Shown: positions 1 through 64,000 of the stretch, one piece after another
How positions within the stretch are numbered: position 1 is the first letter of the stretch
Layout of the letters: each line of letters starts with the position of its first letter
NCBI GenBank assembly: GCA_900540535.1
Contig: UQGM01000001.1
Span: 30,148-94,147 of the forward strand
Direction: 5' to 3'
DNA from: an uncultured Oscillospiraceae bacterium
GTDB lineage: Bacteria > Bacillota > Clostridia > Oscillospirales > Acutalibacteraceae
Length of the DNA stretch: 64,000 nt
Made by a program: the position numbers and the translations under genes
The notes under the pieces: generated by a model
The model's input: the letters and a program-made list of their open reading frames with translations, nothing else
What the model was told of the DNA's origin: nothing
The model's database searches: none

Positions 1-343
1 CTCTGAGTCCCAAAGGGGAATCTGTGTGTACTCCGACAACATTTTCCTCCACGGAGCATCAGAATCAATATTACCGAATATATCCGCAACACCCTCCATA
101 GCATTGCTCCTTTCTTTAATCGTTTTAAATAGAAATAATACTATATGTATTATTTTGTGCTTTTAATTAATACGCACATTTATTGACATTAATTAACTGT
201 ATCCTTAAGTATTCAGCAAAAAGCTTTGCTTTTGACTTGTCCAATTTATTTATCTATTTTCAAGCCTTATTGAAAAATAATAAACTCTCTGTTTATTATA
301 CACTTATCTTAAAGAAAATGTAAATACATTATTTTTCTTTCTT

Positions 344-1732
344 TTAAAAATCTTCATCTGAAATATTTGCAGATATATTTTCTGACTCTATACCCAAAAT
401 CTGCTCTGACTCAGGGAAATCTATCTCCTCAACGCCTTTGAGCTTTTTGGTAATAATAGTATTTCTCTTCTGAGCGTCATCAAGAGCTTTACCTGCCTCG
501 TCGATTTTCTTCTTTGCCTTATCGAGAATGCCGCCGAATTTATCGTACTGACTCTTTGCAGCAGCAAGAATTTTTCTAACCTCGTTGGCTTTTTCATTGA
601 TAGTTACCGCTTTGAATCCGATTGAAAGAGAGTTAAGCAGTGCGGTTATGGTTGTGGGTCCTGCAATCATAATATTATCGCTGAGAAGATTTTCGGGAAG
701 TCCCGTTCTCGATGATGCTATCTCCGCATAAAGTCCCTCTGTGGGAAGATAGAGAATGGCAAAGGGAGTTGTAACAGGTTCGTTAATATACTTTGTAATC
801 TCCTTTGCCTCGCCTTTAACTCTCGCTTCAAGAGCCTTTCTTGCATCGCTGAGAGCTGCGCTGTCGCCTCTGTCAGCTGCATCACAAAGACGTACATAAT
901 CTTCCATTGGAAATTTTGAGTCTATGGGAAGCAGGGTGAATTTACTGCTGTCCTCACTGGAGGGAATACGCACTGCAAACTCAACTCGCTTGCCCGAGTT
1001 TTTAACAGTTTCCACATTCTTTTCGTACATTTTCGGAATAGTCTGGTCGAGTATGGCTTCAAGCTGAACTTCTGCCCAGGTTCCTCTTGCTTTAACGTTT
1101 GTAAGAACTCTGTTAAGACTGCTGATATTATCTGTAACTCCCGTTGAAAGCTCTTTCATTTCACCTAAGGATTTATAGAGATTTTCAAGCTGCTGGGATA
1201 CAGTCTTAAAGGAACTGTCAAGACGTGAGGTAAGGGTAGAGGTGAGCTTTTCGTCAACAGTCTCTCTCATCTGATCGAGCTTCTTTTCGTTGCTCTCCTG
1301 CATTCTCGTCATATAAATTTCAAGGGTTTTAAGCTGCTTTTCGTTATTTGCCGCATTGGTCATAGCAATTTTGTTGAGTGCATCCCTTGTTTCAATTACA
1401 AAGGACTGCTGCTGCTTTACGCTCTGCTGCATCATATCGGAAAGCTTTGTGTTCATGCTTTCCATACCCTTTGACATTTCGCTTCTCATATTCATCTGAT
1501 GCCTTGCGGTTTCATCACGGTTGCTTCTCATCTCTTCGGAAACACGTCTGTCATTTCTGTTTACAAGTTCCGCAACAGTTCCGAGTCTTTCGGATACAGA
1601 AGAAATCTGCGCTGATATTTCAGAAAAACGTTTTTCATCAGCACCTTTATTTTTCTGTTTTGAAACCATAAGAATCAAAATTATTGATAATACCGCCGAA
1701 AGTGCGGCAAAAATCACTGCAAGGATTTCCAT
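344..1732 (-). CDS. rmuC: DNA recombination protein RmuC (N-terminal TM helix, long coiled coil, RmuC C-terminal domain)
   Basis: 462 aa ORF with a hydrophobic N-terminus, then a K/E/Q-rich coiled coil and a C-terminal region, the typical RmuC architecture. GGAGG RBS upstream on the minus strand. Confidence 0.55.
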   Translation of the reverse strand: MEILAVIFAALSAVLSIILILMVSKQKNKGADEKRFSEISAQISSVSERLGTVAELVNRNDRRVSEEMRSNRDETARHQMNMRSEMSKGMESMNTKLSDMMQQSVKQQQSFVIETRDALNKIAMTNAANNEKQLKTLEIYMTRMQESNEKKLDQMRETVDEKLTSTLTSRLDSSFKTVSQQLENLYKSLGEMKELSTGVTDNISSLNRVLTNVKARGTWAEVQLEAILDQTIPKMYEKNVETVKNSGKRVEFAVRIPSSEDSSKFTLLPIDSKFPMEDYVRLCDAADRGDSAALSDARKALEARVKGEAKEITKYINEPVTTPFAILYLPTEGLYAEIASSRTGLPENLLSDNIMIAGPTTITALLNSLSIGFKAVTINEKANEVRKILAAAKSQYDKFGGILDKAKKKIDEAGKALDDAQKRNTIITKKLKGVEEIDFPESEQILGIESENISANISDEDF

Positions 1733-1952
1733 AAATTAAATTGACCTCCAAGAAAATTCATTGTATACAGCATAATTATATCAATACCTGACTTTGTAGT
1801 AAAGGTAGATAGGCTTGAAAATAATTTAACAATCTTATGTTAAAGTTGCACAAAAGTGTTTATTCAATATTTAACACATATTGAAAATATTCTTATTTAA
1901 ACTATTTAAAAAAGTCTCTTAATTTGATACCATATCGTAAAAAGGAGGATTT

Positions 1953-4061
1953 ATGATGCTTTCTGATTACGATTTTAGATATACAGGTATAATGAAAGGA
2001 CCTATGGAGTCAATCCCCGTAGGAAACGGCGATTTGGGAGCCAATATATGGGCGGAAAAGGACGGAATATATTTTCTGCTTTCAAAAACTGATGCATTCA
2101 GCCGTCTACATCGTCTGATTAAAACGGGATTTTTAAAATTCACTCTGCCGAATAAAAAAGCCTTTGATACTTTGGAATTTCACCTCTCCCTTGAAGAAGG
2201 AATGCTTAAAATTAAAAATGAAGATATAAGCTTTGAAATATACTCCGATGCAAATAATCCGATCTATTTTATAAACATCATCGGCGATATAAGCGGAGGA
2301 TCGCTTTCACTTATAAATTACCGCAGTGAACCTGAAAAGATAGACCCTACAGACAGGAGCAATTACCAGCTTAATCATGAAAAAAACACCCATATAGATT
2401 TTGACTGCACAGAGGATGCAGACACAGTATTTTCTATCGATGATGAAACTCTGGGTCAGTATCACAGAAATAGTGAATCCCTCTATAAATTCAGCCTTCA
2501 TCACCAGCATCTGGAAGACTATGAAGGAGATGACCCATTAACGGATCTGACTTTCGGATTTCTGGCTTATTCTCCCGATGTCAATATAAAAGGCGAATCC
2601 CTTGAATTTAAGAAGGGTACAAAAAATGCTCGTGTAATTATCCACAGTCTTTGCGAAAAATGTGGAAAACCTGAAGAGTTCATTGATAAAATCAAAAATA
2701 TTCCGGAAACAGACAGGGAAAAGCACATCTCTTACTGGAAAGAGATGTGGAATAAAAGCTATGTATATATGAGCGGCTCAAAGAAACCTGAAAAACTCAC
2801 TCAGGGGTATATTTTACAGCGGTACATGAATATCTGTGCCGGCAGGGGAAAATATCCCATTAAATTCAATGGTTCAATATTCACCTGTCAGCCGTCGCCT
2901 CACAGAGAGGAAAACATGGATTACCGCAACTGGGGAGGATATTACTGGCTGCAAAACACAAGGCTCATTTACTGGAATATGCTTTATTCCGGCGACTACG
3001 AGCTGATGCTTCCGTTTTTCAGACTCTATACCGATAACCTTAACTTTGCAAAATACAGAACCAAAAAATATTTCGGCTATGACGGAGCTTTTTATCCGGA
3101 AACAATGAGCATTTTTGCCGCTTATGCCGACACAAACTACGGCTGGAACCGTTACGGACTTCCTGACTCAGTAACCGAAAACACATACATACGCTATTAT
3201 TACTGCGGAGCTCTTGAAGTCGCTCTCATGATGCTTTTATACTGCCGCAATTCAGGAAACATGGAATTTCTAAAGGAAGAATGTCTGCCTTTCGTTTATG
3301 AAAACCTCAAATTCTTTAAAAACCGCTTTACTCTGCCTGACGGTTCAATGAAATTCCAGCCCACATCGTCCCTTGAAACATGGCAAAATTGCATTGACGA
3401 TTCCCCCAACATAGCGGGACTTAAAGCAGTATGCGAAATGCTGAAAACCTTTTCGGAGGCTTCCGATGAATTAAAAAAATATGCAGACAGCATTCTGAAA
3501 GCACTTCCGGCGCTGCCCATAGGCAAAAAGGGCTTCAAAAAGGTGGTTTTGCCTTTCCATAAAAATGTGGATAAGGTTAAGCGTAACTGTGAAAACCCCG
3601 AGCTTTATACTGTTTTCCCATACGGAATTTATAAAGTAGGGGAAAAGGATTTAAATATAGGAATAAACACTTTCAAAAAGAGAAAAGAAAAAGCCTCCTG
3701 CGGCTGGCAGCAACACGGAATACAGGCGGCATTTTTAGGTCTTAAAAAAGAAACATTCAAGGAGATAACAAGAAACTGCGAAAACACAAACAAAAACTGC
3801 ATTTTCCCTGCCTTTTACGGTCCCAACTACGACTGGCTTCCCGACCAGGATAACGGCTCTGTAATGAACATTGCCATAACAAAAGCTCTCATACAGTCAA
3901 ACAGTGAAAAGATATTCCTTTTCCCTGCATGGGATAAAAAATTAAGCGTTTCATTCAGACTGCCTGTTGACGATAATTTTATCACCGTTAAATATGAAAA
4001 GGGCAGAAAGCCGGAATATTCTTTCGACAAACCCGAAAGCCGTGAAGTTGTGGTAATGTAA
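1953..4061 (+). CDS. Putative cytoplasmic six-hairpin glycoside hydrolase (GH95-like / DUF5703-like N-terminus PVGNGDLGANIW)
   Basis: 702 aa. N-terminal motif IPVGNGDLGANIW resembles the GH95-type N-terminal motif. Many aromatic residues, consistent with an (alpha/alpha)6 fold. AAAGGAGG RBS 7 nt upstream. No signal peptide. Confidence 0.35.
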   Translation: MMLSDYDFRYTGIMKGPMESIPVGNGDLGANIWAEKDGIYFLLSKTDAFSRLHRLIKTGFLKFTLPNKKAFDTLEFHLSLEEGMLKIKNEDISFEIYSDANNPIYFINIIGDISGGSLSLINYRSEPEKIDPTDRSNYQLNHEKNTHIDFDCTEDADTVFSIDDETLGQYHRNSESLYKFSLHHQHLEDYEGDDPLTDLTFGFLAYSPDVNIKGESLEFKKGTKNARVIIHSLCEKCGKPEEFIDKIKNIPETDREKHISYWKEMWNKSYVYMSGSKKPEKLTQGYILQRYMNICAGRGKYPIKFNGSIFTCQPSPHREENMDYRNWGGYYWLQNTRLIYWNMLYSGDYELMLPFFRLYTDNLNFAKYRTKKYFGYDGAFYPETMSIFAAYADTNYGWNRYGLPDSVTENTYIRYYYCGALEVALMMLLYCRNSGNMEFLKEECLPFVYENLKFFKNRFTLPDGSMKFQPTSSLETWQNCIDDSPNIAGLKAVCEMLKTFSEASDELKKYADSILKALPALPIGKKGFKKVVLPFHKNVDKVKRNCENPELYTVFPYGIYKVGEKDLNIGINTFKKRKEKASCGWQQHGIQAAFLGLKKETFKEITRNCENTNKNCIFPAFYGPNYDWLPDQDNGSVMNIAITKALIQSNSEKIFLFPAWDKKLSVSFRLPVDDNFITVKYEKGRKPEYSFDKPESREVVVM

Positions 4062-4102
4062 AAGAAAAAACGAAATTTCAAATTTAATTTTTAAAAAAGA
4101 AA

Positions 4103-4136
4103 AAGCTCTCAGGAATCAACCTGAGAGCTTAAATTT
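4103..4136. terminator. Stem-loop (AGCTCTCAGG-AATCAA-CCTGAGAGCT) between the convergent GH gene and tRNA-Gly; candidate bidirectional terminator
   Basis: Perfect 10-bp stem seen directly, followed by aaatttt. Confidence 0.4.
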
Positions 4137-4212
4137 TGGAGCGGATGACGAGGCTCGAACTCGCTACCTCCACCTTGGCAAGGTGGCGCTCTACCAGATG
4201 AGCTACATCCGC
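4137..4212 (-). tRNA. tRNA-Gly (anticodon GCC), CCA encoded
   Basis: Reverse complement reads GCGGATGTAGCTCATCTGGTAGAGCGCCACCTTGCCAAGGTGGAGGTAGCGAGTTCGAGCCTCGTCATCCGCTCCA. Acceptor stem GCGGATG/CATCCGC. Anticodon loop TTGCCAA, so anticodon GCC. T-arm GTTCGAGCC. Confidence 0.9.
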
Positions 4213-4300
4213 AAAACAGCGTAAGGATATTTTATCACAGATTTTCCGTTTGTCAACATCAGAAACAAAAAATCTGTGATAATTTGCTCCACGCCGAAAA

Positions 4301-4774
4301 TTACTGTTTTTCCGATCTGATATTTATACCGCAGCTTCCACTGTTATGACACTGGGTTACAGTTACCTGAACTCCGTCTTCTGTATAACCAAGATAGTTA
4401 AGTATAGGATAATCGTTTTTGTAATACTCATCATAAACTTCTACAGAAACTCCGGCAGATTCAAGCAATGAAATATATTCTCTCGCCTGCTCTAAAGTAA
4501 AATTTTCAAACGTATATCCGTAATAATCCCATCCGTAAGCAGTTCCATTTGAAAGCTCATACACCTGTGTATTTTCGGGTGCAGGAATATTCTCAAAAAG
4601 ATATTTCTCTGTCCACTGCTTCAAAGGAAGTTCTGGGGCCTGCAGAAGATTGCTGTCCACAGTGCTTCCTTCTACACCCTCTTTTGAGCTACACCCCACA
4701 AAGACACCTGCAGTCAGAAACAAAACCAATACCGCCCCAATAAATTTGATTTTAGAAAAAGCAAAATCTTTCAC
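4301..4774 (-). CDS. Putative lipoprotein (lipobox LTAGVFVGC), function unknown
   Basis: 157 aa. Signal peptide ending in a Cys lipobox. AAGGAGAG RBS. Confidence 0.5.
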   Translation of the reverse strand: MKDFAFSKIKFIGAVLVLFLTAGVFVGCSSKEGVEGSTVDSNLLQAPELPLKQWTEKYLFENIPAPENTQVYELSNGTAYGWDYYGYTFENFTLEQAREYISLLESAGVSVEVYDEYYKNDYPILNYLGYTEDGVQVTVTQCHNSGSCGINIRSEKQ

Positions 4775-4809
4775 AGCATAACTCTCCTTATTTAAATGAG
4801 CTTATTTTT

Positions 4810-5283
4810 TCACTGCTTGTTAAGTTTTCTTTTAAGATGAACCGAATAAATCAAAAGACCTGCAATCACAGCAAAAAATACAATATAAAGCAATATCAGT
4901 ACGATATTTTCCGATCCTCCAATTACCTGAATATTTGTAGAACCGTTTGCGTATCCGATAACGTTACCCATGGACATACGCTGATATATGTAATATCCCG
5001 TAAAGGCGGCAGCTGCAATTATAAAGGCAATTATTACCTTTATAATATTCTTTCGCTGTTTAATGTACTTTTTCTGCTCATCAGTAAGATCAGCATTTTT
5101 TATGACGTCATTTACAAACTCTTTTGGAGTTCCGAGACGGTTTATCAAATCATTTTCACTCTCGCCGTGCTCCTTTGCCGAATCGAAAGCTTCCATAAGC
5201 TCTTCCAAAACGGAAGCTTTCAAATCATAGGGTACATTGAGCTTCCTTTTAACTGATTTTATGTATTTCTCTTTATTTGTCAT
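4810..5283 (-). CDS. DUF1700-family membrane protein (PadR-associated, HAAS-type partner)
   Basis: 157 aa. N-terminal helical domain MTNKEKYIKSVKRKL...EELMEAF followed by TM helices. Overlaps the upstream PadR gene by 11 nt. Confidence 0.55.
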   Translation of the reverse strand: MTNKEKYIKSVKRKLNVPYDLKASVLEELMEAFDSAKEHGESENDLINRLGTPKEFVNDVIKNADLTDEQKKYIKQRKNIIKVIIAFIIAAAAFTGYYIYQRMSMGNVIGYANGSTNIQVIGGSENIVLILLYIVFFAVIAGLLIYSVHLKRKLNKQ

Positions 5284-5638
5284 TATTCTTTTCCTCCTCA
5301 GAAAGGGTCATAAAGGAATTTACACATTCAACATAATCACGCCAGAAATCTTTCATGGCGCTGAGAGCCGCTTTTCCCTCATCTGTTGCGGAATAATATT
5401 TCTTCATTCCGCCGTTGGCAGGGGATGGAGCCATTCTGCTTTTTATAAGTCCGTTTTTTTCAAGTCTGTATAAAACAGGATATACTGTTCCCTCTCTGGT
5501 GTATCCGAAAATCCTGCCGCCTCTTTCGTTGAGATTTGTTATTATCTCATATCCGTAGGTTTCCTTTTCGCTGATAAGGCTAAGCAGTACCATTTCAAGG
5601 GAACCTTTTTTGAATTGCTGTTCGTATTTGTTTTCCAC
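5273..5638 (-). CDS. PadR-family transcriptional regulator (likely GTG start; ORF-track start at 5695 probably over-extended)
   Basis: Motif LKGSLEMVLLSLISEKETYGYEI...VYPVLYRLEKNGLI is the PadR winged-HTH signature. AGGGAG RBS 6 nt before GTG at 5638. Confidence 0.75.
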   Translation of the reverse strand: MENKYEQQFKKGSLEMVLLSLISEKETYGYEIITNLNERGGRIFGYTREGTVYPVLYRLEKNGLIKSRMAPSPANGGMKKYYSATDEGKAALSAMKDFWRDYVECVNSFMTLSEEEKNNDK

Positions 5639-5874
5639 TTTAATCTCCCTTGCTTCACTATTTTGTATTACTAAGTAGTAAAGTAAAAATATCATATTCT
5701 GTAAAGGATGTCAATAAGCAAATAAATTTGTTTCGCAAAATATGCTTAAATCCCCTGAAACCCTTGACTTATAAGGATTTAACTGCTATAATACCAAACT
5801 GTCGGTTTATGTTTACCGGCAATCCTTGCTCCGGAAAAGGTCCGGGGCCAAAGACCAGAAGGAGGTGCTTTTAG

Positions 5875-6165
5875 ATGGCAAACCAGAACAGCTATGAAAC
5901 AATGCTTGTTTTCTCCGTCAAGAACGGCGAGGAAAAGGCACAGGAGCTTGTAGCAAAGTTCAAGGCTCTCATGGAGGCTAACGGTACTGTGGAGAGCGTT
6001 GACGAGTGGGGCAAGAGAAGACTTGCTTACCTTATCGACGATGAGCCCGAGGGATACTATGTTGTTGTAAACCACACATGTGCTCCCGAGTTCCCCGCAG
6101 AGCTTGAGCGTGTTCTTAAGATTACTGATGGCGTGCTTCGTTCACTCATCGTAAAGAAGAACTGA
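5875..6165 (+). CDS. rpsF: 30S ribosomal protein S6
   Basis: 96 aa with an S6-like sequence. GAAGGAGG RBS. Conserved rpsF-ssb-rpsR order. Confidence 0.9.
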   Translation: MANQNSYETMLVFSVKNGEEKAQELVAKFKALMEANGTVESVDEWGKRRLAYLIDDEPEGYYVVVNHTCAPEFPAELERVLKITDGVLRSLIVKKN

Positions 6166-6178
6166 GGAGGCCCTGAAA

Positions 6179-6628
6179 ATGCTTAACTGTGCAGTTATCA
6201 TGGGCAGGCTTACAGCCGACCCCGAGCTTCGTACAACCCCTAACGGAATTTCCGTAACAAGTTTTTCCGTTGCAGTTGACAGAAGCTATCAAAGAGCAGG
6301 TGAAGACAGGCAGACAGACTTTATAAACGTCGTCGCCTGGAGAAATACTGCTGAATTTGTTTCCCGCTATTTCCGCAAAGGTTCCATGATTGCGGTACAG
6401 GGTTCAATCCAGACCCGCAACTATGAGGACAGAAACGGAAACAAGAGAACAGCATTCGAAATTGTTGCGGATAACGTAAGCTTCTGCGGTTCAAAGAGCG
6501 AAAGCGGAACCGGTGGAGCTGCTCCTGCAAGACAGGCTGCACCCGCAGCGCCTGCACCGTCTTTTTCAACGGGCAGCGCAGATGATTTCGACGATTTAAG
6601 TTCGGACGAAGAATTACTTCCGTTCTAA
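6179..6628 (+). CDS. ssb: Single-stranded DNA-binding protein
   Basis: OB-fold motif MGRLTADPELRTTPNG...DFINVVAWR, Gly/Pro/Ala-rich linker and an acidic C-terminal tail ending DEELLPF (ssb tails usually end DDDIPF). Confidence 0.95.
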   Translation: MLNCAVIMGRLTADPELRTTPNGISVTSFSVAVDRSYQRAGEDRQTDFINVVAWRNTAEFVSRYFRKGSMIAVQGSIQTRNYEDRNGNKRTAFEIVADNVSFCGSKSESGTGGAAPARQAAPAAPAPSFSTGSADDFDDLSSDEELLPF

Positions 6629-6652
6629 GATTAAACAAGGAGGAAATGTTTC

Positions 6653-6904
6653 ATGGCATACGATAAGAATGACCGTGGCGGAAGACCTAACAGAAAAGGC
6701 CGCAAGAAGGTTTGCGCTTTCTGTGTTGATAAGGTTGAGGCTATCGACTACAAGGATGTTCAGAAGCTTCGCAAGTTCACATCTGACAGAGCAAAGATTT
6801 TGCCCCGTCGTGTAACAGGAACATGCGCTCGTCATCAGAGAGAGCTTACAACAGCTATTAAGCGTGCTCGTATAGTTGCTCTTCTTCCCTACACAAGCGA
6901 CTGA
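6653..6904 (+). CDS. rpsR: 30S ribosomal protein S18
   Basis: 83 aa. Motif [15 protein letters not shown]...[24 protein letters not shown] is the S18 signature. Confidence 0.95.
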
Positions 6905-6930
6905 TTTTAATTTCATATGAAATTAATTTT

Positions 6931-6966
6931 CCCCTGCTGGTTTCAGCAGGGGATTTTATTGTTTTT
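6931..6966 (+). terminator. Rho-independent terminator after rpsR (CCCCTGCTG-GTTTC-AGCAGGGG then T-run)
   Basis: GC-rich perfect stem followed by ATTTTATTGTTTTT. Confidence 0.75.
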
Positions 6967-7008
6967 AACAAAGAAGAAACTCAAAATAAGCAAGTTTCAA
7001 AATTTAAT

Positions 7009-7464
7009 TTATTTACGCAGAGGCAATCCATCTTTATCTTTGAAGTGACCTGTTAAAATCAGTATCAAATCAATAAACCAGCCGAAACCAAATAAACCCA
7101 TGGTTAAAAAGTACACTACTCCCCATCCTATTTTGCCTACATAAAAATGGTGAAAACCTAAACCTCCAAAAATCAAACATAATAAAAAGGCTAATATTTT
7201 ATTTTTATCGCTTACAGTCTCCATAGCATACTGATACTGATATTGATTAGTTATAGGCTGATTGTTGTTGATGTTATTGTTAATATAGTTAGGCTGAGCA
7301 AATGTCTGTCTTTCCTGATATTCAGGTTCTTTTTGAACTTTCTCTTCCGGAACCTCCATTTCATATCTGCAATATTCACAAATATTTGTTTTCATAAATG
7401 CTCCGCACATAGGACATATCTTTGACATATTAATTTTCCTCTTTCCCCTCTGAAATTTTTTCAA
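7009..7464 (-). CDS. Zinc-ribbon plus TM2-domain membrane protein with N/Q/Y-rich linker
   Basis: N-terminal CPMCG...CEYC zinc ribbon. Low-complexity linker NNNINNNQPITNQYQYQY. C-terminal TM2-like domain (FLLCLIFGGLGFHHFYVGKIGWGVVYFLT). Confidence 0.55.
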   Translation of the reverse strand: MKKFQRGKRKINMSKICPMCGAFMKTNICEYCRYEMEVPEEKVQKEPEYQERQTFAQPNYINNNINNNQPITNQYQYQYAMETVSDKNKILAFLLCLIFGGLGFHHFYVGKIGWGVVYFLTMGLFGFGWFIDLILILTGHFKDKDGLPLRK

Positions 7465-7803
7465 AATAAAACCTTAAAGCATTTAATCCGTTAACTTTAG
7501 TATTAAGTATATTATAACATACTGATAAATTCTATTTTAATTAAATAAAAGTTTTAGTTTTCAAAAGAATTTATTTGCTAATTTAAAATTTTAATATAAT
7601 ACCCTTTTTTTACAGATCAGAAGCATAAAAAACAATATATATGTTTTTTGCTTTTTTATATTGTACTTTTGATTTAAAATCAGATATTGCAACACTATCT
7701 GTAATAAGAAAGAATATTTTTTAAACAGATTTTATTAATCCCCTTGAAGTATTATAAATTTTTGTTTATAATTCTTTGTAACAATACTCTATTGAGGTGA
7801 AAG

Positions 7804-9381
7804 GTGAAATTTATGAATATCATTCCAAAGCCCCTTAAAGCTTCCGCAATGGGCGGAACAGTATTTTTTTCATCCGGTACAAAGATAAGCGGTGATTTTC
7901 CTCTTACGGCGGAATATGCTGCAAAAGTTCTTTCAGCTAAACCGGAAGCTCCCGAAAACACAATCATTTTTACAAAAGATGATTCTATTCAAAAAGAAGG
8001 ATATACTGTTTCCTGCATCGACGGAAATATATCCGTAAAAGCTTCAGATGAAAGCGGCGCTTTTTATGCATTTATGACTCTTTGCCAGCTTGCAGGAAAA
8101 GAAAATTACTTTGAAGCTGTTTCAGTTGAGGATGCTCCCAAATACGGTCACAGAGGTTTCATGCTTGACAGCGCACGCCATTTCTGGACAGTGGATAAGG
8201 TAAAGCAGATTCTCGACGTTATGGCATCACTTAAGATGAACATATTCCACTGGCATCTTACCGATGACCAGGGCTGGAGAGTGGAAATCAAGAAATATCC
8301 TCTTCTCACAGAAAAGGGATGCATAAGAGACAGTACACCTCTTTCACTTAAAGGTTATGTCCGCAAAAAGGAAGAGAGAGATTACACTGAATACGGCAGA
8401 GGACTTTTCTATACTCAGGATGATGTTAGAGAGATAGTCGCCTATGCTGCCGAGCGTCATATAAACGTTATACCGGAAATTGATATGCCCGGTCATCTTG
8501 TTGCAGCAATAGCATGTTATCCGGAACTTTCCTGTACAGGAGAGGAAGCTCAGGTTTCAAACCGCTGGGGAATTATGGATAATATCGGCTGCTGCGGTAA
8601 GGAAAATGTCTATAACTTTGCAAAAGATGTCATTGATGAGCTTTGTGAGATTTTCCCCTATCCGTATTTCCATATTGGCGGAGACGAAGTTCCGAAAAAG
8701 CGCTGGAAAAAATGTCCCGCATGTCAGGCTAAGATAAAAGAGCTTGGTCTTAAAGATGAAGATGCTCTTCAGGGATATTTCAACAACGTTATTTGCGAAT
8801 ACTTAAAGAGCAAGGGAAGAACCACTGTTGGCTGGAACGAAATACTGGACGCTTCTGAGGGACTTGATAAAAACATCATTCCTCAGTGGTGGATAAAGAG
8901 AAAGCCCGGAGAGAATCTTGAGCTTAAATGGCTTAAAAACGGCGGCAAGATGATAATTTCCCTTGTAGATTATGTTTATATGGATCATGCCTTTGCAATA
9001 AGACCTCTTAAAAAGACATATTCATTCAGCGCAGCTACCTTAGGCATAACAGACGATACAAATGTTATAGGTATGGAAGCTCCTCAGTGGACTGAATATG
9101 TCCGCAACGAGAAGAAATTCGATCTCAATACATATGTAAGACTTATTGCCATTGCGGAAGCTGCTTGGACAGCTGAAAATCTTAAAAACTATGACGATTT
9201 TGAGAACCGCATGGAGAACATGAGAGGTTACTTTGAATCTATGGGCGCAAGACTTGCTCCCCCTGAAATCTATCACGGAAAGACTGTATCTCCCATTTTC
9301 GGCAGAGTTGCAAACGGCTGGAAAATGTGGCGCAAAGACCCGAACTTTGAGTTAAAGCTCTCAGAAAAATACGGATTCTGA
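7804..9381 (+). CDS. Beta-N-acetylhexosaminidase, GH20 family
   Basis: Motifs HRGFMLDSARHF, HWHLTDDQGWR and HIGGDE are GH20 catalytic signatures. No signal peptide. Confidence 0.85.
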   Translation: MKFMNIIPKPLKASAMGGTVFFSSGTKISGDFPLTAEYAAKVLSAKPEAPENTIIFTKDDSIQKEGYTVSCIDGNISVKASDESGAFYAFMTLCQLAGKENYFEAVSVEDAPKYGHRGFMLDSARHFWTVDKVKQILDVMASLKMNIFHWHLTDDQGWRVEIKKYPLLTEKGCIRDSTPLSLKGYVRKKEERDYTEYGRGLFYTQDDVREIVAYAAERHINVIPEIDMPGHLVAAIACYPELSCTGEEAQVSNRWGIMDNIGCCGKENVYNFAKDVIDELCEIFPYPYFHIGGDEVPKKRWKKCPACQAKIKELGLKDEDALQGYFNNVICEYLKSKGRTTVGWNEILDASEGLDKNIIPQWWIKRKPGENLELKWLKNGGKMIISLVDYVYMDHAFAIRPLKKTYSFSAATLGITDDTNVIGMEAPQWTEYVRNEKKFDLNTYVRLIAIAEAAWTAENLKNYDDFENRMENMRGYFESMGARLAPPEIYHGKTVSPIFGRVANGWKMWRKDPNFELKLSEKYGF

Positions 9382-9393
9382 TTTTACAAAAAC

Positions 9394-9430
9394 ATCAGCC
9401 TGTTTGGTAAAACCAAACAGGCTGATTATT
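9394..9430 (+). terminator. Stem-loop after the GH20 gene (ATCAGCCTGTTTGG-TAAAA-CCAAACAGGCTGAT)
   Basis: 14-bp perfect stem, weak U-tract. Confidence 0.45.
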
Positions 9431-9812
9431 CTATGACCCACAATATCCTAAAAAGCAGCTTTTTCGGAACTGTTTTGAAGCTAATAGAGAATTAAGTAAA
9501 AAATTTGTCAGGTTCCTAAAACTGTCTGACAAGTCCCTCCATAATACACATTCAAAAATGAATTGGTGATTTCATTTCTAAAAGAAAACTGCATTATGTT
9601 CTAAAATTATCTTGAACAGACAAACGCAGCTTTTAATAACAGGCGAGTCATAAAAACATATTAAGTTAAACTTGAATTTCTATTCAAACATATTTCATTT
9701 TTATAATAGCACAGGTTTTTTGTGCGTCAATACGCTGACGGCATACTTAAAACAATTAACATGATTTTTATATAAAATAAAAAGAAAGCAAGGTATAATA
9801 CTTTGCTTTCTT

Positions 9813-10553
9813 CTAATAAAGTTTTAATTTTAAAATAAAATCAAGATGTCTTTTAAGTTTATTGATATTCTGATATCTTCTGTAAATCTGAGTGGAAGTG
9901 CATTTTCTCACTATCATTCCGAGAAACCCTTTCGGAGTGCGTACAGTGGGATAAACTCCTAAAATAAGATAATTTATAAGCGTGCCCACTGCATAGACAT
10001 CTGTGGCAAAAGTTGATTCCGCCACCCCAAACTGCTCCGGCGCTGCATAGTTTACAGTACCGAGTTTATTGGTATCTCTCTTTTTTATACCTGTTACAAA
10101 CCGTGAAATTTCAAGGTCTATAAGCACCGCTTTGCCATCCTTATTTATAATAACATTTTCCGGTTTAACGTCACGGTGAACAATATTATAGCTGTGGAGA
10201 ACTGAAAGGGCACTGCATATATCAACAGCATACCTTATTATCTGCGCTTTGCTTACACACTGACTTTCTGAAATTTCACTGAGATTTTTTCCCTCAATAT
10301 ATTCCTCAAGAATTATTGTTTTTTCTTCAGCTGTGCAAACATCATATATTTCAGGAAGATACTCACTTTTTATGCCGATTAACTTTCTGAAAACATTTTC
10401 ATTTCTGTTTTCAGATTCAATTTTTACAAGCTTTTTTCCGGTTTTATTATGCCTGTATATCTCTATTTTATTTACGCCGCTTTTTCTCACAGTATCAATC
10501 TTATAAAAATTCTCTGAAATACCATTTTCAATATATGTCATTAATGTATTCAT
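9813..10553 (-). CDS. Small cytoplasmic Hanks-type Ser/Thr protein kinase (catalytic domain only; atypical DLE in place of DFG)
   Basis: Motifs HRDVKPENVII (catalytic loop), LIDLEISRF, and GTVNYAAPE (APE motif). No TM or PASTA domains. Minus-strand hairpin terminator at 9773..9812. Confidence 0.7.
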   Translation of the reverse strand: MNTLMTYIENGISENFYKIDTVRKSGVNKIEIYRHNKTGKKLVKIESENRNENVFRKLIGIKSEYLPEIYDVCTAEEKTIILEEYIEGKNLSEISESQCVSKAQIIRYAVDICSALSVLHSYNIVHRDVKPENVIINKDGKAVLIDLEISRFVTGIKKRDTNKLGTVNYAAPEQFGVAESTFATDVYAVGTLINYLILGVYPTVRTPKGFLGMIVRKCTSTQIYRRYQNINKLKRHLDFILKLKLY

Positions 10554-11005
10554 TTAATTTCGTTTTCCTTTTGCAGAATAAGTAATTCATTAAGCTCATA
10601 TACAGTAAGTCCATGAGCTACGGCATAAATAATAATACTGTCTCTTCTGAATCTCGGATAAAGCTCTGATAAACCGCATATCCTCAAAGTTTTCTGACAG
10701 TCATCCAAACCCAAATGCATAGCCAATATAAGTCTTATTACCTTATCCCTTGATGGTATTTTTTTGCCTCCGATAACTTCATAATAATACGCATAGGCAA
10801 ACTCCGAACGGTTTATTATATCAAAACTGCTGAGCTGTGATTTTTCAATAAGACTGTGCCAATGTCTTTTTATATCAGCATTGCTTATAATATCAGGATT
10901 CTTTTCAAGATACTCATCAATCGAAATTTCCGCTTTCATAAGCTCTTTCATCAGCTCAGAGGTATTTTTACTGCATTTTTCAGTTAATAAATCCGCTCTT
11001 ACCAT
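10550..11005 (-). CDS. Hypothetical protein co-operonic with the kinase (4-nt ATGA overlap)
   Basis: 151 aa, no recognisable motif. Translationally coupled to the kinase. Confidence 0.4.
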   Translation of the reverse strand: MVRADLLTEKCSKNTSELMKELMKAEISIDEYLEKNPDIISNADIKRHWHSLIEKSQLSSFDIINRSEFAYAYYYEVIGGKKIPSRDKVIRLILAMHLGLDDCQKTLRICGLSELYPRFRRDSIIIYAVAHGLTVYELNELLILQKENEIK

Positions 11006-11111
11006 TTACATCCTCATTTCCAGCCACATAAATATTAGAAATTAATTATTATTATATAATAATTATATGAGAATGTTAATAACACAAAAGAAATTTTTAA
11101 TAATATAAAAT

Positions 11112-11891
11112 TTATTTTTTTGCTATTCTCTTAAATTCCTCAAAATATCTTTCTCCGAGGATTTCATTTGACTTTCCCGAAAAATGTATGATGTCATCTC
11201 CGCCGTTTCCGCAAAGTCCCTGTGAGGATACAAAGCCGCAGTAATCATTTTCATTTATTGCTTCCTTCACAGCTTCACGTACATTTTCTGCATTTTCCTG
11301 CTGAGTGTACCATTCTTCAACCATATCTCCCGCAATAAAGGGAACATAGGGCATATTAAGTTCAAAGCGTATTCCTCTGATGAAAGAAGAAAAATTCTCC
11401 TTATAATATTCCTTTGTAACTGAGTTTATAACATCGGTTTCTCCCTGATGCCATAAAATCGCCACTACTTTATTATCGGGATTTCCGAGCTTTATTCTCT
11501 TTGCCATATCTACGGCATTTAAGTAAATATGATCCTTTCTGCCCCAGCATCCGTCTGAAAATCCGGTACCTCCTACAGCAGTGCGGACAAACAAAAGCTT
11601 TCTTCCCGGACGCAGCATCTCTTTTACATATCGCTTTCCGAAAAACAGATAAAATCCGCTCATTTTATGAGGTCTTAATCCGGCTGTTTTAAAAACATAC
11701 TGTCCCAGAGGCAAAGAAGGATTTCTCTTTGTATTGAATCTTTCATTTCTGAAAAGCTCTTTTATTCTTTCATCGGGTTCAAAATCTACTTCTCCCTTTC
11801 CGTATCCCACAGCATTTGACTGTCCTGCAAGAATCACAACATCATATGCATCCTTATATACCTTCGATTTCAGGTTTCTTATATTTATCAT
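11112..11891 (-). CDS. SGNH/GDSL-type hydrolase, sialate O-acetylesterase-like (DUF303)
   Basis: N-terminal VVILAGQSNAVGYG block (GQSN motif) typical of the carbohydrate/sialate O-acetylesterase SGNH family. Confidence 0.55.
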   Translation of the reverse strand: MINIRNLKSKVYKDAYDVVILAGQSNAVGYGKGEVDFEPDERIKELFRNERFNTKRNPSLPLGQYVFKTAGLRPHKMSGFYLFFGKRYVKEMLRPGRKLLFVRTAVGGTGFSDGCWGRKDHIYLNAVDMAKRIKLGNPDNKVVAILWHQGETDVINSVTKEYYKENFSSFIRGIRFELNMPYVPFIAGDMVEEWYTQQENAENVREAVKEAINENDYCGFVSSQGLCGNGGDDIIHFSGKSNEILGERYFEEFKRIAKK

Positions 11892-11905
11892 TTAAAAGTT
11901 CTCCT

Positions 11906-12619
11906 TTACTGTTTGCTGATTAAAAATTCTGTTATCTCGTCAGGTGGATCTATGATGTGAGGATGATGGTCACAGCCAGGCTTCATTATCACTTTGATAA
12001 AATCCTTATCATAATTTTCTTCAATAATAGCGCCGTTTTCTTCATAGGGGACAACACTGTCACTGTCACCGCTGACAAGAATTATAGGTATTTTATTTTC
12101 AGAAAGAATTTTTATTTTTCTTTCCGCTTCTTCTCTTATCGTAGGATCTCCTTTTTGAACACCATAAAGTTTCTGACATTTTATGCTGTCTTCCTCTGAA
12201 CCCTTTCCTTTTCCTAAACCAAAGGGCCAGCTGTTTATATCCACTACCGGTGCATCAAGATAAAGACTTTCAATTTTTTCCGGATTTGCAGCGGCAAAAT
12301 TTATACTGTATAATCCACCTCTGCTAAATCCGAAAAGTATAGTCTTTTTATTGAGATTATATTTTGCAGTTACAAAATTATAAAATTTCTCCATTAAAGC
12401 TATCGCTTTCGGTGCTCCGTACATATCGTGCATATCAACATACATAAGCACATATCCCTTTTTCAGCATATCAATATCCGCATAGGGGAAAGCTCCAAAA
12501 AATTCAGTTCTCCAAATCCAGCAGTTATTTTCTTTCCTCTTTTCAGGTTCCACAATAAAATATTTTCTTAATCCAAAATACCTTTTGGTCACTGAAAATC
12601 CATTCCACTTTTTGCTCAA
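11906..12619 (-). CDS. Alpha/beta-hydrolase-fold esterase/peptidase-like protein
   Basis: GFSRGG nucleophile elbow (GxSxG). Asp/His candidates downstream. 14-bp gap to the SGNH gene. Confidence 0.55.
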   Translation of the reverse strand: MSKKWNGFSVTKRYFGLRKYFIVEPEKRKENNCWIWRTEFFGAFPYADIDMLKKGYVLMYVDMHDMYGAPKAIALMEKFYNFVTAKYNLNKKTILFGFSRGGLYSINFAAANPEKIESLYLDAPVVDINSWPFGLGKGKGSEEDSIKCQKLYGVQKGDPTIREEAERKIKILSENKIPIILVSGDSDSVVPYEENGAIIEENYDKDFIKVIMKPGCDHHPHIIDPPDEITEFLISKQ

Positions 12620-12895
12620 TGTTTCACATCCTATATACTTATTATATATAAACTAATTATTTTAAATATTAAATAATTATACTATTTTGTTCTTCCTTTT
12701 TCCATATTTCGTTTTCCTTTTTTAAAAATAATAAATTTCTATTGTTTTTTTCATTTTATTATTTTAAACTTTAATATGAAAATATTTTCTGAATTATTTC
12801 AACGAAATATAAAATATCATTACAGCTGTGAAAAAAAGATAGTTTTTTGGCACTGATTATCTTATGATACTAATAAATTTCAGGAGGAATGAAAA

Positions 12896-13306
12896 ATGAG
12901 AAAATTATCATTAATTTTAATGTTAGCAGTATTGATTTCCATGATGTCAGCCTGCACAATGCCATGGGATGAAAAATCCGACGGCTACACTCAGATTTCA
13001 TATGAAGAAGCTAAAAAGATGATGGACGAGCAAGAGGACATAATCATTCTTGACGTAAGAACAGAAAAAGAATTTAAAGGCGGATATATTAAAGGAGCCA
13101 TACTTTTCCCCAGCCAGGAAGTAAATGAAGAAACAGCCGCTGAGAAGCTTCCCGACAAAAATCAGACAATACTAATTTACTGCTCCAGCGGAGGACGAAG
13201 CAAAAAAGTCGCTCAGCAGCTTGCTGATATGGGATACACAAGTCTTTATGAATTCGGCGGAATAAATTCATGGCCCTATGAGATTTACTATGATGTAGAA
13301 GAATAA
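12896..13306 (+). CDS. Rhodanese-domain lipoprotein (sulfurtransferase-like)
   Basis: Signal peptide with lipobox (ISMMSAC). Rhodanese motifs ILDVRTEKEF...YCSSGGRS with an active-site Cys. AGGAGG RBS. Confidence 0.8.
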   Translation: MRKLSLILMLAVLISMMSACTMPWDEKSDGYTQISYEEAKKMMDEQEDIIILDVRTEKEFKGGYIKGAILFPSQEVNEETAAEKLPDKNQTILIYCSSGGRSKKVAQQLADMGYTSLYEFGGINSWPYEIYYDVEE

Positions 13307-13371
13307 TAAAAACCTTGCTGCGGTAAAGCTAAAGTTATATACATAATTAAAATAAAAGATATAAATATTAC

Positions 13372-13410
13372 TGCGTTTAAGGTTATGGGAAACTTTAAAC
13401 GCATTTTTTT
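13372..13410 (+). terminator. Rho-independent terminator after the rhodanese gene (GCGTTTAAAG...CTTTAAACGC plus T7)
   Basis: Hairpin followed by ATTTTTTTAT. Confidence 0.7.
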
Positions 13411-13479
13411 ATATTATTTTAAGGCAATTAAATGAATTTCTGCTTCTTAATTTTTACTTTGATAAATTATGAAATTTTA

Positions 13480-13655
13480 ATCGCAGGCGGTTACATTTTC
13501 TCATTTCTGCTACTTGGTGTGTGAATTGAAAGCGGACATGTCCGTCGCAGGCACTTATAGTTGTTTTTCGCTGACAATCCGTGTGCGTTTTGCCTGCAAG
13601 CTCAGCTTGCTGCGACTTGGGTGCAGGCTCAGCCTGCGCTTGATTTTAGTGAAAA
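13480..13655 (-). repeat. Copy R1 of the modular palindromic-unit repeat family (short, reverse orientation; A/B modules only)
   Basis: Contains GCGGACATGTCCGC, GCAAGCTCAGCTTGC and GCAGGCTCAGCCTGC palindromes. CGCAGGCACTTATAGTTGTTTTT is the reverse complement of the B module. TTGGTGTGTGAATTG is the reverse complement of the tail. Confidence 0.8.
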
Positions 13656-13702
13656 AAACAGATATAATTTACTTAAATTTACTTCCCGGGAGGGATAAAA
13701 CC

Positions 13703-14722
13703 TTGGCCACTCTTAAGGATATTGCTGAAAAAACAGGAGTTTCCGTTTCCGCTGTTTCACGTGTTCTCAATATGGATGACACAATAAGCGTTGCGGAACA
13801 GACAAGAAAGAAAATCTTCGATGCTGCAAAGGAGCTGGGATATAAAAGATCCAAACAGAAAAATAAAAATCAGAATACTCAGGAACATTTAAAAATGGGC
13901 ATCGCCCAGATGTTTGAAATGGAACAGGTAATGGAGGACGTCTATTATCTCTACATGAAGACGGCACTTGAAGAAGCCTGTTTTGCAAAAAATATAGAAA
14001 CCACAAGTCTTTTCAGAAATTCTCAGGGACAGTTTGTAATGAACGGTTCGGAGGATCTTGACGGAATTTTTGCAATAGGCAGCTTTACAAAAGGGGAAAT
14101 TGAAAGCTTTCATAAATATACCGATAACATCGTCTTTGTTGATTCCACCCCCGACGATGAAAAATATTATGCCGCTGTTCCGAATTTTCATCTTGGAGTG
14201 CGTCAGGCACTGAATCGTCTTACAGAAGGCGGACATAAAAAAATAGGATTCATCGGCAGCCACTTCACATTGCAGGAAACCCGTGATCTTATTCTTGACG
14301 AAAGACTTTATTATTTCAGGAATAACCTTATGGAAAAGGGAATTTACCGTGAAGAGTTTGTTCTGGATTCCGAAATGGATTCAAAAAGCTCCTTTGAGGT
14401 ATTAAGTAAATTTCTTGAATCTTCCTATGAATATCCCACAGCTATTTTTATTTCATCCGATGCCATGGCTCAGGGAGTTATTAAAGCCATTACACAGGCC
14501 GGACTTTCTATCCCCGATGATATCAGCCTAATAAGCTTTAACGACACAATGCTTTCACAAAATGCAATGCCTCCGCTTTCTTCCGTGAGAGTCCTTCAAA
14601 GAGAGATTGCAGATGCTGCGGTAAGGTCTATGGAGGAGCAGAGAAAGGGCTCGGCTCATCCATATAAAACTGTTATTCCCTGCGTATATATCGAAAGAAA
14701 TTCCGTTAAAAATTTAAAATAA
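13703..14722 (+). CDS. LacI-family transcriptional regulator (TTG start; the 5' part of ORF 13514.. translates the repeat and is spurious)
   Basis: N-terminal ATLKDIAEKTGVSVSAVSRVLN HTH, then a periplasmic-binding-protein-like sugar-binding fold. GGGAGGG RBS 8 nt before TTG at 13703. Confidence 0.7.
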   Translation: MATLKDIAEKTGVSVSAVSRVLNMDDTISVAEQTRKKIFDAAKELGYKRSKQKNKNQNTQEHLKMGIAQMFEMEQVMEDVYYLYMKTALEEACFAKNIETTSLFRNSQGQFVMNGSEDLDGIFAIGSFTKGEIESFHKYTDNIVFVDSTPDDEKYYAAVPNFHLGVRQALNRLTEGGHKKIGFIGSHFTLQETRDLILDERLYYFRNNLMEKGIYREEFVLDSEMDSKSSFEVLSKFLESSYEYPTAIFISSDAMAQGVIKAITQAGLSIPDDISLISFNDTMLSQNAMPPLSSVRVLQREIADAAVRSMEEQRKGSAHPYKTVIPCVYIERNSVKNLK

Positions 14723-14739
14723 ATCGCAGTTTCTGTGTA

Positions 14740-15020
14740 AATAATTTTTTCAAACAATTGTGGAAAACGACGTTTTAAAAATCGTTGTTTTCCATATTTT
14801 TTTGTACTTTTTTTGGTGTGTATCCATAAAAATATGAGTTTAAAATGCATTTAATCAGGTTTTTAACATCTTTCAACAGGTTCTCCACAGGAATTATAAA
14901 CATTTTCAACATAGTTTTTCACATTTTTTTCATGAGCAGGAGTTGCACTGAAAGGTGCAACTTTTCCCCTATTACATCTTATATATGAAAGCTATTAAAC
15001 TCATCATTGAAAGGAAGTAA
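14740..15020. promoter_or_regulatory. Candidate oriC half / dnaA promoter region with a cluster of degenerate DnaA boxes
   Basis: TGTGGAAAA (14758), TTTTCCATA (14788), TATCCATAA (14821), TTCTCCACA (14881) and TTTTTCACA (14916) are each 1-2 mismatches from TTATCCACA. AT-rich. Confidence 0.5.
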
Positions 15021-15157
15021 AAATTATGTTAAAATTATTTGGTAATGAAAATGGGGTATTGTGCGAAAATAGACCTGATTATTTCGACAGAAAAGACCGG
15101 TTTCCATGGACTGAAACGACGGTTAAGGTATTACCCGATGAGATTAAGGAGCAAGAT

Positions 15158-16510
15158 GAAATGAATTCCCTTCAGGAAATTTGGACCCGTGTTCTCGAAC
15201 ACTGCAAAGGAAAAATGACAGAGGTAGCTTTTGATACCTGGATAAAACCTCTGGAGCTTACGGATTTTGAAGACGGAGTATTTGTAATTGCCGCAGATGC
15301 TGAATTTTCAAGAACCCTTGTAGAAAACAAGTTTTCAAAAACTCTTGCGGAAGCTTTCGAAAGCGCAACAGGCTTTACAACAGATTTCAGAATTACAGTA
15401 AAAAAAGCCCAGAATACAAAAAATGAAGCCGAACATGAAGATTCAATGGTAAAAACCTCGGACGAGCTTCCGGCAGCATACCGTAAAAAAATCATAAGCG
15501 ACTATACGTTTGATACTTTCGTTGTAGGCTCTTCAAATAAATTTGCCTATGCAGCGGCTCAGTCAGTTGCAAAAAATCCCGGAAAAACCTATAATCCGCT
15601 TTTCATATACGGAAATTCCGGTCTCGGAAAAACCCACCTTTTAAATGCAATTTGCTGTGAAATTAAAGAAAATAATCCCAATGCCGAAATAATCTATACA
15701 AGCGGCGAAGATTTCACAAATGAGCTTATCTCTTTCCTTACAACGGACAAGCTCACATCAGTTTTCCATAATAAATACAGAAACGCTGATATTCTTTTAA
15801 TCGACGATATCCAGTTCCTTTCCGGTAAGGTCAGAACTCAGGAGGAATTTTTCCATACCTTTGAGACTCTTAACAAAGCCGGAAAACAGATTGTACTTAC
15901 ATCCGACCGTCCTCCCAAGGAGATAATGACACTTGAGGAGAGACTTAAAACAAGATTCGAATGGGGACTTATTGCAGACATTCAGCCGCCGGATCTTGAA
16001 ACAAGAATGGCGATTATCAGAAGAAAAGCCGCTTCTCTTAATTTTGAAATCAGCGACGATGTTATTCAGTATCTCGCTGAGAAAATAAAGAAAAACATCC
16101 GTCAGCTTGAAGGAGCAGTAAAGAAACTCAAAGCCTATAACGATATTGAGGGACATGCACCTTCACTTTCAATGGCTCAGATAGCTATAAAAGATATCCT
16201 CAGCGATACCCAGCCCATTCCCGTAACCGTTGAAAAGATAATAAACGAGGTTGCAAGAACCTTTAATATATCACCGGAAGAGATAAAGGGTAAAAGACAG
16301 GATGCCAACATTTCCGCAGCAAGACAGGTTGCAATCTATGTTGTAAACGAGATTACAGGAATGTCACTTAAAGCGGTGGGAGCTGAGTTTGGAGGCAAGG
16401 ATCACTCTACTATCCTTTATAATATAAGAAAAGTAAAGGATAAAATGAGCAAAAATGCCACCTTTAAAGCGACTGTCACCGATATAATCACCAACATAAA
16501 AGACAGCTGA
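15158..16510 (+). CDS. dnaA: Chromosomal replication initiator protein DnaA (start at MNSLQEIW; ORF-track N-terminal 44 aa probably not translated)
   Basis: Walker A GNSGLGKTHLL. Sensor/box VII motifs. C-terminal DnaA-box-binding HTH (KRQDANISAARQVAIYV). AAGGAG RBS 9 nt upstream of ATG at 15158. Confidence 0.95.
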   Translation, partial: EMNSLQEIWTRVLEHCKGKMTEVAFDTWIKPLELTDFEDGVFVIAADAEFSRTLVENKFSKTLAEAFESATGFTTDFRITVKKAQNTKNEAEHEDSMVKTSDELPAAYRKKIISDYTFDTFVVGSSNKFAYAAAQSVAKNPGKTYNPLFIYGNSGLGKTHLLNAICCEIKENNPNAEIIYTSGEDFTNELISFLTTDKLTSVFHNKYRNADILLIDDIQFLSGKVRTQEEFFHTFETLNKAGKQIVLTSDRPPKEIMTLEERLKTRFEWGLIADIQPPDLETRMAIIRRKAASLNFEISDDVIQYLAEKIKKNIRQLEGAVKKLKAYNDIEGHAPSLSMAQIAIKDILSDTQPIPVTVEKIINEVARTFNISPEEIKGKRQDANISAARQVAIYVVNEITGMSLKAVGAEFGGKDHSTILYNIRKVKDKMSKNATFKATVTDIITNIKDS

Positions 16511-16764
16511 TTTTTAACAGTTTCTTCCACATTCCACACATAAGTTTCCACAAAGAATTGGAAAACTCAAAACCTTTAAAATTATTAACAAATTTTTCCT
16601 TTGACTTAAACATTTTAAAAAGTCCGGAAAATTCATAAGACAAAAGGCTTTCAGGGCTTTTTCAACAGTTTCAACAGGCCCTACTGTTACTACTAGAAAA
16701 TATAATATATATTTATTTAAATAATCCGGAAAAAACTTTTCCGGTATTTCAGGAGGTAAATGGG
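16511..16764. promoter_or_regulatory. dnaA-dnaN intergenic region: DnaA-box-like motifs plus AT-rich candidate DNA unwinding element
   Basis: TCTTCCACA, TTCCACACA and TTTCCACAA near 16522-16555. AT-rich run AAATATAATATATATTTATTTAAATAAT at about 16693-16725. Firmicutes oriC is typically bipartite around dnaA. Confidence 0.45.
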
Positions 16765-17865
16765 ATGAAGATAGTTTGCAGCACTGAAACTCTTTCTCAG
16801 GCATGTCAGAACGTTCAAAGAGCTGTTTCTACAAAAACCTCAATTCCCGCAATTGAGGGTATCTTGTTAAAAGCCGAAAACGGCAGACTATATCTTACAG
16901 GATATGACCTTGAAGTAGGTATCAATACATCAATTGAAGCAAAAGTGGAGCAGGATGGCAGCATTATCCTCAATGCCCGTTATCTCTGCGATATTATCCG
17001 CCGTCTTCCCGATGAGGAAGTAGAGATCGAAGCCGATGCAAGACAGCTTTGCTATATCAGAAGCGGCGAAACAAATTATTCTCTTAACGGAATTTCTGCT
17101 GAGGAGTATCCCGAGCTTCCCAGCGTTACAGGCGGAGCTCCTGTTATTATCGATCAGGGAATACTCAAAAACATGATAAGACAGACTATTTTCGCCGTTG
17201 CCGATAATAACAGCAATGTTGTATATACGGGTATAAAGTTTGAGATAGAAAAAAATCAGATAAAACTTATTGCTGTTGACGGAGTTCGTCTTGCAATAAG
17301 AACAGAAGAAATTGACTATGACGGAGAAGAGCTTTCATTTATCGTTCCGGGAAAGACACTTTCCGAGGTTATGAAGCTTATTGACGAAGAAGAAGCAGAT
17401 GTTTCTCTCGGAGTAGGAAAAAGACATATTGTATTTGAAGTTAACGGATACAGCATTGTTTCAAGACTTCTCGAAGGAGAATTCCTTGATTACAAGAGCG
17501 CTGTTCCCGCATCTTTTGCAACAACAGTAAGAGTAAGCACAAAAACTCTTATGAGCAGTATCGACAGAACTTCTCTGCTGATTACTGACAGACTCAAGAG
17601 CCCTGTAAGATGTATTTTTGATGATAACACCATTAAAATTTCCAGCATCACTTCTCTTGGTACTGCAAATGATAAAATTTTCGCTCAGATTGACGGCGAA
17701 AGAATAGAAATCGGCTTTAACAACAGATTCCTTATTGAAGCTCTCAGAGTATGCGATACAGACGAAGTACTCATAAAGCTCAACAGCCCTGTTTCACCGA
17801 TTATTATTCTTCCTCCAGAGGGAGAAAGTTTCCTGTTCCTGGTGCTTCCGGTAAGACTGAAGTGA
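16765..17865 (+). CDS. dnaN: DNA polymerase III beta sliding clamp
   Basis: 366 aa with conserved three-domain beta-clamp sequence. Position immediately after dnaA. Confidence 0.95.
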   Translation: MKIVCSTETLSQACQNVQRAVSTKTSIPAIEGILLKAENGRLYLTGYDLEVGINTSIEAKVEQDGSIILNARYLCDIIRRLPDEEVEIEADARQLCYIRSGETNYSLNGISAEEYPELPSVTGGAPVIIDQGILKNMIRQTIFAVADNNSNVVYTGIKFEIEKNQIKLIAVDGVRLAIRTEEIDYDGEELSFIVPGKTLSEVMKLIDEEEADVSLGVGKRHIVFEVNGYSIVSRLLEGEFLDYKSAVPASFATTVRVSTKTLMSSIDRTSLLITDRLKSPVRCIFDDNTIKISSITSLGTANDKIFAQIDGERIEIGFNNRFLIEALRVCDTDEVLIKLNSPVSPIIILPPEGESFLFLVLPVRLK

Positions 17866-18400
17866 GCAAACTGAGTTTGCATCCCAGACGCACACCAAGT
17901 AGCAGTAATGGGCAACTATAAATTCCTGCGGGCAAGCTGAGCTTGCAGGCAAAACGTACACGGACTTACAGAAACGAACAACTATAAGTGCCTGCGGCGT
18001 AGTTTCTGAAAAATCAAAGCAGAAACATTAAAGAACAAAGAACTCCACAAACCAATTTTCTGACAGTCGCCCACGTCGGCAAGGGAAAAGACATTGAAAA
18101 CAGAAAAACGTTTACACTTTGACGGTGATAAAATAAAACTTTCAAGTTGCCGTCGGAGGGCATTTAGCTCTAAACTTACCTTGCGCTGATTAGTGCTTAC
18201 TGTTTTGGCAAGCAAAATGCGTTTTTGCTCGACTTTGTCGCTATGGAAAAAAGTATGTGCCCTGCTGCGGCACGAGCAGCAAAACTTACTCATTTATCAG
18301 AGTATGGGTAAGAAGCAGCAAGTTAATTACACACTGACTTACAGAAATGAGAAAATACAGCTTTCTGCGTCAAAGTCTCATAATTTATTAAATTAAAAGT
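17866..18400 (+). repeat. Copy R2 of the modular repeat family (forward; A/B array plus a shortened body with one hybrid stem-loop)
   Basis: GCAAACTGAGTTTGC and GCAAGCTGAGCTTGC palindromes. CTTACAGAAACGAACAACTATAAGTGCCTGCG B module. CACGTCGGCAAGG...TTGCCGTCGG hybrid stem-loop. End motif TTATCAGAGTATGGGTAAGAAGCAGCAAGTTAAT. Confidence 0.85.
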
Positions 18401-18432
18401 GTATGCTCAGCCTGCAAAGGAGGATTTTTCAT

Positions 18433-18693
18433 ATGAAGATAAAAGTCAAGGTTAAGGAAAAACCGAAAAAAATAATAGAGATAAATTCTCCGTTTATAAA
18501 GCTGGACGCATTTTTAAAGCTTGCCGACTCTGTACAAAGCGGAGGACATGCCAAAATGGCAATACAGAACGAAGAGGTAAAGGTAAACGGAGAAATCTGC
18601 ACCGCAAGGGGCAAAAAGCTCAGAAATGCAGATGTTGCCGAATTTGACGGAGTGCTTTATGAGGTAAAAGCTGATGAAAGCGCTGACTCTTAA
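18433..18693 (+). CDS. yaaA: S4-domain RNA-binding protein YaaA
   Basis: About 86 aa with S4-like KLDAFLKLADSVQSGGHAKMAIQNEEVKVNGE. Canonical position between dnaN and recF. AGGAGG RBS. Confidence 0.8.
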   Translation: MKIKVKVKEKPKKIIEINSPFIKLDAFLKLADSVQSGGHAKMAIQNEEVKVNGEICTARGKKLRNADVAEFDGVLYEVKADESADS

Positions 18694-19849
18694 AGCGAAA
18701 AATTACCGTAATATAAAAGAGCTTACAATAAATCCCGATCCAGGGGTAAATCTTATATGCGGCGATAACGCCCAGGGAAAAACCAATCTCATTGAGGCAA
18801 TCTGGCTTTTTACAGGCTGCAAAAGCTTCAGAGGTTCAAAGGATTCGGAGCTTGTGTCTTTCGGCGAAGAAAGGGCAGAGCTGGAATTCGAGTTTTTCTC
18901 AGGCGGAAGAGAGCAAAGTGCTCAGATTCAGATAGATAAAAAACGCAGCGGCACTCTCAACGGCGTTAAAATGCAGAGTGTAAGAGAGATGATAGGCGTT
19001 TTCAGAGCAGTTGCGTTTTCGCCCATTCATCTGAATATTGTAAAAGGTTCTCCCGAAGAGAGAAGAAAATTTATAGATATGGCTGTTGCTCAGTCAAGAC
19101 CCCTTTATGCAAAATCTCTTGCAGGCTATAACAAAGTCCTGAAGCAGAGAAATATGCTTTTAAAAAGTCTTTATTCCAATCCGTCCCTTGCAGATACCCT
19201 CGATATATGGGACGACCGCCTTGCTTCATACGGAGCGGATATTATTATCTACCGCTATGAATATACCGAGCATCTGAAAAAAGAGGCGGTACAGATTTAT
19301 GAGGGACTTTCTTCCAGTAAAGAAGAATTTACTTTTGAATATGTGCCAACAATAAGAAATATTGTAATGGACGGCGATAATTTATCAGAGATTAAAGCCG
19401 ACAGGGGAAAAATCCCCTTTGATGAAAACGGAAAACCTCAATACGGAGAAATAAAACGCAGGCTTTATATGAACCTTGTAAAGCACAGAAAGGACGATAT
19501 TTCAAACGGAACCACCTCCTGCGGTCCTCACAGGGATGACTTTGAAATAAAGGTAAATTCCGTTTCGGCACGTTCTTTCGGTTCGCAGGGACAGCAGCGC
19601 TCCTGTGCACTTGCTTTAAAGCTTGGAGAAGCCGAGGTTTTGAAAAAGCTTACTGATACTTCTCCGGTAATACTTCTTGACGACGTAATGAGTGAGCTTG
19701 ACCCATCAAGGCAGGATTATATTTTAAACCGCATTAAGGACAAGCAGGTGTTTATTACCTGCTGTGATTCCATACCGGCTCTAAATATGTGTGCGGGAAA
19801 GATTTTTGAAGTCAAAAACGGAGAAATCAAAGAATATACGAAAAAATAA
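18674..19849 (+). CDS. recF: DNA replication and repair protein RecF
   Basis: Walker A GDNAQGKTNL. SMC-like signature and Walker B (ILLDDVMSELD) at the C-terminus. Confidence 0.95.
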   Translation: MKALTLKAKNYRNIKELTINPDPGVNLICGDNAQGKTNLIEAIWLFTGCKSFRGSKDSELVSFGEERAELEFEFFSGGREQSAQIQIDKKRSGTLNGVKMQSVREMIGVFRAVAFSPIHLNIVKGSPEERRKFIDMAVAQSRPLYAKSLAGYNKVLKQRNMLLKSLYSNPSLADTLDIWDDRLASYGADIIIYRYEYTEHLKKEAVQIYEGLSSSKEEFTFEYVPTIRNIVMDGDNLSEIKADRGKIPFDENGKPQYGEIKRRLYMNLVKHRKDDISNGTTSCGPHRDDFEIKVNSVSARSFGSQGQQRSCALALKLGEAEVLKKLTDTSPVILLDDVMSELDPSRQDYILNRIKDKQVFITCCDSIPALNMCAGKIFEVKNGEIKEYTKK

Positions 19850-19861
19850 CTTTAAGATAGA

Positions 19862-20182
19862 TTGTATTTTCAGCGGGGAGTGAAAGGTATGTATCTGCAT
19901 CTGGGACAGGATACGGTAGTAACCCTTGACAAAATAATAGGCATATTTGACCTTGATACTGCCACTGTCGCAAAGGCATCGAGAGATTACCTTACCGCCG
20001 CCGAAAAAGCTGGGGACGTTATAAACGTTTCCTATGAGCTTCCGAAATCCTTTATCGTCTGTCAGGACGAAACGAGAAAAAGCGGAAGAGTGGTTTACAT
20101 TTCACAGATTTCCTGTCAGACCCTTTTAAAGAGAACGGGATTTGTAGGCAATCTTGCAAATATAGAGAGAAACATGAAATAG
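19862..20182 (+). CDS. DUF370-domain protein (YaaB/RemB-like), conserved between recF and gyrB
   Basis: Small protein at the canonical recF-gyrB position. Real start may be MYLHLGQD at 19889. Confidence 0.65.
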   Translation: MYFQRGVKGMYLHLGQDTVVTLDKIIGIFDLDTATVAKASRDYLTAAEKAGDVINVSYELPKSFIVCQDETRKSGRVVYISQISCQTLLKRTGFVGNLANIERNMK

Positions 20183-20196
20183 AAGGCTTTTGTTAA

Positions 20197-22203
<2,007 letters not shown>

Positions 22204-22253
22204 AATCTGCTTTATATAACGGCAGGATTAACTTAAACAGATAGGCGGTTAAA

Positions 22254-22832
22254 ATGGAAGATTGTCTTTTAAGAATAGATTACCGCATGGTAAAGGAAAA
22301 TTTTATAGAAAGCGAAATGTGGAAAGAGAAAAAGACAGGTCTTTTAAGGCGTGAAAATAAAATTGCCGGGGGAGTTGTAATTGCCATATTCACCTTTGCA
22401 AACACAACTCTTAAAGCTCTTTTTCTCGCAGAAGGTGACAGCAGATTTACCTTTGCTTCATTTTTCTTTGACTTTTTGATTTTTCTTCTGCTTATTTCAG
22501 TTATTTTCCATACTCCGTACAAGATAATAAAGAGAAACAGATTAAGGCTTTTCACTTTGAGAGAGCTTGATAAAAAACCCTGTTATCTGGAGCTTTACGA
22601 AGAATATATGAAATATTCAATTGATTCGGCAGAAGATGTTATTCCCTATGAAAATATAAAATTCATAAGGGAAAGCAGCAAGACCTTTTCAATTATGCTA
22701 AAGGGAAGCCATGAATGCATAAGCATACCCAAACAATGTTTAAGCGGAGATGTAAACGACAGACTTTCCTCAATACTTTATGAAAAGGCAGAGAGTGTAT
22801 TCCATAATTCAAGTTTTTCTGAATTTATATAA
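22254..22832 (+). CDS. YcxB-like membrane protein (two TM helices plus bPH-like C-terminal domain) inserted between gyrB and gyrA
   Basis: 192 aa with two hydrophobic helices. Pattern resembles the YcxB family. No catalytic motif. Confidence 0.4.
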   Translation: MEDCLLRIDYRMVKENFIESEMWKEKKTGLLRRENKIAGGVVIAIFTFANTTLKALFLAEGDSRFTFASFFFDFLIFLLLISVIFHTPYKIIKRNRLRLFTLRELDKKPCYLELYEEYMKYSIDSAEDVIPYENIKFIRESSKTFSIMLKGSHECISIPKQCLSGDVNDRLSSILYEKAESVFHNSSFSEFI

Positions 22833-22872
22833 AAGCAAGGTCTAAATATTTTAAAGATAAGGGCTGATAAAG

Positions 22873-25443
22873 ATGAGCTTAGATTTTGAAAGGCAGAGTA
22901 TCGTAAACGTTGACATCAACAAGGAAATGAGAAAATCATTCCTTGATTACTCCATGTCAGTTATCGTTTCGAGAGCTCTTCCCGATGTAAGGGACGGTTT
23001 AAAGCCTGTTCACAGGAGAATTCTTTACACCATGTACGAAGCGGGACTTTATCCCGAAAAACCCTATAAAAAGTGCGCCGCAACAGTCGGTGATGTTCTC
23101 GGTAAATATCACCCCCACGGTGACGCTTCAGTTTACGATGCCCTTGTAAGGCTTGCGCAGAGCTTTTCAATGAGATACACTCTCGTTGACGGTCACGGTA
23201 ACTTCGGTTCAATCGACGGTGACCCGCCTGCTGCATACCGTTATACAGAGGCTAAAATGAGCAAAATCTCCATGGAGATGCTCAGAAACATAGACAAGAA
23301 TACAGTTGATTTCATACCCAACTACGACGATAACCATAAAGAGCCCACAGTGCTCCCCTCACGTTTTCCGAACCTGCTTGTAAACGGTTCAACAGGTATC
23401 GCCGTAGGTATGGCTACAAATATTCCGCCCCACAATCTCAGAGAAGTTGTGGACGGTATGTGCTGCCTTATTGATAACCCCGATGCAGAGCTTCCGGAGC
23501 TTATGGAGCACATCAAAGGACCCGATTTCCCCACAGCGGGTATCATCATGGGCAAGGCCGGCATCAGAGCCGCCTATGCAACAGGCCGAGGCAGAATTTT
23601 TGTAAGAGCCAGAGCCGAAATTGAAGAGAAGAAAAACGGAAGATTTACAATCAATATTTCCGAGCTTCCCTATCAGGTAAATAAGGCAAGGCTTATTGAA
23701 TCCATTGCCGACCTTGTTAAGGAAAAGAGAATTGAGGGTATTTCAGGCGTCAGCGACTACTCTTCAAGAGAGGGTATCCATGTTGCTATCGACCTTAAAA
23801 GGGATGCAAATCCTCAGGTTGTTTTGAATCAGCTCTATTCCTACACTCAGATGCAGGTTACTTTCGGCGCAATTATGATTGCCCTTGTAAACGGCGAACC
23901 GAAAGTTCTCAACTTAAAGGAAATTCTTCAGAATTATATAGAGTATCAGCGTGAAGTAATAGTCCGCAGAACAAACTATGACCTTAAAAAAGCTCAGGAC
24001 AGAGCCCATATCTTAGAGGGATTGATGGTCGCAATCGACTTCATCGACGAAGTTATTGCCATTATCAGAGCTTCAAAGGATATCCCAACTGCAAAAGCCG
24101 CCCTTATGGAACGCTTCGGTCTTGATGACATTCAGGCTCAGGCAATTGTTCAGATGCGTATCGGACAGCTGACAGGTCTTGAAAGACAGAAGATTGAAGA
24201 AGAACTGGCTGCTCTCAAAGTAAAAATCCAGGAGCTTCTTGCAATCTTAGGCGATGAAAGCAAAATAATGGAAATCATCAAAACTGAGGCAAGAGAGATT
24301 GCAGACAAATTCGGTGATGAGAGAAGAACAGAGATTGCAAACGTCACAGGCGAAGTTGATATAGAGGATCTTATCCCCGAGGAGACCTGTGTATTTACCC
24401 TTACTACAATGGGATACACAAAGCGTCTGCCTGTTGATTCCTATAAGCTTCAGCGCAGAGGCGGCAGAGGCGTTATGGGCATGACCCGCCGTGAAGAGGA
24501 CGTTGCAGAGACAATGTTCACTTGCTCCACCCATGAATATGTAATGTTCTTTACTTCAAGAGGCAGAGCTTATCGCTTAAAGGGATATGAGATTCCCGAA
24601 GGCGGAAGAACCAGCAAAGGTATGAATATAGTAAACCTTATCCCCGTTGAACAGGGTGAAAGGGTATCGGCTATGATAAGAGTGCCTGAATTTGAAGAGG
24701 GTGCATACCTTTGCATGGTTACAAGAAAGGGTATCATAAAGCGTACACCTCTTGAGGTTTATGCAAATGTAAGAAAGAGCGGCGTTATAGCCGTAACACT
24801 TGACGATGACGACGAGCTTGCATGGGTACATCTTACAAGCGGAAACGATGATTTACTTGTGGCAACCAAAAAGGGTATGTCAATCCGCTTCAGTGAAAGC
24901 GATGTAAGACCCCTTGGCAGAACTGCAAGAGGCGTTAAGTCAATAGAGCTTGACGAGGGTGACGAAGTAATCGGTATGGCTGTGCTTCATGAGGGCGACA
25001 GCGTTCTTACCGTCAGCGAAACAGGCTACGGAAGAAGAAGCAGCGAGGCCGATTACAGAATCCAGTCAAGAGGCGGTAAGGGACTTAAAAACTACCGTAC
25101 TGCTGAATATGGCGACGTTGCTGCAATACGCACAGTAAGCGATGATGAGGACGTCATACTTATTTCTTCAGACGGTATAATCATCAGAATTTATGCTGCT
25201 GACATAAGCGAATTCAACCGTCCTGCAAAGGGTGTAAGACTTATGCGTGTAAGCGAAGGTGAAAAGGTTGTAACTGTTGCCGGAGCTGAGCACGAAGAGG
25301 AAAGCGAAGAAACCGCTGTTCCGGATGAAACAGCCGATGCAGGAAGCGGCGCTGCTGAGGATACAGCAGAAGAAGCAGTATCCGATGTAAAGACAGAAAA
25401 CGAAGAAGCTTCAGAAAATGACGCTTCCGAATCAGAAGAGTAA
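22873..25443 (+). CDS. gyrA: DNA gyrase subunit A with an acidic C-terminal tail
   Basis: Active-site region AAMRYTE-like ([10 protein letters not shown]). QRDR-like motif ([13 protein letters not shown]). Six beta-pinwheel blades. About 50 aa E/D-rich tail. Confidence 0.97.
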
Positions 25444-25475
25444 TACAATAAAGAAAAGTTAACAGCAGATAATAA

Positions 25476-25514
25476 CCCCTGCAATAAGTTAAAAGCTTAT
25501 TGCAGGGTTTTATC
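25476..25514 (+). terminator. Rho-independent terminator after gyrA (CCCCTGCAATAAG-TTAAAAG-CTTATTGCAGGG plus TTTT)
   Basis: 12-13 bp stem and a T-run. Confidence 0.75.
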
Positions 25515-25687
25515 TATAATAGTATGAACACATATATATATTTAATCTGCTCACAGGTGTTATATTTCCACATTACTATAATATAATGTGGAAAATTTAC
25601 TTTAAAAAACATCTCCCGAAAATGCTTTTGCAAATTTCGGGAGATGAACCATATGGTTTTTATTTAATGGGTGTTTTAATTGCTCAT

Positions 25688-28321
25688 TTATTTATTAGTT
25701 GGCGGCGTGAAATTATGTGAAGCGTCAATCTGTCTGCGTCGGAGTTCTTCCGCCATTTGATTGCTTACCTTTAAATCAGGGGGAAGATTAAAGGATGCTT
25801 TAAGATTTACATTTTGTGATGAGTATCTGCGTGCTGTTTCCTGTTCCAAAAGTGACTTTTTGTTTGTCTCTTCATCCTCCGAAACAAGGGGAAGCTCGAG
25901 AGTGGCTTTAAAGAGATCGCCGTCAATTTCAATTGTAAATCTGCCGCCCTGAAGTTCGCAGAGACTCTTTGCAATTGAAAGACCGAGTCCGCTGCCCTCA
26001 GTTGATCTGGATGCGTCGCCTCTTACAAATCTCTGAGTTAATTCGTCAGGTGAAATATCAAGAGCTTTTTCGGAGACGTTCTTAATTGAGAATCTGCCCC
26101 AGCCGTCCTTTTCATCAACTGTAATATATGCTCTTGTACCTTTGAGAGAGTATTTCTTTACATTGCTGAAAAGGTTATCTATTATTCGCCATGTCTTTTG
26201 GTTATCAGCCAAAACTACCGGCTGCTTTTCAGGGGTATTTATGCGAATCTCTATGCCTCTTTCCTTAAGTGCATCCTCATGTTCTCCAACTGCCTGAACT
26301 GCCAGCTCATAAAGATTCATTTTGATTTTTGTAATTTTAATATTTCCCGTGCTTGCCTTTGACGCTTCCACAAGGTCTTCAATGAGCTTTTTAAGCTTTT
26401 CTGATTTATCGCTTAATACTCCTATATATTCCTTTGCGGTTTCGTCGGTGATGTCGCATCTGCCCAGAAGGTCAACATAGTTTATTATTGAGGTGAGGGG
26501 AGTTTTAAGGTCATGGGAAACGTTTGTAATAAGCTCTGTTTTCATGCGCTCACCCTTGATTGCCTCATTAACTGCTGTTTTAAGTCCGTTCTGCATATTT
26601 TCAACATCACGGGCAAAGCCCTTTACCGGCTCTTTCATTTTTGAATAATCCAGTGAGAAATTAAAATCTCCCTGAGAGCCTTTCTTTATTTCGGTAAAAA
26701 TTTTATCAAGGTTTTTAATTGTCTCGAAATTCTTTATGAAGAATATGATGTTAAACACACTTGCCGGAATAAGGCAAAGGAATAAGAGAATTCCAAATTC
26801 ACCGGAGTCAAAACCAATAAAACCTAACAGGAAAAATACGGCATTGGCTGCAAAGAAAAGTACTATTTTCCAGAGAACTGATTTTTTAAGGCAATTGAAA
26901 TGATAGCCTAAATCAAGTTCGGATTTTATTTTGTTTGCACATTTTTTAAAGAAGTGTGCTATTTTTCTTACGGTTACATACCAGAGTGAGTGCTTAATAA
27001 GAGTGCGTAATTTTACACTTCTTACAAAGGACATGAACCATTCAAGAAGCAAAACAGCGCATACAAATGTGACAGCTGTAAATAAATTCGTATTTATAGC
27101 AGAGACTCCGTTATAACCTAATGCATTTGATTCATTTAATTTTTCAATTTCTTCCCACATGGATGAACTATAAAAAACATAGGTATAAAGTCCCGCAAAG
27201 AAAATAAGTGCTCCTGTAATAATAAAGTGCAGGTCGTGGAAGCAGCGGTCAATTGCGGCTTCCTCAACAGGAGAATTTTTATCCTTTCTGCCTGCGATGA
27301 TCATAAGATAAATTATGCCCATAACTGCACCGAATGCACAGATAGCTCCGGTATAAATTGAATCATTAAGCTGTTCGTAATTAAGAGCATAATCCTGTGA
27401 TGCTTTGTAATATTTGTCATTTGGGAAAAAGTCGGTATTTATGCCAAAAGTTATATTTCCTCCCATTGCATAGTAGCGATCGGCAATTGAAGAGGAAATA
27501 TATGACGGTATATTTGCATGATTTATGACCATTCCGTCAGAAGATACTGCAAAAGGGACATTCGAAACATCCCCTGTATAATTTCTGTCCTCTCTTTTTT
27601 CAACTCCGTCAATGTTTGTGAAAAAACAAGTTCCGTCATCATATATAAACTGAAAATTTTCTAAGCTTTCTATTTCATTTTTCAGTTCTTCGTATTTATT
27701 TAAAAAGTCTTGCTTTTCAGAATTTATATTATTTTCAAGATTTTTTTCTGCATTGCTGCGTATATAATTGACCTCGTTTTCCAGAAGTCCATAATAATAA
27801 TCATCGAGAACTTTTTTGGCATTTTCGAGAGTATAAATATTTGCCGTACTGTCATTTTGTGATGCATTAACAGTAGTAGTTTCTAAATCAAGATTGTTTT
27901 CGCTATTATCTGGATTTACCTCAGAATAAAGTTCGGCATCCGATGATCCGTATTGTGTCATGTAATACTGAACTTTTTCTGTTATTTCATCCTGCGTATT
28001 TTTTTCGGAACCGGCTCTGAGCTGCGCTTCATGATCAGCCCAGGCCTTTCCGCTTTTAACATATTCTTCGTCCCCGTGATAAAGTTCCATATAAACTTGT
28101 ATTTTCTCTACATCACCGCTTACCATTTCAGCGAAAGAGGAGGACGATTTGAAATCTTCTACATAATTGTAATTTACGCCGTAAGTACGATAAAATAATG
28201 CATCTGCAATCATAACTTTGAACAGCGCTCTTCCTGCTATGGCAATACATCCTGCCGTCAAAAAAAAGATTATTACTTTTACAAATATGCTGTAACTAAA
28301 TTTTCTCAATTTTGTAGCCAA
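25688..28321 (-). CDS. Sensor histidine kinase with about 330 aa extracellular domain, multi-TM region, HisKA (HDLKTPLTSI) and HATPase_c
   Basis: 877 aa. N-terminal TM, large extracellular region, about 5 further TMs, H-box, N/G1/G2 boxes. Overlaps the upstream response regulator by 26 nt. Minus-strand terminator hairpin at about 25609..25645. Confidence 0.85.
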   Translation of the reverse strand: MATKLRKFSYSIFVKVIIFFLTAGCIAIAGRALFKVMIADALFYRTYGVNYNYVEDFKSSSSFAEMVSGDVEKIQVYMELYHGDEEYVKSGKAWADHEAQLRAGSEKNTQDEITEKVQYYMTQYGSSDAELYSEVNPDNSENNLDLETTTVNASQNDSTANIYTLENAKKVLDDYYYGLLENEVNYIRSNAEKNLENNINSEKQDFLNKYEELKNEIESLENFQFIYDDGTCFFTNIDGVEKREDRNYTGDVSNVPFAVSSDGMVINHANIPSYISSSIADRYYAMGGNITFGINTDFFPNDKYYKASQDYALNYEQLNDSIYTGAICAFGAVMGIIYLMIIAGRKDKNSPVEEAAIDRCFHDLHFIITGALIFFAGLYTYVFYSSSMWEEIEKLNESNALGYNGVSAINTNLFTAVTFVCAVLLLEWFMSFVRSVKLRTLIKHSLWYVTVRKIAHFFKKCANKIKSELDLGYHFNCLKKSVLWKIVLFFAANAVFFLLGFIGFDSGEFGILLFLCLIPASVFNIIFFIKNFETIKNLDKIFTEIKKGSQGDFNFSLDYSKMKEPVKGFARDVENMQNGLKTAVNEAIKGERMKTELITNVSHDLKTPLTSIINYVDLLGRCDITDETAKEYIGVLSDKSEKLKKLIEDLVEASKASTGNIKITKIKMNLYELAVQAVGEHEDALKERGIEIRINTPEKQPVVLADNQKTWRIIDNLFSNVKKYSLKGTRAYITVDEKDGWGRFSIKNVSEKALDISPDELTQRFVRGDASRSTEGSGLGLSIAKSLCELQGGRFTIEIDGDLFKATLELPLVSEDEETNKKSLLEQETARRYSSQNVNLKASFNLPPDLKVSNQMAEELRRRQIDASHNFTPPTNK

Positions 28322-28985
28322 TTCCCCACACCACCTTTAAGTATTTCGGCTCCTTGGGATTGATTTCTATCTTTTCCCTTATTCGCCTTATATGAACAGT
28401 TACCGTTTTTTCCGTGGAAAAGCTCGGCTCATTCCATACGGATTCATAAATCTGCTGAGTTGAAAGCACTCTTCCGATATTGCTCATAAGCAGTTCCACT
28501 ATTCCGTATTCTCTTGCGGTAAGATGAACCGGTTCTCCGTCAACAGTAAGTTCTCTGGCGGCGGTGTCGAGCACCAAGCCGCCGTTTACGATTGCGTTCT
28601 CCTTTTTATTGATGCTGCCGAGGTTGACAAATCGTCTTATCTGAGATTTTACTCTCGCTACAAGCTCAAGGGGATTAAAAGGTTTTGTAACATAATCATC
28701 TGCGCCGAAGGTAAGTCCCGTAATTTTATCGGAATCCTCGCTCTTTGCCGAAAGTAAGATAATGGGAAAATTATGATTCTCACGAAGCTTCAAGGTGGTT
28801 CCAAGTCCGTCAAGTCCCGGCATCATGATATCCATAACCGCACAGTGGATATCCTTGCCTTTGACCGCTTCAACGGCCTCTTCTCCGTTTTCTGCACGGA
28901 CAATATTATAGCCCTCAGCCTTGAGATAAATTTCGATTGAATCAAGTATTGCCTTATCGTCGTCACAAACAAGTATGTTATACAT
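28296..28985 (-). CDS. OmpR-family response regulator (REC plus winged helix)
   Basis: Phospho-acceptor region CAVMDIMMPGLDG. C-terminal trans_reg_C (VHLTAREYGIVELL...VWGIGYKI). Confidence 0.9.
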   Translation of the reverse strand: MYNILVCDDDKAILDSIEIYLKAEGYNIVRAENGEEAVEAVKGKDIHCAVMDIMMPGLDGLGTTLKLRENHNFPIILLSAKSEDSDKITGLTFGADDYVTKPFNPLELVARVKSQIRRFVNLGSINKKENAIVNGGLVLDTAARELTVDGEPVHLTAREYGIVELLMSNIGRVLSTQQIYESVWNEPSFSTEKTVTVHIRRIREKIEINPKEPKYLKVVWGIGYKIEKI

Positions 28986-29168
28986 TTACCCTTTTCCTCT
29001 CTTTGTTCATAAAACTTTTTATGTCAATTATACACCAGCATGACAATAAAAAGAAGTGCTGCGGCAGAATTGCGCCTTTTCTTCCGCAGTTACTATTGTG
29101 AAGGATAATAGTTACAATTCAGCACTTGCGTTTATTACAATTTTATTACAATTATTTTAACCTTTTGT

Positions 29169-29197
29169 TTGACATGAAAGCAAAGGTAATGTATAGT
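29169..29197 (+). promoter_or_regulatory. Sigma-70-type promoter TTGACA-17-TATAGT driving the cobalamin riboswitch leader
   Basis: Near-consensus -35 and -10 with 17-nt spacing, immediately 5' of the riboswitch. Confidence 0.55.
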
Positions 29198-29204
29198 AAC
29201 TATG

Positions 29205-29400
29205 ACAACTTCACACGGGGGCGTATGCCCCGGCGGATTACGGTTTTGCCGAAAGGCAGATTAAAAGGGAATGCGGTCAGATTCCGCAGCAGCCCCCGCT
29301 ACTGTAAAAATGACGAAGACTTTTAGAGCTTAGGCTCTGCCACTGGGAAACCGGGAAGGTTAAGTCTGAGGATGATTTTGAGCCAGGAGACCTGCCGTAG
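29205..29400 (+). ncRNA. Cobalamin (AdoCbl/B12) riboswitch aptamer
   Basis: AAAAGGGAATGCGGTCAGATTCCGCAGCAGCCCCCGCTACTGTAAAA matches the cobalamin core consensus. GCCACTGGGAAACCGGGAAGG plus AGCCAGGAGACCTGCC is the B12 box. Confidence 0.85.
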
Positions 29401-29489
29401 TGCGTTGATTGCTGATTTCGGTGGGAGATCGAGGCGATTCAAGGAAAAAAGCGGATTTTGTATTTTCATTTCCGGTTTCTTTCTCATGC

Positions 29490-29526
29490 CTTAAGCCGAG
29501 CTATCAGCCCGGCTTTTTTGTTTTTC
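29490..29526 (+). terminator. Stem-loop plus T-run between the aptamer and the downstream ORF, read here as the riboswitch attenuator (AAGCCGAGC...GCCCGGCTTTTTTGTTTTT)
   Basis: GC-rich short stem followed by T6GT5, directly after the aptamer and before the RBS and ATG at 29577. The attenuator role is inferred from position. Confidence 0.5.
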
Positions 29527-29576
29527 CCTTTAGGTATGGTGTGAAGCTGCCTAAAAAAGAGAAAGGAAGAAAGAAA

Positions 29577-32216
29577 ATGAAGAAAATCACAAAATCCATT
29601 GTGAGCCTTGTGCTGGTTCTTGCAGTTGTGCTTTCAATGCCCATAAGCATTTCGGCAGCAGAAAAGGTATCTCCAGAAAAGGAATATCTCAGTTATTCCC
29701 AGTTCAGAGGAGAAGCTCTTTCCCAGGGAATAGTTGACGGCAAAACTCCCGTAAGCAAAGAATCCACAGTGGAAAAATGGGGAATCAAATTCGGCACAGG
29801 CTGGAGCGATGTCCCCGGAACTCCCGTTATTGTGGGAGATTATCTTTACTGTCTTGTAGCCGGACAGAGCAAACTCTACCGTGTTGATGCAAATACGGGA
29901 GAAATTTTAAAATCTGTTCCATGCCCGGGAAAAAGTCAGTTCTTTTCAACAATCGCTTATTATGACGGAGTAATCTATGTGCCTCGTGCTGCTGCCGATA
30001 ATGCCGGAGCAGTTATAATAGCTTATGATGAAGAGACAATGGAGCAGCTTTGGATATCCGAACCCTTAGGAGGAGCAAACAACAGAATACAGCCTCTTTC
30101 AGCAGTTACCGGATATGACGGACATATATATGTAGGTGTTTCAGACGGCAGCGCAAGTGAAGGAGCATATGTATGCTTTGATACAGTGGATGAAAATCCT
30201 GAAAGAAGCGATGAGGTAAAAGCTCCTGTATGGACATATAAGCCAGAGAACATGAAGAGCGGATATTACTGGAGTGCCGGCGCAATTGTTGGAGATGCAA
30301 TTATCTTCGGCGGCGAGGCAACAGAGCTTGTTATCCACAGCCTTACTGAGGATAAGGTATATGATACACTTGTTTTAGAGCCCGGTGCAGCATCCGGAAT
30401 AAGAAGCAGCGTCCACTATGATGCAAAGACAAACAGAGTGTTTGTAGCTCTTAAAAGCGGAAATATATATTCCGTAAAGCTTTCAGGTGACAATACCTTT
30501 GATACTTCTTCTATGATCAAGATCAATATCGGTAATGATATTACATCAAGTCCTGTTGTATTCGGTGACAGACTGTACATCGGCGGCGGCGGAATTTCCT
30601 CCGGCAACGGATTCACAGTTATGAACAGCGAAACCCTTGAGATTATCTATCAGATAGATGAAGTAAAAACACAGGCATCACCCATAGTCACCACTGCCTA
30701 TGCCACAGAGGAAAACGGCTATGAAGTTAAGATGTATGTAACAGGCTTCGGCGGAATCGGTTCCGGCGGATATGATCCCACATCATCATGTGTTTACATG
30801 ATAACTGACCGTCAGGGTCAGACTGAGCCGGAATATGAGATAATTGCAACTCCTTCACAGCTTCAGTACTGTACCCAGAGTGCGGCAATCGGTGGTGATG
30901 GCTCAATTTACTTCTATAATGACAGCGGAACAATGTACTGCTTTAGCCATAAAGATGCCGCAGACGGTGAATACACTGCAAAAGATATGATAAACGCCAT
31001 ATCCCTGTTTGATTTCACAGGTGTAACTGAGCGTGACGAATACCGTCTTAACAGATTAAAGCTTCGCTATGATTTAATGAGTGACAGCGAAAAGGCAAAG
31101 GTTACAAACTACGAAAGCCTTGAAGAGATGCTCGAAAAAATAGAAAATCTCAAGAACGAGGAAAAGATTGTAGCCGAGCTTAATGAGTACATTAAAAATG
31201 TAAATCCCGACGAGCTTACACTTAAAGACAGCGATACAGTAAACAGCTGGTATGCAAAATACAATGCACTTTCCACTGAGAGCAAAGCTCTTGTAGAAAA
31301 TTCAGAGAAGTTTTTAAAATGCGTTGCGGTTATAGAAAATCTTAAAAATCAGGATGCGGCGGCAAATCTCAATAAGAAAATAGCCGAGCTTCCCGATGCT
31401 GATAAAGTCACACTTAAAGACAGAGATAAAATTTTAGAAGTTCTTGCTCTTTACGAAATGCAGAATGACGAAGTAAAGAAAATGTGTGACAGTGAAAAGC
31501 TCCTTGCAGCTGCTGACAGAGCAAATGAGCTTTTTACAAAGGTTCAGGCTATTGATGAAAGAATCTTTAATGAAATAGATCCCCTCAATATTACTTTGGA
31601 AACAGAAAAATGTGTTTCAGAGCTCGAAAAGGAATATTCACTTCTTTCAGAAACCGACAGAGAATATGTAACACGTTATGATGACGTACTTTTTGCAAGA
31701 AAAGTTATAGACTCACTTAAAAAGGGAGTTATCATTTCAGAAATGCTCATGAACCTTGCAGGTTCTCCCGATGCATATACAGCAGAGTATGAAAATGCAG
31801 TATTTTCATTTAAGGGCACTGATATTACAGACCCCACAAAGGACTTTAATATTTCAGTAACCTTCGGTGGAGATTCCGAAAGCGATATCAAGGCTCTTTA
31901 TGCCGATGCATTTGTATTTACTCTTAACCATGAGGGCGCTCTTCCTGCAAAAACTCAGATAACCCTCAAAACTTCTCTTAAAGACGGCGAGTATAAGATT
32001 TACCGCTTTGAAAACGGCGAAGCTGTATCAGTAGGTGACGGAGTTTGTGAAAACGGCTCACTTAAATTTACAGCTCAGGACGGCGGAATTTATTTTGCTG
32101 TTCCCGTAAGCACATCAAATCCCGGAAATCTCGGTGACAATATAATTTCACTGGGAGCTATGGGCGGCGCATCACTTCTTGCAGTGCTGCTGTTAGGAAA
32201 AAGAAAAAAGCGCTGA
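29577..32216 (+). CDS. Large cell-surface protein: signal peptide, PQQ-like beta-propeller, helical repeat region, C-terminal hydrophobic anchor plus KRKKR tail
   Basis: Signal peptide MKKITKSIVSLVLVLAVVLSMPISISAAE. Repeated GD-LY-(V/G) beta-propeller blades. About 45-aa internal repeats (LKDSD/LKDRD...). C-terminal GAMGGASLLAVLLLGKRKKR. ORF-track 5' 56 codons overlap the riboswitch and are spurious. Confidence 0.7.
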   Translation: MKKITKSIVSLVLVLAVVLSMPISISAAEKVSPEKEYLSYSQFRGEALSQGIVDGKTPVSKESTVEKWGIKFGTGWSDVPGTPVIVGDYLYCLVAGQSKLYRVDANTGEILKSVPCPGKSQFFSTIAYYDGVIYVPRAAADNAGAVIIAYDEETMEQLWISEPLGGANNRIQPLSAVTGYDGHIYVGVSDGSASEGAYVCFDTVDENPERSDEVKAPVWTYKPENMKSGYYWSAGAIVGDAIIFGGEATELVIHSLTEDKVYDTLVLEPGAASGIRSSVHYDAKTNRVFVALKSGNIYSVKLSGDNTFDTSSMIKINIGNDITSSPVVFGDRLYIGGGGISSGNGFTVMNSETLEIIYQIDEVKTQASPIVTTAYATEENGYEVKMYVTGFGGIGSGGYDPTSSCVYMITDRQGQTEPEYEIIATPSQLQYCTQSAAIGGDGSIYFYNDSGTMYCFSHKDAADGEYTAKDMINAISLFDFTGVTERDEYRLNRLKLRYDLMSDSEKAKVTNYESLEEMLEKIENLKNEEKIVAELNEYIKNVNPDELTLKDSDTVNSWYAKYNALSTESKALVENSEKFLKCVAVIENLKNQDAAANLNKKIAELPDADKVTLKDRDKILEVLALYEMQNDEVKKMCDSEKLLAAADRANELFTKVQAIDERIFNEIDPLNITLETEKCVSELEKEYSLLSETDREYVTRYDDVLFARKVIDSLKKGVIISEMLMNLAGSPDAYTAEYENAVFSFKGTDITDPTKDFNISVTFGGDSESDIKALYADAFVFTLNHEGALPAKTQITLKTSLKDGEYKIYRFENGEAVSVGDGVCENGSLKFTAQDGGIYFAVPVSTSNPGNLGDNIISLGAMGGASLLAVLLLGKRKKR

Positions 32217-32284
32217 TTTAACAAGGAAAAAATTAAAAAATAGAAGTTCTTATCAAATCTTGTACTAATTAAAGTTTTTAATAT

Positions 32285-33175
32285 TATGTACTTTTGTCCA
32301 TAGCGACAAAAGTACCAAAAACGCATTTAATAAGCCTTGACGGTTTTCGCTCTGAGTTTATCTGCCTTTAGAAGGTGTCTCGGTAAATCGCCGGCAGGCA
32401 GAGCCTGCACCCAAGTCGCACACTAAATGACAGTGAAAAACAACTAAATATTCCTGCGTTTAAAATAAAAGCTAATCGCAGGCGCACATATATTTTTCAT
32501 TGCTCTCTTTTGGTGTGCGAAATAAAGGCGGATATGTCCGCCTCGCTCTCCGAACAGCTTACAGCAATACGAAAAGCCGCAAGGCTATCGCACTGCTTAC
32601 TCTCATTTCTGCCGGGTGAGCGTGGCAGCGTGACGCTGCACCCAAGTCGCACACCAATTGACTGCTAAAAATAAATATCGTTGCCTGCGATGAAATTATA
32701 TGTAAACTAAAAAAGCAAAGAGCAGAAACCAAAGAACCACATAAAACCAACTCTCCGACATTCGCACACGTCGGCAAGGAAATAGATATGGACAGCAGAA
32801 CAGCGTTTACGCTTTGCTGGTGATAGCTTAAGCTCTCCAAACTGCCGACGTGAATTGGTGAACGCTTGCTGAGCCTAACCGACGGCAAAGGAAAGAATAT
32901 GGCAAACAGTAAAACGTTTACTGTTTGAGGGTAATAAAAAATAATCCTCCAAACTGCCGTCGGTGGGCGTGTGGGAGAAAACTTACTTTGCGCTGATTAG
33001 GGATTACTGTTTTGGCAAATAAAATGCGTTTTTGCCTACTTTTGTCGCTACGGACAAAAGTAGGTGCACCGCCGCAGCATGAGCGGCAAAACTTATTCGT
33101 TTATCAAAGTGCGGGTAAGAAGCAGCAAGTTAATCCCGCCAGGCTCAGCCTGCAATTAAAAAGAAAGGATGGGGC
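32285..33175 (+). repeat. Copy R3 of the modular repeat family (full length; mosaic with inverted fragments at the 5' end)
   Basis: GCAGCGTGACGCTGCACCCAAGTCGCACACC. Two 85-87 nt stem-loops (CACGTCGGCA...TGCCGACGTG and CCGACGGCAA...TGCCGTCGG). End TTATCAAAGTGCGGGTAAGAAGCAGCAAGTTAAT. Confidence 0.85.
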
Positions 33176-33194
33176 GTTGTCCCTGAAAAAGAAA

Positions 33195-33917
33195 ATGAAA
33201 AAGACTGCCTCACTTACTTTATCTCTTCTTATTTTAATAACAGTAATTTTCTCAGGATGTAAAATTGAATTTCCTGAAGATATTCCCACCGATAACATCG
33301 GTGTATCTGACAGCGAAACCGAAAACTATATAAATGACAGTTCCGAGAGGGAAGAAAAAGACACATCAGCTTCCGAAAACAAGGAAGAGGATAAAAATAC
33401 CTCCTCTTCACAAGAGACTGACACTGAGAAAGAGACTCAGTCTCAGCAGGAAAGACCTGCTCCCGTTGACGACAATAAGCCGGCAGATAAAACAAAGGTC
33501 AACTACTGCACACTTTCCGTTGACTGCCTTACCATTCTCGACAATATGGATAAATTTAATAAGGATAAACTTTCCGTACTTCCAAAGGACGGAATTATAT
33601 ATAAAGAGCGAAAAGTAATTTTTTATGAAGGCGAAACGGTTTTTGACGTACTTAACCGTGAAATGAAGAAAAACAGAATACATATGGAGTTTGAAAATAC
33701 TCCCATGTATAACAGCAATTACATTGAGGGAATCGGAAATCTTTATGAGTTCGACTGCGGAGATCTCTCAGGCTGGACTTACAGCGTAAACGGTTGGTAT
33801 CCCAATTACGGATGCAGCGGATATAAGCTTAAAGACGGCGATGTAATAAAATGGCGCTATACCTGTGACCTTGGCCGTGATGTAGGCGATCAGTGGTTTG
33901 AGGAAAATAACCGATGA
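33195..33917 (+). CDS. DUF4430-domain lipoprotein (transcobalamin/intrinsic-factor-like domain), acidic linker
   Basis: Lipobox VIFSGC. S/E/D-rich linker. C-terminal GETVFDVL...TYSVNGWYPNYGCSGYKLKDGDVIKWRY typical of DUF4430. True start MKKTASL at 33195. Confidence 0.7.
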   Translation: MKKTASLTLSLLILITVIFSGCKIEFPEDIPTDNIGVSDSETENYINDSSEREEKDTSASENKEEDKNTSSSQETDTEKETQSQQERPAPVDDNKPADKTKVNYCTLSVDCLTILDNMDKFNKDKLSVLPKDGIIYKERKVIFYEGETVFDVLNREMKKNRIHMEFENTPMYNSNYIEGIGNLYEFDCGDLSGWTYSVNGWYPNYGCSGYKLKDGDVIKWRYTCDLGRDVGDQWFEENNR

Positions 33918-34798
33918 ATACACCATTTGCCTCACTTCATCCCATTGTGCTGTTTCTGTTTTTCATTTTCGCCGCCGGATTTTCAATGTTCTTAATGCAT
34001 CCGGTTTTTCTTGTGATTTCTTTTATCTGTGCTTTCAGCTACTGCGTTTATCTTAAAGGTAAAAAAGGCATTAAATCCTTAGGGTTGTTTTTACCTGTTG
34101 TGATTTTTGCCGCCATAATCAATGCCGCATTTAACCATGAGGGAATTACAATTCTTGTTTATGTAAACGATAATCCCATTACTTTGGAATCACTTATCTA
34201 TTCCCTTGCCGCTGCCCTTATGCTTTTAGGGGTGCTTTTGTGGTTTTCATGTCTTAACGAGGTAATGACCTCCGATAAGCTCATGTGTATATTCGGAAAA
34301 ATTTCTCCGTCCATTGCCATTTTGTTTTCAATGACTTTAAGATTTGTGCCGAGATTTTCCGCACAGCTTAAAAAGATAAACTATGCGCAGAAATGCATAG
34401 GCAGAAGCTATGATACAGGCGGATTTTTCACAAAATTAAGAAATGGTGTGAAAATCCTCTCAATACTTATTACCTGGGCTTTGGAAAACGCAGTGGAAAC
34501 TGCCGATTCCATGAAGAGCAGAGGCTGGGGACTTAAAGGACGCACTTCCTTTTCCGGCTTCCGCTTTGATAAACGTGATGCTCTGTCCCTTACCGCCATA
34601 CTTATTTTAGTTTCTGTTATATTTGCAGGACTTTTAATGGGAGAGGGCAGGATAAACTATTATCCTGCAATTGTACTTTCCGATTTTTCATTTTTCGGTT
34701 TGGTCGTCTATATTTCATATTTTCTCTTAATGGCCTTTCCGCTTATATTCAGTCTTACGGAGGACTTTAAATGGTATCGTTTGAAATCAAAAATCTGA
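33914..34798 (+). CDS. ECF transporter transmembrane (T) component, EcfT/CbiQ family
   Basis: Multi-TM protein with a conserved arginine-containing coupling-helix region (RFVP...AQ..G..SR). Overlaps neighbouring genes. Confidence 0.7.
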   Translation: MNTPFASLHPIVLFLFFIFAAGFSMFLMHPVFLVISFICAFSYCVYLKGKKGIKSLGLFLPVVIFAAIINAAFNHEGITILVYVNDNPITLESLIYSLAAALMLLGVLLWFSCLNEVMTSDKLMCIFGKISPSIAILFSMTLRFVPRFSAQLKKINYAQKCIGRSYDTGGFFTKLRNGVKILSILITWALENAVETADSMKSRGWGLKGRTSFSGFRFDKRDALSLTAILILVSVIFAGLLMGEGRINYYPAIVLSDFSFFGLVVYISYFLLMAFPLIFSLTEDFKWYRLKSKI

Positions 34799-36438
34799 GT
34801 TTTTCCTATCCATTGGGAGAGGGAAAAGCTCTTGATAATATAAATTTAAAAATTGAAAAAGGTGAGTTCGCCGTTATATGCGGAAAATCAGGCTGCGGCA
34901 AAACCACATTGCTCCGTCATTTAAAGCCTGCAATCACTCCACACGGAAAACGTGAGGGTGAAATATTTTTTGAGGGCAGGGAGATAAACTCTTTGTCACA
35001 GAGAGAAGCTGTATCTAAAATAGGATACGTCATGCAGAGCCCTGAAAATCAGATAGTAACCGATAAAGTATGGCATGAGCTTTCCTTTGGCCTGGAATCC
35101 CTTGGGGAAGAGCCTCGCCGCATAAGGCTTAAAGTTGCGGAGATGGCAAGCTTTTTCGGCATACAGCAGTGGTTCAATAAGGGAGTGGAGGAGCTTTCCG
35201 GCGGACAAAAGCAGCTTTTGAATCTCGCCTCCATAATGGCAATGCAGCCTCAGGTGATTATTCTCGACGAGCCCACCTCCCAGCTTGACCCAATAGCTGC
35301 CGCCGATTTTTTGGCAGCTGTTAAAAAAATAAACTCCGCTTTGGGAGTTACGGTTATAATTTCGGAGCACCGTCTCGAAGAGGTAATTCCCCTTGCAGAT
35401 AAAGTTATTGTAATGGATGAGGGCAGAATCTTTTCATGTTCTCCCTGTGAAGCCTATTCGGTTTTAAAGAAAATGGGCAATCCCATGGCAGAAGCCATGC
35501 CGGCGCCTGTTCAGATAGCGGCTGGGATTTCAGAACACGGTAAAATTGAGGGATACGAGGATAAACTTCCCCTTACTGTACGTGACGGCAGGATTTTCCT
35601 TTCGGAGTACATGAAAGATAAAATCCCGGCGGAAAAAGAGACAGAGGAAAAAATTTCTCCGAAAAATCTTCCCGATGCAATAAAAGTACATGATCTGTGG
35701 TTCAGATATGAGAAAAAAGGCGCTGACATAATAAAAGATCTCAATTTCTCAGTTAAAAAGGGAACTTTCCACGCTGTTTTGGGCGGAAACGGAGCGGGTA
35801 AAACCACTCTTCTTTCCCTTATTTCAGGTAATTTAAAAGCATACAGAGGAAAAATTACCCTTGGAGAAAAGGGGGATAAACTAAAAATAGCACTTCTTCC
35901 CCAGAATCCCCAGACGCTTTTTGTAAAGAAAACTCTTCTTGAGGATATAGAAGAGGGTATAGATGTAAAAATGAGCCGTGAAGAAAAGGAACAAACGGCA
36001 CGTGAGGCAGCTCAAAGAGTTCATCTCCAGAATCTTCTTTCACGTCATCCCTATGATCTGAGCGGAGGCGAACAGCAGAGAGCCGCCCTTGCAAAGGTGC
36101 TCCTTACAAAACCGGATATCCTTTTACTGGACGAGCCTACAAAGGGTCTTGACTGCTGCTTTAAAAAGGAGCTCGCTGAGATTATAAAGGAGCTTAACTC
36201 TCAGGGAGTTACAGTAATCGCCGTATCCCATGATATAGAGTTCTGCGCCGAGTATGCGGATTTTTGCACTTTGCTTTTCTGCGGCGAAGCGGTTTCAACG
36301 GCAGTGGCAAGGGAGTTTTTCACAGGAAACAGCTTCTATACTACCGCTGCAAACAGAATGAGCCGTTTTGTCTTTCCATATGCCGTTACAAATGAGGAGG
36401 TTATCAGAGCGTGTCTTGCCTCAAAGGAGAAAATTTAA
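34771..36438 (+). CDS. Fused tandem ECF ATPase (EcfA-EcfA', CbiO-like)
   Basis: Two ABC cassettes. Walker A GKSGCGKTT and GGNGAGKTT. Signatures LSGGQKQ and LSGGEQQ. Walker B ILDEPT and LLDEPT. Confidence 0.9.
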   Translation: MVSFEIKNLSFSYPLGEGKALDNINLKIEKGEFAVICGKSGCGKTTLLRHLKPAITPHGKREGEIFFEGREINSLSQREAVSKIGYVMQSPENQIVTDKVWHELSFGLESLGEEPRRIRLKVAEMASFFGIQQWFNKGVEELSGGQKQLLNLASIMAMQPQVIILDEPTSQLDPIAAADFLAAVKKINSALGVTVIISEHRLEEVIPLADKVIVMDEGRIFSCSPCEAYSVLKKMGNPMAEAMPAPVQIAAGISEHGKIEGYEDKLPLTVRDGRIFLSEYMKDKIPAEKETEEKISPKNLPDAIKVHDLWFRYEKKGADIIKDLNFSVKKGTFHAVLGGNGAGKTTLLSLISGNLKAYRGKITLGEKGDKLKIALLPQNPQTLFVKKTLLEDIEEGIDVKMSREEKEQTAREAAQRVHLQNLLSRHPYDLSGGEQQRAALAKVLLTKPDILLLDEPTKGLDCCFKKELAEIIKELNSQGVTVIAVSHDIEFCAEYADFCTLLFCGEAVSTAVAREFFTGNSFYTTAANRMSRFVFPYAVTNEEVIRACLASKEKI

Positions 36439-37154
36439 AAAGACGAAATAACAGACATATTTTACTTTCATGTCTTATAATACTTATAGTTATCCCTGCT
36501 GTAATAGCTTTCGGAATTATATTTTTAGGTGACAGAAAATATTATCTTATAAGCCTTGCAATAATTCTTCTTACAATGCTGCCCTTTTTCATGTCCTTTG
36601 AAAACCGCAAACCGTCGGCAAGGGAAATTGCAGTAATTGCCGCAATGTGCGCCATCGGAGTTGCGGGCAGGGGAGCTTTCTTTATGCTGCCCCAGTTTAA
36701 GCCCATGGTTTCCATTGTGATTATAACGGGAATATGTTTCGGAGCCGAAAGCGGATTTCTCACCGGAGCTATGACGGCTTTTGTATCCAATTTCTTTTTC
36801 GGACAGGGCCCCTGGACTCCATGGCAGATGTTCTGCTGCGGAGTAATAGGTTTTCTTGCGGGACTTATTTTCGGCAGAAAACCCATAACAAAGAAAGATT
36901 ATCCCTTTGTTGTAATTTTCGGCGGACTTTCTACGGTTATAATCTACGGCGGACTTATGAACCTTTCCACACTTTTTTCTTCAGTGGTGGCTATAAACTG
37001 GCAGACGGTGCTTTCAATTTACGCTTCCGGGCTGCCTTTCGACCTTGTTCATGCCGCTGCGACAGTTTTTTTTCTTATTATTGCCCTTAAGCCCTTGACG
37101 GAAAAGCTGTATAGAATTAAAATAAAGTATGGGTTAATGTCTATAGAAGAATAA
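36411..37154 (+). CDS. Putative ECF-type substrate-specific (S) component (cobalamin-specific by context)
   Basis: 247 aa, about 6 TM, small integral membrane protein following the T-AA' module. Start codon uncertain. Confidence 0.5.
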   Translation: MSCLKGENLKRRNNRHILLSCLIILIVIPAVIAFGIIFLGDRKYYLISLAIILLTMLPFFMSFENRKPSAREIAVIAAMCAIGVAGRGAFFMLPQFKPMVSIVIITGICFGAESGFLTGAMTAFVSNFFFGQGPWTPWQMFCCGVIGFLAGLIFGRKPITKKDYPFVVIFGGLSTVIIYGGLMNLSTLFSSVVAINWQTVLSIYASGLPFDLVHAAATVFFLIIALKPLTEKLYRIKIKYGLMSIEE

Positions 37155-37213
37155 ACCCAATGAGGATAAGTGAGAGTAAAAACAGGGGTTGTATTTTTTT
37201 CAACGCCTTTCCC

Positions 37214-37255
37214 GAACAGCACTGCTCCCTCCTTTGCAGTGCTGTTTTTTGTTTT
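37214..37255 (+). terminator. Rho-independent terminator ending the ECF operon
   Basis: AACAGCACTGC-TCCCTCCTT-TGCAGTGCTGTT followed by TTTTTGTTTTT. Confidence 0.7.
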
Positions 37256-37324
37256 TACTACATATAGATACCCGTGAAAATGTTTTATCATTTTCACGGG
37301 TATTTTGTGTTTTATATTGACTTT

Positions 37325-38746
37325 TTACTTTCCGGTTGCTTCAATTACCTCTTCCACTGCACGGTGCAGACAATACTGCTCAGTATAATCAGAGTCGCAG
37401 CCCTCACGGAATATCATAATTCCGCCTATGCCGCTGCTTATTGCAAGGGCTGTTTTATCCCTTATCTGTCCGTAGCTGTTAACGTAGGCATCACATGTCT
37501 TTTTCTCTCCGTCAGCTGTTGTATAAGGATAATCCTTTATGAGATTTCCCCATTTGCCTAAATCATAATCCTTGTAGCTGGGCCATGCATCAGCGGATTT
37601 ATCGGTGGTTCTGCCGTAGGTGGGAACACCTAAAAGAATCTTTTCAGCAGGAATTCCGCTCTTCATAACTTTTCTTATGGCGTCCCAGCCTGCAACAAAG
37701 CTGTTTGCATGGTCGCCTCTATCATCAAACAGGTCATATGCCATAACATTTACATGCTCAAGGACTTCTATGGCTTCATCACTGAGCTTTATTCCCCAGG
37801 GAGGAAGTGCGATTGATACCTTTGTGACTTTAGCTGTCTCAGTTATAATTTTACTGTAAGATTTCCATTGAGATGATTTTTCAGGGTACTCCCAGTCATA
37901 GTCCACACCGTAAAGTCCGTATTTCTCGGTAAATGCCTTTATGTTGGCAGTTATTGCATCAATGTTTTCATTTACAAATTTTGCAGTGGCATCATGATCT
38001 CTGTTTCCCTCAGCGTCTTTCATATCAAAGCCTACTGTTACCCATATTCTTGTATCATTTTCACCTATGGCTTTACGGAAAGCTTCCATGCGCTGAGCAA
38101 ATTTTTCCTCGCCGTCTGCTATCACTACATTTCCCTGTTTATCCAAAGAAATCGTGCCTATGATAATGGCATCGGTTACTACATTATAATATCCGCTGAA
38201 GCTGTTATCGGTTCTCGCTGCCATTTCATCAAAGTGACCGTCAAAGCAGATGTACTGGCTGACCTTTACTTCTCTGTCCTCAGCTTTGCTCATGCGTACC
38301 TCAACTTCACTTAAGTTTACAGGTTCTATACAGTCTTCTACTGTAATTCTTACTTTATCGGCAGTTACTTCTCCGATATAGCAAAGGCGGTATTCTAAAA
38401 TTCTATTGCCTTCATATACTTTTTCCCAGTTACCGCCTTTTTGCACTGAAATTGAAAATTTATTGAGATTATCGCCTTTCTCTCTCAAAACGATCTGGTC
38501 AAAGGTCTTTTCTCCGCCTAAATCGAGCTCCACACTTTTTCCGTTTGAAAGAGTTTCATATGTAGAAAGCTTTTCGTCAGTGAGCTTTTTCAGCTGTTTT
38601 TCATTTTCTGCCGAAAATGTAATTTCCTGTGAACTTAATGCAGGGGTATCATATTTTCCAGCTGCGCATCCGGAAAAACTTGCAGTGAGCAATCCGACGG
38701 CACACAGTGCAGCTAAAACTTTTTTACCGGTTTTCATAAAAAACAT
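37325..38746 (-). CDS. GH18-family glycosyl hydrolase lipoprotein with an N-terminal carbohydrate-binding-like domain
   Basis: Lipobox LTASFSGC. GH18 catalytic motif YGVDYDWEYP (DxxDxDxE). Confidence 0.65.
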   Translation of the reverse strand: MFFMKTGKKVLAALCAVGLLTASFSGCAAGKYDTPALSSQEITFSAENEKQLKKLTDEKLSTYETLSNGKSVELDLGGEKTFDQIVLREKGDNLNKFSISVQKGGNWEKVYEGNRILEYRLCYIGEVTADKVRITVEDCIEPVNLSEVEVRMSKAEDREVKVSQYICFDGHFDEMAARTDNSFSGYYNVVTDAIIIGTISLDKQGNVVIADGEEKFAQRMEAFRKAIGENDTRIWVTVGFDMKDAEGNRDHDATAKFVNENIDAITANIKAFTEKYGLYGVDYDWEYPEKSSQWKSYSKIITETAKVTKVSIALPPWGIKLSDEAIEVLEHVNVMAYDLFDDRGDHANSFVAGWDAIRKVMKSGIPAEKILLGVPTYGRTTDKSADAWPSYKDYDLGKWGNLIKDYPYTTADGEKKTCDAYVNSYGQIRDKTALAISSGIGGIMIFREGCDSDYTEQYCLHRAVEEVIEATGK

Positions 38747-38952
38747 ACTCCTTTGTTAAAATATATAATTATATCGGGAGTGTATCACATTAACAAACAA
38801 AATACAATATCAAAAAAGGACTATTTTATAAAATACGCACAAACTTTTATGTAATAAGCTTTAATATGCCATCCTTAATTAATAGATATTGTACAGGTAT
38901 AATTCATGTGGTAAAATTAGACGAAAAGATAATCAGGAAAGGATAATATAAA

Positions 38953-39342
38953 ATGACTTTTGAAGTTGGAACAAAATGTTTTTCAGAAACAGTTGTAACT
39001 GATGAAAATACCGCCATAGCAGCAGGCAGCGGTTCTCTGCCTGTTTTTGCAACTCCCTTTATGCTTGCACTTATGGAAAACGCCGCTGCAAAGTGCGCCG
39101 ATAAATTTCTCGAAGAGGGAAGCACAACAGTTGGCACACTTTTAAATGTGAGCCATAATGCCGCAACTCCCGTAGGTATGAAAGTAACTGCCTGTGCGGA
39201 GCTTATAGGAGTGGAGGGAAGAAAGCTGATTTTTAAAGTAACCGCATCCGATGAAAAGGGAGAGATCGGAGAGGGAGTTCACGAAAGATTTGTGGTTTAT
39301 AAGGAGAAATTCCTTCAAAAAGCTCAGGAGAGAAAAAACTGA
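38953..39342 (+). CDS. Hotdog-fold thioesterase family protein
   Basis: 129 aa. Pattern typical of 4HBT/FlK-like thioesterases. Confidence 0.5.
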   Translation: MTFEVGTKCFSETVVTDENTAIAAGSGSLPVFATPFMLALMENAAAKCADKFLEEGSTTVGTLLNVSHNAATPVGMKVTACAELIGVEGRKLIFKVTASDEKGEIGEGVHERFVVYKEKFLQKAQERKN

Positions 39343-39511
39343 ATATAAAAAAGAAATATACCTGTGTCTGCTGACATAGGTATATTTTTTAAATCCAGAT
39401 GTATATTAGGTTACAGAAACATCAGTGGTTGCAAATTTTTATAATGTGTTTTAAAATGCTGTAAATGATTTTTCATGACATTTATGTTATTACATCTAAA
39501 GAGGAAAAAGT

Positions 39512-39799
39512 ATGGAAAAGAAAGTTTATAAATTTGAAGCGGTAATTGAGCCTGTTCCCGATAAAGGCGGAGCTTTTGTGAGGGTTCCCTTTGATATAAG
39601 AGAGGAGTTCGGCAAAGGAAGAGTTAAGGTTTTGGCAGAATTTGACGGTGTGCCGTATAAGGGGGGCATTGTAAATATGGGCGTAAAAAATGATGACGGA
39701 AGCATTTGTTATATTATCGGTGTGCGAAAGGATATACAAAAACAAATGGGCAAGTATCCCGGAGATACCATTTCCGTTACTGTTACAGAAGATTTGTAA
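39512..39799 (+). CDS. DUF1905-domain protein
   Basis: 95 aa. Sequence FEAVIEPVPDKGGAFVRVPFDIREEFGKGRVKV. Confidence 0.5.
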   Translation: MEKKVYKFEAVIEPVPDKGGAFVRVPFDIREEFGKGRVKVLAEFDGVPYKGGIVNMGVKNDDGSICYIIGVRKDIQKQMGKYPGDTISVTVTEDL

Positions 39800-39804
39800 A
39801 AAGA

Positions 39805-39844
39805 AAAACCTCCGCTGTGGATATTTCCTTAGCGGAGGTTTTTA
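39805..39844. terminator. Bidirectional terminator between convergent genes (AAACCTCCGCT...AGCGGAGGTTTTT)
   Basis: 11-bp stem with flanking A/T runs on both sides. Confidence 0.7.
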
Positions 39845-39867
39845 CATATGCGATATTCTTTGAAATC

Positions 39868-41244
39868 TTAAAGTTTAATGATTCCGAATGTGTTAAGAAC
39901 AGAGCTTACAAGAACAGCAATAACAATTGCGGGTCCGAAGTATCTGATAACGATTGTGTAGAGCTTAGCGGGCTTGAAGGGAGATGACTTGCGAACTTCG
40001 TCGATAATTGCCTTGGGAGTAATGAAGTAGCCGACGATGATGCAGGTAAGAAGTGCGCCAACAGGCATAAGAACTGCATTTGTGATGAAGTCCATGAAGT
40101 CAAGGATATCAAGGCCGATAATCTTAACATTGCTAAGTGCGCTGTATCCCAGTGAGGGAAGGAAGCTAATGAGAATTGCACATGCGCTTGCAATGAATGT
40201 TGAAAGCTTACGGTTGATTTTAAGCTGGTCGGAAATTGTTGAAACAACTGCCTCCATAAGGGAGATAGCGGAGGTGATAGCTGCAAAGAAAACCAGCAGG
40301 AAGAATACGGCGCCGAAAACTGTTGTTACAACTGAGCTGCCGAATCCCTCGAAGATCTGGGGAAGAACACCGAACATGAGTCCGGGGCCTGCATTCATGG
40401 TTTCAGCATGACCGCCGCTGAATACGTAGAAAGAGGGAACAATGATGAAGCCTGCAATTATTGCAACGATTGTATCGAAAAGAGCAATGTTTACAGCTGA
40501 CTTCTCGATGTTTTCATCATTCTTAACATATGAGCCGAAAGTGATCATGATGCCCATTGCAAGGGACATTGAGTAGAACATCTGACCCATAGCAGCAAGA
40601 AGAAGATTCATTGAGAACTTGCTGAAATCGGGTTTAAAGTAGAATGCGATACCCTCAAGTGCACCGGGACGGGTTGCGGAATAAACAGCAAGACCGATAA
40701 GCATGAGGAAAAGCAACGGCATAATGATTTTGCTTGCTTTTTCAATACCCTTTTCAACGCCGAAGATAACAACGGCAGTTGTGAGAAGAATGAAGATAAC
40801 CTGCCATACAAGAGGCTCTGCTCCGCTGCTGATGAATCCGCCGAAGAAGTTGGAGTCAGCAAGAGCGGTGTGCTGATTGCCTATGTATGAAGCAAAGTAC
40901 TTCATAACCCAGCCGCCGATAACGCTGTAATAGGGGAGAATGAAGAAAGCGACAAAGGAAGCTATAACGCCGACGAATTTAAATTTTTTGCCGAGTTTTG
41001 CATAAGCTCCTATGGGGCTAAGACCTGTTTTACGTCCGATAGCGATTTCAGTGATCATAAGGAATACACCGAATGTGATTACAAGAGCAACATATACAAG
41101 AAGGAAAATACCTCCGCCGTATTTAGCTGCAAGATAGGGGAAACGCCAGATGTTACCAAGACCTACGGCAGAACCGGCAGCGGCAAGAACAAAGCCAATA
41201 CCTGAACCCCACTGGCCTCTGAATTTTTTTTCAGTTTTTTCCAT
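39868..41244 (-). CDS. Sodium-dependent transporter, NSS (SNF) family
   Basis: N-terminal WGSGIGFVLAAAGSAVGLGNIWRFPY is the NSS TM1 signature. About 12 TMs. Confidence 0.85.
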   Translation of the reverse strand: MEKTEKKFRGQWGSGIGFVLAAAGSAVGLGNIWRFPYLAAKYGGGIFLLVYVALVITFGVFLMITEIAIGRKTGLSPIGAYAKLGKKFKFVGVIASFVAFFILPYYSVIGGWVMKYFASYIGNQHTALADSNFFGGFISSGAEPLVWQVIFILLTTAVVIFGVEKGIEKASKIIMPLLFLMLIGLAVYSATRPGALEGIAFYFKPDFSKFSMNLLLAAMGQMFYSMSLAMGIMITFGSYVKNDENIEKSAVNIALFDTIVAIIAGFIIVPSFYVFSGGHAETMNAGPGLMFGVLPQIFEGFGSSVVTTVFGAVFFLLVFFAAITSAISLMEAVVSTISDQLKINRKLSTFIASACAILISFLPSLGYSALSNVKIIGLDILDFMDFITNAVLMPVGALLTCIIVGYFITPKAIIDEVRKSSPFKPAKLYTIVIRYFGPAIVIAVLVSSVLNTFGIIKL

Positions 41245-41749
41245 TTTTACCCTCCTCGAAGGTTTTATTTTTAAATAAATAATTAATGAAATTTTACAAA
41301 ATTTTTAAGCCGATGTCAATATATTCCGTTTTTTATTTATCATTTTAGCTATTACTTTAAAAACTTAAGATTAAATCTATACAAAAAGTCGAAAAAAGCT
41401 CTTTTTTTACAAGTCACAGGTGATAAAAAGTGCAAAAAACTAATTTTCTTGTAAAGAATTTATAAAAAAGTATTCGTTAAAGCTTATAACTATTTACAAT
41501 ATCACTTATGTAATGGTATAATTATACAATAATGAGTATTTGCTCACTGAAATTTTACGTGGAATTTATTTATGATAAATAAAAACGTAATTTTCACGGA
41601 AGATTTATTTATGATGATTCATCCGCAAAGGCAAGTTGACTGATATTTTTACTTTTTGTACTTAAAGTGAGATGCTCATATATATAAATAGTATAGGAAT
41701 TCAGTACGATGAAATCGATTTAAATAATAAAGTAAAACGGAGGAAAAAA

Positions 41750-44194
41750 ATGAAACATCAAAGCATTATTGAAAAACTTACTCTTGAAGAAAAAGCTAAA
41801 CTTTGCTCAGGTAAAGATTACTGGCATTTCAACGGAGTAGAAAGACTCGGTATCGAACCCATTATGGTAACTGACGGACCTCACGGTCTGCGCAAACAGG
41901 ATCCTAACGGAAAGAAAAAGGGATTGAGCAATTCAATTCCTGCAACCTGCTTTCCCACAGCAGCAGCTACTTCCTGTTCATGGAATACCGACCTTATCTA
42001 CAAAATGGGTGAGGCTCTCGGTGATGAGTGCAGAAAGGAAAAAGTTTCTGTTCTTTTAGGACCCGGCGTCAATATGAAACGCTCTCCTCTTTGCGGACGT
42101 AACTTTGAGTATTTTTCTGAAGATCCTTATCTTGCAGGTAAGCTTGCAGCTTCCTTTATCAACGGTGTACAGTCTAAAGGTATTGGTACATCAATTAAAC
42201 ACTTTGCTGCAAACAGCCAGGAAGCCAGAAGAATGGTTATTGATGAGGTTGTCGATGAGCGTGCTTTAAGAGAGATTTATCTTACCGCTTTTGAAATTGC
42301 AGTTAAAGAGTCCCAGCCTTGGACTGTTATGAATGCTTATAACAAGATTAACGGTACATATTGTTCAGAAAATGAATGGCTTCAGCAAAAAGTTCTCCGT
42401 GATGAATGGGGATTTGAAGGCCTTATCGTTACAGACTGGGGCGCATCTGTTGACAGAGTTAAGGGTGTAAAATACGGAACAGATGTTGAAATGCCTTCTT
42501 CAGGTGAACTTAATGCAAAGAGAATCGCAGAAGCAGTTAAAAACGGAACACTTGATGAAAGCGATCTTGATGCAAGAGTTGATAACATAATCGAAATTCT
42601 TCTTCGTTCAGCTGAAACACTTAAAGAGGAGCATACCTGTGATATGGAGGCAAATCATAAAATTGCCCGTCAGATTGCAAGCGAAAGTGCAGTGCTTCTT
42701 AAAAACGAGGATAATATTCTTCCTGTTGACAAGTCAAAGAAAATCGCAGTAATCGGTGAAATGGCAGAAAAGCCTCGTTACCAGGGTGCGGGAAGTTCAC
42801 TTATCAATCCTACAAAGCTTGATAATGCACTTGATTGTCTCAAAGAGGCAGGATATACAGTTATTTATGCAAGAGGATACGACAAATCAAGGGATGAAAT
42901 CAGTGAGGAGCTTACAGCCGAGGCTGTTGCAGCAGCAAAGCAGGCTGATACAGTTCTTGTATTTGCCGGTCTTACAGAGGATTTCGAAAGCGAAGGCTAC
43001 GATAGAACTCATATGGGAATGCCTAAGAGCCACAATGCTATTATTGAAGCAGTTGCAGCGGCAAATTCTGAGACAGCAGTTGTACTCAGCGGCGGTTCAT
43101 GCGTTGAAATGCCCTGGCTCGATAAAGTTAAGGCTGTTCTCAACGGTTCTCTTGGCGGACAGGCAGGTGCAGGCGCAATTGCTGACATTATAAGCGGCGC
43201 TGTTAATCCGTCAGGTAAGCTCAGCGAAACCTATCCTCTTTCACTTGAAGATAATCCCACTTACGGCAACTATCCCGGAGGAAGAGTTCTTGCAGAACAC
43301 AAAGAGAGCGTTTACATCGGATACAGATATTACGATACAGCTAAAAAGCCTGTTATGTTCCCCTTCGGATACGGTTTGTCATATACTTCATTCCAGTATT
43401 CCGACCTTAAGCTCAGCAGCAAAAAGCTTAACGACGGCGACGAGCTTACAGTAACTTTCAAAATTAAGAATACAGGTTCTGCTGACGGAGCCGAAATCGC
43501 TCAGGTTTATGTAAAGGATGTTGAGAGCACAATTTTCCGTCCGGAGAAAGAGCTTAAAGGCTTTACAAAGGTATTCCTTAAGGCCGGAGAGGAAAAGGAA
43601 GTTTCCATTACTCTTGACAGACGTGCATTTGCTTTCTACAACGTAAAGGTACAGGATTGGACAGTAGAGAGCGGAGACTTTGAAATTCTTGTAGGCGCTT
43701 CAAGTGCAGACATCAGACTTTCCGATAAGGTCAGCGTAAAGGCAGAAGAAGTTGAAATTCCGGATTACAGAGAATCTGCACCGGCTTACTATGCTGCTGA
43801 TATTGCTGCCATTGATGACAGCCAGTTTGAAGCAGTTCTCGGCAGACCTATTCCTGCCAGAGAGAGGGACAAGAGCCAGAAGCTTACAATTTATAATAAC
43901 CTTGAAGATGCTGAGCATACAAAGTGGGGCGGAAAGATAAACAGACTTATAAAGAAAGGTTTCGCTCTTGCTACAAAGGATGACGGCTATAACGGTGGTA
44001 TGATGGAAGCAATGGCAACTCAGATTCCGATCAGAAACTTCATTCAAATGAGCATGGGTGTTTTCTCTGAAGATATGGCAGATGGAATGCTCATGATGAT
44101 TAACGATGAGGGCGCCGGAAAGGGATTTGCAAAAATACTCGGCGGACTCCCGAAAGCTCTCAAGAATCTCAAGCACCTTCTCAATTCTATCTGA
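41750..44194 (+). CDS. GH3-family beta-glucosidase (BglX-like)
   Basis: N-terminal LTLEEKAKLCSG. GH3 motifs. Central alpha/beta sandwich and FnIII-like C-terminus. True start MKHQS at 41750 with ACGGAGG RBS. Confidence 0.85.
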   Translation: MKHQSIIEKLTLEEKAKLCSGKDYWHFNGVERLGIEPIMVTDGPHGLRKQDPNGKKKGLSNSIPATCFPTAAATSCSWNTDLIYKMGEALGDECRKEKVSVLLGPGVNMKRSPLCGRNFEYFSEDPYLAGKLAASFINGVQSKGIGTSIKHFAANSQEARRMVIDEVVDERALREIYLTAFEIAVKESQPWTVMNAYNKINGTYCSENEWLQQKVLRDEWGFEGLIVTDWGASVDRVKGVKYGTDVEMPSSGELNAKRIAEAVKNGTLDESDLDARVDNIIEILLRSAETLKEEHTCDMEANHKIARQIASESAVLLKNEDNILPVDKSKKIAVIGEMAEKPRYQGAGSSLINPTKLDNALDCLKEAGYTVIYARGYDKSRDEISEELTAEAVAAAKQADTVLVFAGLTEDFESEGYDRTHMGMPKSHNAIIEAVAAANSETAVVLSGGSCVEMPWLDKVKAVLNGSLGGQAGAGAIADIISGAVNPSGKLSETYPLSLEDNPTYGNYPGGRVLAEHKESVYIGYRYYDTAKKPVMFPFGYGLSYTSFQYSDLKLSSKKLNDGDELTVTFKIKNTGSADGAEIAQVYVKDVESTIFRPEKELKGFTKVFLKAGEEKEVSITLDRRAFAFYNVKVQDWTVESGDFEILVGASSADIRLSDKVSVKAEEVEIPDYRESAPAYYAADIAAIDDSQFEAVLGRPIPARERDKSQKLTIYNNLEDAEHTKWGGKINRLIKKGFALATKDDGYNGGMMEAMATQIPIRNFIQMSMGVFSEDMADGMLMMINDEGAGKGFAKILGGLPKALKNLKHLLNSI

Positions 44195-44251
44195 TGATTT
44201 GGGAAAGAAGTTCTGAGCAGAAAAGATTAATAAAGCGAATAATATAAATAG

Positions 44252-44291
44252 AAACCTGCGGATAGGGTAGACCTGTTCGCAGGTTTTTTGC
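44252..44291 (+). terminator. Rho-independent terminator after the GH3 gene
   Basis: AACCTGCG...CGCAGGTT followed by TTTTTG. Confidence 0.65.
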
Positions 44292-44324
44292 TTGTACAAT
44301 AAAAGAATTAACAAGGGTGTAGGA

Positions 44325-45045
44325 GACGATATTTAATGTTAGCTGCGATTTGGTGTGCGGCTTCTTACCCGAACTCTGATAAATGAACAAGTTTTAACGC
44401 AGGCACTTATACTTTAGTGCGCCGTATCTTGGTGTGCGAATTAAATCAGGCTTAGCCTGTGCCGCTCATGCTGCGGTGGAGCACATACTTTTGTCCATAG
44501 CGACAAAAGTAGGCAAAAGCGCATTTGCGGCGGAGTTCCGCCGCCTTGTCAAAACAGAAAGCACTAATCAGCGCAAAGTAAATTTTCTCCCATACGTCCT
44601 CCGACGGCAGCCCCAAAGGTTTTATGCTGTCACCGTCAAACAGTAAACGTTTTACTATTTTCTATATTCTTTCTCTTGCCGTCGGTTAGGCACGGTAAGC
44701 GTTTACAAATTCACGTCGGCAGTTTTAACAGTTTTAATTTATCACCGTCATACTGTAAACGTTTTACTACTTTCCATATTTTTTCCTTTGCCGACGTGGG
44801 CGGCGGACACGTCCGCTTTCATTTCGCACACAAAAATACAGCGTTAGGAAAATATAAGTGCCTGCGATGAGGGTTTATTTTAGACGCAGGAATATATAAT
44901 TGTTTATTGCAGTCAGTTAGTGTGCGAATTGCCTGCAAACTCAGCTTGCCCGCAGGCACTTATAGTTGTTTTTACCCGTCAGTTCGTGTGCGGCTTACGT
45001 GCAGGTTTAACCTGCTGCTGCTGACTTGTATTTATGTCAATATTG
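44325..45045 (-). repeat. Copy R4 of the modular repeat family (body in reverse orientation with forward A/B modules at the right end)
   Basis: Reverse complements of the end motif (GCTTCTTACCCGAACTCTGATAAATGA), of the GGCGGCGGAACTCCGCCGCC hairpin, and of the long stem-loops. Forward GCGGACACGTCCGC...AAGTGCCTGCGATG. GCAGGTTTAACCTGC. Confidence 0.85.
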
Positions 45046-45053
45046 CCTTATAA
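45026..45053 (+). promoter_or_regulatory. Candidate promoter TTGTAT-16-TATAAT upstream of mnmE
   Basis: Hexamers seen directly about 30 nt upstream of the mnmE start. Confidence 0.35.
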
Positions 45054-45081
45054 TATAATAATATTTAAATGAAAGGAGCTT

Positions 45082-46452
45082 TTGCAAATGTCCTCAACAA
45101 TTGCCGCAATCGCAACACCTCTTGCCGCAGGAGGAATAGGTATAATACGAATTTCCGGAGAAAATGCGCTGAATATCGCCGATAAGGTATTTCGCTGCAA
45201 ATCCGGGAAAAAACTTTGCGACGCAAAGGGGTATACTGCTCACTACGGAAGAGCCTTTGATGAAAACGGCGATATTGATGAGGCAATTGCAATAGTTTAT
45301 CGTGCTCCTAAAAGCTACACCGGAGAAGACATTGCAGAAATCTCCTGCCATGGCGGACTTTTAGTGGTACAGAGAGTTTTAAGGAGCGTTTTTGCTGCCG
45401 GTGCCTCTGCCGCAGGTCCGGGAGAATTTACAAAACGTGCTTTCCTCAACGGAAAAATCGATCTTGCCGAAGCAGAGGGCGTAATGGATATAATCAACGC
45501 CGGAAGCGAGCAGGCCGCAAACGCTGCACTTAATCTCCGTGACGGAGCCCTCAGCCGTGAAGCGGACGATATATGTCAGAATCTTATTTCTGCTTCCGCA
45601 CATATTGCGGCATGGGTGGATTATCCGGAGGATGACGTGCCGGAGCTGAATTATGATGTACTTGCCGAAACTCTCAGACAGTGCAGCGACAGAATCGAAA
45701 AGCTCATAAGCCGTTACGACAGCGGCAAAGCTGTGACGGAAGGCGTTTCCGCCGTAATCGTGGGAAAACCCAATGCAGGAAAGTCAACTCTTATGAATGC
45801 TTTGGCGGGAGTGCAGAAATCCATAGTTACCCCCGTTGCGGGAACAACCCGTGATGTGGTGGAGGAGACTGTGCGACTCGGAAATGTGGTGCTGCGTCTT
45901 GCCGATACCGCAGGAATCAGAGAAACAGGGGATATAGTTGAGAGTATCGGCGTCGATATGGCAAAACAGCGGCTTCAAAGAGCGGAAATAGTTTTTGCAG
46001 TTTTTGATTTGTCCGATGCCTTTACTCATGAGGATGAAGAGCTTTGCAGAATATGTGAAAGCAAAAAGTCCGTTGCAATTCTCAATAAAAGCGACCTTGA
46101 CGCCGTGATGGATATTTCTCAAATAGAAAAATATTTTTCCGAAACAGTAACCATCAGCGCCGAAAGCGGAGATAACCTTGACGCTCTCGAAAAGGCAGTG
46201 GAGCGGGTTCTCGGAACTGCCGAATTTGATTCATCAGCACCAATGGCAGCAAGCGAAAGACAGAGGGACTGCTGCCGCCGAGCTCTCCGGTATATAAACG
46301 AGGGAGTGGAGGGACTGAACTCAGGAGTTACTCTCGATGCTGTAAATGTCCTTACGGACTGCGCCATAGACGCTCTCTTAGAGCTTACCGGTAAAAAAGC
46401 CGGTGAGGAAGTTATAAACGAAGTATTTTCACGTTTCTGCGTAGGTAAATAA
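45082..46452 (+). CDS. mnmE: tRNA modification GTPase MnmE
   Basis: N-terminal TIAAIATPLAAGGIGIIRISG. G-domain GKPNAGKSTL and DTAG. C-terminal CVGK. Confidence 0.95.
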   Translation: MQMSSTIAAIATPLAAGGIGIIRISGENALNIADKVFRCKSGKKLCDAKGYTAHYGRAFDENGDIDEAIAIVYRAPKSYTGEDIAEISCHGGLLVVQRVLRSVFAAGASAAGPGEFTKRAFLNGKIDLAEAEGVMDIINAGSEQAANAALNLRDGALSREADDICQNLISASAHIAAWVDYPEDDVPELNYDVLAETLRQCSDRIEKLISRYDSGKAVTEGVSAVIVGKPNAGKSTLMNALAGVQKSIVTPVAGTTRDVVEETVRLGNVVLRLADTAGIRETGDIVESIGVDMAKQRLQRAEIVFAVFDLSDAFTHEDEELCRICESKKSVAILNKSDLDAVMDISQIEKYFSETVTISAESGDNLDALEKAVERVLGTAEFDSSAPMAASERQRDCCRRALRYINEGVEGLNSGVTLDAVNVLTDCAIDALLELTGKKAGEEVINEVFSRFCVGK

Positions 46453-46560
46453 TTTTTTTACAGAGTGTAGCGGCTATTTAAGGGCGCTGAAGCATATGAA
46501 ATCAAACCGCAAAATGCAATTTGCGTATACTATTATATATTATATAGGCTGTGAGGTTTT

Positions 46561-48429
46561 ATGAGTTATTTTGCTAAGGAATTTGACGCCGTAGTTATCG
46601 GCGCAGGTCACGGAGGCATAGAAGCTGCCCTTGCCTGTGCGAGACTGGGCTGTCAGACGGGAATTTTTACAATCAATATCGACTGGGTGGGCAATATGCC
46701 CTGTAATCCGTCAATCGGCGGAACATCAAAAGGACACCTTGTCCGTGAAATTGACGCATTGGGCGGAGAAATGGGAAAGGCGGCAGATGCCAATCTGCTC
46801 CAAAGCCGTATGCTCAATTTGGGAAAGGGTCCTGCTGTCCACAGTCTCCGTGCTCAGATTGACAGACGTAAATATGCTGCATACATGAAGCGCACTTTGG
46901 AGAAACAGGAAAATCTCGAACTGCGTCAGGCTGAAATTATCGACCTTTGGCAGGATGAAAACAAACTGTGGCATCTTGTAACGGCTCTGGGCGCTGAGTA
47001 TACAGCAAAAGCTGTTATCCTTGCCACGGGAACTTTCCTCGGAGGAAGAATTTACGTAGGCGATGTGTCCTATGAAAGCGGACCTGACGGAATGTTCCCT
47101 GCAACACGTCTTTCGGAAGCTCTCAAAAAGCTGGGCGTGCCTCTTCGCCGCTTCAAAACGGGAACTCCGTCGAGAGTTAACAGAAACAGCATTGATTTTT
47201 CAAACCTGGAACCCCAGGCAGGGGATGAGCGCATAGTCCCCTTTTCCTTTGACGATGACGCATCACAGCTTAAAAATACTGAGGTATGCTATGTAACCTA
47301 TACAAATCAGGAGACAAAGCGTATCATAACAGAAAATCTCCACCGTTCTCCGCTGTATGGTGGAAAAATAGAGGGCGTAGGTCCCAGATATTGTCCCAGC
47401 ATTGAGGATAAGATAGTCAGGTTTGCGGAAAAGGAACGTCACCAGATATTTATCGAGCCCTGCGGAGGGGATACGGACGAAATGTACCTTCAGGGACTTT
47501 CTTCCTCACTGCCCGAAGATGTACAGCTCAGTTTCCTCAAGACAATTCCGGGACTTGAGCACTGTCAGGTTATGAGAACGGCATACGCCATTGAGTACGA
47601 CTGCGTTGACCCTCTGGCACTTGCTCCAACCCTTGAATTTTTGGATTTGCCGGGACTTTTCGGTGCAGGACAGTTTAACGGTTCCAGCGGATACGAGGAA
47701 GCAGCGGCTCAGGGACTTGTAGCGGGAATAAATGCTGCAAGGCTTATAAAAGGGGAGAGTCCCTTTATCCTTGACCGTGCCAGCTCATATATCGGAACTT
47801 TAATTGATGATCTTGTCACAAAGGGATGCTCAGATCCGTACAGAATGATGACCTCACGTTCAGAGTACCGTCTCATCCTCCGTCAGGATAACGCTGACCT
47901 GCGTCTGACTCCTATGGGATACGAAATCGGACTTATAAGCGAAGAGCGAATGAAGAAATTCCTTCATAAGAAAGAGCTTATTGCTGAGGAACGTAAAAGA
48001 GCAGAAAAGCTTTCTGTTCCCATGTCTGAGGAACTTGATAAGCTCCTTGTATCTCTCGGAACAGCTCCTCTTAAAACAGGAGTAAAGTTTGCAGAGCTTT
48101 TAAAGCGTCCGCAGCTTACATATGAAAATTTAGCGCCCTTTGATAAAAATCGTCCCGATCTGTCCTATGAGATTTTCGAGCAGGTTGAGATTGAAATAAA
48201 GTATGAGGGATATATAAAGCGTCAGCAGGCGCAGATTGATGAAATGCGCCGTCTTGAAAAGAAGCTTATACCGGCGGATATGGATTACCGTGAAATCAGC
48301 GGACTTCGCCTTGAAGCTGCGGAGAAGCTTGCGAAAATCCGTCCTGCCAGCATAGGACAGGCTTCGAGAATATCGGGAGTAAGCCCTGCGGATATTTCCG
48401 TTTTGCTTATTCACCTTGCAAGGGGATGA
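46561..48429 (+). CDS. mnmG: tRNA uridine 5-carboxymethylaminomethyl modification enzyme MnmG (GidA)
   Basis: FAD-binding VIGAGHGGIEAA. 622 aa. Conserved GidA body. Confidence 0.95.
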   Translation: MSYFAKEFDAVVIGAGHGGIEAALACARLGCQTGIFTINIDWVGNMPCNPSIGGTSKGHLVREIDALGGEMGKAADANLLQSRMLNLGKGPAVHSLRAQIDRRKYAAYMKRTLEKQENLELRQAEIIDLWQDENKLWHLVTALGAEYTAKAVILATGTFLGGRIYVGDVSYESGPDGMFPATRLSEALKKLGVPLRRFKTGTPSRVNRNSIDFSNLEPQAGDERIVPFSFDDDASQLKNTEVCYVTYTNQETKRIITENLHRSPLYGGKIEGVGPRYCPSIEDKIVRFAEKERHQIFIEPCGGDTDEMYLQGLSSSLPEDVQLSFLKTIPGLEHCQVMRTAYAIEYDCVDPLALAPTLEFLDLPGLFGAGQFNGSSGYEEAAAQGLVAGINAARLIKGESPFILDRASSYIGTLIDDLVTKGCSDPYRMMTSRSEYRLILRQDNADLRLTPMGYEIGLISEERMKKFLHKKELIAEERKRAEKLSVPMSEELDKLLVSLGTAPLKTGVKFAELLKRPQLTYENLAPFDKNRPDLSYEIFEQVEIEIKYEGYIKRQQAQIDEMRRLEKKLIPADMDYREISGLRLEAAEKLAKIRPASIGQASRISGVSPADISVLLIHLARG

Positions 48430-48433
48430 GAAC

Positions 48434-49150
48434 ATGTATGTTTCACGTGAAACATTAATACAAGAGTGCGGCGAAATCGGAATTGAGCTGAATGAAAAGC
48501 AGCTCAGTGATTTTGAAAAATTCGCCGAAATGGTTGTGGAAACAAATAAGCATTTGAACCTTACGGCGATCACCGACCCTGAGGGAATAGCCGTAAAGCA
48601 TTTTACCGACAGCCTTACGCTCCTTACGGCAATTGATATACCGGAAGGGGCAAAGGTACTGGATGTGGGAACCGGCGGCGGATTCCCGGCAGTGCCCATT
48701 ATGATTGCAAGACGTGATATTGATATGACAATGGTGGATTCCACCGCAAAGCGTCTGAAATTTGTGGATTCGGCAGTGGAAGCCCTTTCCCTTAAGGGAG
48801 TTACCGTTCATTCCAGGGCGGAGGAGCTCGGCAAAAACAAAGCTTACCGTGAAAAGTTTGATTTTGTCACTGCAAGAGCCGTTGCAAATCTCCGTGACCT
48901 TTCGGAATATTGTCTGCCATTTGTAAAACAAGGCGGATTCTTTATAGCCATGAAAGGTCCCCTTGCTTCTGAGGAAATTAAGGACGCACAGAACGCTATC
49001 AAGATACTGGGCGGAGAAATCAAGGAGATAAAAAACATAACTCTTTCCGATGCAGGGGAAAGAAATATGGTTATGATAAAAAAGATATCGCAAACTCCGC
49101 CAAAATATCCACGCCCCTCGGCACAAATCGCAAAGCGACCCCTCGTTTAA
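48434..49150 (+). CDS. rsmG: 16S rRNA (guanine527-N7)-methyltransferase RsmG (GidB)
   Basis: SAM-binding LDVGTGGGFPAVP. Follows mnmG with a small overlap. Start at MYVSRETL assumed. Confidence 0.9.
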   Translation: MYVSRETLIQECGEIGIELNEKQLSDFEKFAEMVVETNKHLNLTAITDPEGIAVKHFTDSLTLLTAIDIPEGAKVLDVGTGGGFPAVPIMIARRDIDMTMVDSTAKRLKFVDSAVEALSLKGVTVHSRAEELGKNKAYREKFDFVTARAVANLRDLSEYCLPFVKQGGFFIAMKGPLASEEIKDAQNAIKILGGEIKEIKNITLSDAGERNMVMIKKISQTPPKYPRPSAQIAKRPLV

Positions 49151-49270
49151 TGTAAATAAGTGTAATTTGCAGCGTTTTTCTGCGATGAGAAAAGCTGGAA
49201 ATCAAATCCCTCCTGTGGTATTCTGTTCTTAGCAAAAGGACAAGCATACATAAATAGGAGGGATTTCCTT

Positions 49271-50113
49271 ATGATGAAATCTCGTAGGAAGTCAAAACAG
49301 ATAAGCGGCGGTCAGCTTCTTATGATACCGCAGGAGAATATATTCCCCAATCCAAATCAGCCAAGAAAGTATTTCGATTATTCCGAGCTTGAGGGACTTG
49401 CCCAGAGCATCAGAGAAAACGGCTTGCTTCAGCCGGTAACGGTGCGTCCCAGAGAGGATTTCGGTTATGAGCTGATTTCCGGAGAGCGCAGACTCAGAGC
49501 GGCAAGAATAATCGGAATGAAAGAAATTCCCTGCGTCATATCGGAGGCCGATACGGAGAAATCCGCAACCTTGGCCCTTATCGAAAACCTGCAAAGACAG
49601 GATTTAAGCTTTTTTGAAGAGGCGAGAGCCATTGAAAACCTGATGAATATCTGCGGATTAAGTCAGGAAGAAATGGCGAAGCGTCTTGGTAAAGCGCAGT
49701 CAACCTTATGCAACAAGCTGCGAATATTAAAGCTTCCCCAGGATGTCTGTGATCTTCTGGAGAAAAACTCCATGAGCGAAAGACACGCAAGGGCGCTTTT
49801 ACAGCTTGAGTCGGCAGATTTACAGCGCCGTGCCGCACAGATAGTGACGGACAAGCGTCTGACCGTTGCCGAAACCGAAAGGCTTGTAGGCCGTATGGTA
49901 AAAAACTCCACGGTTAAACAAAAGCCATCTGTTAAGATATTCAAGGATGTACGTATTTTTGTCAACACCCTCAATCATGCCGTAGATACCATGCGTAAAG
50001 CGGGTATCGAAGCTGATTCGGCAAAAAGCGAAACACCTGAATATATAGAGTATGTGGTAAGGATTCCGAAACAGACCGATGTAGTGGTCAAAACGAAGTC
50101 CAAAACCGCATAA
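49271..50113 (+). CDS. noc: ParB/Noc-family nucleoid-binding protein (Noc-like, second ParB paralog upstream of parAB)
   Basis: ParB box GERRLRAA. HTH region. Position rsmG-noc-parA-parB as in Bacillus. Confidence 0.75.
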   Translation: MMKSRRKSKQISGGQLLMIPQENIFPNPNQPRKYFDYSELEGLAQSIRENGLLQPVTVRPREDFGYELISGERRLRAARIIGMKEIPCVISEADTEKSATLALIENLQRQDLSFFEEARAIENLMNICGLSQEEMAKRLGKAQSTLCNKLRILKLPQDVCDLLEKNSMSERHARALLQLESADLQRRAAQIVTDKRLTVAETERLVGRMVKNSTVKQKPSVKIFKDVRIFVNTLNHAVDTMRKAGIEADSAKSETPEYIEYVVRIPKQTDVVVKTKSKTA

Positions 50114-50174
50114 TCAACCGCCGGGACGGCGGAAACAGTCCACATCTTTCTCTTTCACACCCCATATCCACGGT

Positions 50175-50216
50175 AAAGGGACAGGCAGTTATGTCTGTCC
50201 CTTTGCTGTTTTGTTT
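50175..50216 (+). terminator. Rho-independent terminator after noc
   Basis: AAAGGGACAGGCAG-TTAT-GTCTGTCCCTTT followed by GCTGTTTTGTTT. Confidence 0.75.
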
Positions 50217-50432
50217 ATCCTAATTTTATATGTAAAAAATCTTTTATAATTTTTGATAGCTTGTGTTATGAGGCTTCATGCAAAAATGGATTAAAATATA
50301 GTTTTACAGATACGCTTCTTAAGAGATAAAGTATTTATAGTTTTTTGTTTCAAACATATGAGAGAAGATAGTCCATAAAATATTCTATATTTTACTTGTT
50401 GAGTGTATTTGAAGTGTATAGTAAGTTAAATG

Positions 50433-50951
50433 TTATATTTCGCCTTCATATTCCATTGACCGCATACGCATACTTCCATCCAATTTTTGAAATTCACCAT
50501 ATCTCACAAAATGCAGTCCGCATTTCTTCATGACATTTCCGGATGCAAGATTCGGTTCACAATGAGATGATGCAAATTTTCGTGCTCCAAAATTTCTATG
50601 TACATAATTTATCATCGCTTTTGTAGCTTCCGTAGCATATCCCATTCCCCAGCAATCATATCGAAAATTATAGCCGAATACCCAATATCCTTTTTTGTCA
50701 TCAAAACCTATATCTCCGCTTCCAATCAATTTTCCGTCGGAAATACGCTCAAATCCAAAATTATATGTACTTTTATCCTGTTCAGCAAAGGAAAGCCATT
50801 TTTTCACTTGCTCTATATCTGTATATGTGTTATAAACCATGTATTTTGAAACTCGTTCATCGCTAACCCATTCAAATACATCATTTGCGTCGGAAATTTT
50901 TAAAGGGCGTAATAGTAGACGATCTGTTTTTATATAAATTTCATTACTCAT
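50433..50951 (-). CDS. GNAT-family N-acetyltransferase (RimJ/RimL-like)
   Basis: N-terminal LLLRPLKISDANDVFEWVSDERV. Acetyl-CoA-binding region (Q/R-x-x-G-x-G/A-like). Start likely MSNEIYI. Confidence 0.7.
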   Translation of the reverse strand: MSNEIYIKTDRLLLRPLKISDANDVFEWVSDERVSKYMVYNTYTDIEQVKKWLSFAEQDKSTYNFGFERISDGKLIGSGDIGFDDKKGYWVFGYNFRYDCWGMGYATEATKAMINYVHRNFGARKFASSHCEPNLASGNVMKKCGLHFVRYGEFQKLDGSMRMRSMEYEGEI

Positions 50952-51288
50952 AGCACTTTTTCCTTCCTTTTGCAAATTTGTATTTACTAAACTTTTAACA
51001 ATTGCATTATAACATTTAGGTATAAATTTTTCTATTGTTTCTATACTTTTAAAAATAGCAGCGATGTTCCCTTATCGATAGTCACTAAGAATGAAATTTG
51101 ACAATCCACGATAAGGGCTCTTTTATTTACAGACGAAAAGTGAGGAAAGTTTTGCTTTAGAAAATTACTGTTTCCTGCATTGATTTCCATATCTTAATGT
51201 TTTAACAATCCAATTGAACTGTTATTTTTAAATGGTTAAGTATTAAAGAATGCGCAACTGTGAGAAAAATGTGGAAAATCAGGTATAA

Positions 51289-51885
51289 TGTTTCACGTGA
51301 AACAGTGGCTTAGTCTGTGCCGCTCATGCCGTGGCGAGATCAACTTGCAGCTTCTTACCCGCACTTTAATAAATGATAAAGTTTCGCCACTCATGCCGCA
51401 GCAGGGCACATACTTTTGCCCGTAGCGAGCAAAGTCAAGCAAAAACGCATTTGCAGCGGTGTACCGCCGCTTTGCCAAAACAAAAAGCATTAATCAGCGC
51501 AATGTCAGTTTTCTCCTACACGCTCTCCGACGGCAGCTTGGAGGGATTCTTTATATCACCGTCAAAGTGTAAACGTTTTACCGCTTACCACATTCTTTCA
51601 TTTGCCGTCGGTTAGGAACAGCAAGCGTTCGCCAATTCACGTCGGCAGTTTGGAGGGGTACGTTTTATCACCTACAAAGCGTAAACGCTGTACTGCTATC
51701 CATATCTTTTCCCTTGCCGACGTGTGCGGCTGTCGGGGAGTGGGTTTTATGTTGTTCTTTGGTTTCTGCTCTTTGTTTTGTAGTTTACATATAACTTTAT
51801 CTCAGGAATTAATATTTATTTTTAGCTGTCATTTGGTGTGCGACTTGAGTACAGCGTCACGCTGCGTTTCACGTGAAACATTTCA
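51289..51885 (-). repeat. Copy R5 of the modular repeat family (reverse orientation), bounded at both ends by the 14-bp palindrome GTTTCACGTGAAAC
   Basis: Reverse complements of the end motif, of the two long stem-loops (CCGACGGCAG...CTGCCGTCGG; CACGTCGGCAG...CTGCCGACGTG) and of a GCAGCGTGACGCTG A-module. GTTTCACGTGAAAC at 51291 and 51869. Confidence 0.85.
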
Positions 51886-51960
51886 ATTTTTTTCGTTAAA
51901 TCCTTTATCTTTTACAGTGGTTGTGATATAATTTTTTAACAGATAGAGGAGTGTTATTTA

Positions 51961-52737
51961 ATGAGTAAAATTGTTGCAATTTTCAACCAAAAGGGAGGGG
52001 TTGGCAAGACAACCACTGCCGTAAACCTTGCCGCTGCAATCGGTGCATACGGCTATAAGGTTCTTCTTGTGGATATCGACCCCCAGGGCAACTCCACCAG
52101 CGGATTGGGTATTAACAAAAGAGAGCTTGCCAAATCAACCTATGATATGCTTATTCACGGCGTATCTGCAAAGGATATCCTTATTAAGACAAAGTTTGAA
52201 AATCTCTGGCTGCTTCCGGCAAACATGAATCTTGCCGCCGCCGATTTGGAGCTTGTCTACATGGAGAAGCGTGAGAGCTGTCTCAGACAGGCTATTGCTC
52301 CAATGATTGCTGACTATGATTTTATTTTCCTTGACTGTCCGCCTTCACTGGGACTTATCTCCCTTAACGCAATGGCAGCAACGGATACTATTATAGTTCC
52401 CATCCAGTGCGAATACTTTGCCCTTGAGGGTATGGCACAGCTTATGTCAACTGTTCGTCAGGTAAAGAGACTTTATAATCCCAACGTTGAGCTTGAGGGA
52501 GTTCTCCTTACAATGTATGACGGCAGACTTAATCTCACTCAGCAGGTTGTTGAGGAAGTAAAGAGATTCTTCCCCAAGAAGGTTTTCACAACTACCATTC
52601 CGAGAAATGTACGTCTTTCCGAAGCTCCCAGCTTTGGCGAACCGGTACTCTACTATGACGGAGCTTCAAAGGGAAGCGAATCCTATAACGACCTTGCAAA
52701 AGAATTTCTTAAAATGAACGGATTGGAAGCTAAATAA
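51961..52737 (+). CDS. parA: Chromosome partitioning ATPase ParA/Soj
   Basis: Deviant Walker A KGGVGKTT. 258 aa. Confidence 0.95.
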
Positions 52738-52774
52738 AACATATTATAGATATATATAAATATAAAATGAGGAG

Positions 52775-53638
52775 ATGCTTATGGCAAAAAAGAGAGAGGC
52801 GCTCGGTCACGGACTTGACGCTCTGTTTATGAGTAACTCCATAGAGGAGAGCAGCGCATCGGGCGCTGTTAAACTGAGCATCAACGAGATTGAGCCCAAC
52901 AAATCACAGCCGAGAAAATCCTTTGATGAGAAAGCACTTTCGGAGCTTGCAGACTCCATTGCCGAACACGGAATAATCCAGCCCCTTCTTGTAAGACCCA
53001 TGGCGGAAGGCGGATATCAGATTGTGGCCGGTGAAAGACGCTGGAGAGCATCAAGGCTTGCGGGACTAACGGAAGTTCCCGTAGTGATAAAGGATCTCAC
53101 CGACAGGGAGACAATGGAGATTGCTCTTATTGAGAATCTTCAGCGAGAGGATCTGAATCCCATTGAAGAGGCAGAGGGAATAGAGCTTCTTATTAAGGAA
53201 TACGGACTTACTCAGGAAATCGCAGCGGAGCGTGTGGGAAAATCACGTTCGGCGGTTACAAATTCACTCAGACTTTTGAATCTTCCTCCCAGTGTAAGGG
53301 AGCTTGCAAGAGACAATAAAATTTCCGCAGGTCATGCCAGAGCTTTGCTTGCATTTTCCGATGAAGAAAAGATCATAGAAACTGCAAAGCTTATAATGGA
53401 AAAAGGTATATCGGTTCGTGAAACCGAAAGGCTTGCAAAGGAAGCGTCGAAGGATACAGAAGGCAAAGTACGTCAGCCAAAGCGCAGAGATGTATTTTAT
53501 GATGAAGTTGAAATCGCTCTTTCACAGAATCTCGGAAGAAAAGTAAAGATTAATTCCGGACGCAAGGGCGGCACAATAGTGCTGGAGTATTTTGACAAGG
53601 ACGATCTTACAAAAATAGCAAAAATGCTTGAAGAATAA
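52775..53638 (+). CDS. parB: Chromosome partitioning protein ParB/Spo0J
   Basis: ParB box [12 protein letters not shown]-terminal dimerisation region. Confidence 0.95.
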
Positions 53639-53651
53639 AGGGGACTTAAAA

Positions 53652-54923
53652 ATGCTTGATATCAGAGTAATAAGAGAAAATCCTGAAAAGGTAAAGGCAG
53701 CAATGAAGAGCCGCAACAAGGATATGGATGCACAGGTTGACCGTGTTCTCCAGATAGATGCGGCACGCAGAGAGCTTATGGGAAAAGCTGATGCGCTCAA
53801 AGCTGAGCAGAATGCAGCAAGCAAGGAAATTCCGAGAATCAAAAAAGAGGGCGGCGACATTTCAGAGATCATGAGCCGCATGAATGAGATTAAGGAATCC
53901 GTTAAAAAGCTTGATGCAGAGCTTGCAGAGCTCGATGCAGCACAGAAATCACTTATGTATGAATTCCCCAACATCCCCAACGAGAGAGTACCTGTTGGTA
54001 AGGATGACAGCGAAAACGTAGAGGTTCGTCGCTGGGGTGAGCCTACAAAGTTTGATTTCGAGCCCAAAGCTCACTGGGATATCGGTGCAGATCTTGGAAT
54101 ACTTGATCCTGAAACAGCAGCAAAGGTTACAGGTGCAAGATTCCATTTCTATAAGGATTTAGGTGCAAGACTCGAAAGAGCAATCATGAACTTCTTCCTC
54201 AACACCCACACAGCCAATGGATACACAGAGGTTTTCCCGCCCTATATGGTAAACCGTGCATCCATGACAGGTACAGGTCAGCTTCCGAAGTTTGAAGAGG
54301 ATGCTTTCAAAATCACCAATGATGACTATTTCCTTATTCCCACAGCAGAAGTTCCCGTTACAAATATGCACAGAGATGAGATTCTCGACGGAACAAAGCT
54401 TCCCATTAAGTATTGCGCTTATTCCGCATGCTTCAGAGCTGAGGCAGGCAGCGCCGGCAGAGATACAAGAGGACTTATCCGTCAGCATCAGTTCAACAAA
54501 GTTGAGCTTGTAAAGTTTGCAAATCCCGAAAATTCCTATGAGGAGCTTGAAAAGCTCACAAACGATGCAGAGAGAGTGCTCCAGCTTCTCGGACTTCCTT
54601 ACAGAGTTGTAACTCTCAGCACAGGCGATCTCGGATTCAGTTCTGCAAAGACCTATGATATAGAGGTATGGATGCCCTCATACGGTAGATATGTAGAAAT
54701 TTCATCCTGCTCAAACTTTGAGGATTTCCAGGCACGCAGAGCATCAATCAGATTCAAGAACAGCCCCAAGGATAAAGCACAGCTTGTTCATACTCTTAAC
54801 GGTTCAGGTGTTGCAATCGGCAGAACAACCGCAGCTATTCTTGAAAACTATCAGAATGCTGACGGCAGTGTTACAGTTCCCGAAGTTCTCAGACCTTACA
54901 TGGGCGTTGACAAAATCGGCTGA
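53652..54923 (+). CDS. serS: Seryl-tRNA synthetase
   Basis: N-terminal coiled coil [12 protein letters not shown]. Class II motifs ([22 protein letters not shown]). Start at 53652 with AAGGGG RBS. Overlaps the parB 3' end. Confidence 0.95.
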
Positions 54924-54955
54924 TAGTCTTATTTTATCGCAGCAATTAAAAACTA

Positions 54956-54988
54956 AAAACGGCAGCTTTCACGGCTGCCGTTTATTTC
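54956..54988 (+). terminator. Rho-independent terminator after serS
   Basis: AAACGGCAGC-TTTCAC-GGCTGCCGTTT followed by ATTTC. Confidence 0.7.
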
Positions 54989-54989
54989 T

Positions 54990-55745
54990 AGCAGCAGGCT
55001 GAGCCTGCACCCAAGTCGCAGCAGCGTGACGCTGCACCCAATTCGCACACCGGCTGACAGAAACGAGAAACTATACGTGCCTGCGTGCAAACTGAGTTTG
55101 CATCCAAGTTGCACAGCAGGTTAAACCTGCACATAATTCGCACACGGACTTACAGTAATAAGAAAATATAACCGCCTGCGGCGGACACGTCCGCTTTCAA
55201 TTCGCACACCAAGCGTCACCCAAAAATAAATATTAATGCCTGCGATGAAGTTACATGTAAACTAAAAAAGCAAAGAGAAGAAACCCAAGAACCACATAAA
55301 AGCAACTCCCTGACAGTCGCCCACGTCGGCAAGGGAAAAGATATGGCAAGTAGTATAACGTTTGCACTTTGTTGATGATAAAATGTACCCCTCCAAGCTG
55401 CCGACGTGAATTGGTGAACGCTTACACTCACTAACCGACGGCAAGAGAAAAGAATTCGATAGTAAAAAAACGTTTACTGTGCGTTGGTGATAAAAACTAA
55501 TCTTCCAAACTGCCGTCGGAGGGCGTGTGGAAGAAACTTACCTTGCGCTGATTAGTGCTTACTGTTTTGGCAAGGCGGCGGGACTCCGCCGCAAATGCGT
55601 TTTTGCTTCCTTTTGCCGCTATGGGCAAAAGGAAGTGCACGCCACGGCATGAGTGGCGAAACTTTATTATTTATCAGAGTTCAGGTAAGAAGCCGTAAGT
55701 TAATTTCGCCATGGCATAAATGGCAAGACTTACTCGTCTATCAAA
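54990..55745 (+). repeat. Copy R6 of the modular repeat family (forward; best-preserved copy: five-unit A/B array, two 87-nt stem-loops, hairpin-rich 3' body, tandemly duplicated end motif)
   Basis: GCAGGCTGAGCCTGC, GCAGCGTGACGCTGC, GCAAACTGAGTTTGC, GCAGGTTAAACCTGC and GCGGACACGTCCGC, each followed by ACCCAAGTCGCA-like tails. Stem-loops 55322..55408 and 55434..55520. GCGGCGGGACTCCGCCGC and TTCCTTTTGCCGCTATGGGCAAAAGGAA hairpins. Confidence 0.9.
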
Positions 55746-55855
55746 GTAAAAATGAAGAAGCAAAATAACATATAATATCTTTATCACATTTTCTTACATC
55801 CAACATTAAAACTTTAACCTTGAAAATTACTGCCATGTACAGGCAGTGTATATAA

Positions 55856-59341
<3,486 letters not shown>

Positions 59342-59353
59342 TATATAGCAAAT

Positions 59354-59387
59354 AAATCCCGCAGTGAAAAAACTGCGGGATTTATTC
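59354..59387 (+). terminator. Rho-independent terminator after the beta-galactosidase gene
   Basis: AAATCCCGCAGT-GAAAAA-ACTGCGGGATTT followed by ATTC. Confidence 0.7.
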
Positions 59388-59459
59388 TACTCTACTAAAG
59401 GTAGGTTGACTTAAAGGAGAAAAGGAATATAAAATAAGTAATGTAAGGAGGGAGCTTTT

Positions 59460-60326
59460 ATGAACGCTTTGGAAACGGGAAAATTTATTTCATTAAAACG
59501 CAGGGAAAAGGGGATTACGCAAAAAGAGCTTGCGGAAAAGTTAGGAGTAACCGATAAAGCTGTTTCAAAATGGGAAACAGGACGAGGAATGCCCGATGTT
59601 TCCGTACTGGAAAACTTGTCAAAGGAACTTGAAGTTTCTGTAAGTGAAATTTTGAACGGCGGAGAAGTGGAAAGAGAACTTCTGCCGGAAACTGCCGATA
59701 AAATCATAGTTGATACAATGAAAGACAGCAGCAAAAAGGTGAGCAGAAAGCGGCTCATGGCCATAGGTGCAGGAGTTGCGGCTTCGATTTTAATAATCTG
59801 TGTTTTGATTTTCTCTTACCTTTTTTCTCGAACGGTAGCTCCTGATGACATTAAAACACTTGATAAAAATATTAATAATTATCTTTCTTTCAGATACAGT
59901 GATGAAAGGGCGCAGGTTCTTGAGGCAAAAAATGAGCAGGACAAATTAGTAGTGCTCTATACCCATGAAGGTGCGAACGGACTTTATATTTATAATGAAA
60001 GCCGTATTTTTCCGGGACGTTATAATGAAGATTTGGTAATGGAAATAATGCCCCAGAAAAACGGAGAAATTAACTATTTTTTATTTGTAGATGACGGTAA
60101 AACCGTAATGATGGTTGCAGGTGTAGAGCTGCCGAAAGAAGCCTGTTATTATTCTGCCGAGTTTTTCGGAATGGAACAAATATTCAAAATAGAGAACAAT
60201 GAAAAATTCCTTGACTTATATGTTTATGAGGGACGTGATGATCTTTCTCTTACCAGACTTTTAAATAAGGATAAAAAACCACTCTATGACGATTTTGGAA
60301 ATAAAATAGAGGAGAACTGGAAATGA
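59460..60326 (+). CDS. Membrane-tethered XRE-family HTH regulator (N-terminal Cro/C1 HTH, one TM helix, extracytoplasmic C-terminal domain)
   Basis: ITQKELAEKLGVTDKAVSKWETGRGMPDVSVLENLSKEL HTH. TM helix LMAIGAGVAASILIICVLIF. About 170 aa C-terminal domain. Confidence 0.7.
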   Translation: MNALETGKFISLKRREKGITQKELAEKLGVTDKAVSKWETGRGMPDVSVLENLSKELEVSVSEILNGGEVERELLPETADKIIVDTMKDSSKKVSRKRLMAIGAGVAASILIICVLIFSYLFSRTVAPDDIKTLDKNINNYLSFRYSDERAQVLEAKNEQDKLVVLYTHEGANGLYIYNESRIFPGRYNEDLVMEIMPQKNGEINYFLFVDDGKTVMMVAGVELPKEACYYSAEFFGMEQIFKIENNEKFLDLYVYEGRDDLSLTRLLNKDKKPLYDDFGNKIEENWK

Positions 60327-60928
60327 AAACAGTACTGAAGAAATCAAAAAGGATAACAGTATGCGTACTTCTGGTTTTGGCAGCAGCGATTTTGATACCA
60401 TACGCTGTTTATGAATGTACTACTTACTCTTCTGAGGGTGCACGGCAGTATGCTGCTGAGCTCAGCGACAGAAAGGCAACTGATTTTTTCTGGTGCAGTA
60501 TAGATGAAAAAGTTTACTATATACCTGAAAACGGGGATCATACAAAACCCCAGGAGATGTTTGTTTTTACGCAGCTGTCGCTGGATGCCAGACAAAAATT
60601 TGAAGCTGCTGCGAAAATGGGTGATAATGTCGGAGTGTATGTCTATCCGTCACCCCAAGGTGAAAAATATGATTTGCCTTTGGAAAACAGGGTGTTTTTC
60701 TCTGCCAATGAAAAACGCATTTCAAAGTGCGTATATATTATCAGTACAAACGGTATTGAAAAAACCTATGAAAAGTCATTTATTGATGAATCGCCGATGA
60801 TTTTTCAAATAGAAAATATCGGCGAAGCTTTTAATGTAACAACAAAAATCATAAACGTAAAGTTTTACGACAGGGACGGAAATCTTGTAGAAGAGTTTGA
60901 CACTCCGGATCATGACAATCGATACTGA
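60323..60928 (+). CDS. Hypothetical signal-anchored/secreted protein translationally coupled to the XRE-TM regulator
   Basis: ATGA overlap with the upstream gene. N-terminal hydrophobic helix VCVLLVLAAAILIPYAVY. No known motif. Confidence 0.45.
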   Translation: MKTVLKKSKRITVCVLLVLAAAILIPYAVYECTTYSSEGARQYAAELSDRKATDFFWCSIDEKVYYIPENGDHTKPQEMFVFTQLSLDARQKFEAAAKMGDNVGVYVYPSPQGEKYDLPLENRVFFSANEKRISKCVYIISTNGIEKTYEKSFIDESPMIFQIENIGEAFNVTTKIINVKFYDRDGNLVEEFDTPDHDNRY

Positions 60929-61049
60929 ATTTACTGATAATTTTTGCATCAGTTGTAGGGGAAGTAACCTTTAAAAACAGAGATAAACCTTTATACTAAA
61001 ATCAAATCCGCCGAGGACCCATCAAAGTGATGACAATCTCGGCGGATTT

Positions 61050-61415
61050 TTACATTTTATCTATCAGTGCAAATATAGCGTCCTGCTGTTCGCTGCTGAG
61101 TCTTGACCAGCGCTCCAAAAGTTTTTTCTGCCTGTCAGTTAAGGAAACCGGTGTATCTTCTTCTGCAAAAAGCTGAGATAGGGTGATACCGAAAGCTGTA
61201 CAGATTTTTTCCAAAGACGGAACTGTGGGAATCATGTTTTTGCGGTACCAAGAGGAAATTGTGGACTGGGGCAAACCTGAGCGTTCTGCAAGCTGATACT
61301 CAGTCCAGCCCCGATCTTCACGGTATGCAGTTATTATAGAAAGAATATCTTTCATTTGTTTTACTTCCTGACACGATTTTTCACGCTTATTACTTTTAAA
61401 ATGATTATTATCCAT
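61050..61415 (-). CDS. XRE-family HTH transcriptional regulator
   Basis: 121 aa. HTH motif WTEYQLAERSGLPQSTISSWYRKNMIPTVPSLEKICTAFGITLSQL. Confidence 0.7.
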   Translation of the reverse strand: MDNNHFKSNKREKSCQEVKQMKDILSIITAYREDRGWTEYQLAERSGLPQSTISSWYRKNMIPTVPSLEKICTAFGITLSQLFAEEDTPVSLTDRQKKLLERWSRLSSEQQDAIFALIDKM

Positions 61416-61574
61416 ACAAAATTATACACGAAAATTATATAAGAAAAAATAAAAACCTCAAACAAATTTACCTTATTGCTCTGAACCCCTTGCAATACGC
61501 TCAGTTAAATGATATTTTAATTTACGCATGGATTTTTAAAACAGTGAAATTTAATCAATGAGGTTTTTGTTTTT

Positions 61575-62489
61575 ATGGTTACAGGTTTAACGGCAGGGGT
61601 GCTTTGGGCGCTGGATACAGTTGTTTTAGGTGTGGCTCTGGCTATGACTCCTTTTGTTTCAGGAGAGCAGGCTGCTTTTTTAGCTCCTTTTGTGAGTACG
61701 TTTTTACATGATTTGTGTTCATCGGTGTGGATGCTCATATATACCGGAATAACAAAACAGTTTAAGAATGTTATAAGAGCGTTAAAAACGAGAAGCGGAA
61801 AGTTCATTCTCATAGCCGCAGTTTTAGGCGGACCTGTTGGAATGTCAGGTTACGTTGCGGCGATTAAATATATCGGTCCTGCATATACAGCGATTATTTC
61901 AGCAATGTATCCCGCACTGGGTGCTTTTCTGTCATTTATCTTTTTAAAGGAAAAAATGCGTCCCGTACAGATAGCGGGACTCGTTGCTTCAATTTTGGGT
62001 GTTGTTGCTCTCGGATATGAACCGGGAGGGGAAAGACCTGAAAACTTTGTTTTAGGTTTTGTTTGCGCTTTGCTTTGCTGTGTAGGCTGGGCATCTGAGG
62101 GAGTAATCTGCGCCTACGGAATGAAGGATCCACAGGTGAGCAACTCTCATGCTCTTCAGCTTCGTCAGCTGATGTCGGCTCTCTTTTACGGATTAATAGT
62201 TTTGCCCGTAATCGGAGGATGGAGCTTTACCGTCTCTGCTTTGCCTACTAAAGCTTTCGGATTTATAGCTTTGGCGGCGTTCTTCGGAACGGCATCCTAT
62301 CTTTGCTATTATAAAGCGCTGGGAAATCTGGGAGTATCAAAGGCAATGCCTCTTAATATCACTTATTCCGCCTGGGCAATTGTATTTTCCTTTGTAATTC
62401 TCGGAACAGTTCCGGATTTAAAAAGTATTATCTGCGGCATTGTAATAGTTATGGGTTCTCTTATAGCCGCTGCGGAAAAGAAAAAATAA
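61575..62489 (+). CDS. DMT-superfamily (EamA-like) transporter
   Basis: About 10 predicted TM helices with Gly/Ala-rich EamA-like repeats. Divergent from the XRE regulator. Confidence 0.6.
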   Translation: MVTGLTAGVLWALDTVVLGVALAMTPFVSGEQAAFLAPFVSTFLHDLCSSVWMLIYTGITKQFKNVIRALKTRSGKFILIAAVLGGPVGMSGYVAAIKYIGPAYTAIISAMYPALGAFLSFIFLKEKMRPVQIAGLVASILGVVALGYEPGGERPENFVLGFVCALLCCVGWASEGVICAYGMKDPQVSNSHALQLRQLMSALFYGLIVLPVIGGWSFTVSALPTKAFGFIALAAFFGTASYLCYYKALGNLGVSKAMPLNITYSAWAIVFSFVILGTVPDLKSIICGIVIVMGSLIAAAEKKK

Positions 62490-62651
62490 TATTTTGAAAA
62501 GCTGCGGATTTACGTTTTCGTGTAAATCCGTAATTTTTTGATGGGAGCAAAGTATAATTATTAATCCGTTAAAATATGTTCTGTTATAGTTTACTTTATA
62601 CTTTATTAATATTACAATGGTTCATAACAGTTTATAAGGAGGCAGAAGTGT

Positions 62652-63296
62652 ATGGAAGCTAAGCTTTATACAGTAGGCGAAGAAATATTTAATTCCGTTT
62701 CTCACGGAGTCGGAAGCCTTTTTGCGATTATAGGTTCAACGGTACTTGTGACAATAGCAGCCATGAAGGGTTCAGTAATTGGTGTAGTGGCATTTATTGT
62801 GTACGGTCTTTCAATGGTAATTCTATATACCATGAGCACACTTTACCATGCTTTTCCAATGCCGGGAGTAAAAAAGATTTTCAGAATTTTTGATCATTCT
62901 ACAATTTATATTCTCATTGCAGGAAGCTATACTCCCTTTACCCTTGTTTTGCTTAAGGGTTCAAAAGCAGCTTTGGCTGTATTTATAGCAGTATGGGCGG
63001 CGGCTGTTTTGGGAATTGTGTTAAACTCCATTGATATAAAAAAGTTTACTGTAATTTCAATGGTGCTGTATGTAGTAATGGGCTGGGCGGCAATTTCAAT
63101 TGTAGTGCCTATATATCGTGCTCTGGGCAGCGGATTTTATCTGCTCCTTGCCGGCGGCATAAGCTATACAGCGGGACTTATTTTTTACGGCCTTAAAAAA
63201 GTACGCTACATGCACAGCATCTGGCATCTGTTTGTTTTAGGTGGAACCATCCTTCACTTTTTCTGCATAGCTTTTTATGTTTTGCCTGTTGCATAA
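62652..63296 (+). CDS. Hemolysin III / PAQR-family membrane protein
   Basis: Seven TM. Conserved HlyIII motifs (EIFNSVSHGVG; MSTLYHAF; FDHSTIYILIAGSYTPF; HSIWHLFVLGG). Confidence 0.8.
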   Translation: MEAKLYTVGEEIFNSVSHGVGSLFAIIGSTVLVTIAAMKGSVIGVVAFIVYGLSMVILYTMSTLYHAFPMPGVKKIFRIFDHSTIYILIAGSYTPFTLVLLKGSKAALAVFIAVWAAAVLGIVLNSIDIKKFTVISMVLYVVMGWAAISIVVPIYRALGSGFYLLLAGGISYTAGLIFYGLKKVRYMHSIWHLFVLGGTILHFFCIAFYVLPVA

Positions 63297-63367
63297 GACA
63301 AATTAACACAAAAACATCCCTGTTTACTTAAATGTAAGCAGGGATGTTTTTATAAGCAGATTTATTT

Positions 63368-64000
63368 TTACTGATTATCGCTGTCCAAGGCGAAAAGGGC
63401 AGCTCCCAAAGCTCCGCATAAATCGGGATTTTCGGGAATGAAAAGTTTATCATTAAGTCCCTTTTCGATTTCGGCTGCAACGCCCTTATTTCTCGCAACG
63501 CCGCCCGTCATCATGTAAACAGGTGTGTGATTTGTGCGGGCTACCAGTGAAAGAGTCTTTGATGCTACGGATTTATTGAGTCCGTGAATAATGTCGTCGC
63601 TGCTTTTGTTTTCGGCAATGAGGGAGATGACCTCCGATTCGGCGAAAACCGTGCACATACTTGAAATGGTTATATTCTCTTTCCATGAAAGACCACGCTT
63701 TCCCATTTCTTCAAGCTCCAGCTCAAGGGTTTTCGCCATTGCTTCAAGAAATCTTCCCGTACCGGCAGCGCATTTATCGTTCATAACAAAGTTTGTTACG
63801 TTTCCATTTGAGTCAAGGCAGATTACCTTGCTGTCCTGTCCGCCGATGTCAATAACTGTGCGTACATTGGGATTTATAAAATTAGCTCCTCTTCCGTGAC
63901 AGGTTATCTCCGTTTTTGCGCCCTGTGCAAAGCCGATATTATTTCTGCCGTAGCCCGTTGCAATTATTTTTTTAATGGAGTCAATTTTAATGCCGTACTC
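63368..64000 (-). CDS. CoA-substrate-specific enzyme activase (BadF/BadG/BcrA/BcrD ATPase family; 2-hydroxyacyl-CoA dehydratase activator-like), 5'-partial at window edge
   Basis: Translation continues in-frame upstream of the annotated Met to the window end: ...GRGANFINPNVRTVIDIGGQDSKVICLDSNGNVTNFVMNDKCAAGTGRFLE. DKCAAGTG is the family signature. N-terminus lies beyond 64000. Confidence 0.8.
   Translation of the reverse strand, partial: EYGIKIDSIKKIIATGYGRNNIGFAQGAKTEITCHGRGANFINPNVRTVIDIGGQDSKVICLDSNGNVTNFVMNDKCAAGTGRFLEAMAKTLELELEEMGKRGLSWKENITISSMCTVFAESEVISLIAENKSSDDIIHGLNKSVASKTLSLVARTNHTPVYMMTGGVARNKGVAAEIEKGLNDKLFIPENPDLCGALGAALFALDSDNQ

Follow-up and report, generated by a model that had tools for sequence, protein, structure and literature searches.

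A modular, hairpin-rich intergenic repeat family of uncultured gut Oscillospiraceae, read as a mosaic BIME/BOX-like DNA repeat

The intergenic sequence at 54990-55745 of the window, by which we mean the whole 64,000-nucleotide stretch of DNA analysed here, is rich in hairpins and recurs elsewhere in the same stretch, which raises the question of what kind of element it is. The first-pass annotation had described six intergenic loci, in both orientations and covering about 6% of the window, as copies of one composite element, and this was borne out by repeat and profile searches, which place the coverage at 5.7%. A repeat search returned direct and inverted segments common to the six loci (13477-13650, 17865-18400, 32264-33150, 44325-45020, 51300-51870 and 54990-55745) that are 75–93% identical over 70–300 nt. 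A profile HMM of the core matched exactly five loci of the window, with E values of 1e-94 to 1e-159, and the matches of a short-unit profile were confined to these six regions. The motif TTGCGCTGATTANNNNTTNNTGTTTTG occurs five times in the window, with an expectation of zero. Copies 2, 3 and 6 lie in the plus orientation and copies 1, 4 and 5 in the minus orientation, and paralogous copies are merely 72–83% identical. The six stretches are true copies of an undescribed, non-coding, hairpin-rich and modular repeat family.

The element is built of hairpin-plus-linker modules: REP-like P-Q units, a core of ~440 nt that comprises the stem-loops S1 and S2, an invariant block and the hairpins H4 and H5, an H5-tail unit, and, in full-length copies, an X domain with an inverted H4-tail arm. 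The three basic parts follow the order P-Q(n), core, H5-tail(n), in which n varies between copies and between strains. Each P-Q unit measures 64–66 nt and consists of a 15-nt perfect hairpin and two boxes, TCGCACAC and TATAAGTGCCTGCG; the palindrome of the P hairpin is perfect, spans 14–15 nt and has a 6-bp stem, and a conserved box, AYCCAAGTCGCACAC, lies on the 3' side of the hairpin. The units occur singly, in tandem (up to five) or as inverted doublets. They are independent of the core, as seen in core-less short forms and in insertions into X and between H5 and the tail, the latter in seven copies. The architecture given in the first-pass annotation, with 5' hairpin units, two stem-loops, 3' hairpins and a tail of the form TTATCAGAGT..GGTAAGAAGC..AAGTTAAT, stands, as does the variable module content among copies; of the two stem-loops, both said to be 87 nt long, S1 has this length and S2 has 85 nt. 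The X domain and the inverted arm of full-length copies had been missed. X, which has a length of ~300 nt and is found with the arm as an extra module in some relatives, contains a conserved GCAA tetraloop, an A-rich (GAAAA) loop and a long hairpin with pair-preserving changes.

In copy 6, on the plus strand, the 5' array (54994-55244) runs P (54994-55020), P-Q (55021-55085), P (55087-55113), P-Q (55116-55180) and P-Q (55181-55244), and its hairpins include GCAGGCTGAGCCTGC, GCAGCGTGACGCTGC, GCAAACTGAGTTTGC, GCAGGTTAAACCTGC and GCGGACACGTCCGC. An A-rich linker (55245-55321), which holds the conserved AAACCMAAGAACCACA..AAAAC..GACAGTCGC, leads to S1 (55322-55408), whose stem CACGTCGGCA/TGCCGACGTG is 98.6% paired and nearly invariant and encloses a conserved interior of ~65 nt. 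S2 (55435-55519), with the stem CCGACGGCA/TGCCGTCGG, is a tandem paralogue of S1. It is followed by the invariant block TTGCGCTGATTAGTGCTTACTGTTTTGGCAAG (55543-55574), by an optional GC hairpin, GCGGCGG-GACT-CCGCCGC (55575-55592, helix 5), that is 100% paired with three covarying pairs and is missing from copies 2 and 3, by a conserved AAATGCG (55593-55599) and by H4, CTTCCTTTTGCC-GCTATG-GGCAAAAGGAAG (55606-55635, helix 6). H5, CGCCAC-GGCATGA-GTGGCG (helix 7), and the tail AAACTTTATTATTTATCAGAGTTCAGGTAAGAAGCCGTAAGTTAAT behind it occupy 55640-55704. A second, degenerate H5-tail unit, GCCATGGCATAAATGGC ... CTATCAAAGTAAAAATGAAGAAGCAAAATAAC (55707-55769), carries the 3' end of the copy to ~55769, beyond the 55745 at which it had originally been drawn.

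The remaining copies combine the same modules in other ways. Copy 1 (13425-13650, minus), just left of oriC/dnaA in a window that spans oriC, is a short form of P, P-Q, P-Q and tail; it lacks the core and to that extent departs from the composite element that had been ascribed to all six copies. Copy 2 (17866-18416, plus) begins one base past the dnaN stop codon and ends ~10 nt short of the yaaA ribosome-binding site, and consists of two P-Q units, linker, a single hybrid S1/S2 stem-loop, 3' core, tail, a Q-like unit and half a hairpin. Copy 3 (32264-33160, plus) is of the full-length type and sits within a cobalamin-riboswitch operon: an inverted H4-tail arm (32264-32325) is followed by X, part of which is replaced by an inverted P-Q doublet (32393-32535), by the remainder of X (32536-32622), and then by P-Q, linker, S1, S2, 3' core, tail and a terminal P hairpin. 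Copy 4 (44321-45018, minus), which is antisense relative to both adjoining genes, has two P-Q units and an inverted Q-P abutting S1, then S2, 3' core, a P-Q unit between H5 and tail, and a Q-like end. Copy 5 (51305-51865, minus) reads P-Q, linker, S1, S2, 3' core, tail, H5 and a degenerate P. It is flanked by parS sites (51289-51304 and 51866-51881; a third lies at 48439), and the 15-nt TGTTTCACGTGAAAC on both of its sides, considered as a target-site duplication, was rejected as such, being the parS consensus.

No conserved ORF was found on either strand of 30 copies, in agreement with the first-pass annotation: any one stop position is shared by at most 15 of the 30, with inconsistent frames and lengths. 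A hidden small protein or type I toxin, for which a conserved small hydrophobic ORF was sought, was rejected on this ground, and a CRISPR array or type III antitoxin repeats were rejected because the Q “spacers” are themselves conserved and no cas or toxin gene is adjacent. The comparison with Rfam that had been proposed for the element was run and places the family outside that database. A scan of the window at gathering thresholds gave one cobalamin riboswitch and one tRNA only, permissive E-value scans of copies 3 and 6 and of L004, a copy from a relative, gave best E values of 0.04–1, far under the gathering scores, and none of the models for ROOL, GOLLD, OLE, HEARO, raiA, group I/II introns or other Rfam families matches. 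A description of the family was likewise not found in full-text searches of the literature and in 200 supplementary files of a gut structured-RNA catalogue. The hosts found are four uncultured Oscillospiraceae MAG species only, with 1–5 exact-motif copies per related MAG, together with metagenome contigs, several with a human-gut label. No family match came from plasmids, phages or viral contigs; viral and some genome pattern matches were rejected as chance matches.

Within one species, loci differ by the gain, loss, inversion or replacement of whole modules, and the junctions lie at hairpin edges. Strains with 98–100% identical flanks carry different alleles, in which the core is present, absent, inverted or replaced and P units have been gained or lost, with breakpoints that coincide with the edges of hairpins. 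The serS site has four alleles and the parA site three, one of them with an oppositely oriented core (L004). At the dnaN-yaaA site four alleles occur among strains with identical DnaN, including one with an added P unit, one with a different and oppositely oriented core, and one that is element-free. Cores are halved in copy 2 and in L041. The divergence between same-site copies is unrelated to that of their hosts, amounting to ~21% for pairs that differ by 14–24% at 4-fold sites and likewise for pairs that differ by 35–43%. None of the sampled loci provides a near-identical donor (>88% identity) for the replaced segments, and we therefore infer copy-and-paste rather than see it. Some of the allele differences could have arisen as strains swapped entire intergenic regions by ordinary homologous exchange. 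This strain-level turnover of modules had not been noticed in the first reading of the sequence.

The stems vary only by pair-preserving substitutions. Changes on both sides of a pair affect 16 pairs, against 9.3 ± 1.7 in shuffles (0/500), and the covariation score is 0.130, compared to 0.084 in shuffled and 0.025–0.047 in slid controls. Compensatory changes exceed the controls in H4 (helix 6, with pair types CG9/UA9/AU8 and UA18/CG11), in H5 and in the P hairpins, which are 94% Watson-Crick paired over at least eight stem variants; the S1 and S2 stems are almost invariant among 30 copies. The proposed covariation check, run with these controls, has thus come out in the positive, and stem changes are more compensatory than chance. 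Of the two compensatory examples quoted at the outset, that in H4 is genuine covariation between copies, but CACGTCGGCA/TGCCGACGTG versus CCGACGGCA/TGCCGTCGG is the difference of S1 and S2 within every copy. Selection on structure, either RNA or single-stranded DNA, had been proposed; the compensatory changes on which this was based are real, but stem changes do not separate RNA from DNA or one strand from the other. Roughly half of the positions in the core hardly vary in any copy, and copies differ by 7% at family-conserved columns versus 54% at variable columns (Fisher p 1e-39). The family is not decaying junk. The contrast between columns is a family-level constraint only, because 4-fold-site comparison indicates that same-site copies are not simple orthologues, and its interpretation as purifying selection on orthologous copies was rejected for this reason.

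We favour, with a probability of roughly one half, the view that the family is an interspersed DNA repeat, mosaic and non-coding, that is restricted to one lineage, recombines at its hairpins and has its closest functional counterparts in REP/BIME and BOX. With the REP/BIME elements of Enterobacteria and Pseudomonas (REPINs, RAYT Y1) it shares short GC-rich extragenic palindromes and fixed linker motifs arranged in mosaics, direct arrays and inverted doublets, a strain-variable number of units at one locus, frequent placement just past stop codons, and long-term conservation. It differs from them in its perfect 6-bp P stem with at least eight variants, whereas REP is a 35-nt imperfect palindrome with a 5' GTAG (the hallmark GT(A/G)G 5' of an imperfect palindrome of ~35 nt is not seen at the P hairpin), in a conserved structured core of ~440 nt (up to ~850 nt) that BIMEs do not have, and in its host, a Clostridia-class gut anaerobe in which no RAYT was found within the window and annotated flanks. 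BOX of Streptococcus pneumoniae (boxA-boxB(n)-boxC) is also a modular series with one module variable in number; it occupies intergenic sites in either orientation, is predicted to fold strongly, contains no ORF and has no known mobilising enzyme. However, it measures 100–300 nt, has no large constrained core and draws on a smaller module set than the P, Q, S1/S2, H4, H5-tail and X found here; the likeness is one of architecture, and a sequence relationship is not expected. Interspersed intergenic repeats of 100–400 nt, some with conserved folds and compensatory changes and co-transcribed with neighbouring genes, are also known as bcr repeats in the Bacillus cereus group and as Correia/ERIC-type MITEs. 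The mobile ones among these have terminal inverted repeats and target-site duplications, whereas here no duplication is seen and the arms are mostly missing. The initial label “BOX/MITE-like” is a fair analogy, except that the classical MITE features, a target-site duplication and a parent IS, are absent.

In a mosaic DNA repeat of this kind, the hairpins would form when the DNA becomes single-stranded during replication or transcription, and would act as joining or template-switch points. Alternatively, an enzyme of the RAYT/IS200 HUH type, specific for hairpins and acting in trans but not found here, may use them as substrates. Modules could thereby be copied, exchanged and deleted between copies, and exchange or tolerance limited to copies that retain the core and the hairpins would explain the constraint. 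Read-through from a neighbouring gene would add very stable RNA hairpins to the transcript; 3'-end protection and insulation are likely by-effects, because at seven loci the element starts 0–12 nt past a stop codon. The orientation of the element is random relative to neighbouring genes, and copies in relatives lie mostly in unrelated contexts. The 82 kb examined around oriC hold seven sites, with none in the 23 kb to the left, which is no more than suggestive of origin-specific clustering.

The main rival to a mosaic repeat is a large structured RNA in multiple copies. In that case the core, alone or with X (450–850 nt), would be a family of large structured ncRNA genes with their own promoter, acting via conserved loops and junctions. 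The P-Q units would form a distinct repeat of REP-like type that builds up next to or within these genes, in keeping with the independence of the units from the core. Long invariant unpaired blocks adjoining covarying stems, a ~7-fold difference in rate between the column classes, the GCAA and GAAAA loops and pair-preserving hairpin changes of X, and folding z-scores of -2 to -5.7 all speak for such an RNA. The known large ncRNAs (OLE, ROOL, GOLLD, HEARO/omega) offer a parallel in their size of 450–850 nt and their many hairpins with conserved loops and junctions, and some classes (HEARO) are multi-copy and tied to mobile DNA. On the other hand, the family matches no Rfam model, has no fixed transcriptional context and no IscB/TnpB gene, and truncation and reshuffling set its copies apart from strain to strain; among close strains the core can be deleted, halved (copy 2, L041) or missing, and nothing obvious takes its place. 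No conserved promoter or terminator was found, and neither wobble pairs (31 G:T vs 22 A:C mismatches) nor the predicted folding energy (equal on both strands, p = 0.58) show strand asymmetry. The random and mixed orientation, of which an antisense copy within dnaN-yaaA is one instance, would be less expected of a dedicated transcription unit than of a DNA repeat. A structured RNA is a possible but rather doubtful explanation. Nevertheless, a 440-nt core with long conserved unpaired stretches, together with GNRA-type loops in X, exceeds the needs of any known REP, BOX or MITE and points to a sequence-specific RNA or protein-binding role, and the core may therefore be a new large structured RNA. 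In a bolder version, which we consider unlikely, the 450–850-nt core (X, S1, S2, invariant block, H4, H5) would be a large structured nucleic acid of a new class, either an RNA the size of OLE/ROOL or a fold of single-stranded DNA. Its own hairpins would let it propagate and trade modules among chromosomal sites with no protein encoded by the element, as a non-coding “cassette” system with the palindromic P hairpins as joints.

A non-autonomous single-stranded-DNA element moved by a Y1/HUH transposase encoded elsewhere, as in REPIN/RAYT systems or IS200/IS605-derived PATEs, would use the P hairpins as recognition sites, and small GC-rich hairpins with a conserved adjacent box, in single, tandem and inverted-doublet arrangement, are consistent with this, as are single-unit insertions adjoining an existing hairpin, breakpoints at hairpin edges, and the fact that most copies have neither terminal inverted repeats nor target-site duplications. 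However, Pfam searches revealed no RAYT/Y1 transposase gene in the window or annotated flanks and no recombinase among the window genes, and no transposase is a neighbour. No neighbouring gene recurs across ~30 element-bearing loci, where clustering of flanking ORFs returned orthologous housekeeping genes only. The fixed 5' tetra- or pentanucleotide and the replication strand bias of PATEs are not seen either: the 5' flanks differ (..TTTCTA, ..AAGTGA, ..GTGAAAC, ..ATCAAGC), and the right replichore carries three plus and two minus copies. With a P stem of just 6 bp in addition, we regard a Y1/HUH-driven element as an improbable, though not far-fetched, source of the family.

A classical MITE, that is, a deletion derivative of a DDE transposon, is considerably less probable. 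Its terminal inverted repeats would be the H4-tail arms of 45–110 nt that lie in inverted orientation ~850 nt apart in full-length copies (copy 3, L004, L010, L015/L028, L017 and L040), but the left arm is missing in most of 30 aligned copies, in which the conserved core is kept nonetheless. Conservation is higher in the interior than at the ends, the opposite of a MITE; no target-site duplication was found in the flanks of tails and P ends, and no parent IS or autonomous relative with the same ends was detected in a limited sample of ~40 loci, plasmids, phages and viral contigs. Origins of the ssoA type carry an RSB box and, ~50 nt 3' of it on the same strand, CS-6 (TAGCGT/A) in a terminal loop, and are orientation-specific. 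That the family is a relic or functional analogue of such a rolling-circle origin, a single-strand origin and nick site acting on single-stranded DNA, is very improbable, the resemblance being marginal: the best local pC194 match of the consensus is indeed the RSB box of palA (GAGAAAACTTACTTTGCGCTGA vs GAGAAAATTTATTGTGCGTTGA, 18/22), the same box matches in pE194, and the reverse-complemented tail is similar to the pC194 nick region, but these matches are below significance (E 0.16; 9/300 shuffles equal), a CS-6-like TAGCGA occurs on the opposite strand only, in the H4 loop, the geometry is unlike palA, orientation to replication is mixed, and there is no Rep gene or plasmid match.

How BOX- and BIME-like mosaics spread and persist is unclear, and the present family, taken as a mosaic repeat, is a useful case, as its modules are large and recognisable and its hairpin-edge junctions can be read straight from the sequence. 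Near-identical strains in public human-gut metagenomes provide several alleles per locus, and gain, loss, inversion and replacement should therefore be datable and their mechanism inferable from population data. The elements generate spurious ORFs and sit in operons (dnaN-yaaA-recF and the B12-riboswitch operon). They are hypervariable markers with which strains of this uncultured gut lineage could be typed.

Self-comparison of the window connects six intergenic loci (copies 1 to 6) at 13477-13650, 17865-18400, 32264-33150, 44325-45020, 51300-51870 and 54990-55745 through families of direct and inverted repeats, with linking segments of 70-300 nt at 75-93% identity. A profile HMM made from the window copies matched the ~440-nt core five times in the window (E 1e-94 to 1e-159), profile matches of the 66-nt short unit are confined to the six regions, and a core motif with 21 specified bases occurs five times where none is expected. 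The shared six-locus repeat proposed in the first-pass annotation is borne out by these analyses, as are its presence in both orientations (three copies, 2, 3 and 6, on the + strand and three, 1, 4 and 5, on the − strand) and its share of about 6% of the window (~3.7 kb in total, or 5.7%). The window paralogues are mutually just 72-83% identical.

The element is built from modules. P-Q units are 64-66 nt long and form tandem arrays of up to five or inverted doublets; P, also found alone, is a perfect hairpin of 14-15 nt preceding AYCCAAGTCGCA, with at least eight stem variants of which GCAGGC-TGA-GCCTGC is the most frequent, and Q consists of CACAC, ~22 semi-conserved bases and ACTATAAGTGCCTGCG. 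The core comprises an A-rich linker containing AAACCAAAGAACCACA, the tandem paralogous stem-loops S1 and S2 (55322-55408 and 55435-55519 in copy 6), an invariant block (TTGCGCTGATTA..TGTTTTGGCAAG) after S2, an optional GC hairpin 3' of this block, then AAATGCG and, at the 3' end, hairpins H4 and H5. The tail reads AAACTT..TTTATCARAGT-NNN-GGGTAAGAAGCAG-MAAKTTAAT, and together with H5 it is a repeat unit in its own right, present twice in copy 6. As had been noted at first reading, module content varies. In short forms such as copy 1, P-Q units are fused straight onto the tail; copy 4 and six relatives carry a P-Q unit between H5 and tail; copy 2 and the related locus L041 have one hybrid S1/S2 stem-loop. 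Full-length forms (copy 3 and the related loci L004, L010, L015/L028, L017 and L040) add on the 5' side an X domain of ~300 nt, which contains a long covarying hairpin (GGTAAATCGCCG..CGGCGATTTACC), a second hairpin (GGAAAAGC-TTT-GCTTTTCC), an A-rich loop (TGCG-AAAA) and a GCAA tetraloop (GCC-GCAA-GGC). These full-length forms also have an additional, inverted H4-tail arm, which gives inverted arms of 45-110 nt, ~850 nt apart. In copy 3 an inverted P-Q doublet replaces part of X. A seventh, small member lies ~2.5 kb past the right end of the window (L042:14866-15035), formed by an inverted P-Q doublet and the start of an S1 stem, with the same sequence in three strains (L040, L041 and L042).

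The most informative result concerns the dynamics between strains, for which look-ups with window proteins gave the same loci with flanks 98-100% identical. The serS-GH2 spacer has four alleles, of 956 nt in the window, 746 nt in L041, 514 nt in L040 (four P-Q units and tail, without core) and ~320 nt in L004. The L041 allele matches the window at ~100% identity over its 3' half, which starts at the 3' arm of S2, whereas its 5' half represents another family member; the first P hairpin of L041 (3634-3648) reads GCAGGTTAAACCTGC where the window has GCAGGCTGAGCCTGC (54994-55008, copy 6), three palindrome-keeping transitions between near-identical strains. At the parA site, a short element and a full-length one with X are present in both L040 and L041; relative to these the window is missing ~640 nt, from parS to a P hairpin, and L004 has a core in the opposite orientation. 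Strains with identical DnaN also show four alleles at the dnaN-yaaA spacer: the window form, this form with an extra 29-nt P unit placed directly behind the stop codon, another member of the family in reverse orientation, and a form without the element but with a 178-aa ORF (L045:3248-3784; also L047, L049 and L050) that has no Pfam match. The allele junctions coincide with P-hairpin edges or lie in the S2 stem. In three genomes the copies at the mnmE site differ mutually by ~21%, whether their hosts are 14-24% or 35-43% apart at 4-fold sites, so that replacement of same-site copies outpaces host divergence. No near-identical donor copy was present among the sampled loci.

The covariation test used a structure drawn by hand (62 pairs, seven helices) and an alignment of 30 cores in which 91% of cells are paired. 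Two-sided changes occur at 16 pairs, against 9.3 ± 1.7 in shuffles (0/500 as high), and the covariation score is 0.130, compared to 0.084 for shuffles and 0.025-0.047 for slid partners. The signal comes from H4 (CG/UA/AU, UA/CG), H5 (GC/AU) and the GC hairpin, so that the earlier proposal of compensatory stem changes stands for these helices. However, the outer stems of S1 and S2 are near-invariant in the 30 cores, and the S1/S2 example offered for it is therefore a comparison of paralogous stems within each copy. In P hairpins, Watson-Crick pairs make up 94% over at least eight stem types. Between copies, the difference is 7% at family-conserved columns and 54% at variable columns (Fisher p 1e-39); recent common descent alone cannot give such rate heterogeneity, and about half of the core is under constraint.

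We give a probability of about one half to the reading of the family as a hairpin-mediated recombining DNA repeat. Its hairpins would form in single-stranded DNA and may serve as joints or enzyme substrates, and the core may be kept because module exchange, or some action on transcripts, depends on it. In its behaviour the family resembles REP/BIME or BOX mosaics, with small hairpin units and fixed linkers, varying unit number, both orientations and no ORF; copies often begin at stop codons, as the 5' P hairpin does 0-12 nt after one in seven loci. Known mosaic intergenic repeats do not typically have a constrained, structured core of 440-850 nt or show cassette-like exchange at palindromic joints.

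The main rival, in which the core would be a gene family for a large structured RNA and a separate REP-like repeat has invaded it, is possible but doubtful. The GCAA tetraloop in X is the sole hint of RNA. G:T mismatches number 31 versus 22 A:C in robust helices and nine versus five in P hairpins; predicted folding energy does not differ between the strands (p = 0.58), both of which give z-scores from −2 to −5.7, and the copies share no conserved promoter or terminator consensus. Relative to the neighbouring genes, the 22 loci flanked by genes at either end are arranged same/same in seven, opposite/opposite in seven, same/opposite in six and opposite/same in two, and the right replichore holds three + and two − copies.

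A narrower version, in which a RAYT/IS200-type enzyme mobilises the repeat, seems unlikely; neither the window nor the 10 kb beyond each of its sides encodes a recombinase, and no protein gene recurs beside the element in ~30 loci. The absence of a conserved ORF from the element, as first described, holds on either strand, with a stop position common to at most 15 of 30 copies. That the family is a DDE-type MITE is improbable. A rolling-circle-origin relic is the least credible reading. The invariant block GAGAAAACTTACTTTGCGCTGA (55531-55552) is similar to the RSB box of staphylococcal ssoA/palA origins in pC194 (2177-2198; 18/22, E 0.16, the top match of the whole consensus within pC194) and pE194 (649-664), and the reverse-complemented tail to the pC194 nick region, but these likenesses are below significance and the geometry is wrong.

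Returning to the repeat as recombining DNA, it matches nothing described, by sequence or by model, although the mosaic intergenic repeat is a kind already known. The claim of a non-described family agrees with an Rfam scan of the window, which at threshold found just a cobalamin riboswitch and tRNA, and scans of three copies at permissive settings yielded nothing above noise. Nothing similar was present among 72,556 plasmids, 50,697 phage records and IMG/VR, and neither a literature search nor the supplementary files of a catalogue of gut structured RNAs contained a description. With one genome scanned per species, the exact motif is confined to four uncultured Oscillospiraceae MAG species (1-5 matches each); a metagenome scan placed the element in 13 contigs, several labelled human gut. 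The window belongs to this element-bearing MAG clade and shares 85-95% identity with the MAGs in its flanking genes.

The window spans the replication origin (at about 12000-17000), with a GC-skew minimum at 12-16 kb, dnaA, dnaN, yaaA, recF, gyrB and gyrA at 15-25 kb, and mnmE, mnmG, rsmG, noc, parA, parB and serS at 45-55 kb. The dnaA-dnaN pair (15026-16510 and 16765-17865) lies between copies 1 and 2, with only two near-consensus DnaA boxes (14759, 14881) upstream of dnaA. There are three canonical parS sites, TGTTTCACGTGAAAC(A), at 48439-48454, 51289-51304 and 51866-51881; the latter two bracket copy 5 directly upstream of parA/parB, where the syntenic MAG locus L004 has a single parS. A GNAT acetyltransferase gene (50433-50975, − strand) lies in ~1 kb (50233-51260) missing from the collinear L004, with flanks 95% identical. 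The cobalamin riboswitch (29224-29413) leads an operon (29224-37154) encoding a beta-propeller surface protein, DUF4430, CbiQ, an ABC ATPase and an ECF S component, and copy 3 (~900 nt) lies between its first and second genes in sense orientation.

Follow-up and report, generated by a model that had tools for sequence, protein, structure and literature searches.

What is the row of short palindromes that fills the spacer downstream of serS in an uncultured gut Oscillospiraceae bacterium, and what maintains it? The window, i.e. the whole 64-kb stretch of DNA analysed, is a replication-origin region with a G+C content of ∼40%. Pfam scans covered 36 of its ORFs (including most of those ≥150 aa), the rest being covered by Pfam annotation of syntenic loci. 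They identified dnaA, dnaN, an S4-domain gene, recF, gyrB, gyrA, mnmE, a noc/parB-like gene, parA, parB and serS, together with numerous glycoside hydrolase genes; mnmG and rsmG were added to this set from the annotation of syntenic loci. The array lies in a spacer of 957 nt, between the end of serS (54923) and the start of a gene for a GH2 beta-galactosidase (55880). Its five units are arranged head to tail at 54994–55244, 3′ of the serS terminator, and are joined to a longer element, here called module X. The features of this spacer are the following:

54957–54983 (+): serS terminator hairpin, given for context; the array begins 10 nt further on
54994–55020 (+): short unit 1, with palindrome GCAGGCTGAGCCTGC (54994–55008), then the truncated tail ACCCAAGTCGC
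55021–55085 (+): full unit 2, with palindrome GCAGCGTGACGCTGC (55021–55035), tail ACCCAATTCGCACAC, spacer and Box2 (..TATACGTGCCTGCG); nhmmer E 6e-16
55087–55115 (+): short unit 3, with palindrome GCAAACTGAGTTTGC (55087–55101) and tail ATCCAAGTTGCACA
55116–55180 (+): full unit 4, with palindrome GCAGGTTAAACCTGC (55116–55130), tail ACATAATTCGCACAC, spacer and the Box2 variant TATAACCGCCTGCG; nhmmer E 3e-15
55181–55244 (+): full unit 5, with the 14-nt palindrome GCGGACACGTCCGC (55181–55194), tail TTTCAATTCGCACAC, spacer and the Box2 variant ATTAATGCCTGCG; nhmmer E 1e-12
55245–55720 (+): module X, adjoining the array; conserved, non-coding and ∼470 nt in length

The five palindromes reported by a first-pass annotation are all found where it had placed them. 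The tails and two ‘second blocks’ that it quoted are also present, but the first tail is truncated (ACCCAAGTCGC), with the next palindrome directly after it, and the exact tail string ACCCAAGTCGCACAC exists at 32409 and 32640 and is absent from the 54994–55244 array. The second block had been assigned to alternate units; the blocks are as quoted, but the fifth unit carries one too (55211–55244). Thus, the true unit is ∼66 nt long with three boxes, and the short units are truncations. Units 1 and 3 are such truncations, of 27–29 nt, ending inside the tail and devoid of the spacer block. Palindromes start 27, 66, 29 and 65 nt apart, and Tandem Repeats Finder detects the first two short units only, indicating that the array is far from a simple tandem repeat.

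These units probably belong to a small non-coding interspersed hairpin repeat that has expanded intergenically in one species group of uncultured gut Oscillospiraceae, spread by insertion and reshuffled by recombination. The evidence comes from the anatomy of the unit, from its behaviour among strains and in mobile elements, and from its position relative to genes.

Anatomy of the unit and constraint on its hairpin

The full unit of ∼66 nt and its three conserved boxes were defined by a repeat search and by a profile built from the window copies. The palindrome is 15 nt long (GCRRNNTRANNYYGC, consensus GCRRNN-TRA-NNYYGC) and corresponds to a GC-rich hairpin with a stem of 6–7 bp and a T-R-A centre. 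It is followed by the tail, an oriented 3′ flank made of four class-specific nucleotides and then CAA-N2-CGCACAC. A variable, A-rich spacer of ∼22 nt leads to the second box, TATAAGTGCCTGCG, and the next palindrome usually abuts the end of the preceding unit directly. The conserved flank is on the 3′ side; the sequence 5′ of the palindrome is variable (G/A, CAG, CGG). With the nhmmer profile, 20 units are found in the 64-kb window (E-values down to 1e-17), in six intergenic regions and never in genes. The string CAANTYGCAC occurs 7 times versus 1.2 expected; together with the E-values and the covariation of the palindromes, this puts the array well outside chance. Besides the serS–GH2 spacer, the regions are:

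13482–13637 (−): array of three units upstream of a gene for a LacI-type regulator
17866–17996 (+): two full units, the first beginning at the stop codon of dnaN, then a short X (17995–18336) and a partial unit (18330–18371)
32394–32689 (mixed): a tail-to-tail pair and one unit, 32394–32458 (+), 32477–32538 (−) and 32625–32689 (+), then X at 32688–33143
44321–45015 (− overall): unit mosaic between a GH3 gene and mnmE, with units at 44321–44459 (−), 44804–44866 (+) and 44885–45015 (−) around X at 44432–44885 (−)
51330–51866 (−): X (51330–51801) and one unit (51802–51865), bounded exactly by parS sites at 51289–51304 and 51865–51880

The presence of units elsewhere in the window had been recognized at first pass, from an incomplete list that missed those at 51802–51865, 18330–18371 and 44321–44459. 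Also overlooked were the invariant second box TATAAGTGCCTGCG, the lineage-restricted, genome-wide spread, the mosaic with X and the insertions of single units.

For the study of the hairpin, 324 units were collected in 595 kb, from the window, ten conspecific strains and four related species. Perfect 7+1+7 palindromes account for 188 of the 249 that can be placed in register. The ten commonest classes are all perfect, among them GCAGGCTGAGCCTGC, GCAGCGTGACGCTGC, GCAGGTTAAACCTGC, GCAAACTGAGTTTGC, GCAAGCTGAGCTTGC and GCGGATTGAATCCGC, and palindromes with mismatches are mainly singletons. A mutual-information scan of 179 distinct units ranks the stem pairs at the top, with 96–98% Watson–Crick pairing and three pair types at two stem positions; it finds no complementary covarying pairs in the unit outside the stem. 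The named 7-bp helix was also examined in a gap-free alignment of 50 distinct units, with shuffled and slid-partner controls. Paired cells reach 93.4%, versus 79.4% in shuffled and 20–38% in slid alignments, and double-change cells number 59 versus 16.6 expected. Compensatory changes affect four of the seven stem pairs, and covariation in the palindrome is stronger than in any slid control or any of 500 shuffles. The predicted fold, for RNA and DNA alike, is a 6-bp stem with a 3-nt loop. Outside the stem, the boxes CGCACAC and CCTGCG are near-invariant (0.0–0.3 bit) and the spacer between them is variable (1–1.9 bit), which points to a constraint on the motifs and not merely to recent copying. 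Collectively, constraint acts on the structure of the stem and on the sequence of the two boxes.

This agrees with the initial impression of a palindrome that varies while staying symmetric next to a constant flank, and the rule extends to four other species and to mobile elements. Dyad symmetry in homologous units of related genomes, whose loss had been named as evidence against the hairpin family, is kept. Two further structural relations were considered. A second helix between CGCACAC in Box1 and GTGccTGCG in Box2 appears in minimum-free-energy folds, but was rejected because both boxes are invariant and show no covariation. A guide/target-type relation within the unit was likewise discarded, there being no covarying pairs beyond the stem.

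Mosaic arrays, strain turnover and insertion

Module X adjoins every array of the window except that at 13482–13637, and has the orientation of the adjoining units in the serS–GH2 array and in three others. It contains an internal duplication of ∼110 nt, closed by helices of 9–10 bp (CACGTCGGCA/TGCCGACGTG), and two hairpins with clear compensatory changes; its folding is equal on both strands (−58.6 and −58.2 kcal/mol). A role of X as a cis-regulatory leader was rejected on its mixed orientation to the downstream gene (8/13). Coding capacity was also rejected: stop-free stretches exist in antisense, but copies differ by single-nucleotide indels and gene calls are inconsistent among strains.

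As X is found whole or as sub-modules between units, an integron-like cassette array comes to mind, with the hairpins as attC-type sites and the modules of 35–470 nt as non-coding cassettes. The hairpins are indeed conserved in structure, variable in sequence and interspersed among strain-shuffled modules. However, the stem is only 15 nt, its consensus holds neither R″/L″–L′/R′ boxes nor a GTTRRRY core, no integrase gene is present in the window, and the arrays, instead of following one attI, are found in both orientations at hundreds of scattered loci. An integron origin is therefore extremely improbable.

The number and order of units turn over at the level of strains. Identical ParA occurs on many gut-metagenome contigs, of which ten were fetched, giving eleven strains with the window; serS in the ten contigs is 96.5–99.2% identical to that of the window. 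The first-pass annotation had suggested looking for differences in unit number between strains, and these are extensive at the serS–GH2 locus: the spacer ranges from 359 to 957 nt, holds 2–5 units with or without X, and has eight different architectures in the eleven strains. The L008 array corresponds to the L003/L004 type minus one 27-nt unit between repeated tails, and palindromes are swapped between strains in otherwise identical contexts. Such a loss and such swaps are exactly as expected from recombination between repeated tails. Amplification is seen in L035, where a 99-nt composite (one unit and 33 nt) is present in four tandem copies. Gene content near the arrays is variable too, with a GNAT gene that only some strains carry. 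Of the pairs formed by neighbouring units, 92 are head to tail, most of them abutting exactly; 11 are tail to tail, nine of which have a spacer of 14, 15 or 18 nt, and 2 are head to head. At a larger evolutionary distance, arrays occupy the same spacers in species only 83% identical; this indicates that they are old, and leaves room for a host function.

Units are also found in mobile DNA, where the state before insertion can be read. A conjugative-element operon present in many gut metagenomes encodes VirB6-like, PrgI-like, sortase, VirB4-like and Cna-B adhesin proteins. In one allele, two translationally coupled genes are separated by an 80-nt unit; these genes overlap in the other allele, which is empty at this site, and the unit supplies the stop codon of the upstream gene. 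Its flanks share only TGG, a 3-nt repeat and the sole candidate target duplication. That other allele instead has a unit in frame inside virB4, where 84 nt replace 30 nt; the protein is thereby lengthened by 18 residues, in a loop missing from the 89%-identical allele and from the solved homologue (PDB 4ag5). Prophage intergenic regions contain units as well. Since matching empty sites exist, units do insert, and the single units in the conjugative element, in virB4 and in prophages indicate that each entry into new DNA involves one unit. These insertions show a family that is still mobile or was so until recently. A classical MITE mobilized by a DDE transposase was discarded as an identity, because the ends of the unit are not inverted repeats and the one filled/empty pair with clean flanks shows a repeat of at most 3 nt (TGG).

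From these comparisons, new copies probably arise by insertion of single units of ∼66–80 nt. Where two or more units adjoin, their invariant boxes may then serve as sites of replication slippage or unequal crossing-over, by which units are added, deleted or swapped; this would yield the truncated 27-nt units, the tandem amplification and the strain-specific arrays.

The distribution of the family is narrow. In an exact-pattern scan with one genome per species, 42 of 45 loci belong to four MAG species labelled ‘uncultured Oscillospiraceae bacterium’, which are 83–97% identical to the window in syntenic genes and in which the matches are scattered over many contigs; the other three loci are single chance matches. 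A single group of five closely related uncultured Oscillospiraceae species is rich in the family. When metagenomes are searched with a looser pattern, further contigs of this lineage appear, as do isolated units in other human-gut contigs, one with a G+C content of 54%. Plasmid and phage databases contain no match to the unit. Among IMG/VR viral contigs, two of three patterns have no match and the third has four single matches; one contig, L115, has the same length and match position as L071, where the match is weak and at chance level (nhmmer E 0.08). In the window, Rfam 15 at gathering score reports only a cobalamin riboswitch and one tRNA, with no match to the unit or X, and a permissive Rfam scan of 54900–55900 gives chance-level matches only. 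A literature search found no description of such repeats in Oscillospiraceae or Clostridiales.

This distribution, together with the unit anatomy, also bears on a degenerate or novel CRISPR-like array. The resemblance is superficial and limited to regularly spaced short palindromes in non-coding DNA. The logic is reversed: neighbouring palindromes differ, so that the palindrome is the variable part, and the interval is itself a conserved repeat, with a period of 27–66 nt and no unique spacers. Few arrays per genome are expected of a CRISPR, but units are dispersed over at least six loci in 64 kb and over dozens of contigs in each of the four genomes. No large ORF of the window has a cas domain, and the sole CRISPR-repeat match in Rfam lies elsewhere, at chance level (E 3.3). 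The first-pass statement that the array is not a CRISPR is upheld, and the contrary is next to inconceivable.

Position relative to genes and the search for an enzyme

The orientation of arrays was counted for the 74 that have genes on both sides:

Co-directional flanking genes, array sense: 28 arrays
Co-directional flanking genes, array antisense: 25 arrays
Convergent flanking genes: 16 arrays
Divergent flanking genes: 5 arrays

Arrays have no strand preference relative to genes and avoid promoter spacers. When the upstream gene is co-directional, about one-third of the arrays start within 10 nt of its stop codon, and in several the TGA at the centre of the palindrome is that stop codon. Elsewhere, arrays directly adjoin a terminator or a parS site, and units also occur inside operons (dnaN–recF, the B12 cluster and the conjugation operon). 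Around the origin, no replication-strand bias of arrays is evident (6 versus 4). A promoter reading was rejected, the TGACAG and TATAAG sequences being only ∼12 nt apart and consensus scans unremarkable.

Several of these features would suit cis elements that serve the host, either as RNA hairpins that protect 3′ ends or punctuate operons, or as DNA sites for nucleoid or topology proteins, with arrays kept by selection. Arrays lie at gene 3′ ends, directly behind a stop codon or a terminator, seldom occupy the promoter spacers of divergent genes and enter operons; the same spacers are filled in species 83% identical, and two boxes are near-invariant. Roles of this kind (transcript protection, nucleoid and topology sites) are reported for REP/BIME of E. 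coli. Yet the unit is asymmetric and is found about equally in sense and antisense, and stem mismatches are roughly equal for G:T (14) and A:C (9), which argues against a strand-specific RNA motif. The hairpin has no U-tract after it and is not an intrinsic terminator, unit number and order vary freely among strains at one locus, and no Rfam family matches. A host-serving role as the reason for the arrays is therefore improbable. The orientation and mismatch data fit an element acting at the DNA level, or a hairpin of importance on whichever strand it forms.

The insertion-spread hairpin repeat favoured here leaves a place for an enzyme. The hairpin would act in single-stranded nucleic acid, most likely ssDNA, and a putative trans-acting enzyme may read the stem shape and CGCACAC, as HUH/Y1 enzymes read REP or the ends of IS200/IS605. 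Perfect palindromes may also be restored in the course of replication, if hairpins form and the template is switched within one strand, so that the perfection of the stem classes could come either from recognition by an enzyme or from templated quasi-palindrome correction.

A stricter version, and a sub-case of the repeat described above, would have the units as cognate sites of an ssDNA enzyme that is dedicated to these hairpins and whose gene lies elsewhere in the genomes. It would belong to the RAYT, IS200/IS605-type HUH Y1 or Ssn-type GIY-YIG families, bind the stem and cut in or near the CGCACAC tail. The geometry is suggestive, a hairpin with an oriented conserved flank 9–15 nt away being found in REP/RAYT, IS608 ends, relaxase nic sites and NTS/Ssn (PMC2817692, PMC11893778). 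In addition, the stem varies in sequence with its pairing kept, and insertion proceeds without inverted termini. Against it, the search for such a gene was negative. Pfam scans of the window reveal no cas, integrase, transposase, recombinase, HUH or GIY-YIG genes. In ∼1 Mb of related unit-rich sequence, no HUH or GIY-YIG motif was found, nor by motif any small single-domain GIY-YIG gene flanked by units. Neither a RAYT (Y1 HUH) gene flanked by units nor an autonomous tnpA/tnpB copy sharing unit ends was found in the window or in this ∼1 Mb. All-against-all clustering of ORFs reveals no multi-copy ORF in the 45 genome loci, and the unit-flanked ORFs examined include no partner enzyme.

The sites argue in the same direction. 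Upstream of 20 array starts, no conserved target sequence or tetranucleotide such as GTAG or TTAC is present, REP clusters alternate in orientation whereas unit arrays run head to tail, and the published SRM motif of Ssn does not match. The Neisseria Ssn enzyme needs the sequence of the stem and not its shape alone; here, at least 10 stem classes coexist and share one tail. A dedicated enzyme of these families is thus possible but unlikely. The earlier suggestion of transposase subterminal hairpins is not borne out, as no transposase, HUH or GIY-YIG gene was found in the window or the ∼1 Mb and no conserved target tetranucleotide lies 5′ of the arrays. Two specific identities were rejected as well. 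An IS200/IS605-derived PATE does not suit a unit with one hairpin, at its 5′ end only, and with no conserved sequence 5′ of the 20 array starts. As to the NIME/NTS–SRM consensus, the motif HGTCWY..RNCYNB occurs a single time in the window, within recF and outside the units.

Place among bacterial interspersed repeats

The unit family is new, and its head-to-tail arrangement with three boxes is somewhat unusual. It is of the known REP/BIME-, NIME- or BOX-like kind, and by sequence or defining details it is a member of none of them. The BOX element of pneumococci is a modular non-coding repeat, boxA–boxB(n)–boxC. Like the units, it occurs in a Firmicute as a module of ∼45–66 nt, in copy numbers that vary by locus and strain, in either orientation and inside operons. 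Unlike BOX, the units have no distinct terminal A and C modules and carry a hairpin each, and the sequences are not similar. Rickettsia palindromic elements (RPE) are 100–150 nt long, mostly intragenic and not arranged in head-to-tail arrays. They share with the units the nature of a small hairpin repeat and a tolerated in-frame coding insertion (here in virB4), but a coding insertion is the exception here.

A closer parallel in architecture is given by REP/BIME with RAYT in Enterobacteria and Pseudomonas (PMC2817692). Both are short GC-rich extragenic hairpins with an orienting non-palindromic flank, and both reach very many copies (here 20 units in 64 kb, and many contigs per related genome). 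Both form mosaic clusters with other motifs, at gene 3′ ends, with several stem variants per genome. They differ in the flank, which is a 5′ GTAG in REP/BIME and a 3′ CAA-N2-CGCACAC in the units, and in cluster arrangement, alternating in the former and head to tail in the latter (92 versus 13). Only the units have another invariant box, 22 nt beyond the flank; a RAYT was looked for with them and not found, and sequence similarity is absent. In Neisseria, dRS3/NTS and RS modules (PMC11893778, PMC1797815) combine a palindrome of ∼20 nt, with fixed arms and a variable core, with modules of 50–150 nt that it punctuates. NIME arrays further resemble those of the units in their oriented flanks, strain-variable composition and variable gene content (here the GNAT gene). 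The unit/X architecture, in which palindromes punctuate shuffled modules in strain-variable arrays, is NIME-like. On the other hand, the units contain no ATTCCC-N8-GGGAAT and no SRM match, neither ssnA nor a Piv-type recombinase was found, and the host is a Gram-positive anaerobe, unlike Neisseria.

It is tempting to go one step further and to consider that the units, and perhaps X, are substrates of an undescribed hairpin-reading ssDNA enzyme system in Clostridia, or else that X is a new large multi-copy structured ncRNA. Such an outcome is quite unlikely. If true, the enzyme would read the stem shape together with CGCACAC and TATAAGTGCCTGCG and would tolerate any stem sequence, and the system would have sufficient activity to enter conjugative elements and prophages, and even a coding sequence.

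The practical consequences of the repeat are nearer at hand. Arrays break assemblies, several contigs ending in them. They overwrite the 3′ ends of genes, as when a gene comes to end at the central TGA of a palindrome, and create spurious ORF calls. Since they differ between strains that are 97–99% identical in serS, they could serve as markers for strain typing. One oriented tail common to many compensated stems makes the family usable for testing how hairpin repeats are recognized and kept perfect, with templated quasi-palindrome correction and selection by an enzyme that recognizes structure as the candidate causes to separate. The family leaves the overall view of bacterial interspersed repeats as it was; what it adds is an undescribed repeat in an uncultured gut lineage that is very prevalent and poorly known.

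Module X and its arrangement with the repeat units

Module X is a conserved, multi-copy, non-coding element of ~470 nt that accompanies the ~66-nt palindromic units in intergenic mosaics. Its copies in the window are as follows.

55245-55720, copy of X
32688-33143, copy of X
17995-18336, short form of X
51330-51801, minus strand, copy of X
44432-44885, minus strand, copy of X

X contains an internal duplication of 110 nt closed by helices of 9-10 bp, and two of its hairpins carry compensatory changes (GCCTACTTTTGTC/GACAAAAGTAGGT and GCCGC/GCGGC). No match to X was found in Rfam. Public gene predictions place ORFs of 136-237 aa antisense to X, in some strains only (L003:8662-9375, L005:8747-9331 and L009:13244-13654, all from conspecific strains). 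These ORFs have no Pfam hits and are probably spurious calls produced by the repeat. One hairpin module of X, ACTTTTGTCCATAGCGACAAAAGT, occurs as a solitary copy at 32289-32329 (minus strand), apart from any full X, and is likewise solitary around 9461-9502 in the conspecific loci L003-L009; sub-modules of X can thus stand alone.

The units themselves recur in tail-to-tail pairs, with 14-15 nt between partners, one of which is usually of the GCGGACACGTCCGC class (window 32394-32538 and 44804-44951; also L012, L018, L021, L031 and L052). Each pair forms a long inverted repeat and in this resembles REPIN doublets. At L035:2692-3110, a 99-nt composite of one unit and a 33-nt extra segment is repeated four times in tandem, showing that a unit-containing block underwent recent amplification.

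Mosaics at parS sites and a variable GNAT gene

The mosaic of X and units located 5′ of parA is exactly enclosed by the first two of the following parS sites.

51289-51304, canonical parS (TGTTTCACGTGAAACA)
51865-51880, canonical parS
48439-48454, canonical parS
50433-50975, minus strand, GNAT acetyltransferase gene adjoining the mosaic

In two conspecific strains (L001 and L008), a bigger mosaic lies between the same two sites, and unit palindromes directly adjoin parS. Immediately after the right-hand site, positions 51881-51888 read TTTCAATT, the same 8 nt with which the tail of the GCGGACACGTCCGC unit class begins (55195-55202); this match could be a coincidence or a trace of recombination history. 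The GNAT gene is carried by the window, L002, L007 and L010 and is missing from the other strains, some of which have three additional units at its position. Such varying gene content at a repeat-flanked site recalls the minimal mobile elements of Neisseria.

Insertions into mobile elements and effects on neighbouring genes

Single units are present within the transfer operon of a conjugative element. An 80-nt single-unit insertion (L057:2045-2111, minus strand, versus L058:4187-4190) separates two transfer genes that otherwise overlap, and a unit in frame within virB4 (L058:1762-1829, minus strand, versus L081) adds 18 residues in a surface loop. Both sites are empty in the opposite allele. 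Units also occupy intergenic regions of a prophage (L063:5478, 7554 and 13467; L110:3802 and 5960) encoding terminase, portal, DnaB, antirepressor and a group II intron reverse transcriptase.

The first unit of an array often holds the end of the upstream ORF, with TGA of the palindrome centre as stop codon. ORFs terminate at or read into it, for example, at window 17863-17880, L055:1990-2020, L011:5550-5580 and L057:2101-2113. Some upstream C-termini are encoded by partial palindromes, indicating that gene 3′ ends were overwritten by repeats. A cobalamin riboswitch (29224-29413, 127 bits) lies 5′ of the gene for a 935-aa protein, and a unit/X mosaic (32394-33143) separates this gene from a DUF4430-CbiQ-ABC-ECF transporter cluster. 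Hence ~800 nt of repeat interrupts an apparent single B12-related gene cluster.
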